From an uncultured delta proteobacterium (GTDB lineage Bacteria; Desulfobacterota; Syntrophia; Syntrophales; UBA2185), in the NCBI GenBank assembly GCA_963729715.1, contig CAVSPA010000010.1, forward strand, positions 32,001 through 96,000: a stretch of 64,000 bases of DNA, read 5' to 3'. Made by a program: the position numbers and the translations under genes. The notes beneath the pieces were generated by a model. That model saw only the letters and a program-made list of their open reading frames with translations, ran no database searches and was not told where the DNA came from. Below, in pieces: positions 1 to 64,000 of this stretch (positions are counted from its first letter, which is position 1; each line of letters begins with the position of its first letter).

Positions 1-498
1 TCTGTTGCTGTAAAGATCAAAGAGAGTGTGGGAATGAATGTGGTGCAACTTGTTTCGCTTATAGAAAACCTCGATGTTTCCGTTGATTCTGTGGCTGTTG
101 TAGTTATGAATGAAAAGACAGGCACCGTTGTCATGGGCGAGAATGTGAGGATAGCTACTGTAGCTATAGCTCATGGAAATCTGAGCATTCAAATAAGAGA
201 GGAAAAAAAGGTTTCTCAACCGCTTCCCTACGCTCCGGGAGCACCTGCCGGGAGTGCTGCACCAACCCAAAAAGGAGGCGTGATAATGGCTCCTGGAGGA
301 CAGACAGTGGTGACTCCTGAGAGTCATGTAACTGTGTCTGAGGAAAAAAAGAAATTGCTGGTGGTGCCGAGGGGAGTCACCATTCAGGAAGTAGTGAGTG
401 CTCTAAATGCAATCGGCGTTTCGCCGAGGGATCTCATTACCATTATGCAAGCTATAAAAGCCGCTGGGGCACTTCAGGCTGATTTGAGAATTATATAA
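1..498 (+). CDS. flgI: Flagellar P-ring protein FlgI, C-terminal part (5' end outside window)
   Basis: C-terminal FlgI motifs VVMNEKTGTVVMGENVRIATVAIAHGNL and ALNAIGVSPRDLITIMQAIKAAGALQA. Confidence 0.95.
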   Translation, partial: SVAVKIKESVGMNVVQLVSLIENLDVSVDSVAVVVMNEKTGTVVMGENVRIATVAIAHGNLSIQIREEKKVSQPLPYAPGAPAGSAAPTQKGGVIMAPGGQTVVTPESHVTVSEEKKKLLVVPRGVTIQEVVSALNAIGVSPRDLITIMQAIKAAGALQADLRII

Positions 499-564
499 AC
501 AAAATACAGACTTTTTATGAAGTTCTCACCCAAGATGAGATGAGTCACAAGAAGGTTAGGTATC

Positions 565-888
565 ATGGCTGATCTTGCAACAGTGAAAGCACAGGCTACG
601 AACCAGGAAATTCCTCAGAAAGGAATTGGTGCAGCGGGGAGTGAAGATGCTCTTAAAAAAGAAAAAAAACTGAAAAAGGCTTGCGCCGATTTCGAGTCTA
701 TCTTCACATATTACATGTTTAAAACAATGAGGCAAAGCATTCCGCAGAGTGGTTATCTTAAACAGAGTCCCGGTAAAGATACTTATTATATGTTATTTGA
801 TCAAAAGGTTGCCGAAGAGATGTCAAATAAAGGGAAAGGAGCAGGCTTACAGCAAACCCTTTTCAACCAGTTAAGCAAACATCGCTAA
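565..888 (+). CDS. flgJ: Short FlgJ, rod-binding domain only
   Basis: LKKACADFESIF...FKTMRQS...LFDQKVAEEMS...G.GLQQTLFNQL; directly follows flgI. Confidence 0.85.
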   Translation: MADLATVKAQATNQEIPQKGIGAAGSEDALKKEKKLKKACADFESIFTYYMFKTMRQSIPQSGYLKQSPGKDTYYMLFDQKVAEEMSNKGKGAGLQQTLFNQLSKHR

Positions 889-910
889 GAGCGATATAAA
901 GAGTTTTTAC

Positions 911-938
911 TAAAGTTTTGTTGTCTTCTTGCCGATAA
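911..938 (+). promoter_or_regulatory. sigma28 (FliA) promoter of flgM
   Basis: TAAAGTTT (911) with TAAA-N16-GCCGATAA (931-938). Confidence 0.85.
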
Positions 939-974
939 GTGTGATAGAGAAAGAATCATAAGGAGATTCGTAAG

Positions 975-1280
975 ATGAAAATTTCTAAAGTCGATGATGC
1001 CGCAATCCAGGCTGTTCAGCAGTACCAGAAGACTGAGAAGGTACAGGAAGAATCAAGCGCGAAGGTAAGCGGAAGTGCGGCACCAGAGGAGAAAGTAAAT
1101 CTTTCCACCAAGGCAAGAGACATCCAGCAATTGCGGGACGCTGTTAGCCAGCTTCCTGATGTTCGCGAAGATAAGGTTAGCGACTTAAAGGATCAGGTTG
1201 ACACGGGCAGTTACGATGTAAACGGACAAAAAATTGCTGAGAAAATGGTGTCAGAGTCTCTTTTGGATACATTCGCCTGA
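975..1280 (+). CDS. flgM: Anti-sigma28 factor FlgM
   Basis: EKVNLS...PDVREDKVSDLKDQVDTGSYDVNGQKIAEKM motif; flgJ-flgM-flgN-flgK order. Confidence 0.92.
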   Translation: MKISKVDDAAIQAVQQYQKTEKVQEESSAKVSGSAAPEEKVNLSTKARDIQQLRDAVSQLPDVREDKVSDLKDQVDTGSYDVNGQKIAEKMVSESLLDTFA

Positions 1281-1514
1281 TAAAAATTTTTCCCCATTTT
1301 CCTCAGAAGTTTCATCCTCAAGAAAGAGCCCGCCGCATCATTTGTGTAGATTAGGGTTATATTGCCCTACTTTACAGGACAGCTAAGATTGTACAGAACG
1401 TTGAAAATATTAGGTTTTCCCGTTGCGAATGAGAATAACCATATTGCTTAGGCTTCTTCGCAATGGTGTTAAAAGCAATATGTCTGAAGTTTTAAGATAA
1501 TTATGTAATAGGAT

Positions 1515-2060
1515 GTGGATATGATACAGCATAACATTAGCCTTGATATGGATGAACTGCCCGCGCTTCTTGATTCATTGATAATTATCCTGAAGAGGGA
1601 AATAGTCGTTTATAGAGAGCTTCAGACCGCAATCTCACATGAAAAGATAATATTAATGAAACCTTCCCTCGAAAGGCTCCTCGAAAGTAACAGCAAGAAA
1701 GAGACTGTAATACTGAAGGCAAAAATGCTGGAGGAGGGGAGGCTAAAGCTTGTAAAAAAAATAGCAAAAATACTTGATCTCGAGGAGAATGAAATCAATC
1801 TGACCGCTTTGTGTTCTTATGCAGATCATGATCAAAAGAAATATCTGCAGGAGTGCCAGTCTGTATTGGGCGGTCTCCTCGCCAAGAGTCGGGAGATGAA
1901 TAGAAATAATAGGGAGTTGATTAATTACTCTCGCCATTTTTTGCAGGGATCCATCGATTTTATTCACAGTCTCCTCTCTTCCACTTCGGCCTGCTATATG
2001 CCTTCGGGGAAAATGAGGCCGATCGCCCGGAATGGGAAGATGATACAAACAGAAGGATGA
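1515..2060 (+). CDS. flgN: Flagellar export chaperone FlgN (start may be at a downstream ATG)
   Basis: Helical protein between flgM and flgK; N..N.ELI..S motif and C-terminal Y...GK. Confidence 0.8.
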   Translation: MDMIQHNISLDMDELPALLDSLIIILKREIVVYRELQTAISHEKIILMKPSLERLLESNSKKETVILKAKMLEEGRLKLVKKIAKILDLEENEINLTALCSYADHDQKKYLQECQSVLGGLLAKSREMNRNNRELINYSRHFLQGSIDFIHSLLSSTSACYMPSGKMRPIARNGKMIQTEG

Positions 2061-2063
2061 ACC

Positions 2064-3752
2064 ATGGGGAATATCGGGAGTGTCTTAAATATTGCGAGGG
2101 ATGCTATTATAGCCAACTCAACTGCTCTTAATGTTACCGGGTCTAATATTGCCAATGTTAATACAACAGGTTACTCTTTATTGGTTCCCGAATTTGGCTC
2201 TATGGGTGTCTTTAATGCTGATGCAAGTCCGGAACAGCTTGGGGTCCAGATTACATCCATAGAGAGGATGAACAATAAATATCTCGATGCTCAAGAGATT
2301 CAGCAGGAGCCGAACGGAGCGTATAGTCAAGCCCAATTGAATGTCTTAAATGACGTGCAGAGTGTTTTCAATGCAAGTGACAGTGGGGGCATCAATGACT
2401 TGTTATCGCAATTCTGGAGTGCCTGGTCGCAAGTGTCCTCAAATCCCACCGACCTCACTGAACGGGATAACCTGGTATCCGTATCTCAGAGCCTTGCTTC
2501 CACGTTCAATCAGAGCGCGAACGAACTCATTCAGATCCAGAGTAACACGAATAGTCAAATTTCTGACACCGTGACGCAACTGAATGGTTACCTTTCCCAA
2601 TTGGCCGATTTAAATAATCAGATTGTTCAGGCTAAGGCGGGAGGCAACGACGCGTCGAGTCTGCAGGATCAAAGATATACACTTTTGCAGAACATAAGCA
2701 AGATCGTCCAAGTGAATTACAGTGAAGATGCAAACGGTGCACTGGATGTTTATATTTCCAACGGCAAATCCCTTGTAGACGGTTCCACCGTCTACAAGCT
2801 TGGCGTGCAAGTCAACCCGAATAACTCGGATTACTATGATGTTGCTTTCCAGGACGCGCCGACCGTAGCGATCAATACCGATCTACAAGGGGGAACACTA
2901 GCCGGGCTCCTGAACGTCAGAGATACGGATGTTGGCGGTTATCTTAATAATCTTGATAAATTGGCAGCGGCAATCGTCAGCAGTGTCAATACTCAGAGCA
3001 GTTCCGGCTACGATCTAAATGGCAATGTCGGGGGGAACTTTTTTTCTCCGGCAGGGATCGATTCCCCTGTAGCGGCTAGTGGGAACGGCTATACAGGTAC
3101 AGTGACTGCCGGAGGGGCTTATACTGGGACTACCAACACAGCCTGCGAAGTGCAAATTGAGAACGGCGGGGCGCTTGGAACTGCAACCTTTGAAGTTTCA
3201 ACCGACGGCGGTCAGACTTGGGGAAGTGCCCAGCAAATGCCCGCGAGCGGAAATATAACACTAGGTGACGGAATAACTTTAAACTTTACCGCGGGCACCT
3301 TTAATGCTGGCGATGTTTTCAGTGTTAATGCAACTTATGCCGCCGCGGGCATGCAGGTAGATCCGGGCATTGTTGCTGATGTGACAAAAATTGCCGCTTC
3401 AGCTACTGTCAATCAAGACGGTGACAATGCCGCTTCGATTGCTGACATTCAAAATCAGAATAACTCATCATTGGGTGGCGTGACAATCGATAATTATTTT
3501 GATTCTCTTGAGACAAAAATCGGTCAGGATGTCTCAAATGCACAAAACAATAACGACCAGCAAACTGCCATCCTGAACCAGATAGAGAATCAGAGACAAT
3601 CCGTTTCAGGTGTTTCCCTTGATGAAGAGATGATGAATTTGATCAAGTATGAGGCCGCTTACAATGCCGCAGGCAGACTAACCGAGGTTGCCAATACGAT
3701 GATGGGTACTATAATTAATTTAGGGATAGACACGGCCATAAGCACCACATGA
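2064..3752 (+). CDS. flgK: Hook-associated protein FlgK
   Basis: N-terminal ALNVTGSNIANVNTTGYS; C-terminal RQSVSGVSLDEEMMNLIKYEAAYNAAGR. Confidence 0.97.
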   Translation: MGNIGSVLNIARDAIIANSTALNVTGSNIANVNTTGYSLLVPEFGSMGVFNADASPEQLGVQITSIERMNNKYLDAQEIQQEPNGAYSQAQLNVLNDVQSVFNASDSGGINDLLSQFWSAWSQVSSNPTDLTERDNLVSVSQSLASTFNQSANELIQIQSNTNSQISDTVTQLNGYLSQLADLNNQIVQAKAGGNDASSLQDQRYTLLQNISKIVQVNYSEDANGALDVYISNGKSLVDGSTVYKLGVQVNPNNSDYYDVAFQDAPTVAINTDLQGGTLAGLLNVRDTDVGGYLNNLDKLAAAIVSSVNTQSSSGYDLNGNVGGNFFSPAGIDSPVAASGNGYTGTVTAGGAYTGTTNTACEVQIENGGALGTATFEVSTDGGQTWGSAQQMPASGNITLGDGITLNFTAGTFNAGDVFSVNATYAAAGMQVDPGIVADVTKIAASATVNQDGDNAASIADIQNQNNSSLGGVTIDNYFDSLETKIGQDVSNAQNNNDQQTAILNQIENQRQSVSGVSLDEEMMNLIKYEAAYNAAGRLTEVANTMMGTIINLGIDTAISTT

Positions 3753-3818
3753 GGTTCATATTTTTGTTGACATTATGGGACACTTTTATTGATTTAGGGA
3801 GGTGCAGAGGGTAAGATT

Positions 3819-5015
3819 ATGATTACACGCGTTACAAATCAAATGATGTCCGATTTACTGACTAACAGTATGTCCACCGTTGATAGTCAGTATAATAATA
3901 CAATAGAGGAATTGGCTTCAGGAAAGCAGGTTAATAGTCCGTCTGATAATCCCATCGGTTTTTATCAGATTCTCAATTACAGGAGTGGGTTGGCGCAGAT
4001 CAGTAATTACCAAGAAAATGTTAGTAGCAATAACTCATGGCTGTCTGCCACAGAGTCGAGTTTGTCACAAGTGAACGATATTCTGACAAGTATTCAAACA
4101 ACGGCAATCTCACAGGCCAGTGCGACGGCGACCGCTTCAACGAGGCAGACTGCAGCTGCTTCCCTACAGCAGCAAATTGAACAGATCCTTTCTCTTGGTA
4201 ATTCACAATTCGGAAACAGTTATCTCTTCGCCGGTACAAGTACAGATACAGCACCGTTTTCTGCAACGGCAAGGTCAACTACCGAATATACTGTCACCCC
4301 GGCAAGCGAAAACACTTATAGCAGTACGGTAGATACCTCAGGAGGCACTTACACAGGCACCGTGAATAATGCCTATGTCATTAAAATTGTGCAGGGCGGG
4401 ACGCTTGGAACTGCAACATATGAAGTTTCATCAGACGGTGGTAAGACGTGGGGGGGTACACAGACAATGCCCGCGAGCGGAAGTATCGCAGTAGGTGACG
4501 GAATAAACTTGACATTCCCTGCCGGCACCTTTGCGGCTAACGATGTGTTCACTGTCAATGCATATGCAACCGGTTATTACAATGGTAACGGCGAAGAACT
4601 TTCCAATGAAGTTAACAATGGCGTCACAAGTAATTACAGTATCACGGGAGAAGAAGCGTTTACAAAGACGGGCACTGATACCGTTGATATTTTCACGGTA
4701 TTAAACAACTTGCAAGAAGCACTGACGAGCGATAACACAACAGGTATAACGAGTTCACTTGATGACCTCACCACTGCTGGTGATCAAATTACCCGTTATA
4801 TTGCGCAATGTGGAACCAGGGAGGACTCTCTGAATACCGCAAGTTCCGTACTTACTGATATGAACACACAGTTAACGACCGATGACTCAAATATCGAAGA
4901 CGCTGATGTGGCAAAGCTGGAAACAAATTTTCAGCAGCAGCAATTAACCTTAGAAGCTATTTATAAAACAGCAAGTGATGTAGAGGGCATGTCAATCCTT
5001 AATTTCCTTCAATAG
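3819..5015 (+). CDS. flgL: Hook-associated protein FlgL
   Basis: Flagellin-like N-terminus (LASGKQVNSPSDNP), N...G.SYLFAG, C-terminal SNIEDADVAK...SILNFL. Confidence 0.95.
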   Translation: MITRVTNQMMSDLLTNSMSTVDSQYNNTIEELASGKQVNSPSDNPIGFYQILNYRSGLAQISNYQENVSSNNSWLSATESSLSQVNDILTSIQTTAISQASATATASTRQTAAASLQQQIEQILSLGNSQFGNSYLFAGTSTDTAPFSATARSTTEYTVTPASENTYSSTVDTSGGTYTGTVNNAYVIKIVQGGTLGTATYEVSSDGGKTWGGTQTMPASGSIAVGDGINLTFPAGTFAANDVFTVNAYATGYYNGNGEELSNEVNNGVTSNYSITGEEAFTKTGTDTVDIFTVLNNLQEALTSDNTTGITSSLDDLTTAGDQITRYIAQCGTREDSLNTASSVLTDMNTQLTTDDSNIEDADVAKLETNFQQQQLTLEAIYKTASDVEGMSILNFLQ

Positions 5016-5044
5016 AAGGACGATTTCCCATATAATAAGGGGAT

Positions 5045-5311
5045 ATGATGTTAATCCTGACACGGAAGTTGGGCGAGTCGATAACGATCGGTGATGATAT
5101 TAGGATTACTTTTCTCGAAGCAAAGGGAAAACAGGTCAGGATTGGAATTGAGGCCCCACCCCATATTGCCGTTCATCGAGAGGAAATATATCAGCTCATC
5201 AGGGAACAGAATATCAAGGCTGCAAAAAGGGGTAGTACAGAGAAGGATACTCTGCCTGATATTTTTGAAGGATTGAAAAATTTGCTTTTAAAAGATCAGA
5301 AAAAGCTTTGA
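5045..5311 (+). CDS. csrA: Carbon storage regulator CsrA with C-terminal extension
   Basis: [21 protein letters not shown]...[17 protein letters not shown]. Confidence 0.97.
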
Positions 5312-5362
5312 AAATAATATAAGTACTGGTTCGAAGATATACTAAGCAGGGAGATTTATATA

Positions 5363-5857
5363 GTGAATATAGCTACCAGCCGCTTTGGGGAGATCGATGT
5401 AGATGAATCCAAGATCATTGATATGCGGGGAGGGATCCTCGGATTTGAACACCTGAAGAAATATATAGTGCATATGCAGGATGAACAGAACCCGTTCTGG
5501 TGGTTCCAGTCCCTTGACGATGGCAAGGTTGCCTTTGTCGTGATCAATCCATTTATCGCAAAACATGGCTATGAGCCGATCATAGACGATAATGATACAA
5601 AACTCCTCGAAATAGAAAATGCGGAGCATGTAGTCCTGCTGGCTATAGTGACCATCCTTCAAAACCCTTTTTCGGTTTCTGTCAACCTCAGGGCGCCTAT
5701 AGTGGTCAATACAGAAAAAAAGATTGCTAAACAGGTTATCCTCGAAGATCAGACGTATCCTGTTCGGTATTACCTGACAACAACTGGTTCTCGTGGAGAT
5801 GCTTCTACAGCCGGCGATAATAAAAAACGGAATAAATCTGAGGCAGCTTCCCTGTGA
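5363..5857 (+). CDS. fliW: Flagellar assembly factor FliW (CsrA antagonist)
   Basis: TSRFGEIDV, GILGFE, PFWWFQS...AFVVINPF, VNLRAPIVVN...AKQVIL. Confidence 0.95.
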   Translation: MNIATSRFGEIDVDESKIIDMRGGILGFEHLKKYIVHMQDEQNPFWWFQSLDDGKVAFVVINPFIAKHGYEPIIDDNDTKLLEIENAEHVVLLAIVTILQNPFSVSVNLRAPIVVNTEKKIAKQVILEDQTYPVRYYLTTTGSRGDASTAGDNKKRNKSEAASL

Positions 5858-5893
5858 AAAGAAGGTGGGATCAATATGGTGTGGCGCTATTCT

Positions 5894-6256
5894 TTAAGCA
5901 GGATGGTTAAAAATAATGCCGACTAGCTCTCCCAATTTCGTATATAGATCTTGAAGGTCTTGGGGGGGGATTTCTCGTATAACCTTTCCCGTATCTGTGT
6001 CTTTGACGATTACACTGATATCATTATTTTTCTCCCCGTATGTTGAGAAGCTCACACCGATATTCATGGATTGAAGCTGCTTCTGGATTTGCTGGAGCGT
6101 TTGGTTTACTGCTTCAGTGCTCATAGGTCCGGATTCTTCAGGCGCCGGTCCAGAAGTCTCTTCCTGAGGCGGGTTATTTCCAGATACTGAACCCTGCAAC
6201 GAAATTGCGGGCACACCCTGCACCGCCGGATTTATGTTAGAAATAGCCATACCCAT
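5894..6256 (-). CDS. flaG: FlaG family protein
   Basis: VIVKDTDTGKVIREIPP...LGELVGIIF motif. Confidence 0.9.
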   Translation of the reverse strand: MGMAISNINPAVQGVPAISLQGSVSGNNPPQEETSGPAPEESGPMSTEAVNQTLQQIQKQLQSMNIGVSFSTYGEKNNDISVIVKDTDTGKVIREIPPQDLQDLYTKLGELVGIIFNHPA

Positions 6257-6288
6257 TTCTCACCTCTATTCTTCTCCTTTTATTATAC

Positions 6289-6315
6289 ATATCGGCATTT
6301 GTACGTAAAACTTTA
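6289..6315 (-). promoter_or_regulatory. sigma28 promoter of flaG
   Basis: Minus strand TAAAGTTT with TAAA-N15-GCCGATAT. Confidence 0.8.
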
Positions 6316-6380
6316 TACCTTTCAAACCAAATTCAGCAATAGAGACGTAGTTTCTATTACGTAATCTGGGTTTAATATCC

Positions 6381-6839
6381 CTACGTCTTAACGTCAAGGA
6401 AGCGGGGCTCTCCGGAATTTCCCCTATAACCTTTGAACCACATCTGACTATGGCCAATCCCGGATAAGTCTTTTCTCAACTTATCGAGTTCATCTTCCGC
6501 GGCAGCCTCACAATCCTGGTTTAATCGCAGGGTTTTACTAATAATATTTTCGAGGGCCTTTATAAGGGATTGAACACGTTTCCTTTTTTCCGGTACTTCA
6601 TAAGAGGGACGCGCCTCCCTGATCCTGCGGATTGCCTCGTCTACTCTGCCGATGAATGTTATATAATCGTGGCGCTGGGCGATCAACATTTTAATCGCTT
6701 CCACATTATGCTGTTCAATCATATCCTTCAGGAATGCGGTTGCAGACATGAAATCTTTAAAAACAGCCGTTTTCTGCTCTAATAATTCGCAGAGCCTGGA
6801 AAGATCGGCAGATACCGCTGATGATTTCTGGTCTGTCAT
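6381..6839 (-). CDS. Helical flagellar chaperone-like protein (FliT/FlgN-like)
   Basis: Directly follows fliS; ATG at 6839 (MTDQK...) avoids the long overlap with fliS; coiled-coil character. Confidence 0.55.
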   Translation of the reverse strand: MTDQKSSAVSADLSRLCELLEQKTAVFKDFMSATAFLKDMIEQHNVEAIKMLIAQRHDYITFIGRVDEAIRRIREARPSYEVPEKRKRVQSLIKALENIISKTLRLNQDCEAAAEDELDKLRKDLSGIGHSQMWFKGYRGNSGEPRFLDVKT

Positions 6840-6841
6840 TT

Positions 6842-7297
6842 CTATGCCCTCATTTCTCTTCTGCTGGTTTCCTTCTCCCGATCGGTGATGTGACGGAGAC
6901 CTGGGTTCATGTCCTTGCGCTGACCGGTAAAAATCTCTTCCCATGCCGATTTTAGTTCTACCAAAATCCAGATAATGTGGTCCATGGCTCTTAAGTCTCT
7001 TTTCAAGTCAGCTTGCAATAAACGATGCGTCATGTAATTGTAAAGGGCGTGCAAGTTTGAGGCTATATTGCCTCCCTTTTCAAAATCGAGTGCGGTGTTA
7101 AGTGCATAAATAAAATCCATTGCTTTTTGTAATGCGTGTGCTTTTTCTTCGTAATCACGGGAGATGAATTTTGCCTTGGCAATCTTCAGATTCCGTATCG
7201 CTTCCTCATAGCACATTAAAACCAGCCTTTTGGGGTCCGCTGTCAATATTCCTGCTTGCTGGTAGGCTCCGATGCCTTTATCGTACATGTGATCCAT
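6842..7297 (-). CDS. fliS: Flagellin chaperone FliS
   Basis: AYQQ..ILTADPKRLVLMCYEEAI...LDFEKGGNIASNLHALYNYM...ELKSAW. Confidence 0.95.
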   Translation of the reverse strand: MDHMYDKGIGAYQQAGILTADPKRLVLMCYEEAIRNLKIAKAKFISRDYEEKAHALQKAMDFIYALNTALDFEKGGNIASNLHALYNYMTHRLLQADLKRDLRAMDHIIWILVELKSAWEEIFTGQRKDMNPGLRHITDREKETSRREMRA

Positions 7298-7322
7298 CCT
7301 CCTTATTAATGGTTATACAATA

Positions 7323-7549
7323 TTCACTGTAATTGCCAGCCGTTCGATGCGGCAGTGAGCCGCGAGGTAAGCCAGCTGTTTTCGTTTTGAATAGTGTTTA
7401 TTGCAGTTATCCATAGTTACAGACTCGCTGAGCTCGTTGCAGCAGTAAGCTGCCAGCCGTTCGATGCGGCTGTAAGCTGCGAGGTAAGCCAACTGCTTTC
7501 ATTTTGAATAGTGTTTATCGCAGTTTCCATAGTCACAAACTCGTTGAGC
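7323..7549 (-). repeat. Imperfect tandem duplication (about 105 bp) of the fliD 3' end; the downstream copy is frameshifted
   Basis: About 7329-7433 versus 7445-7549: tgccagccgttcgatgcggc and ttttgaatagtgtttat are present in both copies. Confidence 0.9.
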
Positions 7550-10176
7550 ATCTGCTGTTTCTTTTGTGCAATCTGGTCATTCATCTGGTTGATTTCTGTT
7601 GTATAGTTATTGATACTATTTTGAAGAGACGTCTCCTTGAAAGTCGCATATCCACTGTAAGGATCAGTAATATTATAAAGGGCACGGTCAAAGAGGTCTG
7701 CCACACCGGTCGTTAATTTAATCGTTCCCGCATCAACGGGATATGAGTCCGATGATCCAGTATATTTTACGGATAGACCATCCGTGTTGGCGTTGCCGGT
7801 GTTCCCGGTAAGAACCTGTCCGGAGCCGGTTGCCTGCTCGCCACCGATAGTTCCTTGCACGTCGTTTCCACTGAATGTTTGAGGTGTTGCGGTGTTCCAC
7901 AGCACCCCATTCGAGTCTGTGATTGTAAAACTGGATGCCTTGCCGTAATCATCACTGGTTAGAACAAGCTGGTTTTGACTATTTTGGGAGGCGGTTATGC
8001 CCATGACATAATGTCCGCCGGTCTGTCCACTCGAATCTGTGGCAAGTTCCTTATTTATTGCATTGATAATTTCATCCATGCTCATGTCTTTTGTCAGGTC
8101 GATAGTCGCCGTATTACTTCCTTGCTGAATTGAAATAGTGTCGTCACTACCAAGAGTGTCGCCCACCAGGACCGAGTCGTCAGATTTTGCTGAGCTCTGT
8201 GTCGCCGCCTGAGTGATAACAACGTCGTATGAACCGGCCTGTGAGTTCTGCGAATACCCTACATCGGAAAGACTGTTCGATGACGTTGTGCCCTGACCGA
8301 CGAAGAGGGACATAATGTCGTTGAAGTTGGTCTGGAGGTACCCTGTCAAAGTTGTATCATCGACACTCATTTGTCCCGTAGCATCGACACTTATCCCGGC
8401 TTGGGCCAAAGTGGATAACTGGCTGTTGACACCAGATACACGCTGGGTAAGGACGGATGTGAGAGCAGATTTCACGTTAAGAAGTGTATTATCTCCAAAA
8501 AGAACGCCTCCTGTTGTATTTGTCGTTGTATTGTAAGAATCCTGTGTACTGATAGTGGATGCTACTGCATTATATGCGGTCACAAAGTTATTGATTAAAG
8601 TCTCGATGGCGTTAGTGTCCTGCGTGACATTCAGGTTGATGGTTGTGGAACTGTCTGCCTTGAGAAGATTCAGGGTGACACCGGGGATAACGTTATCGAT
8701 GGTATTTGATGAAGATGTAACCGGTACACCATCTACTTCCACAGCGGTATCTTGACCGGCAACCAACACTGCCGAGGCGTTACCAAAGGCACCAAAGTCG
8801 AGTGAAGTTGCTGAGCTTTGATTTTTGATCTTTAAGTCAGCTATACTCAGTTGCGAAGTTTCGTTTCCACTTAAGTCGTTCACCTCAATCTTCCCGTCAG
8901 AGGTAACATAGGCCAAAACATTTCCGTAAGATGTATTAATTTGGTTAAGCAGATTCTGAACGGTCGTCGAACTCGTGATAGTCAAATTTGCACTTACTGA
9001 GTTGCCTGACGTATCAGTGCCCGAGAGGGTGATAGAGTCGCCCGACGCGAAGTTGTAGCCGTCAATGTTCTTCAAAAGGGTCGCTGCAGTTATGTCGGAA
9101 CCATTGGATGTCATGGAGTTCCCCGAGACTACCCCTGTACTCGAGTTGCTCGTGTGATCCAGGATGCCGAGAGTGTTAAGGATATTATCCGCATCCGCAA
9201 AGGTCGGGGTTCCACTCCCACTGCTCTGCAGGATCTGGAGGCTGTAATACGTGGACCCGTTTTTCGTCTGAGAGACAACGGAGGCTGTCACGCCCGCATC
9301 CGCATTGTTGATAGCGGTGGCGATGTCTGTTAGGGACATACCGTTATTTAAGGATATTGATTGGCCGTCGATTGAAACATTCCCCGACTGAGTGGTAGTG
9401 AGGCCCAGAAGAGAGTTAATCGCCTCAGTTGACGAGGTAAAGAGATCACTCTGTGCGCCATTGGTGATGGAATTTTTAATTATTGGGGCTTCATCGTCTT
9501 TCCATCCAAATTGCTGCACAAGGTTTGCAGATGATCCGTTAAGGAGACTGATTCCTGCCGCACCGGTCGTATCACTGGTTAGAATCAACCGGCTGTCATT
9601 GGTGCCGAAGTTGACAACAGATGCTGTCACCCCGGAAGGGGATGCCCCTGTATCAGCTTCGTTAATGTTTGTCGCTACGTCGGCCAGTGTGTCTTTAGCG
9701 TTGACTGTAATGACTGTACCATTGATGACAATATCGCCAGCATAGCTGCTCCCCAGTGCTGTTGACGTGCTGGTGAAGGGGTTAGAAACTAATTGCTCCG
9801 CCTGGGCAAGATTGTCTACTCGTATAGTGTAATTTCCCGGAGATGCTGTGTCGCTGGTTGCAACGGAGAACAAGTTACTTGCATTTGAAGTACCGCTAAT
9901 AGTGGACATGTTTGATGTGAAGGCAGAGAAATCGGAAGGGTTCTGCATGGCATCCGCAGCTGTCTTCAAAGAGAGAAGTTGGGTATTTAAAGACTGCCAT
10001 GCCTGGAGTTCTGATTGGTCGGTACTCTGTTTGTTTTGAACAATAGTAACTCTTTGCTGATCAACAGCAATCAAGTCATCGACCATGGAGCTCCAGTCAA
10101 TTCCGCTGGCGAGACCGGTGATATAACTGGTCCCTGCGTTACTGGTGATATTGCTAGCAGAAGTACTAGTAGTCAT
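7417..10176 (-). CDS. fliD: Flagellar filament cap protein FliD (long, 919 aa)
   Basis: ITGLASGIDWSSMVDDLI; SSSNTIDNVIPGVTLNL; FVTAYN...GVLFGD; C-terminal F..ME.AI..IQ....WL. Confidence 0.96.
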   Translation of the reverse strand: MTTSTSASNITSNAGTSYITGLASGIDWSSMVDDLIAVDQQRVTIVQNKQSTDQSELQAWQSLNTQLLSLKTAADAMQNPSDFSAFTSNMSTISGTSNASNLFSVATSDTASPGNYTIRVDNLAQAEQLVSNPFTSTSTALGSSYAGDIVINGTVITVNAKDTLADVATNINEADTGASPSGVTASVVNFGTNDSRLILTSDTTGAAGISLLNGSSANLVQQFGWKDDEAPIIKNSITNGAQSDLFTSSTEAINSLLGLTTTQSGNVSIDGQSISLNNGMSLTDIATAINNADAGVTASVVSQTKNGSTYYSLQILQSSGSGTPTFADADNILNTLGILDHTSNSSTGVVSGNSMTSNGSDITAATLLKNIDGYNFASGDSITLSGTDTSGNSVSANLTITSSTTVQNLLNQINTSYGNVLAYVTSDGKIEVNDLSGNETSQLSIADLKIKNQSSATSLDFGAFGNASAVLVAGQDTAVEVDGVPVTSSSNTIDNVIPGVTLNLLKADSSTTINLNVTQDTNAIETLINNFVTAYNAVASTISTQDSYNTTTNTTGGVLFGDNTLLNVKSALTSVLTQRVSGVNSQLSTLAQAGISVDATGQMSVDDTTLTGYLQTNFNDIMSLFVGQGTTSSNSLSDVGYSQNSQAGSYDVVITQAATQSSAKSDDSVLVGDTLGSDDTISIQQGSNTATIDLTKDMSMDEIINAINKELATDSSGQTGGHYVMGITASQNSQNQLVLTSDDYGKASSFTITDSNGVLWNTATPQTFSGNDVQGTIGGEQATGSGQVLTGNTGNANTDGLSVKYTGSSDSYPVDAGTIKLTTGVADLFDRALYNITDPYSGYATFKETSLQNSINNYTTEINQMNDQIAQKKQQMLNEFVTMETAINTIQNESSWLTSQLTAASNGWQLTAATSSASL

Positions 10177-10246
10177 CTGGGAATCCTTTCTGATGGTTTC
10201 ATCAAACTTTAACGATAAGTCTTAAGCGCCCCATGTTTTATAATCA

Positions 10247-10274
10247 TTATCGGTAGAATTTTCTTGAAACTTGA
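10247..10274 (-). promoter_or_regulatory. sigma28 promoter of the fliD-fliS operon
   Basis: Minus strand TCAAGTTT with TCAA-N16-ACCGATAA, about 70 nt upstream of fliD. Confidence 0.7.
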
Positions 10275-10416
10275 GTCCTTTTAAACATTCGAAAAATTAT
10301 ATTCAATGTCGTTGCAGCGAGGGAATATTAATATTTATCAATGGTTTATAAGATTTCTCTCTGCAGCCGAAATGATAAATTGTAAATTTCTCAAAGCAAT
10401 TGAAGAAGCGGAAGAA

Positions 10417-10701
10417 GTCGACGCGACTCCAGAGCATGATGATACGTTCTAGATACAAACCCCATGAGGCTTACAGGGTACGGGTCGAGATGTTTAAATG
10501 GCAATCGGGGAACCGCAAGGAGGTTAAAGTTGCGATGAACCTCCTGTGGTTCAGAAGGTAGAGGGTAATCCATCTCCATGATTTCACGAAACGAACCTGT
10601 GAATTGAATCTCAGTCACTAATCGAAGATAGGTTTTTACCTGGCCGGTACGAGCCGTTCTGTTGGTAGGGGGTGGCCCTAAAGGCCACTTCCTACCAAGA
10701 T
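10417..10701 (+). mobile_element. Group II intron-like structured RNA remnant (no ORF, domain V apparently deleted)
   Basis: Long hairpin 10510-10552; GAGCCG joined directly to TTCTG (both ends of a DV helix) at 10651-10661; DVI-like hairpin 10662-10698 ending ...cctaccaagAT. Confidence 0.5.
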
Positions 10702-10726
10702 TTAGAGAACAAAAAAATATGCCAAT

Positions 10727-10762
10727 AAAAAAGCCCCGCAATCAATGAATTGCGGGGCTTTC
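10727..10762 (-). terminator. Rho-independent terminator of fliC
   Basis: aaaaaagccccgcaat-caatga-attgcggggcttt; GC stem with a U-tract on the minus strand. Confidence 0.9.
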
Positions 10763-10784
10763 TGCTAGGGGTTTGGAGTCAGGG

Positions 10785-11897
10785 CTACTTAAACAGTGCG
10801 AGTACCTGTTGTGGTGCCGTGTTTGCCTGAGCTAACATCGCCGTACCAGCCTGGACAAGGATCTGTTCCTTGGTGAAGTTCGTCATTTCCGAAGCCATAT
10901 CCACATCCTTAATGGCCGAGTTTGCCGACGTTAAGTTCTGTACGGTAGTTGTGAGGTTCTGTGATGCATAATTCAGACGGTTCTCGTAGGCGCCGTTGGC
11001 TGCCTGGTCTGTAGACAGGCGACCGATAGCAGTGCTTACAGCAGACATGGCGGCAGTGGCATCGGAAGCCTGCGTCCAGGCTGAATTGCTGAGCCCCAGA
11101 GTGGCAGCTGTTATGCTATTGAGTGTGACAGACAATTGTGAAGTTGCATCATTTGTATAGCCGATCTGGAACGTTCCGCCAGTACCCGAACCGGCAGTAA
11201 CGACTATACTACCGCCACCGAGTGCAGCACCGAGAGCGGCTGTGGTAGCTGCAGCCGTCGTCTGGAAACTAATGCCGAGGCTATCGAAGTCATACGTATG
11301 TGCCCCATTACCAACGCTTTCTGTTTGCTGTGTGCCTGACCCATTTGTTATCGTCAATGTATCAGCAGTGGCGCTGTAGCTGACGGTATAAGTCCCGATT
11401 GCCGCTGAAGCCACATTAACATTGTAAACGTTAGCCGCGACGGTGATTGCAGAAGCAGTGGTGTTGACGCTGCCAAAGCTTCCGTCGAGCAGATTTGTGC
11501 CATTATACTGCGTCGAATTGGCAATCCTGTCAATTTCTGAGTAAAGTGTATTATACTCATTTGATAGCGGGCCTATATCCGCTCCTGCACTCGCTGCCTC
11601 CGTAGCAAGTTCGTTCATACGTGTTAAAATGTCACTGACGGTGCTCATCGCCCCGTCCGCCACCTGCAAGAGGGAGGTTGCTTGTGAGATGTTTTGCTGG
11701 GCAACATTTGCCCCGGCCACATTCGAGGTTAAGCTGTTAGAAATGGCCAGACCTGATGCATCATCCGAGGCTGAGTTTATACGATAGCCTGAAGAAAGTC
11801 TTTCTAATGATTTGTTCATTGATGCAGTGGAACTTTCCAGGTACCCCTGTGCACGTACTGCTGCAGTGTTATTTTGAATGTCGAATATCATTCCCAT
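10785..11897 (-). CDS. fliC: Flagellin
   Basis: SLERLSSGYRINSASDDASGLAIS; IKDVDMASEMTNFTKEQILVQAGTAMLAQAN..PQQVL. Confidence 0.98.
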   Translation of the reverse strand: MGMIFDIQNNTAAVRAQGYLESSTASMNKSLERLSSGYRINSASDDASGLAISNSLTSNVAGANVAQQNISQATSLLQVADGAMSTVSDILTRMNELATEAASAGADIGPLSNEYNTLYSEIDRIANSTQYNGTNLLDGSFGSVNTTASAITVAANVYNVNVASAAIGTYTVSYSATADTLTITNGSGTQQTESVGNGAHTYDFDSLGISFQTTAAATTAALGAALGGGSIVVTAGSGTGGTFQIGYTNDATSQLSVTLNSITAATLGLSNSAWTQASDATAAMSAVSTAIGRLSTDQAANGAYENRLNYASQNLTTTVQNLTSANSAIKDVDMASEMTNFTKEQILVQAGTAMLAQANTAPQQVLALFK

Positions 11898-11899
11898 GA

Positions 11900-11949
11900 T
11901 TTTTATCCTCCTTGATTTTATTATTTTTGATCTTTGGCATCCTTGCCAA
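11900..11949 (-). promoter_or_regulatory. CsrA binding sites in the fliC leader
   Basis: Minus strand hairpin UUGGCA-AGGA-UGCCAA (11949-11934) plus AAGGAGGA overlapping the SD; same layout as the B. subtilis hag leader. Confidence 0.75.
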
Positions 11950-12066
11950 TTGTTTAGTAAAAAAATTATTATTTACAACCGGGGTTTCTTCGTATGATTT
12001 CCCGGTCACTGCGTCCTACTTTCTTTCACCTCCTCCCTTGCCTATTTTTTTCCTCTTTTGGCATTG

Positions 12067-12094
12067 TTATCGGCAGGGAGGGAAGAATACTTTA
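12067..12094 (-). promoter_or_regulatory. sigma28 promoter of fliC
   Basis: Minus strand TAAA-N16-GCCGATAA. Confidence 0.88.
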
Positions 12095-12155
12095 ATTTTA
12101 CATGAAAAGTGCATCCGATGGTTGACGTGAATTATGACGATTGATTGCTCGACTG

Positions 12156-15100
12156 TTAGGCGTCCACAAGAAGCCGGTTGAACTTACCGTGATCGACGAT
12201 GGCGGGAGCGATCCGAATCGCAAGCCGGAGCGCTGGGTCGGCTAAATGCCACTGTTTCCTGCGGCAAAGTTCCTCAGCGATGTCGTAAACGATCCTCCCC
12301 ATATCCTCAATCGAATAGAGGCAGCAGTTGGTATTAATGCCCAGCGTCTGCATGAGCGATTCCAGGGATTGTATAAAATCATCCCTTGCTTCGTCCTGCC
12401 AGCAGATCTGCGCTTGTAAGAGCCTCTTTTCAAGTTGTTCATCCGCCGTGAGTCCCTCATCTTCGGCTTTATGCAAGCAATCGGCGGCGGCTTTCAGATT
12501 GCCCTGCTGCAGGAAATCTTTGCCGATTTTCAGGCAAAGTTTTTTGCTCTCCCGCAAGAAGGCGGGGATATTCCCGCTGCAAATACCGGTCTCATAACTA
12601 ATTTTTAACCATTTCATCCCTTTTTCAGTCATATGCTGTCCGAAATAAAGGTGGCAGATGTTTTCCGCCTTTTCCATTCTACTTCCTGAATCTTCGAATG
12701 CTTTCAGAAAGAAGGAGTCAGCAGTTTCAAAATCCTTTTCCAGGAAATGAATCAAGCCCAGACCCAAAAAGATTTCGTCTCTCTTAGCAAAACTAAAAAA
12801 GCAGGAGTTCCCTATGAGCGCCGGGTTTCTTTCAAATTCCTCATAGATTGAAAGATAACGTTGGGACGTAGTCCTGCACAGATCAAAGGACTGTTTCTTG
12901 AAATAAACAGAGGCAAGGATATGACACATATCTAGGTGCATGGGAAAATAATCGAGGGCTTCTAGACATACGCGTTCCACATTCTCTAATTTTCCCAGGT
13001 TATTGTATCCCTGTGCAACCGTATAGAATGCGATTGCAAAGAACTCGTCTCGTAACCTTTTCCGGCGCATGATTTCCAAGGCCATTTCACCGTATTGGAC
13101 GGCCTTGTCAAACTCGCGGTGCATGGAATATGAAGAAGACAATTGATAGAGGCAGTACACGTCTTCCGGATCATTCACGAGCATCTCTTCCAAAAGCGTT
13201 GTCGTCCTGATATGCTTCGCTTCCATTTGTTCCGGTGTCAGATCATACCCGTAGTGTCGGATCCGAATCGCGCTGAAAGCTCCCTCACCCCGGACTTGTA
13301 ACTGGTTATGGACCTTCCGCTCATAGCCCATTCCCGTGCCGTTGCGGAACAGCCGGATCGAGTGGAAGACGACGTGAACGGAGCCGTCCGTTTTCATGTC
13401 ATAAAGACGGCAATGATAATAATCTGCCTTCCCTTCCCGGACGACGTCCCTCAGCGCCGATCCGTCTTCTGGAAACAACTCCTCGTCGGCGTCTACTATA
13501 AATAGCCAGTCGCCTGTGGCATAAGAAAGCGACTGGTTCCGGTGTTTGCTGAAGTCGTTTTCCCAGGGATGATGGTAGACTCTGGCGCCGTAGCTTTGAG
13601 CGATATCAACAGTGCCGTCTGTCGAACCAGTATCGACGATGATGATTTCATCCACATGATCGCATACGCTCCTCAGGCACCGCCCGAGACATGCCTCTTC
13701 GTTTTTCACGATCATGCATAGGGAGATCGTGGACTGCCTTTTATTTTTTATTGAGGTAGGTGGGGCGGTGCCCAAAAGCAGGCGGTCGAACTTACCATGA
13801 TCGTACAGGGTAGGGGCGACCTGAATCGCCAACAGAAGGGCCGCTTCGGCGAAAGGCCGCTGCTGGCGAAGGCAAAATGATTCGGCAATATCATAGATAA
13901 TCTGGCCCAGCTCATCAATAGACTGGCGGGTGCGTTTGGTATTCATGCCCAGCATCCGCATGAGCGATTCCAGGGATTGTATAAAATCATCACTTGCTTC
14001 GATCTGCCAGCAGACCTGTGTTTGTAAAAGTATCTTTTCAAGTTGTTCGTCCGCCGTGAGTCCCTCATCTCCGGCTTTACGCAGGCAATCGGCGGCAGCT
14101 TTCAGATTGCCCTGCTGCAGGAAATCTTTGCCGATTTTCAGATAGAGGTCTTTACGTTCCGGGAAAATAATCAGGTTGCTTGCCTTGCTAAGGCTGGTTT
14201 CGTATGCGATTTTCAGCCATAGCAGCGCCTTTTCATCCATGTGATGCTTGAGGTAGAAGCGACAGATATTCTCGGCAAGTTCCAGGCATCTGCCCGAATC
14301 TTCAAAGCCTTTCCAGAAGTATTGATCTGCCCCATCAAGATCATTTTCAAGAATGTGGGCACAGGCCAGGCGGAAGTAGATTTTATGCTTTATGGTGAAG
14401 CTGTGACAGTAAATATTTCCGATAAGCGAGGGATTTTTTTCTAAGGATTCATAGATGCTGAGGCAACGCTCCGACATGTACCGGCACCTCTCAAGATCCT
14501 GCTTCTCAAAATAGATGGATGCAAGGAGATGACATATATCCAGATGCATGGGAAATAAGTCAAGGGCTTCCAGGCAGAGACGTTCAACATCCGCTGTCTG
14601 ATCCAGCGCGTAATAAGCCTGGGCTACCGTATGGAATGCGATTGCAAAGAACTCGTCTCGTAACCTTTTCCGGCGCATGATTTCCAAGGCCATTTCACCG
14701 TATTGGACGGCCTTGTCAAACTCGCGGTGCATGGAATATGAAGAAGACAATTGATAGAGGCAGTACACGTCTTCCGGATCATTCACGAGCATCTCTTCCA
14801 AAAGCGTTGTCGTCCTGATATGCTTCGCTTCCATTTGTTCCGGTGTCAGATCATACCCGTAGTGTCGGATCCGAATCGCGCTGAAAGCTCCCTCACCCCG
14901 GACTTGTAACTGGTTATGGACCTTCCGCTCATAGCCCATTCCCGTGCCGTTGCGGAACAGCCGGATCAGGTAGAAGACGCCATGGACGGAGCCGTCCGTT
15001 TTCATGTCATAAAAACGGCAATGATGATAATCGGCCTTTTCTTCCCGGACGACGTCCCTCAGCGCCGATCCGTCTTCCGGAAACAACTCCTCGTCGGCAT

Positions 15101-15458
15101 CCAATTGAAATATCCAGTCGCCTGTGGCATAGGAAAGCGACTGGTTCCGGTGTTTACTGAAGTCGTTTTCCCAGGGATGATGGTAGACTCTGGCGCCGTA
15201 GCTTTGAGCGATATCAACAGTGCCGTCTGTCGAACCAGTATCGACGATGATGATTTCATCCACATGATTGCATACGCTCCTCAGGCACCGCCCGAGACAT
15301 GCCTCTTCGTTTTTCACGATCATGCATAGGGAGATCGTGGACTTCCCTTTATTTTTACTTAAGGTTCTTTTTTTAAGTTTTTTCACCATCGCTGGTTTGC
15401 TTCCATTACTCAGGACGTAAATAGTCAGTTCCGATGGATTATGAGTCAGGTAATTCAA
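12156..15458 (-). CDS. Glycosyltransferase family 2 / TPR protein made of two tandem GT2-TPR modules; putative flagellin glycosyltransferase (start may be ATG 15389)
   Basis: ISLCMIVKNEE...IIIVDTGSTDGT...WENDFSKHRN...DADEEL occurs twice at a 1608-nt offset; adjacent to fliC. Confidence 0.92.
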   Translation of the reverse strand: MNYLTHNPSELTIYVLSNGSKPAMVKKLKKRTLSKNKGKSTISLCMIVKNEEACLGRCLRSVCNHVDEIIIVDTGSTDGTVDIAQSYGARVYHHPWENDFSKHRNQSLSYATGDWIFQLDADEELFPEDGSALRDVVREEKADYHHCRFYDMKTDGSVHGVFYLIRLFRNGTGMGYERKVHNQLQVRGEGAFSAIRIRHYGYDLTPEQMEAKHIRTTTLLEEMLVNDPEDVYCLYQLSSSYSMHREFDKAVQYGEMALEIMRRKRLRDEFFAIAFHTVAQAYYALDQTADVERLCLEALDLFPMHLDICHLLASIYFEKQDLERCRYMSERCLSIYESLEKNPSLIGNIYCHSFTIKHKIYFRLACAHILENDLDGADQYFWKGFEDSGRCLELAENICRFYLKHHMDEKALLWLKIAYETSLSKASNLIIFPERKDLYLKIGKDFLQQGNLKAAADCLRKAGDEGLTADEQLEKILLQTQVCWQIEASDDFIQSLESLMRMLGMNTKRTRQSIDELGQIIYDIAESFCLRQQRPFAEAALLLAIQVAPTLYDHGKFDRLLLGTAPPTSIKNKRQSTISLCMIVKNEEACLGRCLRSVCDHVDEIIIVDTGSTDGTVDIAQSYGARVYHHPWENDFSKHRNQSLSYATGDWLFIVDADEELFPEDGSALRDVVREGKADYYHCRLYDMKTDGSVHVVFHSIRLFRNGTGMGYERKVHNQLQVRGEGAFSAIRIRHYGYDLTPEQMEAKHIRTTTLLEEMLVNDPEDVYCLYQLSSSYSMHREFDKAVQYGEMALEIMRRKRLRDEFFAIAFYTVAQGYNNLGKLENVERVCLEALDYFPMHLDMCHILASVYFKKQSFDLCRTTSQRYLSIYEEFERNPALIGNSCFFSFAKRDEIFLGLGLIHFLEKDFETADSFFLKAFEDSGSRMEKAENICHLYFGQHMTEKGMKWLKISYETGICSGNIPAFLRESKKLCLKIGKDFLQQGNLKAAADCLHKAEDEGLTADEQLEKRLLQAQICWQDEARDDFIQSLESLMQTLGINTNCCLYSIEDMGRIVYDIAEELCRRKQWHLADPALRLAIRIAPAIVDHGKFNRLLVDA

Positions 15459-15617
15459 CCCTAGGCAATCACATTTACTGCGTTCAGACCGTAAATCTTT
15501 TTTGTCTTTTATTTCTTCAAGGGACGTATGAAATATTTCCCCAAGGAAACAATATTTTTAAATTCGATCAATGCCTCAACATAACAAGGCCTCGCAATTT
15601 TCGTTTAACTGAGAAAA

Positions 15618-16532
15618 TCAATTTGGGAACATCTCACTTTCCTCTAAGTGCAGGTCAGCCTTCTCCCTGTTTAGCCGTTTCAAAGGAACGTCACACCGTG
15701 AACAATGTTCAAGATCGTTGATGCGGCCCATTTTCATCAGTGTGCGTGCTTCCCTGAATACAGTTCCATTAAAGATCCTTACAGGATCTTCGTCAAAAGC
15801 GCTACCTAGCTTATAAAAGGAGGCGTCAACGTCGATACAACAGAACTGAATCATACCGGAGGCGTTGATGGTAATGCGGTCGAATACGTAGGGACAGGGA
15901 ACGCTTTTGGGGATGGCGCATTCCGCATCAGCCCAATTGTGTCTGGGAAATCGCAGCACCATATCGCCCTGGCTTAGCGCCAGATATCGAGACCAGTAAA
16001 TTGTATATTGTTGCCATTCATCTTCGTTCAGTTCCTGCTCGATCATCCTGACGCATATTGTTGTGGAATATCCACCAGAATCGCGAAGCTGTATTAACCT
16101 GTGGATATTATCAATAACCCGTCGGAAGGATAGGCCCTGTCTGATTCGTTCAAACTTGTCAGGAATCAGGCTGTCGATGCTGAATATGACTATGTCTATG
16201 CCGCTGTCCAAAAGCATGGATGTGCGTTGTTCGTCAAGGATGTCGCCGTTTGTAGGCAGGCTAACTTGACGGAATCTTGCTTCCTTGGCTGCCCGGATTT
16301 TCGCAAAGACATCCGGATCTAGGATAGCCTCACCCAGCCCTACTATATTCAGATATTCAATGCATTGCCTGTATGGAGTCAGCCTATCAAGAATACTGAG
16401 AAACATATCCTGATGCATGATCTGAGGCCGTTGGGAAGACGAGCGAATAGAACACATTATGCATGAAGCGTTGCAAATCCCATGCACTGTTTCAATGTCA
16501 ATAACAGAAGGAGCGATAAAGTTTATCATCAT
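15618..16532 (-). CDS. Radical SAM protein with SPASM/twitch-like C-terminal domain
   Basis: CNASCIMC (CxxxCxxC), GLGEA, TNG; C-terminal CPYVF...CC.D...CSRC. Confidence 0.88.
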   Translation of the reverse strand: MMINFIAPSVIDIETVHGICNASCIMCSIRSSSQRPQIMHQDMFLSILDRLTPYRQCIEYLNIVGLGEAILDPDVFAKIRAAKEARFRQVSLPTNGDILDEQRTSMLLDSGIDIVIFSIDSLIPDKFERIRQGLSFRRVIDNIHRLIQLRDSGGYSTTICVRMIEQELNEDEWQQYTIYWSRYLALSQGDMVLRFPRHNWADAECAIPKSVPCPYVFDRITINASGMIQFCCIDVDASFYKLGSAFDEDPVRIFNGTVFREARTLMKMGRINDLEHCSRCDVPLKRLNREKADLHLEESEMFPN

Positions 16533-16576
16533 AATATCTCTATAAAAATTGGGTGTGTAGAATCATAATAGGTAAT

Positions 16577-17326
16577 TTACTTTATGCACTTCAGATATCC
16601 GCCTGGATTACAGGTGATAAGTAATTTTCGGTCTACGGCGTCATCAACAACGAAGCGGTCTGTTTCCTTCAGGAACGCCTCCAGCGCGGTTTTCGGGTTG
16701 TTTCCCGGCCCCCAGGGCCTCGGCCGGTGTTTCTGGATAGGTATATCTTCAACGATGGTATCGCTGCAGATGATGTAGTGTCCTTTGCCGACAAATGGTG
16801 AGTACAGGCGGAGTTCGGCAAGGACATGGTCGTGGCTGTGATAGGAATCAAGAACGACAAGGACCTCTTGGCTGTTGCCGATTATGGACACTATCTTGGC
16901 GAGGGTGGCCTGTTCAACGGATGACCCGGTGATGAGGATGATTTTTTCGGATAAAAAACCATATCCATTCAGTCTGTTTCTGAGGTCATCGGGGATGTAA
17001 ATGTCTATGCCAATAATCTTTTCCCTTCCCAGAACCGTGAGCAGGGTTGAGTAAAAAAGCAGTGATCCTCCCCATGCAACGCCAAGCTCTATGATATACT
17101 TTGGCCGTGTTTTATAAATAATATCTTGGATGGCGAACATATCCTGAGGCAGATTCAGGATCGGTTCACCGAACCAGCTCGTCTGGTGAACCCAGCGATA
17201 TTTATCGGCGTCGATTACCAGATCTCTTGCCCTGCGGATAAGGCCGTCGTCTTGGCTCATGGACAAGGCGGATTCCTGAAGTAGGCCCTCGAATTCTTCA
17301 CGGGTCAGCATCTTTTTCTCAGTCAT
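16577..17326 (-). CDS. CmcI (cephalosporin hydroxylase-like) family protein, probable sugar O-methyltransferase fold
   Basis: WFGEPILNLPQDM...IIELGVAWGGSL...VVLDSYHSHDHVLAEL...WGPGNNPKTA...PGGYL. Confidence 0.88.
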   Translation of the reverse strand: MTEKKMLTREEFEGLLQESALSMSQDDGLIRRARDLVIDADKYRWVHQTSWFGEPILNLPQDMFAIQDIIYKTRPKYIIELGVAWGGSLLFYSTLLTVLGREKIIGIDIYIPDDLRNRLNGYGFLSEKIILITGSSVEQATLAKIVSIIGNSQEVLVVLDSYHSHDHVLAELRLYSPFVGKGHYIICSDTIVEDIPIQKHRPRPWGPGNNPKTALEAFLKETDRFVVDDAVDRKLLITCNPGGYLKCIK

Positions 17327-18264
17327 GACTGACCTCCCGCGCCTCGCAGAAGATTTATGGTTTCGGTGATGTTCTTTTCTATGGAACCGGTAAAGACAAA
17401 GCCAAGATCATGGAAACGCCGGCTTGAGACTTCATAGGACAACTGATTCATGATTTCCTCATCAACATACTGAATATTGATTTTACCGGTATACGGCCGA
17501 ATGCAAGAAATGACATCGTTTACGGTCATGTTTTCCGTGACGATGTTATAGACTCGACTGTCGAAACGCCGTTTGTCAAGAATGAAAAAGAGGGCGGCAA
17601 CAGCGTCGTTGATGGCCAGATACGGACGTTTCTGGTGCAGGGCCGTCCGCCAGACGGTGAGGGGCTGTCCCAGAACGGCCTGCCAGCAAAACTTGTTGAC
17701 GGCCGTGTGAAAACGCATCCCCGGCGATATTCCAACGATCGTACCAAAGCGACAGGTAACGAAACGCAGGCCTCTTTTCGCTGCCATTTCCTGTAGGAGA
17801 CGTTCTTCCATAAGCTTTGTCTCCGCATAGGGGCTCTGCGGCTTCAGGTCTTCCTCAGGACAATCCTCGTCCACCGTTGATCTTTGAGTTCCATAGACGC
17901 TTGTAGAGGAGAGGTGAATCATGGGGATGTTCAGGAGAGCGCAACTTTCGGCCACCTTTTTGGTGGCGTTATAATTTACATGTTCGACCTTTTCTCTGAT
18001 CTTGAAGCTCCCTGTTGCGTCAGTGACGGCGGCCAGATGGATTACCGCCTCGCAACCGGTCATTACAGAAGGCAGAGCCGCCTCCAAAACGTCGCCCTCG
18101 ATAAAACGATAGATACAGTCACCGGGAAGGTTGAACAATGAGGTGTAACGCTGGGTGGATAGGTTGTCGATCATGACGACCTCTGATGATGGTAAATGGC
18201 ATGTAATCTCCCTGATCAGCCTTGATCCGATATGTCCCAAAGAGCCTGTGACGAATATCTTCAT
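17323..18264 (-). CDS. NAD-dependent sugar epimerase/dehydratase (extended SDR)
   Basis: VTGSLGHIGS, HLAA, SSTSVYG, PYAETK. Confidence 0.9.
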   Translation of the reverse strand: MKIFVTGSLGHIGSRLIREITCHLPSSEVVMIDNLSTQRYTSLFNLPGDCIYRFIEGDVLEAALPSVMTGCEAVIHLAAVTDATGSFKIREKVEHVNYNATKKVAESCALLNIPMIHLSSTSVYGTQRSTVDEDCPEEDLKPQSPYAETKLMEERLLQEMAAKRGLRFVTCRFGTIVGISPGMRFHTAVNKFCWQAVLGQPLTVWRTALHQKRPYLAINDAVAALFFILDKRRFDSRVYNIVTENMTVNDVISCIRPYTGKINIQYVDEEIMNQLSYEVSSRRFHDLGFVFTGSIEKNITETINLLRGAGGQS

Positions 18265-18268
18265 GATA

Positions 18269-19279
18269 TCACCTTAAATATTTATCAAGACATGTTTCAT
18301 AATACCCTTTTGTCAGTAAAAGGCCAGTTTTCAGATCCGTCATGGGTTTCCAGTTGACAAGGGGTTTGATCTTTTTATTGCTGATAATGGCGTCGCCGAT
18401 CTCCATGGGTTTTCTGTCTTTCGGCCACTCGACTAATTTGACCTTGCCTGAGCCTATATACCTTACTGTGGCCTTCGCGATCTCGCAAACGCTATGGTGC
18501 TCATCGCCGACAGCGAAGAGCGTTTCGGTATTTGTCTTTTCAGTCTGTGATGAAAGGATTAAAGCTGAAACCACGTCACTGACAAAAATGGAGTTTCTTT
18601 TTTGTGCACCGTCGCCGAAAACAGTGATCGTTTTATTCTGCAGAGCCAGTCCTATAAAGTAATTGTTGAAAGTGAAATCGGCGCTGTGGATGCTTGCACG
18701 GGGGCCATAGGTGTTGGATATGCGGATGACCGTTGCTCTCAAACCGTACAAGTTCGCATAGATCAGGACATATTTTTCAGCGACGGTTTTGTTGGCCGAA
18801 TAGATGTCCGTCGGAAATTCCGCGTGATTCTCATCGGCGGGCTGGTAGTGGAGCCTTCCCAACTGTGTGCTGGTTCCGAGATGGATAAATTTCGCTTCCC
18901 GGTTAAAACGTCGGATGGCCTCCAGCAGATTGATAACAGCACGGCTGTTCACGTCCAGATTGATCCAAGGTTCGCGGATGGAAAAGCTATGAGAGGTGGA
19001 GGCAGCGCAGTTGAAGATAACATCCTTTTCAAATATATGTTCAGACAGCCGATCCATGTTCAAAATATCATAGTGACAAAGTTGAACAAAATCTCTGATC
19101 TTATGAATATTAAAAAGATTTCCTCCTGAGCTTGGATCCATGCAATCATAAATGGTGACCTCGGCGCCTAAGTCCAGGCATTTGTGGGCGAGATTGCTGC
19201 CGATAAATCCGAGCCCACCGGTGATCAGAATCCTCTGGCCTCTCAAGGACGGAAGTTTAATTTCGTTGTATTGTTTCAT
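18269..19279 (-). CDS. NAD-dependent sugar epimerase/dehydratase (extended SDR)
   Basis: ITGGLGFIGSNL, IYSANK, RISNTYGPR, VFGDGAQKR. Confidence 0.92.
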   Translation of the reverse strand: MKQYNEIKLPSLRGQRILITGGLGFIGSNLAHKCLDLGAEVTIYDCMDPSSGGNLFNIHKIRDFVQLCHYDILNMDRLSEHIFEKDVIFNCAASTSHSFSIREPWINLDVNSRAVINLLEAIRRFNREAKFIHLGTSTQLGRLHYQPADENHAEFPTDIYSANKTVAEKYVLIYANLYGLRATVIRISNTYGPRASIHSADFTFNNYFIGLALQNKTITVFGDGAQKRNSIFVSDVVSALILSSQTEKTNTETLFAVGDEHHSVCEIAKATVRYIGSGKVKLVEWPKDRKPMEIGDAIISNKKIKPLVNWKPMTDLKTGLLLTKGYYETCLDKYLR

Positions 19280-19291
19280 CTTTCCTCTCCC

Positions 19292-20404
19292 TTATTTCTT
19301 GAATATACTTCTGACACCCTCGCATACCCGGTCGATCTGTGATTCCGTCATGATGAGCGCGCCGGGAAGATTAATGCCACGGTCACAGATGTTATAGGCT
19401 ACGGGGTTTCGAGGGCGATAAATCGCCTCCTGTCCGGGGTATGCGGGAAGGGACGACAGCGGGTAGAAGAAGGGGCGCGTGGGCAGGCCTAGTTCCTGAA
19501 GCATTTCCATGGCTTTGACCTTATTCAGTTTATGGCTTTCCCCGATCAGGAGCCCGGTGATCCAGGCACTGTTGAATCCCCCTTCTGGTTCAGCGTTGAA
19601 TTGAATATCTGCGATGTCAGAGAGACGCTCTTTGTAGCTTTCAAATATCCAGCGTTTTTTTGCAATCAATTCGTCGAGGCGCTGGAACTGAGCGTATCCC
19701 ATGGCTGCCTGAAGATTGAAGGGCATGTACTTGTAAGTCACTTCGTAATTGAAATAGGCCGGGCCGTCGGGTCGGCGTCCGTGGTCCCTCAGGAAGCGAC
19801 ACCGTTCATTGAGCTTTTCATCGTCAAGAATCAGCATGCCCCCTTCACCGGTCACAAGGGTTTTTGTTCGGTGAAAACTGAATACAGAGCCAATCCCAAA
19901 TTTACCCGCCCGTATTCCCTTATACGTTGAGCCTAGAGCTTCCGCAGCATCTTCAATAAGCGGAATTCCATTTTCATCGGCTATACTAATAAGTTCATCC
20001 ATAAGAGGCATATTCCCAAAAAGGTCAACAGGAATAATGGCTTTTGTCTTTGACGTGATATTCCTTTTCACGGAATCGTGATCAAGGCACCAATGGACAG
20101 GGTCGATGTCACAAAAAACGGGTGTCGCTCTAAGATAGGTCACCGGCGAGGCAGTTGCAATCCATGTACATTCCGGGATTAGCACCTCATCTCCATCGCT
20201 TATGCCTAGAGCTGTCAATAACAGGTGGATTGCTGTGGTACAATTTGGTGTCATAATTCCATATTTGCGATTGTGGTACGCAGCAAATTCCCGTTGAAAA
20301 GCTTCTACATAATCGTAATTGTACCAGCCGTTTCTCATGCAATCTTCAACGACCTTGATTTCGTGCTCAGTGATCCAAGGGCCAGCCATATAGATTTGTT
20401 CCAT
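19292..20404 (-). CDS. DegT/DnrJ/EryC1/StrS PLP-dependent sugar aminotransferase (perosamine synthase-like)
   Basis: IEDAAEALG...FSFHRTKTLVTGEGGM...RDHG. Confidence 0.93.
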   Translation of the reverse strand: MEQIYMAGPWITEHEIKVVEDCMRNGWYNYDYVEAFQREFAAYHNRKYGIMTPNCTTAIHLLLTALGISDGDEVLIPECTWIATASPVTYLRATPVFCDIDPVHWCLDHDSVKRNITSKTKAIIPVDLFGNMPLMDELISIADENGIPLIEDAAEALGSTYKGIRAGKFGIGSVFSFHRTKTLVTGEGGMLILDDEKLNERCRFLRDHGRRPDGPAYFNYEVTYKYMPFNLQAAMGYAQFQRLDELIAKKRWIFESYKERLSDIADIQFNAEPEGGFNSAWITGLLIGESHKLNKVKAMEMLQELGLPTRPFFYPLSSLPAYPGQEAIYRPRNPVAYNICDRGINLPGALIMTESQIDRVCEGVRSIFKK

Positions 20405-20408
20405 ATCT

Positions 20409-20999
20409 TTATCCTATATTTGAATTATTTTCGTTGAAGATCAGCTTCAAGAGACCAGCAATTGATACAGCATCTGTTATCAATCCGTCATTTATCAATT
20501 CTAAAGCAAACTGTAAGGGGATCCTTTTTAGGATAATATGTTCTGTTTCTTCTAATTCCATTTTTCCATGGAGTAGCTCTTTTGCTAAAAAAACAAAGAC
20601 TTCCTCATCGGTAATAGAATTACAAGTATACATATGAAGGATAAGTTGCCATTTGTTAGCAGTTAAACCTGTTTCTTCTTTAAGCTCTCTTTTGGCAGCT
20701 CCCCAAACATCTTCATTTGTTGAGGCACCTCCTCCTGGTATTTCCCAAGAACATTGGTCTATAGGATACCGATATTGACCAACAAGCCAAAGATGTTTAT
20801 CTTGTTCAAGTGCGATAATTCCGACTGTCCTTTTCTTAAACTTAATCTTGGCATATAAACTCTTTATTCCCCGTGGACTAATAACCTTATCTTCTTGAAG
20901 AATGATCCATTCATTCTCATAAATATCCTTTGAGGTTAAAGTCTTCCAAGGATTAACAATTTCTGTCTCATGAATAGATGTCAATTCAGGTTTCCTCAT
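20409..20999 (-). CDS. NUDIX hydrolase (ADP-ribose/NDP-sugar pyrophosphatase-like)
   Basis: Nudix box WEIPGGG...AAKRELKEETG; QYRYP. Confidence 0.92.
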   Translation of the reverse strand: MRKPELTSIHETEIVNPWKTLTSKDIYENEWIILQEDKVISPRGIKSLYAKIKFKKRTVGIIALEQDKHLWLVGQYRYPIDQCSWEIPGGGASTNEDVWGAAKRELKEETGLTANKWQLILHMYTCNSITDEEVFVFLAKELLHGKMELEETEHIILKRIPLQFALELINDGLITDAVSIAGLLKLIFNENNSNIG

Positions 21000-21058
21000 C
21001 CTATAATTAGACCTTCTTTCACAGCTGTGTTATCAAAAATATCTTTCTTGCCTGTCTA

Positions 21059-21727
21059 TCAGCTTCTATTTGTTTTTGCAGGGACACCCACAACCGTTAC
21101 ACCTGCGGGTGTATCTTGAGTGACAACCGCACCCGCACCTACTATAGAATCATCCCCAATATGTATACGCGGCAGAACTGTTGCACCAGCGCCTATCCAT
21201 ACATTAATCCCCAAAATGACAAGGCCACATAAAGTAGCGCCAGGGGAAATTTCTACCCCATCTGATAATATGCATTCATGGTCAATAGATGCCTTTGTAT
21301 TTATTATGCATTGCTTCCCAATTTTCGCTTCAGGATTAACAATTGAACCCGCCATAAACTGGCAACCTTTTCCAACGGTGGCATTTATTGCAATTTGGGC
21401 GCTATGATGCGCTATTGTAACTGGCAATAATCCTGCAGCAACCATCAGTTCATGATACTTCATTCGTACACGCCCATGGGGGTTGCCAATAGCAACGCAA
21501 AATCCAATTTCATTACGACGAGACTGCGATCGAAGCCATTCATGGAAACCATCTAATCCAAAATACAAAGGCACATCGGAAAAGGGGGAGGGAAGATTCG
21601 GCGTATCATCGAAAACAGCCACTACCTTGGAACCGTAGCTCTCAATAATCGGTCGTAAAACTTTTGCCTGACCAGTGCCACCCCAAAGAATTGTTATTGG
21701 TGGCAATCTATTTAAGTGATCATTCAT
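21059..21727 (-). CDS. Sugar N/O-acetyltransferase, NeuD/PglD/PerB family
   Basis: WGGTGQAKV, VAIGN...R, hexapeptide repeats, IDHEC, GAGAVV...VVGVPAK. Confidence 0.9.
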   Translation of the reverse strand: MNDHLNRLPPITILWGGTGQAKVLRPIIESYGSKVVAVFDDTPNLPSPFSDVPLYFGLDGFHEWLRSQSRRNEIGFCVAIGNPHGRVRMKYHELMVAAGLLPVTIAHHSAQIAINATVGKGCQFMAGSIVNPEAKIGKQCIINTKASIDHECILSDGVEISPGATLCGLVILGINVWIGAGATVLPRIHIGDDSIVGAGAVVTQDTPAGVTVVGVPAKTNRS

Positions 21728-21769
21728 TTTGGCGATATTCTTCCTGTAGAAAATGTAATTTAAAGCGGA

Positions 21770-22231
21770 TTACTTAATCGAAGGACCTTTAATCCAGTCA
21801 TATCCAAGTTCCGTGTCATCATGAGGAATCCTACCCTCATCTTCTGGATTGTACACGTTGGATGTTACGTAAAACAGGTGTGCCGGCCCGCTAATACATT
21901 TACAGCCGTGAGCTACGCCAGGCGGAATGCGCAGAACTCCTGCCGTCTGGTTTTCACCCATGAAAAGTTCCATCGTTTCTTTATAGTTTAAAGAGTCAGG
22001 ACGTGCGTCATGTAAGGCTACTTTCAAAACACCTCCCGCTACATACCACCAGTCCACTTGCTTTTGATGAATATGCCAAGCCTTCACGACGCCTGCGTAC
22101 ATCAAAGAGTGGCTCCATTGACCAAATCCCTCGGCAAAAAATTCATCCGTTACACGTATGATTTCACAAAAAAACCCACGTTCGTCAGCGTGTGTTACCA
22201 AATTCTTGAACATAACACCGTCAATCATCAT
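21770..22231 (-). CDS. dTDP-4-dehydrorhamnose 3,5-epimerase family (cupin)
   Basis: [10 protein letters not shown]...VVKAWHIH...IPPGVAHG...YDW. Confidence 0.88.
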
Positions 22232-23330
22232 TTTTCTCCAAAAACTTTCGGATTGCCGTTACTATAGTGTGAAGCTCTGCCTCTGTCAGCTCTGGATATA
22301 TGGGCATGGAGAGGATCTCGTCAGCCGCTTTTTCTGTCTCTTCCATGCCGTCTCCGCAGCGAATGCGCCCTCGGTAGGCCGGTTGCAGGTGGACGGGAAT
22401 TGGATAGTGGATCAGGGCACCAATGCCCCGCTTCTTCAGAAAAGTTAAGAGGGCATCTCTTCTCCGTGAACGTACCACATAGAGATGATAAACATGGCTG
22501 GCATCCTGTCTGCAGTTCGGGATGCTTATGCCTGTTCCTCTAATATTGTCATCATATAATTTAGCGATGTCAGTCCTCTTGGTATTGTCACCATCCAAAT
22601 AGCGAAGTTTTACCCGTAATATGGCTGCCTGTAGTTCGTCAAGGCGGGAGTTCCATCCGCGTGCATGGCTGATATAGCGCTCAGCCCATCCATATTCACG
22701 TAACAAGCGTGCCCTTTGGGCCAGTTCATCATTGGATGTTACGACTATACCGCCATCCCCTAATCCCCCCAAATTCTTTGTGGGATAGAAACTGAAGCAG
22801 GCCATATCGCCAAATGAACCAACATGCTTGTTTCTGTAAGTTGCACCAGTCGCTTGAGCACAGTCTTCAATCATGCGTAATCCATGTTTTTGTGCAATCT
22901 CGAGGATAGGTAGTAGGTTTGCGGATTGGCCATAGAGATGAACGGGAATAACGGCCTTTGTTCTAGGTGTAATCATTTTTTCCAACTTCGCCGGATCTAG
23001 CGTGTAATACTGCGGCTCAATATCAATAAATACTGGGATAGCGCCTGTTAATTCAATAGCTGCGACTGTGGCCACGGCAGTGTGGGAAACGGTTATTACT
23101 TCATCACCATGTCCGATATCACATGCCGCGAGAGCAAGGTGAATAGCTTCCGTACCGCTCCCTACGCCTATGCCGTGAGACAAACCGATATAGGTGGCAA
23201 ACTCGTATTCAAAGGCTTTAACCTCCTCACCCAGAATATACCATCCTTTATCCAAAACCCGATGAATGGCTTCGTCTAATTCAGGCTTGTGTGCCAAATA
23301 TTGGGCGTGAGGGTTACTGCAGAGGATCAT
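22221..23330 (-). CDS. DegT/DnrJ family sugar aminotransferase
   Basis: [43 protein letters not shown] 23330 overlaps the upstream stop. Confidence 0.93.
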
Positions 23331-24550
23331 CCGATTATTTGCACCTTCGGTACATAGACTATCCATTTACCACCCCTACCAAAGAAAGGCCTTTCTTTTG
23401 CCATAATCTCGTCAGCATGATTCCAACCGAAGAGTAATGCATAATCGGGGTAGTCTGTTTTGAATTCTTCATAAGGTCGAACAGGAATGTGAGCACCCGG
23501 ACTGTATTTTCCTTGCTTGAGGGGTGTTGTATCACTTATATATTCCAGAAGGTCCGTGGTTATACTACAGTAGTTTGTAACGGTCGTACTTTTCGAAGTT
23601 GCAGCGTAACCGACCACACGTCTGTTTTCATTTTTGAGATTCAATAGAAGCTGTTTTAATTGATCCCTGGACTTTTCCACAGATTTCCGGAACAGCTCAT
23701 AGGTTTCTCGTTGATGTAATCCCAACGCACGTTCTTTGTCGATTTGTGTCATTACGAAAGAAGACGGCGTATGAATACCTTTATGGGAAATATAGTATCT
23801 CATGGAGCCGCCATGAACGTTGTGTGGTTCAGTGTGAATAACTTCGAGATCGTACTGAGAGAATAAAAGGTGTATTGACTGGAGTGAAAAATAGAATGCA
23901 TGCTCGTCATAGATCTGGTCATAGGCGGTTTTTTCCAGAATATCCCCGAGGTAAGGATCTTCGAAGATAAATATGCCGCCGGGTTTCAAAAGAAGTTTAA
24001 TCCCTTTTGCCACGGAGTGAAGATAGGGGATATGACACATGACATTGGCGGCAATGATTGCGTCGGCGTGCCCGCTCTCCGATACAATGTGCCGGGCAAT
24101 ATTTTCATCAAAAAATGCACAGATGGATTTGACCCCCTTTCTAATAGCAGCTTCCGCTACATTAGCTGATGGCTCTATGCCAAGATGGCGTATGTTTCGC
24201 TTGGCAAAGTTTTCAAGAAGGATGCCATCGTTGCTCCCGATTTCGACGACAAAGGGGTCACAAACTCCTGCCAGAAAATTCTGCATGACCTTTTCGGCAA
24301 ACATTCCAAAGTGACGTGCCATAAACAAAGAAGTTGACGAAAAGAAAGCGTATTGCTCATGAAACATTTTTTCGCGGTCGACGAATTCTAGCAATTGGAC
24401 CATTTTGCATTCAGGACAGAAACCAACAATAAGGTTATAAAAATATTCTTGATAAAATTGATCCGGCATAAGAAATCCATTGGCGATCGGCATTTTACCA
24501 AAGGAAATGAAAGGTTCAATTTCGTGGGCACATATCTGGCATTGATACAT
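23327..24550 (-). CDS. NDP-hexose C-methyltransferase (zinc-binding, class I SAM)
   Basis: CQIC...CPEC zinc site; [41 protein letters not shown]...EI. Confidence 0.92.
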
Positions 24551-26906
24551 AAATGCTTCCTTGATTATTAATGGTATTTAATGATAATTCTTGAGCAGTA
24601 CGATGACACTTATTATAGGCAGTTCTCAGTTCTTCCCATTCCGGATAAATAAGAAGGGCTTCGCCAAGCGCCTTTATGACATTCGTAACATAAAAATGTT
24701 CAAGATGTTTTGCATGATCATGGATATCCGACCCATAGCGCCTTCCATCCCATGTACAATAAAAGCAACCCGCATTGACCAATAGGATAGCTCTGTTGAT
24801 CTCATATCGTAGTTGTTTTTCCCAGCGCGTCCTAAAACAACGGATGATTTCATGTGTCAATTGTTCTTTTTTGTCCAAAGGAAGAGATGAGTAGTTTATC
24901 AATTCGCAATGTGAATAGGTCAAACGGCAAAATGGCAATGTAATACCTTCCTCTAACCAGGGCGGATCCATTGATAGGATCAAATCCGTGTAGTGCTCTT
25001 CGAAGGAGCGCTCGTAATTTCTTGTCAGGTTTCTTATAAAAAGAAAATCGTCAATTTGAATGATTTTTCCCATCAGAGCGACCTCGGCAAGAAAGAGAGT
25101 GTCATGTGCATAGGCGTCTTTCCTAAAGGAACGGGCCTTTCGGATGACCTCGCGTCTGAATAATCCGTACATTGCATTACACATCATCAGTTCCCAGATG
25201 ACGTGAAGAAAGCGTTCACATGGATCGTCCTGATCCGCCTTGACGGTATCATTACCGATGCCTATATATTTTGAATTGTTTTGATAGACCTTCGACTTTG
25301 AGTACACGAGGACTATGGAATCATCTTCGTTAATCTTTTCAAAGGACTTCCTTATATAAGATTTCTCCATGCGGTCGTCATAAGATCCCCACATAAAGAA
25401 AGGCGCCGACGACAATTCAACAACACGAAAGAAATTTTGGACACCGATGCAGTTGCTGTGGTCATCTGTGGGGAAGTATTTTATGCGGTGATCCAATTTT
25501 TCGTAATGGGTAGCGATTTCTTGAACAAAGGGATCACTTCCATGGTCAGAAATGATAACCTCAAAGTCCCAATAATCTTGAGATAGAATTGATTCCAGTG
25601 AATCAGCAAGCATGGTGCCGCCGCTATAAATAGGGAATCCAATACTTACCATTGGGATATGCTGACAGTGCAAATGATTTACCGGATTCGAAATAGTGAC
25701 AGGCGGCATTTCCAAATTATACCCCAATTGGTTAGCCAAAGAACCACAGGTATTATTCACAATATTTCTTATAGTGGGAGACCACATTTCCGGATTCGGA
25801 AAACGTCCATAGTTCTGAGAATTTAAACGCATTTCTAATATCTGTGCTATTTCTTTCTCACAGTACCCATCAATATTGAGGAATTCGAAAATTTCTTGGA
25901 TTTTAGATGATCCAGATTGGATGTCCTCAAAACGAACGATCAGATATCTATCATTGTTTATTTTGGATAGAAATTTAAGTATCCAATTATAAGTTTCTAC
26001 CCAAAGCCAGCAGATCTTTTCGATTTGGCTGAAAGACTTCCAAGTTAAATAGAATTCGGAAATTCTTGGAGGTTGCATTCGTATAGAATCGTCGGAACGG
26101 CCTTGATAGAAGTTTTGTTTCAGAGCGGATCGAACGAATTGATGCGGATGACGCACCAGGACGAGAAATTTGGAATGCAATAATTCTCGGGCGATAGCAT
26201 CTGCGAATGGTGTCAGCGTGGGCGTAGTTTCACCATATACGAAGCCATCTTTCAGTGCTGCGGTAATGAGAGCAAAACGCTTCTGTCTGAGGACATCAGA
26301 TTTATTCACATCACCGCTCCATGCCAGAACCGATTCTCCTTCTATCGCTGGAGTGGGATAGAAATGCATCTTAACTCTCTTGGACGAAGTCAAAATTTTC
26401 GATAGAGTATGAATTCCGCAACACCCGGTGGATAGAACAAAAAAAGATTCTGCCCGGTGTGTTTCATCAGGAACGTTTAGTGCTAAAGACGGTCTGTTTG
26501 AGTCCCGGTGGGAGAGAACACCGACCTCGTCAAGAATTTTTTTCATTTCCTCGTCCTGGGGGTTGCGCTGTACCAATTTTTTCAAAAGGGGCTCTATCGC
26601 CGACAACTGGTTTGTTGTTCTCAGCATATGTGCAAGATTAAGTGCAGCCTCCCGGTAATAAGGATCGATGGATAGCGCCTTGAGTAAGTAGTCGGTTGCC
26701 GTCTTGTTATTTCCCTCCTGGTAGACTATGACTCCTAGATTATTCAAGGCCTCTATGTTGGAGGGGTCTGTTTCGATTACTGAGAGGAAACATTGTTTTG
26801 CATCTTCGTACCTCCCTTTGCCAAAAAACTCATCAGCCCGTTCAAACAGGTTTTTTGTTCGGGCCAGGTCTTCATCCCTTACTGCATTCTTCATTTCCAT
26901 GCACAT
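24516..26906 (-). CDS. TPR + sulfotransferase-like + GT2 fusion protein
   Basis: N-terminal TPRs (EALNNLGVI); FVLSTGCCG, LVLVRHP and LIVRFED sulfotransferase-like elements; VSIGFPIYSG...SILSQ...VIISDHGSD GT2 domain. Confidence 0.8.
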   Translation of the reverse strand: MCMEMKNAVRDEDLARTKNLFERADEFFGKGRYEDAKQCFLSVIETDPSNIEALNNLGVIVYQEGNNKTATDYLLKALSIDPYYREAALNLAHMLRTTNQLSAIEPLLKKLVQRNPQDEEMKKILDEVGVLSHRDSNRPSLALNVPDETHRAESFFVLSTGCCGIHTLSKILTSSKRVKMHFYPTPAIEGESVLAWSGDVNKSDVLRQKRFALITAALKDGFVYGETTPTLTPFADAIARELLHSKFLVLVRHPHQFVRSALKQNFYQGRSDDSIRMQPPRISEFYLTWKSFSQIEKICWLWVETYNWILKFLSKINNDRYLIVRFEDIQSGSSKIQEIFEFLNIDGYCEKEIAQILEMRLNSQNYGRFPNPEMWSPTIRNIVNNTCGSLANQLGYNLEMPPVTISNPVNHLHCQHIPMVSIGFPIYSGGTMLADSLESILSQDYWDFEVIISDHGSDPFVQEIATHYEKLDHRIKYFPTDDHSNCIGVQNFFRVVELSSAPFFMWGSYDDRMEKSYIRKSFEKINEDDSIVLVYSKSKVYQNNSKYIGIGNDTVKADQDDPCERFLHVIWELMMCNAMYGLFRREVIRKARSFRKDAYAHDTLFLAEVALMGKIIQIDDFLFIRNLTRNYERSFEEHYTDLILSMDPPWLEEGITLPFCRLTYSHCELINYSSLPLDKKEQLTHEIIRCFRTRWEKQLRYEINRAILLVNAGCFYCTWDGRRYGSDIHDHAKHLEHFYVTNVIKALGEALLIYPEWEELRTAYNKCHRTAQELSLNTINNQGSIYVSMPDMCPRN

Positions 26907-27168
26907 ATCCTTTCATGAAGAAAGTTCTGAGCCTTTTCGTGCTAAAAAAATTGATTTCAAATTGTACTCAATAGTCATGCCAGGACTTCAAATAGGAGAC
27001 AGTACGTAGCTAGGAGATTAGCTTCTTCCCGTTCGGATAGTTGCTGCTTGTTCGTCTGCCTTGATTTGTTTTACCGGAGGGGAGAATTTACCCGATTTTC
27101 TCGATATAGCTTCGCCCCCTCAATTATAAAATGAGTCGGATAGTTTTAATTGACAAATAAACCTCATC

Positions 27169-27349
27169 CTATCGACAGGCCTGGTCTAAATTTTTACTGA
27201 TGATGGCCAAGAACTGAATGCATTCTTGAAAGTCAGAATTTATTTTCAATCCCTTTTCCATTGTATTTTTTTGATGGCTTCCAATCACATGCTTCGATGT
27301 AAGCCCTTGCCATATTAATAAAGCCAATTCTTTTGATTTCTTTCTGCAC
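27169..27349 (-). pseudogene. Internally deleted, frameshifted remnant of a TPR gene paralogous to 28912..29637
   Basis: GTG-QKEIKR...FINMARAYIEACDWK, then frameshift to EKGLKINSDFQECIQFL; compare MAAEIKRE...YYNIARVQMERKDWK...EALKINPLFKEGNDLL. Confidence 0.5.
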
Positions 27350-27398
27350 GAGAATTCCCTTTAATAGTAGGTGTCAATCATTCAACCTGTCGGCTTTA

Positions 27399-27415
27399 AG
27401 CGAAAATCATGCCGT
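27399..27415 (-). promoter_or_regulatory. Possible sigma54 (-24/-12) promoter
   Basis: Minus strand CGGCATGATTTTCGCT = GG-N10-GC, about 50 nt upstream of the remnant's GTG. Confidence 0.4.
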
Positions 27416-27598
27416 TTTTAACCAATGACATTAGAAATGAGGCGGCAAATAATTCCTGATAAGAATTTTTGTCGGGCATTCACTACTTGCTTTGCCATTG
27501 GGAAACATTTTTCAAGCTTTTTAAAGTTATCCTTTTTGGATCATCTGACTTTGTTGTACAATGAAACAGGCATAAGTACCTGTAAAGCTTTTATAAAT

Positions 27599-28905
27599 GC
27601 TCTTTGAAAATTGACACGTTTTCTAATCTCGGATAGAGTAGTTAAATGAAAACGAAAAATACACTCCGAGACCTGTATAAATTTCCTGGATTCCGTGCCC
27701 GTGCCACACTAAAGCCACACCCGGAAGATACTGAAGGATGCATTGTGACCCTTGAGCGCCGCCAAAAAAAACGGTCTGTTCCGGCTGCGGTACAACGGCA
27801 TCAAGCTATCGGGACCGGCGAACGCATAGAGTGCGAGACCTGGATGCCGGAGCAACCCGCATCTATCTTGAATTCGAGTATCGCAGGGTCGCCTGCCCGC
27901 ATTGCACAGCCGTGAAGCGCGAGACTCTTTCAATGCTGGCCAAGTCAGCCCGGTTCACTCAGCGGTTCGAGGACCGCATTGGACTGCTCTGTCGCGAGAT
28001 GAGCATCAAGCGTGTTGCGGAGCTTAACAACCTGAGCTGGGATCAGGTGTGTCGCATGGAGAAATGCTACATGCGCCGCCTGCTGGAGCAGCATCCACCT
28101 TCTCAGCAGCTTCGGACCATTGGCATCGATGAAATATCGACCCGTAAGGGCCACACCTATGCCATCGTTGTCGCCGACCTTGACCAGAGACGGCCGATCT
28201 GGCTGGGCGGACAGGGCCGCACCGAACAGGATTTGCAGTTGTTCTTCGACACCATGGGCCTTGAGCGCTGCAAGGCAATCGAACTGGCGGTCATGGATAT
28301 GTGGAAGCCATTTCGCAAAGCAACGCTGAGTCATGCTCCCAACGCACAGATTGTCTATGACAAGTTTCACATCATGCGTCATCTGGCAGACGCCCTTGAT
28401 CAGGTCAGGCGCAGCGAGTACAAACGTGTCAATGAGAAAGAACGTCGGTTCATCAAGGGGCAGCGCTATACGTTGCTGTCCCATAAAGCCAATTTAGATA
28501 TTGAAGGCCGACGGGCCTTGCAAATGCTGTTAAAAGCAAACAAACGGCTTCATAAAGCCTATCTGTTGAAAGAATCGTTCGGGCAACTCTGGGATTATAA
28601 CAACCCAACATGGGCACGAAAGTTCTTTGAAAGCTGGAAAGACCAGTTGCGCTGGCAGCGGCTTAAACCCTTTGAGAAGTTTGCTGCTCTCATTGAGCGT
28701 CACTGGGACGGAATCATCAGTTACTGCCATCCTGATCACAAGGTTTCACTTGGATTCATGGAAGGCTTGAATAACAAGATCCGCGTCATCCAGCGCAGAG
28801 CATACGGCATTAAGGATCAGGAATACCTGATGCTCAAAGTTATAACTTCCTTTATCAAAGAACCGAAATAGAATTAAATTTATGCACAACAAACCCAGAA
28901 GACCC
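27599..28905 (+). mobile_element. ISL3-family insertion sequence (ends approximate)
   Basis: ISL3 transposase; right end reads GGGTCTTC on the minus strand and left end TGCTCTTTG; no clear target duplication seen. Confidence 0.85.
27646..28871 (+). CDS. ISL3 transposase split across a -1 frameshift at an A8 run (27764-27771)
   Basis: ORF1 ...RRQKK continues in the -1 frame as TVCSGC...RVACPHC (zf-ISL3), then IGIDE, VMDMW.PF, YDKFH, EGLNNKIRVIQRRAYG. Confidence 0.9.
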
Positions 28906-28911
28906 TCCTTT

Positions 28912-29637
28912 TTAAGCTTTCGCATTTATATACTTCAGCAGGTCATTGCCTTCCTTGAACAGGGGATTGATTTTCAGAGCCTCCCGGATGGATGACTCGG
29001 CAAGCTTCCAGTCCTTTCTCTCCATCTGGACTCTCGCGATGTTGTAGTATAGCCCTTCGTCATCCGGCAGGATAGCGAGGGCCTTTTCAAATTCACCTAT
29101 TGCCTTCTCGTAGGCCCCTTCTTTTCGGAAACGAATGCCATTGCTGTTGTATGTTTGAACAATGAAGGTTACCAAAAGGTCATTATCTGCAATGAGTTCT
29201 TTAGCCTGCGTATATTCTCCTTGGTCGATAACATTCATGATCAACTGAGCCTCCGCTTCCATGTCTTTGGCAGCATCCGTCCCGGATGTGTCAGATTTTT
29301 GACTAAGATCAACATTATCCCGTACCCCTTCGTCCCCCACACTGATTAACTGCTTAACGAACTCAAGCGAACTGCCGAGATCCTTTGCATGGAACGATAC
29401 GGGTCCGAACATCTTCTTGAAATCTTTGTTTTCCGAAAGTGTAAGCTGAAAAGAATTAACCTCTTCCATCAGTCCTTTTTCGTCAGACGGCAGCATCTGC
29501 GTACTCAGGGTCTTTTCCAGGACTGACTTGAAATAGACAAGACAGGTGTGAACATTACCCTGCTTAATCTTTGCCTTGCATTCATGCAACTGCTTGATAA
29601 TTTTTGATATTTCTTCTCTCTTGATTTCTGCTGCCAT
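28912..29637 (-). CDS. TPR-containing protein
   Basis: YNSNGIRFRKEGAYEKAIGEFEKALAILPDDEGLYYNIAR. Confidence 0.85.
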   Translation of the reverse strand: MAAEIKREEISKIIKQLHECKAKIKQGNVHTCLVYFKSVLEKTLSTQMLPSDEKGLMEEVNSFQLTLSENKDFKKMFGPVSFHAKDLGSSLEFVKQLISVGDEGVRDNVDLSQKSDTSGTDAAKDMEAEAQLIMNVIDQGEYTQAKELIADNDLLVTFIVQTYNSNGIRFRKEGAYEKAIGEFEKALAILPDDEGLYYNIARVQMERKDWKLAESSIREALKINPLFKEGNDLLKYINAKA

Positions 29638-29867
29638 TTTTCTTCCTTCGACAGATGGTTACCATGCAAGAAGCATGCAATACTGGCCTCTTGTTTCAAA
29701 CGCTCATGCAGGCTTCCTGGTGTTTAAATAGCCGTGTTCTCAGAAAGGTACAATTGTTGCATCCGATTAAATCGTTGCCGACAGTTCATTAAATACGGAT
29801 TAAGAGTCAACAAGGAGTTGTTAATCTATGTCGCGGCGAGAAGTTCAAGTTTTCTATTACCTTCTCT

Positions 29868-29894
29868 TAAAGTTTTCCATCTGCGTGTCGATAA
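29868..29894 (+). promoter_or_regulatory. sigma28 promoter of the chemotaxis/motor operon
   Basis: TAAAGTTT with TAAA-N15-GTCGATAA, 70 nt upstream of 29964. Confidence 0.75.
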
Positions 29895-29963
29895 CAAGGT
29901 ACAGGGGTTGCAATGGATTAATTCGTTGCTATCGGTTCATCGCAAACATTCAAAAGGATTGAT

Positions 29964-30596
29964 ATGGCTGAATCTCTTTATTCTACCTCGGAGGTAGCAA
30001 GGTTATTCGAGATTAATAGGGTAACCATATACCGCTGGGTTCAAGAAGGAGTCGTGAAGGCATACAAGGTTGGCAAGCATCTGAAAATACCCGCATCCGA
30101 GGTAGAGAGACTATGGAAGGAGTTTGGTTTTCCCGAGGGACCGCACACGCGTGTTTCCGATCTTTCTCAGAAAGATGGATCATATAATCCTAAGTCCGGG
30201 GCGAAATATGAGCAACAAAAAAAATTAGTCATGGCGGTAGATAGTGATGAGTCGGATATCAAATTCATAAGAGAAATATTTGCTTCCGCGAAACTCAAAG
30301 GAAAATGCATCTTGGAGACCTATACAGACAATCTTGAGGCGGCCCTCGCCATAGGCAAAGAGAAACCCGATCTGCTGCTTATTAAGATGATGAAATCGGA
30401 CGGAAGCGGTGAGGAGTTCGCAAAGAAAATCAGGGGGCTTCATTCTGATGTAAAGATCATTTTTATGGATGATACTTCCACGAACAGGCAGAAAAGAGAA
30501 GGCGCCGAGTTTCCTGATGATGCTATTGTGACTGCCGGACGGGCAGGGTTGTATCAAGAAATTACAAGAGCCCTCGGACTATATGATGGGCGCTGA
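29964..30596 (+). CDS. Excisionase-type HTH (HTH_17) fused to an atypical receiver domain
   Basis: YSTSEVARLFEINRVTIYRWVQEG...VGKHLKIP; receiver-like VMAVDSD...KPDLLLIK. Confidence 0.85.
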   Translation: MAESLYSTSEVARLFEINRVTIYRWVQEGVVKAYKVGKHLKIPASEVERLWKEFGFPEGPHTRVSDLSQKDGSYNPKSGAKYEQQKKLVMAVDSDESDIKFIREIFASAKLKGKCILETYTDNLEAALAIGKEKPDLLLIKMMKSDGSGEEFAKKIRGLHSDVKIIFMDDTSTNRQKREGAEFPDDAIVTAGRAGLYQEITRALGLYDGR

Positions 30597-30784
30597 GAAA
30601 AAATGCGCTTAGCAGACAGATCAAGTTACGGATGAGATACAGAAGGATTAAACAGGAAGCATAAATGGAAGGGGGATGGGACAGTTTCAGTCAATTAATT
30701 GGTCGAGTCGGTAATTTGTAAAATCAGCAAAGGATGACAGGTCACGAGATTAACAAAGGAAAGAATACAAAGGGGAGGGAAGAA

Positions 30785-31237
30785 ATGAAAAAGCTGGTTA
30801 TTGTAATCTTGATTGCAGCATTCGTGGCTGGAGGAGTCACGTTCGCTCTGGCCAAAGGCACAGCAAAGGAAGCCCAGGCAATGACAGATAAGGCAATTGC
30901 TTATTTTCAGGCGAATGGAAAGGCAAAAGCATTTGCGGCCTTTGATGATACCAAAGGGCAGTTTGTGAAAGAAGATTTGTACATCTATGTCGTTGATATG
31001 AAGGGGGACATTGTGTCACACGGGGCCAACAAGGCACTTATAGGACAGCATTTTATCGACATTAAAGATTCCGATGGAAAGCTCTTTTTTCGAGAGATTA
31101 TCAAAGTGGCAACGACAAAGGGGAGCGGCTGGGTAGATTATAAGTGGACGAACCCCGTATCGAAGAAGGTCGAGCCGAAATCTGCATTTGTTAAGAAGAG
31201 TGGTGACTATATTTTTTGCTGTGGGATCTACAAATGA
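30785..31237 (+). CDS. Stand-alone secreted single Cache (sCache_2-type) protein
   Basis: Signal peptide; DLYIYVVD..G....HGAN, KDSDGK, GSGWVDYKWTNP...EPKS...CGIY. Confidence 0.9.
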   Translation: MKKLVIVILIAAFVAGGVTFALAKGTAKEAQAMTDKAIAYFQANGKAKAFAAFDDTKGQFVKEDLYIYVVDMKGDIVSHGANKALIGQHFIDIKDSDGKLFFREIIKVATTKGSGWVDYKWTNPVSKKVEPKSAFVKKSGDYIFCCGIYK

Positions 31238-31260
31238 AAAAAAGGAGGATGAAGAAAGAA

Positions 31261-31716
31261 ATGAAGAAACTGATGACAATAATTATGATAGCAGCCTTCT
31301 TCGCATGCGGGATAGCTTACGCTGGCACGGGCACTGCAAAAGAGGCCATGGCTTTGGTTGATAAGGCAGTTGCTTACTACAAGGCAAATGGCAAGGACAA
31401 GGCATTTCCGGAATTCAATAACAAGAGCGGGCAATTTGTGAATAAGGACCTGTACATCTTTGTTATGGACTGGAATGGGACGCTACTGGCTCACGGGGCA
31501 AATGAGAAACTCATCAATAAGCCAACAGGGGACTTGAAAGATTCGGATGGCAAGTACTTTATGAGGGAAATGGTCAAGGTTGCCCAGACTAAGGGAACGG
31601 GCTGGGTCGATTACAAGTGGACCAATCCGGTGTCCAAAAAGATCGAGCAGAAATCGAGCTATGTTAAGAGAGTCGGCAATGAGAATCTCTTGATCGGTTG
31701 CGGCATTTACAAATAG
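31261..31716 (+). CDS. Stand-alone secreted single Cache protein, paralog 2
   Basis: Signal peptide; same motifs HGAN, KDSDGK, GWVDYKWTNPVSKK, CGIYK. Confidence 0.9.
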   Translation: MKKLMTIIMIAAFFACGIAYAGTGTAKEAMALVDKAVAYYKANGKDKAFPEFNNKSGQFVNKDLYIFVMDWNGTLLAHGANEKLINKPTGDLKDSDGKYFMREMVKVAQTKGTGWVDYKWTNPVSKKIEQKSSYVKRVGNENLLIGCGIYK

Positions 31717-31726
31717 TTGCATAGAA

Positions 31727-31760
31727 AGTGGTCAGATAGGCCTGCTGCCTGTCTGACCGC
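31727..31760 (+). terminator. Stem-loop between the Cache genes and the MCP (terminator or RNA stability element)
   Basis: gtggtcagatagg...cctgtctgaccgc; no strong U-tract. Confidence 0.45.
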
Positions 31761-31787
31761 AAAATTTAAAAGTGGGGGGGTATTGAC

Positions 31788-33389
31788 GTGAAGAAAATCA
31801 TCAGAAACCTGAAGATGGCAAGAAAAATGATGTTACTTCCAGCAGTTGTCTTCATAGCCCTCATTGCGCTGACATACGGCACATATGAGGGACTTTCGGC
31901 TCAAAAGACGGCTATGGATGAAATATTTAACAATAGATTTCAAGTATACCAGGAAACCGCTGACATCATCAAGAAGGTGGCTAACGTCCATGCAAATATC
32001 TATAAGGTTATCAGCTGGGCGGGCGCAAATTATGAAGATAAGAAGATCGACGCCCTGGCCAATGAGCAGAAGGACAACCTGGTAAAGACTATTGAACTCG
32101 TGAAAAGCACCTTGAAGTCGAGCGCTCTCAGTACGGACGAGAAGAAGCTCTTTCAGAAAACTCTCGATGATTTGCTGGAATATCAGAAACCGGCGGATGG
32201 TGTAATGAGTGTGGGGAAATCGGATTTGAACGCGGCAACGATGTTCATGGGTACATCGGATGAGAAATATCAGGTACTCAACCAGACATTGGAAGAGCTC
32301 CTGGCGCTCGAGAAAAAATTGGCCAGGGGGAAGTATGATTCTTCTGTCAGCAGCTTCAACGCCGTAGTGAAGACATATATAATTATACTTTTGATTGCAG
32401 TTATCCTGTCCGTGGTGACCAATATCATAATTACCAGACTCATTACGCAGCCGATCAAGGAGGCGAACGAGGTAATCAAGAAGGTTGCCGATGGTGATCT
32501 TACGCAGGAAATCAATGTGGATGCCAAGGACGAGATCGGCGATCTCGCTTCGTCTATCAATACCATGAGGATGAAGATGGGGGAAGCAGTAGGCCAGTCG
32601 CTCTCAATTTCTCATGTTCTGTCCGAATCATCTTCCCGGCAGGCAGCTGCGCTGGAAGAGACGTCGGCCTCTCTCGACGAGATGGCTTCCATGACCAGAC
32701 AGAATGCAAGCAATACGGCTGAAGCCAATAAGCTGATGTCGGCAGCGAGGCAGGCTATCGAAAAGGCTAATGTTTCTATGGCGGATCTGACCAGATCGAT
32801 GAAGGAAATCGCAACTGCCAGCGAACAGACCCAAAAGATCATCAAAAGCATAGATGAAGTTGCCTTCCAGACGAACCTGTTGGCTTTGAATGCGGCGGTG
32901 GAAGCCGCCCGGGCCGGAGAGGCCGGAGCAGGTTTTGCGGTGGTTGCCGATGAGGTCAGGAATCTCGCCATGCGGGCGACAGATTCTGCAAAAAATACGG
33001 CCACCCTGATCGAGAATATTGTTAAAAAAGTAAGGGGGGGCGAATCGCTCGTTAATGTTACAAATGAAGTCTTCAGCGAGGTAACGGCAAGCTCAACCAA
33101 GGTTGTCGAGCTGATGGGAGAAATCGCGGCTGCATCTCAGGAACAATCACAGGGGATTGATCAGGTGAACAAGGTTGTGGCTGAGATGAACCAGGTTACA
33201 CAGCAGAATGCTGCCAGTGCCGAAGAATTGTCCGCCACGATGTCGATGTTCAAGGTTGAAGACAATAACAGAAAGAACATAGAGGAGAGTTTATCCCATA
33301 GGAAACCTGTAAAGAAGTTCACTCTTTCACAGGATAGCCAAGGAAGTGCCGAAAAGACTATTCCCTTGAAAGATGAAGACTTCGTATGA
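31788..33389 (+). CDS. Methyl-accepting chemotaxis protein (TM, four-helix-type sensor, TM, HAMP, signalling domain)
   Basis: [50 protein letters not shown]...DEIGDLA. Confidence 0.96.
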
Positions 33390-33526
33390 CGTGAGGGAAA
33401 GACGTTTATGTCCGATGGTCTTGCACGTCTGTTGAGTTGTAGAGACGCGGGCCGGGGCAATACGCTTAGTTTCTGGCAATGAAGGTAGACGGTGCGGAAA
33501 ATAGTATTATGAGGAGGTACTGAACT

Positions 33527-34057
33527 ATGCCGGAGGCATCAGGAGTAACAAAAGACGGGGCAGTGTCCCAAACAGCGGACAGAGGGCTCCAAAGGGAAGG
33601 AAAATATCTTACCTTTGGTCTTGGGAGTGAAGAATACGGATTAGAGATACTTAAGGTAAAGGAAATCATTGGTGTCATGAATATTACCTCCGTGCCTCAG
33701 ACACCCAAGTACGTAAAAGGCGTCATTAATTTGAGGGGCAAGGTCATTCCCGTCGTCGATCTGCGCCTGAAGTTTGGCATGGATGCCAAGGAATACAATG
33801 ACAGAACCTGCATTATTGTTGTCGATATCGCAGTCAAGGCAGGCAAGAAGACGGTTATGGGCATCGTTGTGGATTCAGTTTCTGAGGTCCTCAATATTAA
33901 GGGTGAAGAAATAGAAGATACACCGACGTTTGGCGTGACACTGGGGACAGATTATATATTGGGAATGGCTAAGGTAAAAGGAGGAGTTAAGATCCTTCTC
34001 GATATCAACAAGGTATTGACGACAGATGCCGTCATGGCCGAATCGATGGTGCATTGA
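33527..34057 (+). CDS. cheW: Chemotaxis coupling protein CheW
   Basis: YLTFGLGSEEYGLEIL.VKEII...VKGVINLRGKVIPVVDLR. Confidence 0.97.
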   Translation: MPEASGVTKDGAVSQTADRGLQREGKYLTFGLGSEEYGLEILKVKEIIGVMNITSVPQTPKYVKGVINLRGKVIPVVDLRLKFGMDAKEYNDRTCIIVVDIAVKAGKKTVMGIVVDSVSEVLNIKGEEIEDTPTFGVTLGTDYILGMAKVKGGVKILLDINKVLTTDAVMAESMVH

Positions 34058-34125
34058 GACATCAGATAATTCCGACGTCCGCAACAAACTGTGACGATCG
34101 CAGCAATGATGAAGTGTGTAAGCGT

Positions 34126-34956
34126 ATGGCGTCCATTGAACTGAAAGATATTGATTTTGAGAAAATAAGCCGTTTTGTTTACGATCTCTGCGGCATCCAT
34201 TTACATGAAGGTAAGAAAGAGCTTGTTAAAGCGCGTCTGGGTAAGCGCCTGAGAGAGGGGAGATTTAAGTCCTTCTCAGAATATTATCGTTACGTCACCA
34301 CTCAGCAGGGTGCAGATGAATTGATCTGTATGATCGATTCGCTCTCCACAAATTTGACCAGCTTTTTCAGGGAGGTTGAACATTTTCAACTGCTCCGAAA
34401 GATCATGCCGGAGATGGCAAAAATGCCGAGGAAGGGTCGTATCCCGAAGCTGAGGATATGGAGCGCCGGGTGTTCGACGGGTGAAGAGCCTTATACAATT
34501 GCTATGACATTGAAAGAATTATTCAACAATGGGCAAGCTGATATCAAAATAATGGCGTCAGATATTTCTACAAGAGTACTTAATGCTGCCGTAAAAGGCA
34601 TATACCCTGAGGAAAAGGTCAAGGGCATTTCTCCCGATCTCTTAAAAAAATATTTTCAGGTTGGTCAGGGCGACTGGAGGGGACACTACAGGGTCAAGAA
34701 AGAAATTTACGAAATAATTGATTTTGTGCGGTTCAACCTTATGGATGCGCTCGCCTGCAATGATCCCTTTGACGTCATATTCTGCCGAAATGTCATGATA
34801 TATTTCGATAAACCGACGCAGGGCAGAATGGTACGTAAATTCTATAGATACTTGAAAGAGGGCGGGTATTTGTTTGTCGGACGTTCTGAAAGTTTGACAG
34901 GGCTGAATCATCAATTCAAATATATAGAACCAAGCGTATATCAGAAACAATTATGA
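34126..34956 (+). CDS. cheR: Chemotaxis methyltransferase CheR (ORF is open from 34054)
   Basis: TNLTSFFRE, RIWSAGCSTGEEPYT, DVIFCRNVMIYFD. Confidence 0.97.
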   Translation: MASIELKDIDFEKISRFVYDLCGIHLHEGKKELVKARLGKRLREGRFKSFSEYYRYVTTQQGADELICMIDSLSTNLTSFFREVEHFQLLRKIMPEMAKMPRKGRIPKLRIWSAGCSTGEEPYTIAMTLKELFNNGQADIKIMASDISTRVLNAAVKGIYPEEKVKGISPDLLKKYFQVGQGDWRGHYRVKKEIYEIIDFVRFNLMDALACNDPFDVIFCRNVMIYFDKPTQGRMVRKFYRYLKEGGYLFVGRSESLTGLNHQFKYIEPSVYQKQL

Positions 34957-35438
34957 GCGAGATTGTCATCGGCATTTCAGACTTTAAGGTTAGCAATAAT
35001 ATAAGCGATGTGTTGGTTACCTATGCGCTCGGATCATGTGTCGGCGTCACCATCTATGATCCCGTAGTTAAAGTGGGAGGACTCCTGCATTTTATGCTGC
35101 CGGAATCGTCACTGGATATGAGAAAAGCGGGCGAAAATCCAGCCATGTTTGCGGATACAGGCATCCCCGTTTTGTTTAAGACTTGTTATGAACTTGGCGC
35201 AAAAAAAAAGCGAATGATCGTGAAAGTTGCTGGCGGGGCGAGCATTCTGGATGACGCAAATTTTTTCCGGATAGGCCAGAAAAACGTAACCGCCATGAAG
35301 AAACTATTCTGGAAGAACAACGTTTTTATCGAAGGAGAGGACACCGGAAGTAACTGCAACCGAACTTTTTCCATACATATCTCAACGGGTAAAGTCTTCG
35401 TGAGGACTGCCCATAACGGGACCAGGGAGTTGGTATGA
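34953..35438 (+). CDS. cheD: Chemoreceptor glutamine deamidase CheD
   Basis: TYALGSCVGV...GGLLHFMLP...FADTG...KVAGGA...IG.KN. Confidence 0.95.
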   Translation: MSEIVIGISDFKVSNNISDVLVTYALGSCVGVTIYDPVVKVGGLLHFMLPESSLDMRKAGENPAMFADTGIPVLFKTCYELGAKKKRMIVKVAGGASILDDANFFRIGQKNVTAMKKLFWKNNVFIEGEDTGSNCNRTFSIHISTGKVFVRTAHNGTRELV

Positions 35439-36280
35439 TCTCAGATAAAATCCTAAAATCCATCAAGAACATTCCCGCCTTTCCTGCGGTCGCAATGAAG
35501 GTGATGGCTTTGATTGATGATCCCAACTACTCCATAATGGATGTGGCAGATGTGGTCAAATATGATCAGGCGATCACGGCCAATATACTGAGGATATGCA
35601 ATTCTGCATACTTTGGTCTCAACTACAAAGTCGTGACAATAAATGATGCAGTAATGCGCCTCGGTCAGCAAAATATCGTCCGTGCGGTCCAGGCTGCCGG
35701 AGTATCGACATTTTATAGAAAGGCTAAGGGGTATGGTCTGGAGGCTAATAAGCTCTGGGAGCACTCGGTGGGAGTGGCCCTCATGACCCAGATATTATCC
35801 AAGAGGATTTTTAAATGCGAGGATGCCAAACTTTACACTACGGCGCTTCTCCACGACATCGGCAAGGTTATCATGGGTGAATTCGTCGATGAGTCATTTC
35901 CGCAAATTCATGACCTTGTCTCAAAGGAGGGGATTTCTTTTCTTGACGCGGAAGAAAAGATCATCGGCATTAACCATGCAGAGCTGGGCGGCAGGATAGC
36001 CTCCCAGTGGAACTTTCCTAAGGATATGACAGATGCGATTATATACCACCACAGACCAGATTTGATGCAGGATGAAGACAACAGCGGAGCCTGGCTTGTC
36101 TATCTCGCCGATCAAGCCTGCATTATGATGGGTATCGGGTTGGGGAGCGACGGTCTGGCATACAAAGGATTGTCTGAGGTAATTATCAAATTCAAACTTC
36201 GCCAGAAGGATTTTGAAGAATGCATCATGTTGATGCTCGAGGATCTCGACCGTGCCAGAGAAGTGATCGGTATGGTCTAA
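35435..36280 (+). CDS. HDOD domain protein
   Basis: IPAFP...DQAITANILRICNSAYFG...WEHS...LLHDIGK...HAELG...W.FP...YHH. Confidence 0.93.
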   Translation: MISDKILKSIKNIPAFPAVAMKVMALIDDPNYSIMDVADVVKYDQAITANILRICNSAYFGLNYKVVTINDAVMRLGQQNIVRAVQAAGVSTFYRKAKGYGLEANKLWEHSVGVALMTQILSKRIFKCEDAKLYTTALLHDIGKVIMGEFVDESFPQIHDLVSKEGISFLDAEEKIIGINHAELGGRIASQWNFPKDMTDAIIYHHRPDLMQDEDNSGAWLVYLADQACIMMGIGLGSDGLAYKGLSEVIIKFKLRQKDFEECIMLMLEDLDRAREVIGMV

Positions 36281-36328
36281 ACATGATGATATCATCAAGA
36301 AGTCAGAAAGGAATGATGAGGTGCCGCG

Positions 36329-36760
36329 ATGTCTTTTAATGTCCTGATCGTTGATGATTCTAAATCGGTGCGTTCCGTTGTCAAAAAGATCATTACGATT
36401 TCAGGTTTCCGGATGGATCAATGCTATGAAGCCGCAAACGGAAAACAGGCCTTGGAAATCTTGTCGAAGGAGTGGGTGGATATCATTCTATCAGACTTGA
36501 ATATGCCGGAGATGAACGGGTTGGAGATGCTGGCTGTCATAAAGGAGGACATCCATCTGCAAAAGATACCTGTGATCATTATTTCAACGGAGGGCAGCGA
36601 TGAGAAAAGGAATGCTGTCTTAGGAATGGGTGCGAAACAGTTCATCAAGAAGCCCTTCTCACCCGAATGCGTGAGAAAAGTTCTTTACGAAGTCATAGGC
36701 ATGGAGGATGGGGAAACGCATGAAAGAAATGAAAGAGATAATGATGGCAGCGATTTTTGA
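36329..36760 (+). CDS. CheY-like response regulator
   Basis: VLIVDDS, ILSDLNMPEMNG, IISTE, FIKKPF. Confidence 0.92.
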   Translation: MSFNVLIVDDSKSVRSVVKKIITISGFRMDQCYEAANGKQALEILSKEWVDIILSDLNMPEMNGLEMLAVIKEDIHLQKIPVIIISTEGSDEKRNAVLGMGAKQFIKKPFSPECVRKVLYEVIGMEDGETHERNERDNDGSDF

Positions 36761-37154
36761 TGTCGTCGAACAGATGTTTTATGTTTTTCTCGAGCCTGTA
36801 GGCGATGAATATTCAGACTATGCCATGGAAGCAGCCATACAGTTTAAAGGTGACTTGAAGGGTGAAATGAGCATCTTGGTCTCTGACGGATTAGCTAAAA
36901 GTATGGTTCACAATCTGTTAGGACTGGAAACAGGGCAAATGACTAAAGAGGACATAGAGGATTGTGTAAAAGAAGTGGTAAACATGATCTGCGGAAACTT
37001 CTTAGGGAGACTCGACCAGACAAGAATGTTTGATCTGTCCATGCCGTCATTTTCACAGCCCCCAAGAAAGGCAGTTGCGGGCAGTGATTCCTGCAGGCTG
37101 TATTTTGACTCTGACGGTGAGAGTTTCGGCGCCGTACTCAGACTGACGAATTAG
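36708..37154 (+). CDS. CheX-like protein (start may be 36720)
   Basis: EDCVKEVVNMICGN (E-x2-N phosphatase motif), FDLSMP. Confidence 0.8.
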   Translation: MGKRMKEMKEIMMAAIFDVVEQMFYVFLEPVGDEYSDYAMEAAIQFKGDLKGEMSILVSDGLAKSMVHNLLGLETGQMTKEDIEDCVKEVVNMICGNFLGRLDQTRMFDLSMPSFSQPPRKAVAGSDSCRLYFDSDGESFGAVLRLTN

Positions 37155-37209
37155 CCGGAAGCGGGGTTCATACGCAGGCAAGACGATAGAATCTGGGCAT
37201 TGCTGCTAA

Positions 37210-38268
<1,059 letters not shown>

Positions 38269-38270
38269 AG

Positions 38271-40505
38271 ATGTCGCGTGATCAGCTGATGAACTTAATT
38301 GACAACATAGCTTCGGACTTTCTCTTTCTGGAAGATAAAGATGTGGATATTCCCACGGCTGGGAGGTTTCTCAATCAGCTTGATGCAATTATCAGAGGTG
38401 CAGATGCTCTGAACATAGAACATCTGTCTTGCGTAGCCAGAGGCTTAAGCCGTCTCTTGGAGAAGAAGGTGCTGAATGAGGTCAAAGATACTGAAGCCGC
38501 TTTTGCCACCTTTGAAAAAGGGATAACCATCATGCAGGAGATTGATCGGAACTTTAGCAAAGGCGGTGACAATGAGTCTGACATCGGCAGTTTTGTGGAA
38601 TCTGTAAGCGGCCTGACAGGCGCCGCACCGGCGATTGAATTGAAAGGAGGCACTGTCGAAAAATATGCGGAGCCCGATAATGAATTGGATGTTGGTTCGG
38701 AAAAGAAGGTCGAGGTACAGGATGAATCGTTATTAAGGGACTTTATAATTGAGGGGCTTGAATATATAAACGAGATCGAAGTGAATATATTGAATCTGGA
38801 ACAAGATCCAGGGAATAAAGATTGTGTAAATTCCATTTTCAGACCATTTCATTCCATCAAGGGTGTGGCAAGTTTTCTCAACCTGGAAAACATAAGGGTT
38901 CTTGCCCATGACCTGGAGAGTCTTCTCGACAAGGTGAGAAACAATGAAGTTTCCGTGACATCCCAGGTTATTGATATCATTCTCGATGGTGCTGATGCCC
39001 TAAAGGCAATGATCGGACAGGTGAGAGACCGCATGGAGGGCAGGGCAGCGGCAGCCCTTGAGGTTGACTTGCCGGCTCTGGAGCAGCGCATACGATTTGC
39101 GCAACAAGGGAAATACGAACAGTCGGAACCAAAGAAAATCGGTGCAATACTCGTAGAAGACGGTCTGATCTCTGAAGATGCCTTGGAAGAATCACTTGAG
39201 CTCACTAAGAAAGCACCTGATATTAAAATCGGTGAAGCGCTGATCGCTGAAGGGAAGGTGACCCCCAAACAGGTATCCCAGGCGCTGAGAAAACAAATGA
39301 GCCAGGTCGTTGATGTGACGTCGATAAGAGTGGATACAAGGAAACTGGATGACCTGATAGACATGGTCGGTGAGCTGGTCATTACCCAGTCGATGATACG
39401 TCAGAGTCCCATCGTTCAGGCCAATATGGACAGAAAATTTTTTAGAGATATTTCCCAGCTATGCAGTATCACATCGGAGCTGCAAAGGACTTCCACGAGT
39501 TTGAGGATGATCCCCATAAAGCAGACTTTTCAGAGGATGTCCCGCTTGGTCCGAGATCTTTCGAGGTCTGCCGGAAAATCGGTGAATGTGATCACAGAGG
39601 GAGAGGATACGGAAATAGACAGGAATATGGTGGAAGAGATTTATAACCCTCTCGTCCACTTGATCAGAAACGCTGTGGACCACGGCATTGAGGCTCCGGA
39701 GAAGCGGACAAAGGCGGGAAAAGGAGAGACAGGAACAATCCAGTTGAAGGCTTACCATAAAGGCGGCAACATCGTAATTGAGATATCGGATGACGGGAAG
39801 GGGTTAGATAAAGAAAAAATACTAAATAAAGCAATTAATAACGGCACTATCGGTTCAGCTGCGGGCCTGTCTGATCAGGATATATATCGATTTATCCTGC
39901 TTCCCGGGTTGTCAACGGCTGAGAAGATAACGGACGTATCCGGTCGGGGCGTTGGCATGGATGTGGTTAAGCAGGCAGTGGACAAATTGAGAGGCAAAAT
40001 AGAGATCAACAGCCGTTACGGTTTTGGAACCACATTTGTGACGAGCTTTCCCCTGACGATGGCCATTATCGACGGCATGATCGTGAGGATCGGTCGCGAA
40101 AAATACATTGTGCCGACTACCGCAATCAGAAGATTGCTCCGTCCCAATAAAGAATATTACAACACCGTCATCGGTCGAGGCGAGGTCATAAACGTTATGG
40201 GCAAGCTCCTGCCTCTCGTGCGGCTGCACGATTTATTCGACATAGAACCCGATTGCCGGAATCCGTGGGAAGCAACGATCGTCGTCGTTGATGGCGAAAA
40301 CGGATCGAAATGTCTGCTGGTAGATGAGATCGTGGGTCAAGAGGAAGTTGTCATTAAAGGTCTAAGTGAAAGCTTGAGGCATGTAAAAGGGGTGTCGGGC
40401 GGCGCAATATTGGGAGACGGGAACATAGGACTGATCCTGGATCCGGAAGGTTTATTTGAACTGAGCGAATTGCAGGGCCTTGGAGGTAATGGAAAGAAGA
40501 ATTGA
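38271..40505 (+). CDS. cheA: Chemotaxis histidine kinase CheA
   Basis: Hpt IFRPFHSIKG; LVHLIRNAVDHGIE; DDGKG; SGRGVGMDVV; C-terminal CheW domain. Confidence 0.98.
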   Translation: MSRDQLMNLIDNIASDFLFLEDKDVDIPTAGRFLNQLDAIIRGADALNIEHLSCVARGLSRLLEKKVLNEVKDTEAAFATFEKGITIMQEIDRNFSKGGDNESDIGSFVESVSGLTGAAPAIELKGGTVEKYAEPDNELDVGSEKKVEVQDESLLRDFIIEGLEYINEIEVNILNLEQDPGNKDCVNSIFRPFHSIKGVASFLNLENIRVLAHDLESLLDKVRNNEVSVTSQVIDIILDGADALKAMIGQVRDRMEGRAAAALEVDLPALEQRIRFAQQGKYEQSEPKKIGAILVEDGLISEDALEESLELTKKAPDIKIGEALIAEGKVTPKQVSQALRKQMSQVVDVTSIRVDTRKLDDLIDMVGELVITQSMIRQSPIVQANMDRKFFRDISQLCSITSELQRTSTSLRMIPIKQTFQRMSRLVRDLSRSAGKSVNVITEGEDTEIDRNMVEEIYNPLVHLIRNAVDHGIEAPEKRTKAGKGETGTIQLKAYHKGGNIVIEISDDGKGLDKEKILNKAINNGTIGSAAGLSDQDIYRFILLPGLSTAEKITDVSGRGVGMDVVKQAVDKLRGKIEINSRYGFGTTFVTSFPLTMAIIDGMIVRIGREKYIVPTTAIRRLLRPNKEYYNTVIGRGEVINVMGKLLPLVRLHDLFDIEPDCRNPWEATIVVVDGENGSKCLLVDEIVGQEEVVIKGLSESLRHVKGVSGGAILGDGNIGLILDPEGLFELSELQGLGGNGKKN

Positions 40506-40526
40506 TCTTAAGCGGGAGGATGCATT

Positions 40527-40916
40527 ATGGATGTCAACAAAAAGATAAAGATCCTGGTTGTCGATGACTTTGCGACAATGAGAAAGGTCATAAGGAACCT
40601 TTTGAAACAGTCCGGCTATGAAAATGTGACCGAGGCTGAAGATGGCGTGGCCGCCATGAGCGTGCTGAAATCGACAAAAATTGATTTTGTAATATCAGAC
40701 TGGAATATGCCCAACATGACAGGCATTGAACTTCTAAGGGCCGTGAGGTCAGATAACGAGCTTGGCGCCATGCCTTTTCTCATGGTGACTGCGGAGTCTC
40801 TTAAAGACAATGTCGTTGAAGCAGTCAAAGCTGGGGTCAGCAATTATATTGTGAAACCGTTTACCGCTGAAGTTCTCGGTGAGAAGATTGACAAAATATT
40901 GGAGAATATAAAGTAG
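40527..40916 (+). CDS. cheY: Chemotaxis response regulator CheY
   Basis: ILVVDDFATMRKVIRNLL...SDWNMPNMTG...MVTAE...YIVKPFT. Confidence 0.96.
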   Translation: MDVNKKIKILVVDDFATMRKVIRNLLKQSGYENVTEAEDGVAAMSVLKSTKIDFVISDWNMPNMTGIELLRAVRSDNELGAMPFLMVTAESLKDNVVEAVKAGVSNYIVKPFTAEVLGEKIDKILENIK

Positions 40917-40934
40917 ATTTGAAAGGCAATAATT

Positions 40935-41402
40935 ATGGACGTTAAATATATTAATCCCTTTCTGGAGGGTACCATTGAGGTCTTAAAGACAATGGCCTTT
41001 GTAAATCCGAGGCCCGGTAAGCCATATCTCAAGAAGAACAATTTAGCCAAAGGCGACGTCAGCGGGATTATCGGTATCACGGGAACGATAAAGGGATCGC
41101 TTGCCCTAAGTTTCTCTACAGGCAGCATACTGAAAATAGTTTCGAACATGCTCGGTGAGGAGATAACCTCCCTCAATGGTGAAATCAGAGATGCCGTTGG
41201 CGAGATAACCAATATGGTATCCGGTGCGGCAAGGAAAAAAATTGAAGCCATGGGTTACAGTCTATCTGCCTCGCTTCCCACTGTCGTTTCCGGGAGGGAC
41301 CACTCGATCATGCACGTCCTCGGCGGCCCCAGTATTGTAATACCTTTTGAAATGGATGAGGGGTCCTTCGTGGTGGATATCAGTATGGGTGATCCCCGGT
41401 GA
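40935..41402 (+). CDS. cheX: CheY-P phosphatase CheX
   Basis: YINPF...DVSGIIGITG...DAVGEITNMVSG...PTVVSG. Confidence 0.93.
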   Translation: MDVKYINPFLEGTIEVLKTMAFVNPRPGKPYLKKNNLAKGDVSGIIGITGTIKGSLALSFSTGSILKIVSNMLGEEITSLNGEIRDAVGEITNMVSGAARKKIEAMGYSLSASLPTVVSGRDHSIMHVLGGPSIVIPFEMDEGSFVVDISMGDPR

Positions 41403-41484
41403 GTCCGTGTTTTTCGGTCAGGTGTGATGAGCATTGTTGTGACTTAACGACTAATCTGGTTCTTTCATTATAGAGAGATTAGCA

Positions 41485-42009
41485 ATGGATTATAAAGGTG
41501 ACAAAAGAGAATACGCGAGAGTGGCTGCATATCTGCCCCTCGACATCCGTCTTGTTCCCACGGAAGAGCGTGATATTCATAAGCCTCGAATTTCCGGGGT
41601 AGCGGTGCTGGACAATTTTACCAAACCGCCTGAACTCGATGACAAGCCTCTGGCTCAGTGGCTCAACATGTTGAACGCTAAGCTTGACTCCATCATCAGC
41701 TCCCTGGCGGTTGAACGTGAGGGGTTTGGATCTCTGACCTTCAAGTCAATGAATATCAGCGCCGCCGGGATGGGCTTCAAGTCTAAGGAGAAGTACGATA
41801 AGGGGGCTTTCTTGGAATTGAAAATTTTGCTTTATATGTATCCCCACGTAGCTCTTTACTTGTACGGAGACGTGGTCACGTCGGAACGAGAAGGCGATGA
41901 CTTTAATACGGCCGTGAAATTTACGGGCATGAGTGATGACATAAGAGATGAGATTATAAAATTTGTTTTTAGACGGCAGAGAGAAATCCTCAGTGCGAAA
42001 AGGGCATAG
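41485..42009 (+). CDS. PilZ domain protein
   Basis: RxxxR (REYAR) and NISAAG motifs; C-terminal IIKFVFRRQRE. Confidence 0.85.
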   Translation: MDYKGDKREYARVAAYLPLDIRLVPTEERDIHKPRISGVAVLDNFTKPPELDDKPLAQWLNMLNAKLDSIISSLAVEREGFGSLTFKSMNISAAGMGFKSKEKYDKGAFLELKILLYMYPHVALYLYGDVVTSEREGDDFNTAVKFTGMSDDIRDEIIKFVFRRQREILSAKRA

Positions 42010-42021
42010 CCTTAGGAAAAT

Positions 42022-42882
42022 ATGATAGCCATAATAGGATTCATTGTTGTTAGCGGAGCCATTGCCGGCGGTTACCTTATGGAACACGGCAACCTATATG
42101 TCCTGTTCCAGCCTGCCGAAGTCCTTATCATCTTTGGTGCAGCCTTTGGTGCATTTCTGGTAGCATCACCTATGAAGGTAATTAAATCAACATCGGGCAG
42201 CGTTTTGAAGATATTCAATAACAAGCCTTTCGTAAAAGCCGATTATCTTGAAGTTCTGATGCTGTTAAGCGAGATTTTCTACAAGATCAGAAAACAGGGG
42301 CTTGTGTCAATTGAAGGCGATGTCGATGCGCCGCAGGAAAGTGCAATTTTCAGGAATTATCCGAAAGTCCTTAAGAACCATCATGCCATAACATTTATTA
42401 CAGATACTCTGAGAATGGTCATCACGACAACGATCGAGCCTTACGAGCTTGAATCGCTGATGGAAACGGAATTGGAAGAACATCATGAAGATTCAATGAT
42501 ACCTTCAAAGAGTATGGCAAACACTGCGGACGCCCTCCCCGGTTTGGGTATTGTGGCCGCCGTATTGGGAGTGGTCTTAACCATGGGGAAGATAGGTGAG
42601 CCGCCAGAGGTTCTGGGTCACAGCATCGGAGCGGCGCTGGTAGGCACATTCCTGGGCGTCCTGATGTGCTATGGTTTCGTGGGACCCATGTCAAAGAACC
42701 TCGAATACATTGCCCAGGAGGAATTTCAGTATCTTAACGTTCTGAAAATCGCCCTCAAGTCCTTTGTCAGCAATAACGCGGCACCCATGGTAGCCATCGA
42801 ATTCGGCAGAAGGGCAATTCCGGCGAAGCAGAGGCCCGACTTCGTAGAGGTTGAGGAAGCAGTCAGGCAGGTCAGGAAATAA
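42022..42882 (+). CDS. motA: Flagellar stator MotA
   Basis: QPAEVLIIFGAA; ADALPGLGIVAAVLGVV; ALVGTFLGV; EFGRR. Confidence 0.96.
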   Translation: MIAIIGFIVVSGAIAGGYLMEHGNLYVLFQPAEVLIIFGAAFGAFLVASPMKVIKSTSGSVLKIFNNKPFVKADYLEVLMLLSEIFYKIRKQGLVSIEGDVDAPQESAIFRNYPKVLKNHHAITFITDTLRMVITTTIEPYELESLMETELEEHHEDSMIPSKSMANTADALPGLGIVAAVLGVVLTMGKIGEPPEVLGHSIGAALVGTFLGVLMCYGFVGPMSKNLEYIAQEEFQYLNVLKIALKSFVSNNAAPMVAIEFGRRAIPAKQRPDFVEVEEAVRQVRK

Positions 42883-43670
42883 TGGCGGAAAGATTAAGAC
42901 CCATAATCGTCATTAAGAAGATTAAAAAACATGAGGGACATCACGGAGGACAGTGGAAGGTCGCCTACGCGGACTTTATTACGGCCCTGATGGCTTTTTT
43001 TCTGTTGCTGTGGCTGCTAGCCATGGTTTCTCCCGAAAAGAGAGTCGCATTATCGCAGTATTTCAAAGAATTCACCGTCTTCAAGGAACAGGGTGAGAAA
43101 GTTACAAAAGGGGGGATTGGCATTCTCGAATTCAAGGGTGGCGGTCGAACTGCCGGTAACGCAACGGGAAAAATGGAAGTTATGTCTCCTGAAAAATTGA
43201 AGACAAAAATCAAGGCCGCTGTTGAGGCAAACTTAAAGACACTGAAGGATCAGGTTCTTGTTGACGTGCATGAGGGAGCTGTCAGGATACAGATTGTTGA
43301 CAACGAAGGGAGCCAAATGTTTCTTCTGGGTAGCGCAAAGCCCACTGACAAAGCTCTGGAAGTACTATCTCTCGTATCCGAGACGATAAAGCAGACACCG
43401 AACAAAATTGTTGTTGAAGGACACACTGATGCCTTGCCTTACAAGGGCGGCGAAACGACCAACTGGGAACTCTCTACCGCCAGGGCGTCAGCTGCGAGAC
43501 GGGTTCTTGAAAACGATGGCATAACAGCAGACAGGATCGCCAAAGTTGTAGGGTTTGCGGATAATGACCTACTGATCAAGCTTTATCCCAATGATCCTCG
43601 AAACAGAAGGATAAGCGTCATCCTTCTGCCTATTCAGTATAATAATGTCTCGGAATCATTTAATCGCTGA
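42882..43670 (+). CDS. motB: Flagellar stator MotB
   Basis: WKVAYADFITALMAFFLLLW; OmpA-like EGHTD...NWELSTARA...NRRI. Confidence 0.96.
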   Translation: MAERLRPIIVIKKIKKHEGHHGGQWKVAYADFITALMAFFLLLWLLAMVSPEKRVALSQYFKEFTVFKEQGEKVTKGGIGILEFKGGGRTAGNATGKMEVMSPEKLKTKIKAAVEANLKTLKDQVLVDVHEGAVRIQIVDNEGSQMFLLGSAKPTDKALEVLSLVSETIKQTPNKIVVEGHTDALPYKGGETTNWELSTARASAARRVLENDGITADRIAKVVGFADNDLLIKLYPNDPRNRRISVILLPIQYNNVSESFNR

Positions 43671-43722
43671 AGGCGGAACCAAGTTGCACAACTGCCGACT
43701 GGCAGTGCGTTCTTAAGAAGAT

Positions 43723-44112
43723 TTAACCATGTCTTCTCCGCCAGCGATTAAGCCTTTCAAACGCCCCGTCAACGGCCTTCAACAGCATTTCGGTCTGCAC
43801 CGGCTTTGTGAAAAAGTCGTCGAAGCCCGCCTCCCGGCATTCCTCAATATCATATAATGCAGCCCAACCGGTCATCGCGAAGATGATAGCAATGGGGTTG
43901 TCTTTTCTGATCTGTTTGCAAAGTTCTATGCCGTTCATGCCGAATAATTTGAGATCAAGAAATATTACCTCGATGTCTTCTTCTTTCAAAATTTCAAAGG
44001 CCGTCTCGGCCCCTTCTGCGAGTCGCACGTCATAGCCTTCGATGCCGAAAGCATCTTCAAGCAGATCGCGAACTGCCATTTCATCATCAACTACCAGAAT
44101 TTTCTTCGCCAT
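43723..44112 (-). CDS. Single-domain response regulator
   Basis: ILVVDDE, IFLDLKL..MNG, FFTKP. Confidence 0.9.
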   Translation of the reverse strand: MAKKILVVDDEMAVRDLLEDAFGIEGYDVRLAEGAETAFEILKEEDIEVIFLDLKLFGMNGIELCKQIRKDNPIAIIFAMTGWAALYDIEECREAGFDDFFTKPVQTEMLLKAVDGAFERLNRWRRRHG

Positions 44113-44147
44113 GAAACCGCTTCCCATCCCTCAATGCGCGGAGGTTG

Positions 44148-44897
44148 CTATAGATCTATTTGCATATCATCGGTTGTCATCGAGGTATTCTTGAATATTT
44201 CTCGCGCTACTCTCTCTGATTCTTTTCTTTCACCGAAGGTCTTATATATTTCTGCGTCGAAATGAACGAGGACCAGGCTTCTTACGCCGGCATCTCGGGC
44301 AATCCCTGCGGCAGTCTCCGGGTTGAGATGCGGCCAGTCCCCCGAGGACTGGCCGCTCTTGTATGCACATTCGGTTATCAGGAGATCCGACGATCTCGCC
44401 AGATAGATGGCGTTTTCGCATAAACCAGTATCGGGGCAGTAGCTGATGACTTTTCCCTCTATTTCAAATCTGTATCCTAAGGTCAGTGACAGGTGCCTGA
44501 GTTCTCGGGCTTCCACCGTGAATGGAAGTTTATCAGCTTCATCGGGCAATTCATACATTTTGACTAAGAATGGAAATTCCGAAATGGACGCCGTGAAGGG
44601 GGCATTGATAAGCGTTTTGAGAGTATCTCTTGTGCCGGTGGGGCCGCAGATATTAAGACCATGTCGGAATTTGAATTTACTCAGCGTATGCAAGCCTATA
44701 ATGTGGTCCAGATGAAAATGGCTGAGGAAAAGATAGACGGGCTTCCCATCTCTTTCATGTATATATCGGTCCAGTTTGTAAAGACCGTTCCCGGCATCGA
44801 GGATAATCTCATAATCGTTTGTCCTTATGAGGATAGAGATGGTGTTCCCGGTGTCAGTATCATACCAACCGTTCGTACCCAAGAAGATCACTCTCAC
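44148..44897 (-). CDS. Metallo-beta-lactamase fold protein, RNase Z/BN-like
   Basis: FLGTNG, LDAG, SHFHLDH, YCPDT, LVHF. Confidence 0.88.
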   Translation of the reverse strand: MRVIFLGTNGWYDTDTGNTISILIRTNDYEIILDAGNGLYKLDRYIHERDGKPVYLFLSHFHLDHIIGLHTLSKFKFRHGLNICGPTGTRDTLKTLINAPFTASISEFPFLVKMYELPDEADKLPFTVEARELRHLSLTLGYRFEIEGKVISYCPDTGLCENAIYLARSSDLLITECAYKSGQSSGDWPHLNPETAAGIARDAGVRSLVLVHFDAEIYKTFGERKESERVAREIFKNTSMTTDDMQIDL

Positions 44898-44915
44898 GTG
44901 TGCCGCACCAAACTT

Positions 44916-45215
44916 TCAGGAACCAAGGATCATCTTTCTTGCTCTGTCGAAAATATCCGTCCGAAAATCAGGGTAACCGGGAATAGTCTGGTTTAAATAT
45001 TTATTGATATACTGACTGTCATATAGCAGCATTCTTTCAAATTCTCCCACCTTTCCTGATTTCTGCAAATTTTTTTTAACCTCCGAGGTAAAAATTTCTT
45101 CAAGTTGTCGCGCGTAATCCTTGGTCAGTTGCTTCAGGAATTCCTCATCGCATCCACTTGATTTAATGTCCCCGTACATCTCGCGAACCCATTGTCTTGC
45201 GGTTTCCTCAAACAT
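44916..45215 (-). CDS. Hypothetical protein
   Basis: Uninterrupted helical ORF, co-oriented and closely spaced with the MBL gene. Confidence 0.65.
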   Translation of the reverse strand: MFEETARQWVREMYGDIKSSGCDEEFLKQLTKDYARQLEEIFTSEVKKNLQKSGKVGEFERMLLYDSQYINKYLNQTIPGYPDFRTDIFDRARKMILGS

Positions 45216-45287
45216 ACGCGTTTCTCTTTTAAAGAATACCCCAGAATTTATCCAATTACGTAAAGAACAAATAGTTTAGCCATTATA

Positions 45288-45453
45288 TCACTCTTCGCTG
45301 TCAAAATCGGGTGATTCCGTGTCAATGAAGATTCCCTCGGTGCCGGCGGGAGATACATCAATCCTCTCCTCACTTTTCTTGAGGTCATCAGAGTCGTATC
45401 CCTGCCAATCAATTCTGAAATTCCTGTGTTTGATTCCTTCTTGGCTGTCCATC
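45288..45453 (-). CDS. Possible small acidic protein or gene remnant
   Basis: MDSQEGIKHRNFRIDWQG...; no recognisable motif. Confidence 0.3.
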
Positions 45454-45907
45454 TTAAAATTGTTCCACAGGTTGAGTCGGGTCTTCATTCCGAATTCTGC
45501 GTTCGATATCTGAATGAGCACTCACTGCATTGATTCTTCTTTCATTCAGTTGCAAAACAAGTTTGAGCTTTTCAATTATTTTCCTTATTTGCCGTTAGCT
45601 GACAGCTTTCAACCGGAACCTTGCTTATTCCATTTGATGTTACATAATAGGTGAAAAACATTATAGGAGAGACAGAGGAGGCTGTCAACGATAATCGACT
45701 TGATTGTATTGTTCAGGGTTGTAGTATTATAGCTGTCGTGATAGTATCCGTGGCTATGTCGACAACTCACGTGTTATTAAATGGAAGTGCATCTGACTAT
45801 TCCCGCCTTACCGGTAGAGTAAAGGGGCACGACATGGGATACCTTCCCTGGCGGGAAGTCCCGTTCTGTGGGATGTGAGCCTCAATGCCGGGACTGGGGT
45901 ATAGTAA

Positions 45908-48814
45908 ATGTCTAAGAGATTGATGAATAAGGATAGATCGCAAGGGATGTCAAAATCGGAAGAAACAATATCCGAGCGCGACTGGACGGAAAAAAAGGTG
46001 CGCGAAGGTGAGATGCTTTTTCAAAGCCTCACTGAAAACTCCTTTGCTGCCGCATTTGTTGTCCAGAATGGGAAGTTTCGTTACATAAACACGAGTGCAG
46101 TTGCATATGCCGGTTATTCGGCGGGAGATCTCATAGGAAAGGACTCGGATATTATCGTCCATCCGGATGACAGGGCGATGGTTAAGGAGAAAGCTCGCGA
46201 GATGCTGCAGGGAAGAGATTCCGCGCCGTTCGGATTCCGGATGGTTACCAAGAAGGGAACGATAAGATCGATACTCCAAATAGTATCTCCTATCCAATAC
46301 GATGGCAAGCCGGCTCTCCTCGGCAATGCAATCGACGTAACACAGCGAAAGAAAGTGGAAGAGGCCCTCCGGGAGTCGGAGAGGCGTCTTGCGGATATCA
46401 TCGATTTTCTGCCGGACGCGACTCTCGCCATCGACCGTGAAGGGAGAGTTATTGCATGGAATAGGGCCATGGAGGAGATGACGGGGGTGAAGGCTGAGAA
46501 CATGCTGGGCAGGGGGGACTATGAGTATGCCCTGCCGTTCTATGGCAAGCGATGCTCTCTCCTGATCGATCAGGTGTTGAAGCCGGACAAGAAAACTGAA
46601 CCGCATTACCATACCGTTCCCGACAAGGAGCAGGACCTTCTGATTGTAGAGACATTGGTTCCCTCGTTAAAAGGAAAAAAAGCCTTTCTCTGGGCAAAAG
46701 CAAGCCCACTCTACGACAGCAAAGGAGAGCTATTCGGTGCAATCGAGTCGATGAGGGACATAACCAAACGCAAAGAAGCGGAAAAGATGTTGCAGGAATC
46801 CGAGGAAAAATACCGATCCCTCGCATCCACTATTGATTTGATGTATCTCGTTGACAAGGATTGCAGGTATCTGTTCATGAACGAGGGGCACTTATCAAGA
46901 TTTGGTATTCCTTTAGACAAGATGGAAGGGAGATTCTACAACGAGTTCCATTCCGAAGCGGATTCGAAAGAATTTTCGGACATCGTAAGACGTATCTTCG
47001 AGACGGGCCAAGCCGTCCAGCATGAGCATCGAAGCGGGAGAGACGGCAGGTACTTTCTCAGGACATTAAGCCCCGTTAAAGATCCTGATGGAAGAACAAC
47101 AGCGGTAACGGTTGTTTCCAAAGACATTACCGTGCGCACGCGGATGGAAGAGGCGCTGAGAGAATCAGAGAGGCGCCTCGCGGATATTATTGATTTTCTG
47201 CCGGACGCGACACTGGCAATTGACCTCACGGGTAAGATTATTGCGTGGAATCATGCCATAGAGGAAATGACTGGGGTTAAGGCTTCCGACATATTAGGGA
47301 AAGGGGACTATGAGTATGCCCTTCCGTTTTATGGTGTAAGAAGGCCTATCTTGATCGATCTTGTACTGAAGCCGGATAAAAAAATTGAGCAGAGTTACTA
47401 CTCTTTCCTGGAAAAGCAAAAGGAGCTCCTGATCGTAGAGACTTGGGTTCCTTTTCTCAAGTGGAAGAAGGCGTTTCTCTGGGCGAAGGCAAGTCCACTC
47501 TATAACAGCAAGGGCGATATCGTGGGTGCCATTGAGTCGATCAGGGACATTACGGAACGCAAAGAGGCGGAAAAAATGCTTCAGGAATCCGAGGAAAAAT
47601 ACCGATCCCTCGCGTCCAGTATTGATTTGATGTATCTCGTTGACAAGGATTGTAAATATTTGTTCATGAATGAAGGACTCCTATCGAGGTTTGGCATTTC
47701 CTTACGCGACGTGGAAGGAAAATCATATGAGGACTTCCACGCTGAAGAGGATGCGAGAGAATTTACGGAAATCATCAACCGTATTTTCAAAATGGGCCAG
47801 GCAATCCAGCATGAGCACAAGAGCGGAAGAGATGACAAGTACTTTCTCCGGTCATTAAGTCCCGTTAAGGATTCTGAAGGCAGGACAATAGCCGTAACGG
47901 TGGTTTCGAAAGACATTACCAAGCGCAAGAGGGCGGAAGAGGCACTGAGGGAGTCAGAGAGGCGCTTGTCGGACATTATTGATTTCTTGCCGGATGCTAC
48001 GCTTGCGATTAACCGGAAGGGCAGCGTTATTGCGTGGAATCGCGCCATAGAGGAAATGACAGGGGTCAAGTCTGTAGACATAGTGGGAAAGGGCGATTTT
48101 GAGTATGCCTTGCCGTTTTACGGTGTCCGCAGACCTATCTTGATTGATCTTGTCTTGAAAGCGGACAAAAAAATAGAGCGGAGTTTCTATTCTGTCTTCA
48201 AGAAGGAGGAGGATCATCTTATCGTCGAGACGTGGGTTCCCGCTCTGAAGGACAAGAGAGCCTTCCTTTGGGCAAAGGCGAGTCCGCTTTACGACAGCAA
48301 GGGGCGCATCGTCGGTGCCATAGAATCGATCAGGGACATTACTGTGCGCAAGCAGGCGGAGGAAATGCTGGAAAAGAGAGAAGTTGAGCTTGAGGCAAAA
48401 ACAAACGAACTTGAAGACCTGAATGCAGCCTTGAGGGTCTTGCTTAAGCAAAGAGAAGAGGATAGAAATGAGCTTGAGCAAAAGGTTCTGTCAAATGTGA
48501 AGCTCCTTATCCTGCCATATATTGAGAAATTGAAAAGCCGTATAGATCTGAAAGGCTCATCTTATGTCAATGTGCTCGAATCAAATCTGAGAGAAATCGT
48601 ATCACCCTTTGCACAAAAATTGTCAGTCAAGTACTTGAATCTTACCAACAGAGAGGTTCAGATCGCCAACCTCATAAAGGAGGGAAAAACGACTAAAGAA
48701 ATAGCGGCACTTCTTAACGTCTCCGAAAGTGCAGTCAATGTGTACCGGTACCATATACGACGCAAACTAAGCTTAACCAAGAAACATAATCTTCGCTCCT
48801 ACTTATCCACGTAA
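45908..48814 (+). CDS. Multi-PAS (six PAS/PAC) LuxR-family transcriptional regulator
   Basis: Repeated IIDFLPDATLAID/AWN.A.EEMTG and YLVDKDC.YLFMN PAS units; C-terminal LTNREVQIANLIKEGKTTKEIAALL...IRRKL. Confidence 0.93.
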   Translation: MSKRLMNKDRSQGMSKSEETISERDWTEKKVREGEMLFQSLTENSFAAAFVVQNGKFRYINTSAVAYAGYSAGDLIGKDSDIIVHPDDRAMVKEKAREMLQGRDSAPFGFRMVTKKGTIRSILQIVSPIQYDGKPALLGNAIDVTQRKKVEEALRESERRLADIIDFLPDATLAIDREGRVIAWNRAMEEMTGVKAENMLGRGDYEYALPFYGKRCSLLIDQVLKPDKKTEPHYHTVPDKEQDLLIVETLVPSLKGKKAFLWAKASPLYDSKGELFGAIESMRDITKRKEAEKMLQESEEKYRSLASTIDLMYLVDKDCRYLFMNEGHLSRFGIPLDKMEGRFYNEFHSEADSKEFSDIVRRIFETGQAVQHEHRSGRDGRYFLRTLSPVKDPDGRTTAVTVVSKDITVRTRMEEALRESERRLADIIDFLPDATLAIDLTGKIIAWNHAIEEMTGVKASDILGKGDYEYALPFYGVRRPILIDLVLKPDKKIEQSYYSFLEKQKELLIVETWVPFLKWKKAFLWAKASPLYNSKGDIVGAIESIRDITERKEAEKMLQESEEKYRSLASSIDLMYLVDKDCKYLFMNEGLLSRFGISLRDVEGKSYEDFHAEEDAREFTEIINRIFKMGQAIQHEHKSGRDDKYFLRSLSPVKDSEGRTIAVTVVSKDITKRKRAEEALRESERRLSDIIDFLPDATLAINRKGSVIAWNRAIEEMTGVKSVDIVGKGDFEYALPFYGVRRPILIDLVLKADKKIERSFYSVFKKEEDHLIVETWVPALKDKRAFLWAKASPLYDSKGRIVGAIESIRDITVRKQAEEMLEKREVELEAKTNELEDLNAALRVLLKQREEDRNELEQKVLSNVKLLILPYIEKLKSRIDLKGSSYVNVLESNLREIVSPFAQKLSVKYLNLTNREVQIANLIKEGKTTKEIAALLNVSESAVNVYRYHIRRKLSLTKKHNLRSYLST

Positions 48815-49241
48815 TTTTCGAAATGTTAAATATTCCTTAATATTACTTATAAATCTTTTAATATTGTCTTTTAGCATTTATATCTATATAAGGTGCTAAA
48901 CCTGATCGCAGTTTAAAGCTTCCAAATTATCCCTTTTAAGTTTTAGATACTTATATCATTAATAGATACCTACAGTTAGTACAGTATACCCCATGACCTG
49001 CATCAAGAGGCTCCACAGAATGACAGTGGCGGAATAATGGCGAAGTGGTTCATCCTTGAAATTGTAGTAGCATATTTTATATAACGCCAGATTTAAGCAG
49101 TCGTCACGGGGAAATTATAAACGTGTATTGAACATTAAGGAAGGAGGTGATCATCAGTAATAGATTAGAGTTATGATCCGGTAAGCGAATTCTGGAAGAC
49201 TTTAACAACTTTAATTGGAATCAAAAAAGGAGGATGACATT

Positions 49242-50534
49242 ATGGCAGGAGAATTACGGCCTCGTTGGGGTCAACCCATGACAGGCATTATTTCTACCAT
49301 AGCTTTTTTCTTGATCGCTTGGTTTACCTGGTATCTTTTCAGCGATCCGCGTGGACCGGTAGGCTTATTTCCGTATCCGTTTGTTCTGATACTCGCCTGG
49401 ATGATTCTGGTGGGTTTATGGCAGCACATGTTTTTGGGTGACTGGCCGTTTCAGAAATTATCGCCACCCGTCAGAGGGGTAGTGATGACTATTGTGAACC
49501 TGATTGGTGTGTGGTTTATGATCGAAGTCATCTTTAATCGGGTTTTAGGTCTGGGTTTCAATTTTTTAAGTCAATCCAATCTTAATGCACTGGCAGCGGC
49601 AGGGGCAACGGTGTTGCCCGAAGCATGCGGGAAGACACTTACTTTCGAAGCGATGAAAGGTGCACACTTTGCGCAGAGTGCAGGCGTAGGATTTGTGTTG
49701 ATTGGATTCTACGCGTATCCATTTGTTACAATCCTCTTCGGAAAATGGCCGATCCGTCCCAGTAACCTGGAGCAGCCCGCAGCCGGTGTTGCTGAAATCG
49801 GTTATTGCAGCTTGCTCGTCCTCTTCTTCTACGTCGTTCTTATCGTTCCCTTCTTTGGTTTGGTCTTCGAGAAGATGTTCGGTAACGCCTATGGGATGGC
49901 CACTCCCTGGTGGGGCGGTATAGGCGGCACCCCCCATCTGCACTGGGTATTCGGCTGGTGGGAGTGGGCGGTTATCGTCCTCTTCATGACGGCCAATGTC
50001 TGGCGTATGAAACCATGGTCGCTCATTAAGCTGCCGCAGCCCTGGAAAGGTCTCGTTTCTTTTTGCGGTACCATAGTACTTGCATACATTCTCGCTTTGA
50101 TTTGTCTGAAAATCATCCCGCTATGGGCGAACATGGATGATATCACTCACCATCTGCCCGCCGGAGATAAAGGAAATCCCATACGGTTCCTGTGGTATCA
50201 CTCAGCGGAGATCGCTGGCATGACCCTAATTCCTTTCCTGCAGTGGCACCACTATTGGGATGATATGTCCCCAGCGAAGAATGTAGATTCCTGGGGCGGA
50301 TTCTGGTTCCGAACTTTTGGTGTGGTTATTTTAGCCGCAGTTCTGTATGTGTGTTACTACTATTTGAACTTCGGTTACTGGGGACTGGGCAATCACCACA
50401 TGGAGCACGATATTGCTGAAAGGTTATTAAACGGTGAATCTCTCATCTGGAATTTCTGGTGGATTATCCCTCTTCTCTGGAATGAGTGGTTCTTCCACAA
50501 GTGGCCTTTCTACGTTCATGATGAGCATCATTAA
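49242..50534 (+). CDS. Trp-rich polytopic membrane protein, putative transporter
   Basis: Roughly ten hydrophobic segments, repeated WPF/WP loop motifs; SD AAGGAGG before ATG 49242. Confidence 0.8.
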   Translation: MAGELRPRWGQPMTGIISTIAFFLIAWFTWYLFSDPRGPVGLFPYPFVLILAWMILVGLWQHMFLGDWPFQKLSPPVRGVVMTIVNLIGVWFMIEVIFNRVLGLGFNFLSQSNLNALAAAGATVLPEACGKTLTFEAMKGAHFAQSAGVGFVLIGFYAYPFVTILFGKWPIRPSNLEQPAAGVAEIGYCSLLVLFFYVVLIVPFFGLVFEKMFGNAYGMATPWWGGIGGTPHLHWVFGWWEWAVIVLFMTANVWRMKPWSLIKLPQPWKGLVSFCGTIVLAYILALICLKIIPLWANMDDITHHLPAGDKGNPIRFLWYHSAEIAGMTLIPFLQWHHYWDDMSPAKNVDSWGGFWFRTFGVVILAAVLYVCYYYLNFGYWGLGNHHMEHDIAERLLNGESLIWNFWWIIPLLWNEWFFHKWPFYVHDEHH

Positions 50535-50547
50535 TTAATTCGAGTCG

Positions 50548-50578
50548 AGGCAAAGGGGCTTGTCAGCCCCTTTGCCTA
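50548..50578 (+). terminator. Stem-loop terminator
   Basis: aggcaaaggggct-tgtc-agcccctttgcct perfect stem. Confidence 0.7.
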
Positions 50579-50670
50579 ACGTTTAGGATGATGCTATCCG
50601 GTTACAGGTATTCATTTACGTGAACGTTGAATGTGCTAATTAGTAATGTTTTCTTGAAAAGGAGGAAGTT

Positions 50671-51726
50671 ATGGCGAGAATTCGCGGGAAAGCTAAGAAA
50701 GCTGAAATTATGACGCTTGAAGAAGCGGTCAAAAAATATATGCATAACGGGATACAGATTGCCTTCAGCGGGTTTACAGGGTTCAACAGAAACCCGGTGG
50801 CCTTTGCCTGGGAAGTGGTAAGACAAAAATACAAGGACCTGCATGTTATCGACAGGCATGGCAGTTGCTGTACCTGGCTTCTTAACACCGTCGGCGCTAT
50901 TAAAATTTATGAAACCGACTGGATGGGCTGGGGGGAGATGGCGGGAAAACTCGACATCAACATGGAAAGGATTTACAAGACAGGAAAGATAATACTTGAA
51001 GACTATGCTCATGGTGCAATGGCGATGAGATTCCTTGCAGGAGCCATCGGCGCGCCATTTATTCCCTATTATGCCCCGCTCGGATCAGACCTCTATAATC
51101 CGGACTATGATGCACTAGGGAGAGCTGGCCTCAGAAATGGTAAAAATCCGAGAATCCCAAAGAAGAAATTCATCCAGATTGAAGAGCCTTTCTTTGGCGA
51201 TGGAGAGGTCGTCCTCCTGCCTGCTGCAAGGCCCGAACTGGCAGTCATCCATGTATCTAAGGTGGGTGATAAAGGGACTGCGAGGTGGCGGGGCGTTGGA
51301 ACGATTGATAAAGAAATAGCCTTTGCCTGCGACAAGGTAGTGATCACGGCCGAAGAGGTTGTTCCCGAAGGAGAGATGAGGAAGGATCCGGAAGCCAATC
51401 AGATTCCCTTCTTCACTGTTGACGCCATTGTGGAAGTACCCTGGGGAGCTTTTCCGAGCGGTGTCCCTTTCTATTATGACTATGACGCGCCCTTTATGAG
51501 GGAGATGGATAAAGCATCGAGAAACGCGGAAGATTTGAAAAAATGGATCGATGAATGGGTTTTTGGCCCGAAGAACTGGGAGGAATTTATTGTTAAGCTC
51601 GGTGCAAAGAAATTGTTGTCCCTCAAAGCGGACAGTACTACCGGATACAGCACCAAGATGATGCGGGGAAAGAACCCGGCGCCGAGGATGAAGATGCCTT
51701 TGTCCGTCGCTCGAAGTGGCTATTAA
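50671..51726 (+). CDS. Family I CoA-transferase subunit A (glutaconate CoA-transferase-like)
   Basis: MTLEEAV..., RFLAGAIGAPF.P, AVIHV...D..G, VVITAEEVV, VDAIVEVPWGAFP..YYDYD. Confidence 0.88.
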   Translation: MARIRGKAKKAEIMTLEEAVKKYMHNGIQIAFSGFTGFNRNPVAFAWEVVRQKYKDLHVIDRHGSCCTWLLNTVGAIKIYETDWMGWGEMAGKLDINMERIYKTGKIILEDYAHGAMAMRFLAGAIGAPFIPYYAPLGSDLYNPDYDALGRAGLRNGKNPRIPKKKFIQIEEPFFGDGEVVLLPAARPELAVIHVSKVGDKGTARWRGVGTIDKEIAFACDKVVITAEEVVPEGEMRKDPEANQIPFFTVDAIVEVPWGAFPSGVPFYYDYDAPFMREMDKASRNAEDLKKWIDEWVFGPKNWEEFIVKLGAKKLLSLKADSTTGYSTKMMRGKNPAPRMKMPLSVARSGY

Positions 51727-51739
51727 AGGAAAGGGGGGA

Positions 51740-52642
51740 ATGAAAATGGCTAAAACAATGGAACAGTTGATGGAATTGATCGACAAGATACCCAATGAGA
51801 AGGCCAAAGCGGGTGAATTTATCCTGCCGGAATTGATGGCTATCGCCATTGCTCACGAGGTCCTGAACGATGATATCGTCTTCGCGGGTACGGGACTTCC
51901 CATGGTGGGGATTATGGCCGCCAATATGCTGAATGCACCCAACGCGGTGTTGATATACGAATCCGGGGTATGCGACGGGAAGACCATGCATGTGCCCATG
52001 TCCGTGGCTGACCAGAGGGCCGCCAATCTGGCTTCCACCCTTGGTGGACTGGTGGATACCTTCGGATATTATCTGCAGCAGGGTTTTGTGACCTTAGGGT
52101 TCCTCGGTGGGGCCGCTATTGATAAATACGGCGGCGTAAATGTAACATCTATCGGTGATTATTACGCCCCAGCACACCGCTTCACAGGGTCTGGGGGGAA
52201 TTCCGACATAGGAACCATGTCGAAAAGAGTTGCGTACATCATCCTTCAGGAAAAGAGGAGGTTCCTGGAGAGGAATGATTATACCACAACACCCGGTTGG
52301 TGGTGCTGGGATTTCAAGACACGGGAGTGGAAGCCGAAAAAGGAGGTCTGGAAAGGCACACCTTATGCGGATTGCGGCCCCTGTGGCGTGGTAACTAATA
52401 TGGGCGTATACCGGTTTGATGAAAAGGGAATCATCTACCTGGAAACCTGCCACCCCGGTATTAGCGTGGAGAAGATAAAAGAGAATTGTGGATTTGACTT
52501 GAATGTTTCAAAAATCAAAGGTGAGACGCCAAATCCGACTTACAAGGAGCTCTTTGTCCTCAGAGAGTTCGTTGATCCGGAATTAATCTTCCTGCCGGCG
52601 AAAACGGAATATCCCGCCGTGATCAAGTCAATTATTGGTTAG
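51740..52642 (+). CDS. Family I CoA-transferase subunit B
   Basis: ELMAIAIA...VFAGTGLP...LIYESG (catalytic Glu) ...GFLGGAAIDKYG.VN...GSGG..D. Confidence 0.9.
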   Translation: MKMAKTMEQLMELIDKIPNEKAKAGEFILPELMAIAIAHEVLNDDIVFAGTGLPMVGIMAANMLNAPNAVLIYESGVCDGKTMHVPMSVADQRAANLASTLGGLVDTFGYYLQQGFVTLGFLGGAAIDKYGGVNVTSIGDYYAPAHRFTGSGGNSDIGTMSKRVAYIILQEKRRFLERNDYTTTPGWWCWDFKTREWKPKKEVWKGTPYADCGPCGVVTNMGVYRFDEKGIIYLETCHPGISVEKIKENCGFDLNVSKIKGETPNPTYKELFVLREFVDPELIFLPAKTEYPAVIKSIIG

Positions 52643-52721
52643 AAAGTAACTCTGATTATGTGGATCCTGTCAACCTGCCGCTCAGGCAGGCTGGCAGGAT
52701 AATTAGAAGGGAGGAAGGCAT

Positions 52722-53888
52722 ACGAATTTAGATCTGATAGAAGAGCAAACAATTATTCAAGACACGGCTCGGCGCTTTGCGAAAACAGAGCTGGAACCTG
52801 TAGCAGCGCGGCTGGACCAGGTAGGTGATCGGGATACCTTTTTAAAAAATTTGAAGAAACTTGCCGAACTCGGTTTGATGGGCATCAATGTGAAGAGTGA
52901 ATATGGAGGCTCTGAAGCAGGTGTTGTGTCCTTCAGTCTGGCGGTTACGGAGATTGCGAGGGCTTGTGCTTCTACGGCAGTGACCATGTCCGTTAATAAT
53001 ATGGTTTGTGAAGTAATTCAGGCTATCGGCACTGAAGAGCAGAAGATGGTGTACATCCCGAAGATTTGCTCGGGTGAATACTATGCCGGCGGTTTTGGCT
53101 TGACGGAAACCGTGGCAGGCTCCGATGCCGCGGCGCTTCAGACGTCTGCCGTTCTGGACGGTGAGCAATGGGTTCTCAATGGGTCAAAGATGTTTATTAC
53201 CAGCGCCGAATACGCGGGCGTGTTTGTCGTTTGGGCGGTGACCGACAAGAAGGCGAAAAAAGGCAGCGGCATAAGCACATTTCTCGTTGAAAACGGTGCG
53301 CCTGGTCTTAAGATCGGACGGTTAGAGCACAAAATGGGGCAGCACGCTTCTTCAACAAATGAACTGATCTTTGAAGACTGCCGGATACCGAAATCAGCCC
53401 TGATGGGGAAATTGAATGGCGGCTTCAAGACGGCCACAGGAGAACTCGCCGGTGGACGCATAGGCATAGGATCTCTTGGTTTGGGTATCGGACTTGCGGC
53501 GATGGATTATGCCACACGATATGCAATAGAAAGAAAGCAATTCGATCAGTCCATAACGAATTTCCAGGCAATCCAGTGGATGATTGCAGAGTCCTATACG
53601 GAGCTCGAGGCGGCAAGACTTCTTCTCATGAATGCAGCGTTCAAGAAAGAGCAGGGCAAGCCCTTTGCAAGGGAAGCGTCCATGGCAAAGTATTTTGCTA
53701 CCGAAGCGGCCGATAGGGCGTGTTTCAACGCGATTCAGATGCTTGGGGGGTATGGATACACCAATGAATTCCCCGTTGAACGTTATGCGAGAGATGTCCG
53801 TATTACATTGATCTATGAAGGCACCAACCAGATCCAACGGATGATAGTTGCAAGGGACATCATAAACAGCCTGAAAGAATCGGCATAA
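52722..53888 (+). CDS. Acyl-CoA dehydrogenase (short/branched-chain type); apparent start codon is ACG
   Basis: FGLTE..AGSDA, NGSKMFIT, GRIGIG, GGYGY..E.PVER..RD.RI..IYEGTNQIQR; frame open upstream of 52851 to an ACG at 52722 behind GGAGG. Confidence 0.92.
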   Translation, partial: TNLDLIEEQTIIQDTARRFAKTELEPVAARLDQVGDRDTFLKNLKKLAELGLMGINVKSEYGGSEAGVVSFSLAVTEIARACASTAVTMSVNNMVCEVIQAIGTEEQKMVYIPKICSGEYYAGGFGLTETVAGSDAAALQTSAVLDGEQWVLNGSKMFITSAEYAGVFVVWAVTDKKAKKGSGISTFLVENGAPGLKIGRLEHKMGQHASSTNELIFEDCRIPKSALMGKLNGGFKTATGELAGGRIGIGSLGLGIGLAAMDYATRYAIERKQFDQSITNFQAIQWMIAESYTELEAARLLLMNAAFKKEQGKPFAREASMAKYFATEAADRACFNAIQMLGGYGYTNEFPVERYARDVRITLIYEGTNQIQRMIVARDIINSLKESA

Positions 53889-54180
53889 ACGGACCTCTGA
53901 GCGTGTGACGCTCAAGGTTCTGCATATAGGCAGTTTAGGTTTCTGACTCATAGAAGATTAGCTGAAATCTTCAGATTACAAGGCCGAGTGGAAGTTTTCG
54001 CTATTGATGACCTGCGACTGCCGAAGCCATATTGTTTGTGAGATAGTGACGGAAGAGAACCTTCGACCGTTTAGTTTAAACAGTTGCTTTGAAAATTGTC
54101 ATCGATAGCGCTCATGCCATATTCTCACTTTTCCGATGACAAAATCCGATTTTGCAAAGCTCTAAAAAATGGGGGTAGGA

Positions 54181-55536
54181 ATGGAAAAAGTGCCGCAGAA
54201 ATTGGAAAAGACCAGGGCAGAGATGTATGCTCATGCGCCAATCTCAAAGTTCGGTCAGAGAAAACCTGATTTCTCAACCATGGGACGGAAAATAAAAAAT
54301 CAATTTAAGAGCGTCAGAGAAGTTGTCGTTGTAGAAGCATGCCGGACGCCTTACGGCAGATTCGGAGGAGCGCTAAAAGATTTTACAGCTCCTGAGCTCG
54401 GTGCCTTGGCAATCAAGGAAGTAATCAGACGGACAAACGGAAAGGTTAAACCATCTGACGTGGATTACGTTTTCCTGGGGCAGGTAGTTCCTGCAGGGTG
54501 CGGGCAGATCCCCAGCAGGCAGGCTACTATCCTGGCGGGTCTCCCCGAATCCATTCCCTCCATTACAATCAATAAAGTGTGTTCTTCAGGTATTAAGCCG
54601 ATCGACCTCGCAGTCCAGATGATACAACTGGGACGGGCCGAGATTTGTGTAGCAGGCGGCCAGGAGAGTATGAGCAACGGCCCGTATGCGTTGCCCGAGA
54701 TGAGATGGGGCGCAAGGATGGGCCTTCCGACCAGGCCCGCGCTTGATTTGGTTGTATACGACGGGCTTTGGGACGCATTCTATAACCGGCATATGGCCAT
54801 TCACGGCTCTGAGGTTGGAGATGAATTTGGCGTTACACGGCAGGACCAGGATGAATGGGCCCTTCGCTCCCAACTTGCAGCAGTTGAAGCCATGAAGACC
54901 GGGAAATTGGACGATGAAATATTTCCCGTCGAGGTGAAGCAGGGGAAAAAAGTCGTCATCTTTGACAAAGACGAAGGACCGAGGCCGGAAACAACCTTGG
55001 ACGGCTTAGCCAAGCTGCCGCCGGTCTTCAATCACAAGAGCCCGGTTACCGGGGGCCCCGGAAGCGTCACAGCCGGCAATGCGCCGGGCGTAAATGATGG
55101 CGGAGACGTGTGTCTCTTAATGAGTAGGCAAATGGCAGACAAGCTGGGCATAAAACCCCTGTTTACCATACTCGATTACGCTGAGGTTTCCCAGCCGCCG
55201 AAGGATATTGCGACAGTGCCGGGACTTGCAATCAAGAAACTTCTCGAGCAGAATGGCATGACCCTCGATCAGATAGATCTGCTGGAAATCAATGAAGCCT
55301 TTGCTGCCGTTGTCTTGGTCAGCGCCCGCAACATTTTGGGCATGAGCAAGGAAGATATGTATAAGAGGGTCAATGTGAATGGAAGCGCCATAGCATATGG
55401 CCATCCTATAGGTGCGACGGGCGCGAGGATCGTCATGACTCTTGCCTATGAACTGCGGCGAAGAGGTGGCGGGATCGGGATATGCGGAATCTGCTCGGGT
55501 CATGCTCAAGGTGACGCGATGCTGATCAAAGTATGA
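54181..55536 (+). CDS. Thiolase (acetyl-CoA C-acyltransferase) with N-terminal extension
   Basis: TINKVCSSG, AGGQESMS, TAGNAPGVNDG, EINEAFA, VNVNGSAIAYGHPIGATG, CSG. Confidence 0.95.
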   Translation: MEKVPQKLEKTRAEMYAHAPISKFGQRKPDFSTMGRKIKNQFKSVREVVVVEACRTPYGRFGGALKDFTAPELGALAIKEVIRRTNGKVKPSDVDYVFLGQVVPAGCGQIPSRQATILAGLPESIPSITINKVCSSGIKPIDLAVQMIQLGRAEICVAGGQESMSNGPYALPEMRWGARMGLPTRPALDLVVYDGLWDAFYNRHMAIHGSEVGDEFGVTRQDQDEWALRSQLAAVEAMKTGKLDDEIFPVEVKQGKKVVIFDKDEGPRPETTLDGLAKLPPVFNHKSPVTGGPGSVTAGNAPGVNDGGDVCLLMSRQMADKLGIKPLFTILDYAEVSQPPKDIATVPGLAIKKLLEQNGMTLDQIDLLEINEAFAAVVLVSARNILGMSKEDMYKRVNVNGSAIAYGHPIGATGARIVMTLAYELRRRGGGIGICGICSGHAQGDAMLIKV

Positions 55537-55686
55537 ACGATTGACTTTCCCTGAGGCTCGAGTTCTTTCTTCCGACCACATCGTCGCGCTTATCTCCGAT
55601 GAAATGGTACCGGGAAAAGACCTCTCAGTTGCCTTCATGGAAAGCTGATATTCTGAAAACAAAAAAATAACGGGAGGAAGGTAGTG

Positions 55687-56544
55687 ATGGCAGTTAAGAC
55701 ATTCGGCGTTATCGGAGCGGGTCAGATGGGCAACGGCATAGCTCAGGTTGCTGCAAGCCCAGGGGGACTGAATGTAATCATGAATGATATTGCAGACCAG
55801 TTTGTAGACAAGGGGTACGATACGATTTCGAAAAATCTGGACCGCCTTGTTGCCAAGGAAAAGCTGACGGCTGACCAGAAAAAAGAAATCATGAGCCGCA
55901 TCAAGAAGAGCACAAAGCTGGAAGACATGAAGGACGCCGATTTTGTTGTGGAGGCGGCGACTGAGCGAGAGGATCTCAAGCTTGGTGTCTTCAGAAAGCT
56001 TGATGAAGTCTGCAAGCCAGGGGTCATCCTTGCCACGAATACGTCCTCTATTCCCATTACGAGGATAGCCGGTGCAACAAAGAGGCCTGCCTTAGTCATC
56101 GGGATGCATTTTATGAACCCCGTTCCCGTGATGAGACTCGTAGAGATCATCAGGGGTTTGGCTACCTCTCAAGAGACGTACAACATGACAGAGGCCCTGT
56201 CCAAGCAGTTCGGGAAGGTTCCTGTCGAGTGCAATGACTTTCCGGGATTTCTATCGAACAGGATACTTATGCCCATGATCAATGAGGCCGTTTATACCCT
56301 GATGGAAGGAGTGGGCACGCCCAAGGCCATTGATGATATCATGGTATTGGGCATGAATCACCCCATGGGTCCTCTCGCGTTGGCTGACCTGATTGGTCTC
56401 GATACATGCTGGGCCATAATGGACGTTCTCTACAAAGGATTTGGCGATTCCAAGTACCGTCCCTGTCCGCTCCTGAAGAAATACGTGGATGCAGGCTACA
56501 TGGGAAGAAAGACGGGAAAAGGATTCTACGATTACGGCAAGTAA
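55687..56544 (+). CDS. hbd: 3-hydroxybutyryl-CoA dehydrogenase
   Basis: [58 protein letters not shown]. Confidence 0.94.
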
Positions 56545-56740
56545 TGTCTGCATACGAAAAATATTCTTCGTGACGGGAATATACTTTCGACAGTTGTAGA
56601 GATAGCTTCAGCGGGGAGTGCAGCCTAAGATCGTGGCTGCAAGCCTCTGTATGAAATGTCCAGAGGTTGACGAGATAAATAATATGCACTCGGAAAGTTT
56701 TTCCGAGGCATCAGAAGAAATGGAAAAGGGGGTACAGCGG

Positions 56741-57523
56741 ATGGAATTCAAGAACCTCTTGTTTACAGTTGAGGATGGTGTCGCTACGATAACGTTTAAC
56801 AGGCCCAAGGCGTTGAATGCGATGAATACGGAAACCATGAAGGAGCTTATGGATGCGGCTACACTGTGTAGGAATGATGACGCCGTAAAGGTTCTCATCC
56901 TCACGGGGTCAGGAGACAAGGCCTTTGTAGCAGGCGCTGATATATCAGAGATGCAGAACCTGCGGCCAAAAGAGGCCCTTGCCTTTATGGAACTTGGTAA
57001 TGAGACGTTGCGATTGATTGAAACGCTGCCCAAGCCTTCCATTGCTGCCGTGAACGGTTTCGCCCTGGGCGGCGGCACGGAGATCTCCATGTCTTGCGAT
57101 ATGAGATTTGCATCGGAAACAGCCCGTTTCGGCCAGCCGGAAATACTGATCGGATTGATACCGGGCTGGGGAGGAACTCAGAGGCTTTCACGGTTAATAG
57201 GAATGGGAAGGGCCAAGGAACTCATAATGGGTGGGGAGCAGATTGATGCGAAAAGGGCTTTCGACATTGGTCTTGCAAACAGGGTATTTCCCCTCGATCA
57301 GCTTCTCCCGGAAACGAAAAAATTCGCGCGGAAACTGGTCAACATGCCTGGTTTCGCCCTAAAGATGGCCAAGCATTCGATCAACTATGGTTATGATCTC
57401 GCGCTTGATAACGGGATCAGACTCGAAATGGAATGCTGTGCCCAGTGCTTCAGCACAGATGATCAGAAAGAAGGTATGAAGGCTTTCCTCGAAAAGAGAA
57501 AGCCTGTTTACATGGGAAAGTGA
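56741..57523 (+). CDS. crt: Enoyl-CoA hydratase (crotonase)
   Basis: NRPKALNA, AFVAGADI, AAVNGFALGGGTE, FGQPE..IG.IPGWGGTQRL. Confidence 0.93.
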   Translation: MEFKNLLFTVEDGVATITFNRPKALNAMNTETMKELMDAATLCRNDDAVKVLILTGSGDKAFVAGADISEMQNLRPKEALAFMELGNETLRLIETLPKPSIAAVNGFALGGGTEISMSCDMRFASETARFGQPEILIGLIPGWGGTQRLSRLIGMGRAKELIMGGEQIDAKRAFDIGLANRVFPLDQLLPETKKFARKLVNMPGFALKMAKHSINYGYDLALDNGIRLEMECCAQCFSTDDQKEGMKAFLEKRKPVYMGK

Positions 57524-57580
57524 TTCGCCGTTTTATAAGTGCATTAATAAAACATTATTCTAAAAGGGGGGTTATGAGCC

Positions 57581-58729
57581 ATGAATTTTGGTTTAACAGA
57601 TGATCAACGTGACGTGAGGGAGATGGTAACGAAGTTCGCAGAGCAGCAGATTAAACCTATCGCTGCAGAGTTGGATAAGACCCACAGGCATCCGGAAGAA
57701 ATCTGCCGTAAGCTCGGCGAAATGGGTATCATGGGAATCGCAGTTCCCCAGGAGTATGGCGGTGCGGGCATGGATACAGTGACATACGTCCACAGCCTGA
57801 TTGCGATTTCCAAGGCATGTGCCAGTTGCGGTGTTATTGTGTCGGTCAACAATTCCCTTTACGGGTATCCCGTATTGGCCTTTGGAACGGAAGAACAGAA
57901 GAAGAGATACCTTACTCCTGTGGCAGGCGGGAAGGTCGAAGGATGCTATGGGTTAACAGAGCCAAGCGCCGGGTCGGATGCTGCCGCACTGAAGTGTCGC
58001 GCTGTATTGAAAGGTGACAAATATATAGTTAACGGGACCAAAATATTTATAACGAACGGTAATGTGGCGCACTACTGCGTTTTAGCAGTCACGACCGATC
58101 CCGCGTTAGGATATAAAGCGGTCATTAATCTTATCGTGGATATGAAAAACACCCCGGGCTTTAAGGTAGGCAAGGTCGAGGAAAAGATGGGAATCCTTGC
58201 GTCCGGTACGGCTGAGCTTGTCTTCGAGGACGCTGAGGTGCCGGCGGCAAACCTCCTGGGTAAGCCGGGACAGGGGTTCAAGCAGATGATGATGGGACTG
58301 GATGCAGGGAGAATCGGCATAGGCTCTCAGGCCTGCGGTATCGGAAAGGCCGCTCTCGAAGATGCCCTCGCTTATGCAAAAGAGAGGGTGCAGTTCGGCA
58401 AGCCCATTGCAACGTTTCAGGCGATCCAGTTCAAGCTCGCCGATATGGCGATGGAACTCGATGCAGCGGAATTGATGCTGCTCCGCGCCGCTTGGATGGA
58501 AGACAACCATCTCGATTTTGAGAAGGAATCGGCCATGGCCAAGTGCTATGCATCCGACGTGGCGATGAAGGCCGCGGTTGAATGCGTACAGATATTCGGC
58601 GGCTACGGCTACACAAAAGAGTATCCGGCCGAAAGACACATGCGGGATGCGAAGATCTGCCAGATCTATGAAGGGACGAACGAGATTCAGAGGGTGGTTA
58701 TCTCGAGAAAACTTTTGAGTATGAGATAA
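57581..58729 (+). CDS. Acyl-CoA dehydrogenase (butyryl-CoA dehydrogenase-like)
   Basis: YGLTEPSAGSDA, NGTKIFITNG, LDAGRIGIG, GGYGYTKEYPAERHMRDAKICQIYEGTNEIQR. Confidence 0.95.
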   Translation: MNFGLTDDQRDVREMVTKFAEQQIKPIAAELDKTHRHPEEICRKLGEMGIMGIAVPQEYGGAGMDTVTYVHSLIAISKACASCGVIVSVNNSLYGYPVLAFGTEEQKKRYLTPVAGGKVEGCYGLTEPSAGSDAAALKCRAVLKGDKYIVNGTKIFITNGNVAHYCVLAVTTDPALGYKAVINLIVDMKNTPGFKVGKVEEKMGILASGTAELVFEDAEVPAANLLGKPGQGFKQMMMGLDAGRIGIGSQACGIGKAALEDALAYAKERVQFGKPIATFQAIQFKLADMAMELDAAELMLLRAAWMEDNHLDFEKESAMAKCYASDVAMKAAVECVQIFGGYGYTKEYPAERHMRDAKICQIYEGTNEIQRVVISRKLLSMR

Positions 58730-58743
58730 CGCTGTCCATAAGA

Positions 58744-58778
58744 CTCAGCTCATCTCCGTAAGAAGCAGATGAGCTGAG
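58744..58778. terminator. Stem-loop between convergent genes
   Basis: ctcagctcatct...agatgagctgag perfect 12-bp stem. Confidence 0.65.
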
Positions 58779-58823
58779 ATTACGGAAGAGACTTTCGTTT
58801 TTCGGTAGATGCCTGGGTGAAAA

Positions 58824-59123
58824 TTATTTCTCGATTCTGAAGGGTGAGAACTCGTACTCTTTTTTCTCGACTGCGAAAGCCACCCTGTCTTCTTCGTTAG
58901 CTGTGAGTTTGCCCTCTATAATGCGACGGCAGCCGAAATCGAAGAAACTCACCTGGTGAGTGGGGGTGTCATTTTCATCCATCTGCTTGTAGTACTGCTC
59001 TTTTTCAGACGGAGTCAGCTCCCGGACGACGAGTTTCTGGCATCGTTCCCTGGTTTCCCATTCACCCTGGCGTATGGTGACTCGGTAATTGCCGTGAAAC
59101 TTTACAGGCATCTTGATTTTCAT
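58824..59123 (-). CDS. Hypothetical protein
   Basis: MKIKMPVKFHG...; SD GGAGG upstream. Confidence 0.65.
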   Translation of the reverse strand: MKIKMPVKFHGNYRVTIRQGEWETRERCQKLVVRELTPSEKEQYYKQMDENDTPTHQVSFFDFGCRRIIEGKLTANEEDRVAFAVEKKEYEFSPFRIEK

Positions 59124-59328
59124 CACTGTACCTCCAGATTTCGTGCTGTTTCTAAGAAGGTTGCATAGCATAACTTTGGACGGTTGTCCATTTATTGATA
59201 ACAGCGAGCTTGCGGGCATTCTTTTTCTGTTTGACAAACCAGCGTAGAGGAGAGAGATTCCGCGGATTCGATAGTTAGGTACTTATCGATAATAGCAATT
59301 ATGTAAGATTTATTGGAAGGAGGGTAAT

Positions 59329-61011
59329 ATGTATTTTGCAAAAGAGGTGCTGAGCCAATCAAGCGAGCTCAGGAAAAAATGGGAGGATGAAGTCCGGAGG
59401 GTGGTCAGTAAAGTTCCTGACCAGAGGGAACGATGGTCCACAGTTTCAGATCTCGAGATCAGGAGGCTTTATGGTCCTGATGACATAAAGGACATGGACT
59501 TTGTCCGTGATATCGGATACCCAGGCCAATTTCCATACTTGCGTGGCAATCAGGCGACGGGTTATCGCGGACGATTCTGGACGTTCAGGATGTTTTCCGG
59601 CATGGGAAGCGCTGCGGAGACCAACAAACGGTGGCACATGCTTCTCAAAGAAGGACAGACAGGCCTCAGTACAGCATTTGATTTCCCGACTCTCATGGGC
59701 TATGACACGGACTCCCCCAAGGCCCGCGGCGAGTGCGGGAAGTGCGGCGTTGCCATAGATACCCTTGAAGATTTTCTGCAACTGGTGGACGGGATTCCTA
59801 TGGATGAGATTACTACGTCCATGACCATCAATCCTCCGGCTACTGTACTCTGGGCGATGTACTGTGCAGCGGCACAGATCAAGGGCATACCTCTTACCAA
59901 GATAGGCGGCACGATTCAGAATGACATGCTGAAGGAATTCATTGCACAGAAGACTTTAATGTGCCCGCCGGAGCCGTCCGTCAGGCTCGTCAGCGACACC
60001 GTTGAGTTCGGCACGAAGTATGTCCCGAGATGGAACACCATCAGCATTAGCGGGTACCATATCAGGGAAGCCGGTTCCACGGCGGTTCAGGAGCTTGCCT
60101 TTACCCTTAGAGACGGCATGGAGTATGTGGAGGACGTGATCAACCGGAAGGGGTTGAACGTCGATGAATTCGCTCCACGGCTTTCATTTTTCTTCAATTC
60201 ACATGTAGATTTCTTTGAGGAGATTTGTAAGATGCGCGCAGCCCGGAGGATCTGGGCAAAAGTTATGCGGGACCGCTATAAGGCGAAGGACCAGAGATCG
60301 TGGTGGATGCGTTTCCATACTCAGACCGCCGGATGTTCGCTGACGGCGCAGCAGCCTTACAACAACGTCGTCAGGACGGCCACGCAAGCCCTTGCCGCTG
60401 TCCTTGGCGGAACCCAGTCACTGCATACCAATTCCCTCGACGAGGTGATGTGCCTCCCCTCGGATCACGCCGTGCAGATTGCGCTTCGTACGCAGCAGAT
60501 CATCGCGGAAGAGACCGGCGCTGCCAACACGATCGATCCTCTGGCGGGCTCGTACTTCGTCGAAGCATTAACCAACGAGATGGAAGAGCAGACATGGGAT
60601 TACATCAACAAGATCGATGAGATGGGCGGCATGGTGGCTGCAATAGAAAAAGGGTTCCCGCAGCTCGAGATAGCCGATGCAGCCTACAAGTTTCAGAGAC
60701 AGATAGACTCCTGCGAAAAGATTATGGTCGGCGTCAACAAATATGTGACAGAAGAAGAGATACCCATCCCTCTTTTAGAGATTGATGATAAAGTTGAAGA
60801 GGATCAGATCGCGCGGTTGAATGCGGTCCGCAGAAAAAGAGACAACAAGGCTGTCAAGAAGAGTCTTGACGACATTAAGAACGCCTGCAAGAAGGGTGAG
60901 AATGTCATGCCTTCCTGCATCGAGGCAGTGAAGAACATGGCGAGTGTCCAGGAGATATGCGACGTCTATCGTGAGATCTATGGCGAGTATCGCGATCCGG
61001 GACTCTATTAG
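59329..61011 (+). CDS. B12-dependent acyl-CoA mutase large subunit, isobutyryl-CoA-mutase-type specificity residues
   Basis: MCM-family motifs (GLSTAFD.PT..GYD.D, GTIQND.LKE, ISISGYHIREAG); WTFRMFSG and KEFIAQK. Confidence 0.92.
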   Translation: MYFAKEVLSQSSELRKKWEDEVRRVVSKVPDQRERWSTVSDLEIRRLYGPDDIKDMDFVRDIGYPGQFPYLRGNQATGYRGRFWTFRMFSGMGSAAETNKRWHMLLKEGQTGLSTAFDFPTLMGYDTDSPKARGECGKCGVAIDTLEDFLQLVDGIPMDEITTSMTINPPATVLWAMYCAAAQIKGIPLTKIGGTIQNDMLKEFIAQKTLMCPPEPSVRLVSDTVEFGTKYVPRWNTISISGYHIREAGSTAVQELAFTLRDGMEYVEDVINRKGLNVDEFAPRLSFFFNSHVDFFEEICKMRAARRIWAKVMRDRYKAKDQRSWWMRFHTQTAGCSLTAQQPYNNVVRTATQALAAVLGGTQSLHTNSLDEVMCLPSDHAVQIALRTQQIIAEETGAANTIDPLAGSYFVEALTNEMEEQTWDYINKIDEMGGMVAAIEKGFPQLEIADAAYKFQRQIDSCEKIMVGVNKYVTEEEIPIPLLEIDDKVEEDQIARLNAVRRKRDNKAVKKSLDDIKNACKKGENVMPSCIEAVKNMASVQEICDVYREIYGEYRDPGLY

Positions 61012-61035
61012 GACTGATTGAAGGAGGAGATGGTA

Positions 61036-61446
61036 ATGGCTAAGAGAAAAATTCGTGTTATGGTAGCAAAACCAGGACTTGACGGTCATGACCGGGGCGC
61101 CAGGGTTTTAGCCAGGTGTTTCCGGGACGCTGGCTTTGAAGTAATATATACGGGGTGTCATCAGACACCGGCGATGATTGCAGCGTCGGCGATCCAGGAA
61201 GACGTGGATCTCGTAGGCTTGAGCTGTCTATCGGGGGCGCATCGGTATTTATTTCCCCAGGTGGTTAATCTATTGAAGGAGAAAGGTGCTGACGATATCA
61301 CCGTTATCGGCGGGGGAATCATCCCCGAACAAGATTTTCAGAAACTATATGACGCGGGAATCAAGGCGATCTTCGTGCCGGGTACTACCCTGGATACGAT
61401 CGTGAATTGGGTTAACAACAATGTAAAGCCGGTGGAAAGAAAATAA
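61036..61446 (+). CDS. Cobalamin-binding small subunit of the acyl-CoA mutase
   Basis: AKPGLDGHDRGA...GLS.LSGAH...GGGIIP. Confidence 0.95.
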   Translation: MAKRKIRVMVAKPGLDGHDRGARVLARCFRDAGFEVIYTGCHQTPAMIAASAIQEDVDLVGLSCLSGAHRYLFPQVVNLLKEKGADDITVIGGGIIPEQDFQKLYDAGIKAIFVPGTTLDTIVNWVNNNVKPVERK

Positions 61447-62411
61447 TGGAGAGAGGTAAGAAGATTAAGGCAGGGGACATCCGTACAGCCTCCCGCCTCA
61501 TACGAGACATAGAAGACAGTATACCCGAAGCAAAAGCAACGATTAAACATATTTTCCCCTATACGGGTAAGGCCCAGGTAGTAGGGATTACCGGTTCTCC
61601 TGGGGCCGGAAAGAGCACTATTGTTGACGGTCTCATTGAGACAAGCCGGAAAAAGGAAAAAACGGTAGGTGTTCTCGCCGTTGATCCGACGAGTCCCTTT
61701 ACGGGGGGTGCTACGCTCGGTGATAGGATCCGTATGCAGCGCCATTCGGAGGACACAGGCGTCTTCATACGGAGCCTCGCCACGCGGGGTTCGCTCGGCG
61801 GTCTCTCCAAGGCAGTTGGCGATGCCATCCATGTCATGGATGCAATGGGGAAAGACGTCATATTCGTAGAAACTGTGGGTACCGGTCAACAGGAGGTAGA
61901 GATCATACACTATGCCCATACGGTAGTAGTTGTCCTCGTGCCTGGTATGGGTGATGAAATTCAGGCAATCAAGGCGGGCATCATGGAGATCGCCGACATA
62001 TTCGTTATCAATAAGGCGGATCGTGATGGTGCGCAAAAACTCCAGAGGGAATTGATGACTATGATCGAAATGTCATCGATTCCTCCCGGGGGTTGGAAGC
62101 CGCCTGTCGTTACAATCAGGAATTCCTTTAAGCCGGAAGAATTCGAAGAGGACCTTGGGACACTATCTTCCAAGGTCCACGAACACTATGAGTTTCTCGT
62201 AAGCAGTGATCTTATCGGTGACAGGCAGCGGCGCAAGAGGCTGCATGAACTCAATGAGGCCCTGCGATTCAGCATCCTCGAACCTGTATTAGAGATGCTC
62301 GTCAAAACCGGTGAACTCGACAGCATGGTCGAAAAACTGCTGAAGAAGGAATCAGATCCTTCCAGTCTGGCCGAAGAAATAGCGAAGAAGTATTTACAGG
62401 GGTGTTTTTAA
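61446..62411 (+). CDS. meaB: Mutase-associated GTPase chaperone MeaB/ArgK
   Basis: GITGSPGAGKST, AVDPTSPFTGGA.LGDRIRM, ETVGTGQ, VINKAD. Confidence 0.95.
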   Translation: MERGKKIKAGDIRTASRLIRDIEDSIPEAKATIKHIFPYTGKAQVVGITGSPGAGKSTIVDGLIETSRKKEKTVGVLAVDPTSPFTGGATLGDRIRMQRHSEDTGVFIRSLATRGSLGGLSKAVGDAIHVMDAMGKDVIFVETVGTGQQEVEIIHYAHTVVVVLVPGMGDEIQAIKAGIMEIADIFVINKADRDGAQKLQRELMTMIEMSSIPPGGWKPPVVTIRNSFKPEEFEEDLGTLSSKVHEHYEFLVSSDLIGDRQRRKRLHELNEALRFSILEPVLEMLVKTGELDSMVEKLLKKESDPSSLAEEIAKKYLQGCF

Positions 62412-62569
62412 GGGGCTTGTTCTTTTGTTTCTTTGTAGGCGCCGCTGAACATTTTGCGGCGCCGCACACATGCTGTATTTCATCTTGGCGCAAGTCCTGA
62501 TAGTTGCCATCTGTATCCTGGTTGTTTTAAAACCAGTTGATGAGCGGCAGAAATACTCTTCTTTTCAAG

Positions 62570-63040
62570 TCAGGGACGGCTTTCGAGGTCGTCAAGCTTT
62601 TTCTTCTTTTCTTCGATAAGTTTTAGCTGTTCATCCACCAGCGTACGCCAGTGGAACCTCTGCGCAAAACCGGAGGACTGATTCATATTCATCCTGTAGT
62701 TTTCTTCGTCTCTCTTGGCCTTTTCCAATTCCTCTCTGACGACCCTGATATTCTCTTCCCTTTCTTTCTTTTTCGCATCGGCGTCACGATATCTCTGCAA
62801 TCTTTCATTGCCTTCCCTTTCCGCCGCTGCTTTTTGCTCTTCCGGCAAATCAGGCAGTGACTGTGCCTTCTTGACATTGGCTCCGGGCGGTGGGCTATCA
62901 GTGATAATCACCGTGCCGTCTTTATCGATATATTGGTAAAGTGTTTGCCCCTGTGCTTCGCCGGCAACGGCAATCCATACAAAGCTAAGCAGCAGTAAAT
63001 ATACCGTTGGAAATAATCCGCGCAATTTGTAAGAAGCCAT
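62570..63040 (-). CDS. DUF4124-like secreted protein
   Basis: Signal peptide, then LYQYIDKDGTVIITDSPP, then coiled coil. Confidence 0.8.
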   Translation of the reverse strand: MASYKLRGLFPTVYLLLLSFVWIAVAGEAQGQTLYQYIDKDGTVIITDSPPPGANVKKAQSLPDLPEEQKAAAEREGNERLQRYRDADAKKKEREENIRVVREELEKAKRDEENYRMNMNQSSGFAQRFHWRTLVDEQLKLIEEKKKKLDDLESRP

Positions 63041-63161
63041 GCCTTGAGCCCTCCCAACTTCAGTCACTTCTGGAACAAAAAATATTCTAAATTATTGATG
63101 ATGTCAATTGTATTCGTATACTTGCTCTGCATTTAAATCAAGGGGATTGGGGTGAATGTCC

Positions 63162-64000
63162 TTATGCGAGTGTGGAAATCAATGAAGCGTAGTTTACGGC
63201 GCTTTCTGTCTCGCGATCGTGGTAGGTATCAAAGTGAAGGATGTCTGCGCGGTTTTCTGCAAGCAGGCTGGCGAAAAGCAGAATGGCAGGAAGACCGCAA
63301 ACGTGGTACCTGTCCATGGTTTCGGCTGCCTTCTGGAAGATATTCTCCGGCTCTCCCCGGCCAAGGAAAGAGAGCATGAGTTTGTCGCAGGCTGTCGCCT
63401 GGGGAAGAAGGGCATCCGCTGGCGCCTGATCGCCGAATTTTCGTCCCACGTGGGAAAGGTCGACTCCTGCCACAAGAAGTATGCGCCCTTTCTTTTCTTC
63501 CAGTAACTGCTTCATTACAGATACCATCCCTTGGAATCTCTCATCAGTCAGGATATTTCTTCCTTGATGGATGAACTCGTGGACGCTCCCGCACAGAATA
63601 GGCACTATGGCAAAGGGGCCTGTGAGGTAGTAATGCAAGAAAATGGTTTGAAACTCGATGGAATGTTCCGTCATGTGGCCGAAATCATCCGTTGCGAATG
63701 TTCCATCAGTCACCCCCTTCTTTAATTCTCGGATAAATCTTTTATCCGTCTTAATTTCCCCGAAAGGAGTTACGTAATTTTTTTCGGAGACGCTGTAAAG
63801 GCCTTCCTGCATTTGATGGTTAATCCCCAAAATCACAACCGTATCGTAGTTCTTGCCTTTCAGATAACGGTAAGTATTTACGTACATATCTTTGGCTATG
63901 TTGATGTCAATGTGGGGAGCGAGGATGCCTGAAATGTTATCCGTGATATGCCGCAAATATTCCTGACTGATATTGCTTTCTACATTCTCTATAAATTGTG
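63162..64000 (-). CDS. AmmeMemoRadiSam system protein B (MEMO1 family), 5' end outside window
   Basis: ILAPHID, VILGINH, TPFG, H..EHSIEFQ, GVDLSHVG, VCG. Confidence 0.88.
   Translation of the reverse strand, partial: QFIENVESNISQEYLRHITDNISGILAPHIDINIAKDMYVNTYRYLKGKNYDTVVILGINHQMQEGLYSVSEKNYVTPFGEIKTDKRFIRELKKGVTDGTFATDDFGHMTEHSIEFQTIFLHYYLTGPFAIVPILCGSVHEFIHQGRNILTDERFQGMVSVMKQLLEEKKGRILLVAGVDLSHVGRKFGDQAPADALLPQATACDKLMLSFLGRGEPENIFQKAAETMDRYHVCGLPAILLFASLLAENRADILHFDTYHDRETESAVNYASLISTLA

Follow-up and report, generated by a model that had tools for sequence, protein, structure and literature searches.

The segment 45908..62411 of the window (the whole stretch of DNA analysed here, 64,000 nt from an uncultured member of the Syntrophales) probably encodes the uptake and degradation of branched short-chain fatty acids, with isobutyrate as the likeliest substrate and 2-methylbutyrate as a further possibility. 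In the predicted series of steps, the acid would enter through the membrane protein of the cluster and be activated by the CoA-transferase, with acetyl-CoA; MeaB would load the B12 mutase, which would turn isobutyryl-CoA into butyryl-CoA, and from this the acyl-CoA dehydrogenase ACAD2, the enoyl-CoA hydratase (Crt), the 3-hydroxyacyl-CoA dehydrogenase (Hbd) and the thiolase would yield two acetyl-CoA. 2-Methylbutyryl-CoA would be oxidised via the other dehydrogenase, ACAD1, and those same enzymes, giving acetyl-CoA together with propionyl-CoA, the latter being passed to a separate methylmalonyl-CoA pathway. The conservative part of the original prediction, conversion of isobutyrate or 2-methylbutyrate to linear acyl-CoA followed by beta-oxidation, is thus supported by the active-site residues of the mutase and by the gene neighbourhoods. 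A pathway of isobutyrate isomerisation and beta-oxidation is already predicted for the Syntrophales: PMC5017805 predicts that isobutyrate is handled by a mutase and beta-oxidation in Syntrophothermus and in a member of the Syntrophaceae, and PMC7382037 reports expression of such a pathway in a Syntrophales family. Our literature searches found no isobutyryl-CoA mutase (ICM) assigned in the order.

Profile searches and motifs identified as real, at the stated span, all twelve genes originally proposed, which lie on the plus strand; that inventory had missed a minus-strand gene of 99 aa between ACAD2 and the mutase (58824..59123), as well as the true start of ACAD1, an ACG. The series opens with a one-component regulator combining six PAS domains with a LuxR-type HTH (45908..48814; six TIGR00229 and six PAS_4 stretches, GerE at residues 911-961), followed by an all-helical membrane protein (49242..50534; seven hydrophobic segments over threshold) and by the alpha (GctA-like; 50671..51726; PF01144, 1poi_A with E 3e-52) and beta (51716..52642; PF01144) subunits of a family I CoA-transferase. 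The closest solved structure to the latter enzyme is glutaconate CoA-transferase 1poi, and its beta subunit contains a YESG motif whose Glu we take to be the catalytic residue. Next come ACAD1 (388 aa, 52722..53888), the thiolase (54169..55536; TIGR01930 over cut-off, with C138, NEAF, H412 and C442), Hbd (55684..56544; PRK05808, 451 bits for a cut-off of 408), Crt (56741..57523; ECH_1, and PRK05809 as best match, under cut-off) and ACAD2 (57581..58729), which is butyryl-CoA-dehydrogenase-like and 42% identical to ACAD1. The last three genes code for the large subunit of an acyl-CoA mutase (mutA, 59329..61011; TIGR00641 and active-site residues), its B12-binding small subunit (61018..61446; TIGR00640, DGHDRG) and a MeaB-type GTPase chaperone (61446..62411; TIGR00750 over cut-off, P-loop and NKAD). 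The 99-aa gene has homologues, 59-95% identical, near mutA in four families; profile searches placed it in no family, and its Atlas matches, all under 0.9, are leads only. Because this gene points away from mutA, the segment probably comprises at least two transcription units.

The mutase has F89, A116, T166, Q197, Q207, Y243, H244, Q332 and N368, with F89 within RMFSG, A116 within STAFD and Q207 within IAQK. Residues 89, 116 and 207 are presumably the substrate determinants in acyl-CoA mutases. The solved methylmalonyl-CoA mutases have Y at 89 and R at 207, instead of F and Q, which speaks against this identity for the cluster enzyme; the best PDB match, HcmA, was likewise rejected on residues, the 2-hydroxyisobutyryl-CoA mutase 4r3u having RQIAG (I at 89) and STDFD (D at 116), together with Q207. 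Leu at position 89, which we take as the mark of pivalyl-CoA mutase, is found in three other mutase paralogues of the host genome and not in the cluster enzyme. Nor is this a fused IcmF, since it is encoded by three ORFs and reaches 336 bits with NF045497, for a cut-off of 1500; the corresponding positions of IcmF 4xc6 read RMFAG and QGQN. With Phe89, Gln207 rather than Arg, a DxHxxG B12 domain and a MeaB chaperone, the enzyme is predicted to be of the ICM type, though these residues do not allow isobutyryl substrates to be told apart from pivalyl/isovaleryl or C5/C6 ones. Its nearest characterised relatives are HcmA and MCM (~45% identity) and the mutase domain of IcmF (~32%), and we know of no assayed member of its own clade. 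Orthologues from Syntrophomonadaceae are 81-86% identical, and no named Syntrophothermus protein was among the 120 matches listed. A quick tree (SH-aLRT only, with an IcmF root that gave long-branch warnings), used only for this clade, united with good support the proteins from the window, from the Syntrophomonadaceae and from f14, the family inferred to contain Smithella.

The best family for the thiolase is PRK08235 and its best structure 5lp7, the Bacillus MmgA type, and its N-terminal extension of ~45 aa is conserved. At the position of the DFP loop the alignment shows D-I-A, which differs both from DFP and from the MG found in 4wyr. The DFP motif forms the 2-methyl pocket in human T2 thiolase, according to PMC6790690, and its apparent lack here counts against the degradation of branched acids. 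The MmgA-type affinity would also suit a cluster that finishes the beta-oxidation of longer methyl-branched (iso/anteiso) acids, or of amino-acid-derived acyl-CoAs made in the cell, with free isobutyrate not being the main substrate; this would fit, too, with the many further acyl-CoA dehydrogenases and thiolases of the host genome and with the persistence of mutase and thiolase orthologues in most of the order where neither the membrane gene nor the CoA-transferase accompanies them. In the host family, however, these last two genes lie directly upstream, as expected if a free acid is taken up and activated, and we regard an internal source of the substrate as rather unlikely.

ACAD1 is likely a branched-chain acyl-CoA dehydrogenase, as suggested by orthologues, 59-73% identical, that adjoin IcmF genes. 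There is no ATG, GTG or TTG at its true start, where the near-cognate ACG at 52722 lies 7 nt after a GGAGG. The start codon is ACG or CTG in all 11 host-family orthologues and ATG in all 20 orthologues outside this family. Comparing 10 orthologues with the window, the 42 codons that precede the first TTG showed a pN/pS of 0.10, versus 0.07 for the rest of the gene, and ACAD1 was therefore rejected as a pseudogene. The conserved ACG/CTG start, which may serve to keep the level of ACAD1 low, is a clear natural case of a near-cognate start, where gene callers cut the gene short by 43 codons.

Gene order is the same in 12/12 host-family loci, as far as each of them reaches, and the grouping is thus not due to chance. 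Outside the family, the same membrane gene and an ACAD1 orthologue occur with IcmF, thiolase, Hbd and Crt in Desulfobulbaceae and Desulfobaccales, so that the module recurs in sulfate reducers, there with different activating enzymes (a ligase, with MbcS as best match under cut-off, and family III CoA-transferases). Among the best 80 of 273 relatives of the membrane gene, 53 have a mutase within the locus (45/54 for loci of at least 15 kb), and 52 of these 53 mutases carry isobutyryl-type motifs (7 of the host type, 33 RMFAG/AQK and 12 fused IcmF, two of which were tested and were both over the NCBIfam cut-off). This context suggests that the protein is likely a transporter or a sensor for the branched acid. 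Counting against the branched-acid reading are the 27/80 loci without a visible mutase, many of them short, and the lack of the membrane gene from 6/18 host-family genomes. The protein gave no Pfam match with an E value below 0.016, no NCBIfam family, only hypothetical clusters in an Atlas search and no internal repeat by self-BLAST. Its predicted structure (all-helical, pLDDT 76.6) had no PDB match at E <= 0.001 with Foldseek, and the best hit of a VIA wide search, a designed helical barrel with Z 6.1, was within background. Should branched-acid degradation be correct, this widespread family without a known fold would provide the first transporter candidate with a link to isobutyryl-CoA mutases, and a common uncultured family of Syntrophales would degrade branched C4/C5 acids.

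The six-PAS protein likely controls the cluster, given its position: the gene, which contains 789-nt internal repeats, adjoins the cluster in 8/12 host-family loci and sits upstream of ACAD1-thl-hbd-crt in a locus of another family (L176). Promoter and terminator scans were both at chance level (26 versus 21.2 expected and 18 versus 17.2 expected, respectively), and a hairpin at 58782-58798 consequently carries no evidential weight. In RNA runs, shares were small (0.05-0.09), and contigs of relatives, mostly 88-99% alike, numbered 65, 59, 68 and 41 on the cluster against 23, 24, 37 and 18 on a neighbouring control stretch; as the runs were chosen with the cluster stretch and the contigs give neither strand nor level, these counts were set aside as support.

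As originally noted, the 64-kb window contains no methylmalonyl-CoA epimerase gene, the sole match in the genome lying on contig C5. This absence is uninformative because the genome encodes a full methylmalonyl-CoA set elsewhere, with its own mutase (G000:C7:147524-149203, with Tyr89 in RQYAG and Arg207), epimerase, carboxyltransferases, SucCD, Sdh, fumarase and Mdh. The host also encodes DsrA, CODH/ACS, flagella (MotAB) and two ETF pairs, and no match over cut-off to acetate kinase was found in its genome. Since all the reactions are reversible, the last features, with CODH/ACS, would be compatible with an opposite role of the cluster, in which acetyl-CoA is turned into butyrate and isobutyrate for export, serving as an electron sink. 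The recurrence of the module in sulfate reducers, the DsrA of the host and the description of the order and its relatives as fatty-acid oxidisers in PMC7382037 all argue against such a reverse flux, which we consider very unlikely.

The bolder part of the original prediction linked the cluster to Smithella-type propionate dismutation. That the responsible genes were unassigned is confirmed by PMC13685792 (2026), where the enzymes are 'never identified', and our literature searches found no genetic assignment of the C6 route, which calls for a condensation of the Claisen type and for rearrangement of the carbon skeleton (PMC10180298, summarising de Bok 2001). The host is not a Smithella: it belongs to a family other than f14 and has DsrA, CODH/ACS and MotAB, reported as lost or absent in Smithella in PMC13685792. 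On paper, the enzyme classes of the cluster would suffice for the thiolase to condense two propionyl-CoA and, after reduction to 2-methylvaleryl-CoA, for the mutase to form hexanoyl-CoA, to be beta-oxidised to acetyl-CoA and butyryl-CoA; the two dehydrogenases could serve the reductive and oxidative arms, the thiolase loop is not of the straight-chain MG type and the CoA-transferase is 80-85% identical to those of Syntrophobacteraceae. However, the methylmalonyl-CoA route is retained in the host family (epimerase in 20/22, plus the full cluster), the pocket residues of the mutase equal those of IcmF, and mutases beside alkane-activation genes have altered Q332 and N368 loops. Furthermore, in 28 genomes of genus g34, inferred to be Smithella, the one genus shown to dismutate, orthologues of the membrane gene, the CoA-transferase alpha subunit, ACAD1 and Hbd are absent (0/28 each) and the remaining ones are scattered. 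It is therefore hardly credible that the cluster runs the dismutation in its host.

The same census yielded a separate lead. A mutase orthologue is present in 28/28 g34 genomes, with no other acyl-CoA mutase found in 15 of them and none other common to all 28, and a thiolase orthologue in 27/28 (ACAD2, 14/28), which makes both proteins candidates for the unassigned steps; mutase and thiolase orthologues occur in 111/116 and 69/81 in f14 and in 0/7 in family f15. This profile matches, by occurrence and not by sequence, the Smithellaceae groups OG0000199 'hcmA', OG0000249 'hcmB', OG0000322 'argK' and OG0000123 'mmgA', listed in supplement S1 of PMC13685792 for about 89-98% of Smithella and as absent from Syntrophus. 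The orthologues have F89/A116 instead of the I/D of HcmA, and the label 'hcmA' thus looks like a best-hit artefact. Speculatively, and with a low probability, the Phe89/Gln207 mutase, hidden under that label, and the N-terminally extended MmgA-type thiolase could be the rearrangement and condensation enzymes of Smithella dismutation (two propionyl-CoA to 2-methyl-3-oxovaleryl-CoA, reduction, and 2-methylvaleryl-CoA to hexanoyl-CoA), the window displaying both still joined to activating and redox partners and to a new-fold membrane protein. What is new here is this testable pair, which turns an open question into a two-protein assay.

Among known systems, the cluster resembles Slip_0757-0760 of Syntrophothermus lipocalidus and 'Ca. 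Caldisyntrophus', in which, according to PMC5017805, a split mutase with MeaB is predicted to channel isobutyrate into the beta-oxidation of syntrophs; it differs in having no adenosyltransferase and in adding a CoA-transferase, two dehydrogenases, thiolase, Hbd, Crt, a regulator and a new membrane gene. It shares with IcmF (4xc6) the positions F89/M88, A116, T166, Q197, Q207, Y243, H244, Q332 and N368, and with both IcmF and IcmA/IcmB the DxHxxG motif, a partner GTPase and beta-oxidation neighbours. Unlike IcmF, however, it consists of three separate genes, and its mutase is nearer in sequence to HcmA and MCM.

All twelve genes that the original prediction placed in the cluster (45908..62411) were found, with its coordinates, and the gene list requires one correction: a conserved gene of 99 aa (58824-59123, minus strand) lies between the gene for acyl-CoA dehydrogenase 2 (ACAD2) and the mutase genes, oriented away from the latter. 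In the host family, f1, the order CoA-transferase, acyl-CoA dehydrogenase 1 (ACAD1), thiolase, Hbd, Crt, ACAD2, small ORF, mutA, mutB and meaB (mutase large subunit, B12 subunit and GTPase chaperone) was kept in 12/12 loci, as far as each extends, with the regulator and the membrane gene upstream in 8/12. The closest named loci with the same cluster are labeled Syntrophales or Syntrophaceae, their enzymes being 84-99% identical. None of the 48 mutA-centred loci from other families contained the complete set; mutB was next in 47 of them and meaB in 46, and orthologous Hbd or Crt was next in 19 of 21 thiolase-centred loci outside f1 and family f14, all these loci being a non-random sample selected for long contigs. 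The cluster is genuine and conserved and is probably a branched-fatty-acid module, in agreement with the more conservative claim, conversion of branched short-chain acids.

In several families, the host's not among them, a second thiolase-like gene (37-41% identical) lies directly 3′ of the thiolase orthologue (loci L155, L158-L161, L163, L164, L166-L171 and L174), and a thiolase N-terminal extension of ca. 45 residues (54169-54310) is kept in orthologues across the order and missing in the solved thiolases aligned. Several cluster genes are seemingly split in L122 and in contig G183:C179 (frameshift-like, from assembly error or decay). Upstream of the cluster there are CheA-like, CheY-like, CheX-like, PilZ-like, MotA and MotB genes (38271-44127; MotA and MotB were those tested), and a perfect TTGACA-17-TATAAT site (45660-45688, minus strand) facing away from the regulator, with a 99-aa ORF (44916-45215) and a metallo-beta-lactamase-fold gene downstream.

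The product of the membrane gene (49242..50534, plus strand) was modeled as an all-helical protein (pLDDT 76.6), and from gene context only we infer that it is a candidate transporter. Among the best 80 of its 273 relatives, 53 had a mutase in the locus (45/54 for loci of at least 15 kb), with isobutyryl-type motifs in 52/53: 7 like the host's, 33 of an RMFAG/AQK sister type found for the most part in Syntrophobacteraceae, and 12 fused isobutyryl-CoA mutases (IcmF), two of these calls being confirmed over the cut-off. The IcmF loci again contain thiolase, Hbd and Crt, along with an ACAD1 orthologue (59-73%) and another dehydrogenase, and the activating enzymes differ. That three mutase forms occur in three gene arrangements suggests a single function, though kin are not independent. 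In the deltaproteobacterial locus L009, the membrane gene and the CoA-transferase have a YcaO-type gene downstream (13934-15130; best match methanogenesis marker 1, below cut-off). Isobutyrate degradation by a mutase plus beta-oxidation was predicted previously for Syntrophothermus and 'Ca. Caldisyntrophus' (PMC5017805) and likewise for Syntrophomonas BUT1, and is described as expressed in an uncultured Syntrophales family (PMC7382037); the mutase tree in Fig. S2 of PMC5017805 may already place the clade of the window mutase.

Gene ACAD1 starts with ACG at 52722, the first TTG lying 43 codons further on. In a comparison of 39 rows, from which 8 duplicates were dropped, the 11/11 distinct start regions of the host clade had ACG (8) or CTG (3), with a purine-rich site upstream, and ATG occupied the equivalent position in 20/20 from outside it. 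The leader (pN/pS 0.10, versus 0.07 for the remainder) is, judging from sequence variation, under purifying selection; the predicted effect of the near-cognate start is likely low translation. This conserved start, the membrane family without known fold and the Smithella census take the case beyond routine.

The host genome, G000, was placed in f1 within an order of 339 genomes. DsrA, CODH/ACS and MotAB all scored over the cut-off in it, and neither AprA nor AckA did; Smithella, according to PMC13685792, is without CO dehydrogenase and no longer has flagella or sulfite reduction. With a DsrB-like gene adjoining DsrA (G000:C7:498650-500879) and AprA not found, the host is a possible sulfite reducer. 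The window indeed has no epimerase gene, as originally noted, but this is uninformative, because the methylmalonyl-CoA set lies elsewhere in the genome (G000:C5:344334-357114, with Mdh, Sdh/Frd, fumarase, two carboxyltransferase-type genes, epimerase and SucCD; a Tyr89/Arg207 mutase and its dedicated MeaB are on contig C7) and 20/22 host-family genomes have an epimerase. The host family may oxidize propionate by the classical route.

The cluster had also been proposed as a unit for Smithella-type C6 propionate dismutation. We infer that f14 is Smithellaceae and its genus g34 Smithella: an epimerase occurred in 5/28 genomes of g34 but in 31/33 of genus g36, the same contrast as published for Smithella versus UBA8904 (PMC13685792), and four 'Smithella sp.' entries and one 'Smithellaceae' entry are among the named matches closest to a g34 mutase (87-89%). 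In a genome-wide search, Crt left out, of 28 g34 genomes with a completeness of 90% or more, which may or may not include S. propionica itself, there were no orthologues of the membrane gene, CoA-transferase alpha, ACAD1 or Hbd; given the strict E-value cut-offs, these zeros mean no close orthologue rather than a missing enzyme class. ACAD2 was found in 14/28 and the thiolase in 27/28. Additionally, the mutase trio was separate from the rest of the cluster in 20/20 f14 loci, and the thiolase in 18/18 loci of g34-g36. With four components missing and the others scattered, the cluster does not form a unit in Smithella.

What remains as a lead is the mutase, along with the thiolase. Searching the mutase family in the 28 g34 genomes gave 47 matches, and the 46 loci inspected cover all of these. 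An orthologue with F89/A116 (methylmalonyl-CoA mutase numbering; 74-81% identical) was present in 28/28, partial in three, and was the sole mutase found in 15; the Y89/R207 type occurred in six, and a divergent mutase with altered Q332/N368 loops in seven, mostly beside glycyl-radical-activase-like genes. Among the supplementary rows of PMC13685792 searched, an 'hcmA' orthogroup is recorded for 89% of Smithella and for no Syntrophus, and an 'mmgA' orthogroup has a similar profile; these are probably the same genes as the mutase and thiolase orthologues. Dismutation requires a condensation and a rearrangement (PMC10180298), and its enzymes in Smithella were never identified, as a passage of PMC13685792 puts it. 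If a B12 acyl-CoA mutase is used, the F89/A116 orthologue is the sole universal candidate for the rearrangement. However, the same clade is present in most families of the order and, 81-86% identical, in Syntrophomonadaceae, which are oxidizers of butyrate and branched acids (PMC5017805); its putative pocket residues are those of IcmF, unchanged, and a Smithella enrichment with two mutases had no obvious growth on propionate (PMC5606693). A role of the clade in completing branched fatty acid breakdown accounts for the distribution equally well.

The host genome encodes five mutase large subunits: the window copy, one of the Y/R type and three with Leu89. One of these three (G000:C7:308704-310386) shares 77% identity with the window mutase and carries RMLSG and an altered SLYE motif; another (G000:C4:666047-667732) adjoins a 65-70% paralogue of the CoA-transferase, and the third (G000:C5:599119-600651) belongs to a pair that is interrupted by a transposase-like ORF. 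Locus L007 has a unit similar to that on C4, with a copy of the membrane gene (83%) in addition. The window large subunit has F89, A116, T166, Q197, Q207, Y243, H244, Q332 and N368, of which positions 89, 116 and 207 are taken to determine substrate specificity. Solved methylmalonyl-CoA mutases have Y at 89 and R at 207, unlike the F89 and Q207 of the window mutase, and its F89 and A116 correspond to I and D in 2-hydroxyisobutyryl-CoA mutase (HcmA). In contrast, the sites equivalent to F89 and Q207 read RMFAG and QGQN in IcmF, an enzyme that turns isobutyryl-CoA into butyryl-CoA and pivalyl-CoA into isovaleryl-CoA (PMC10481361).
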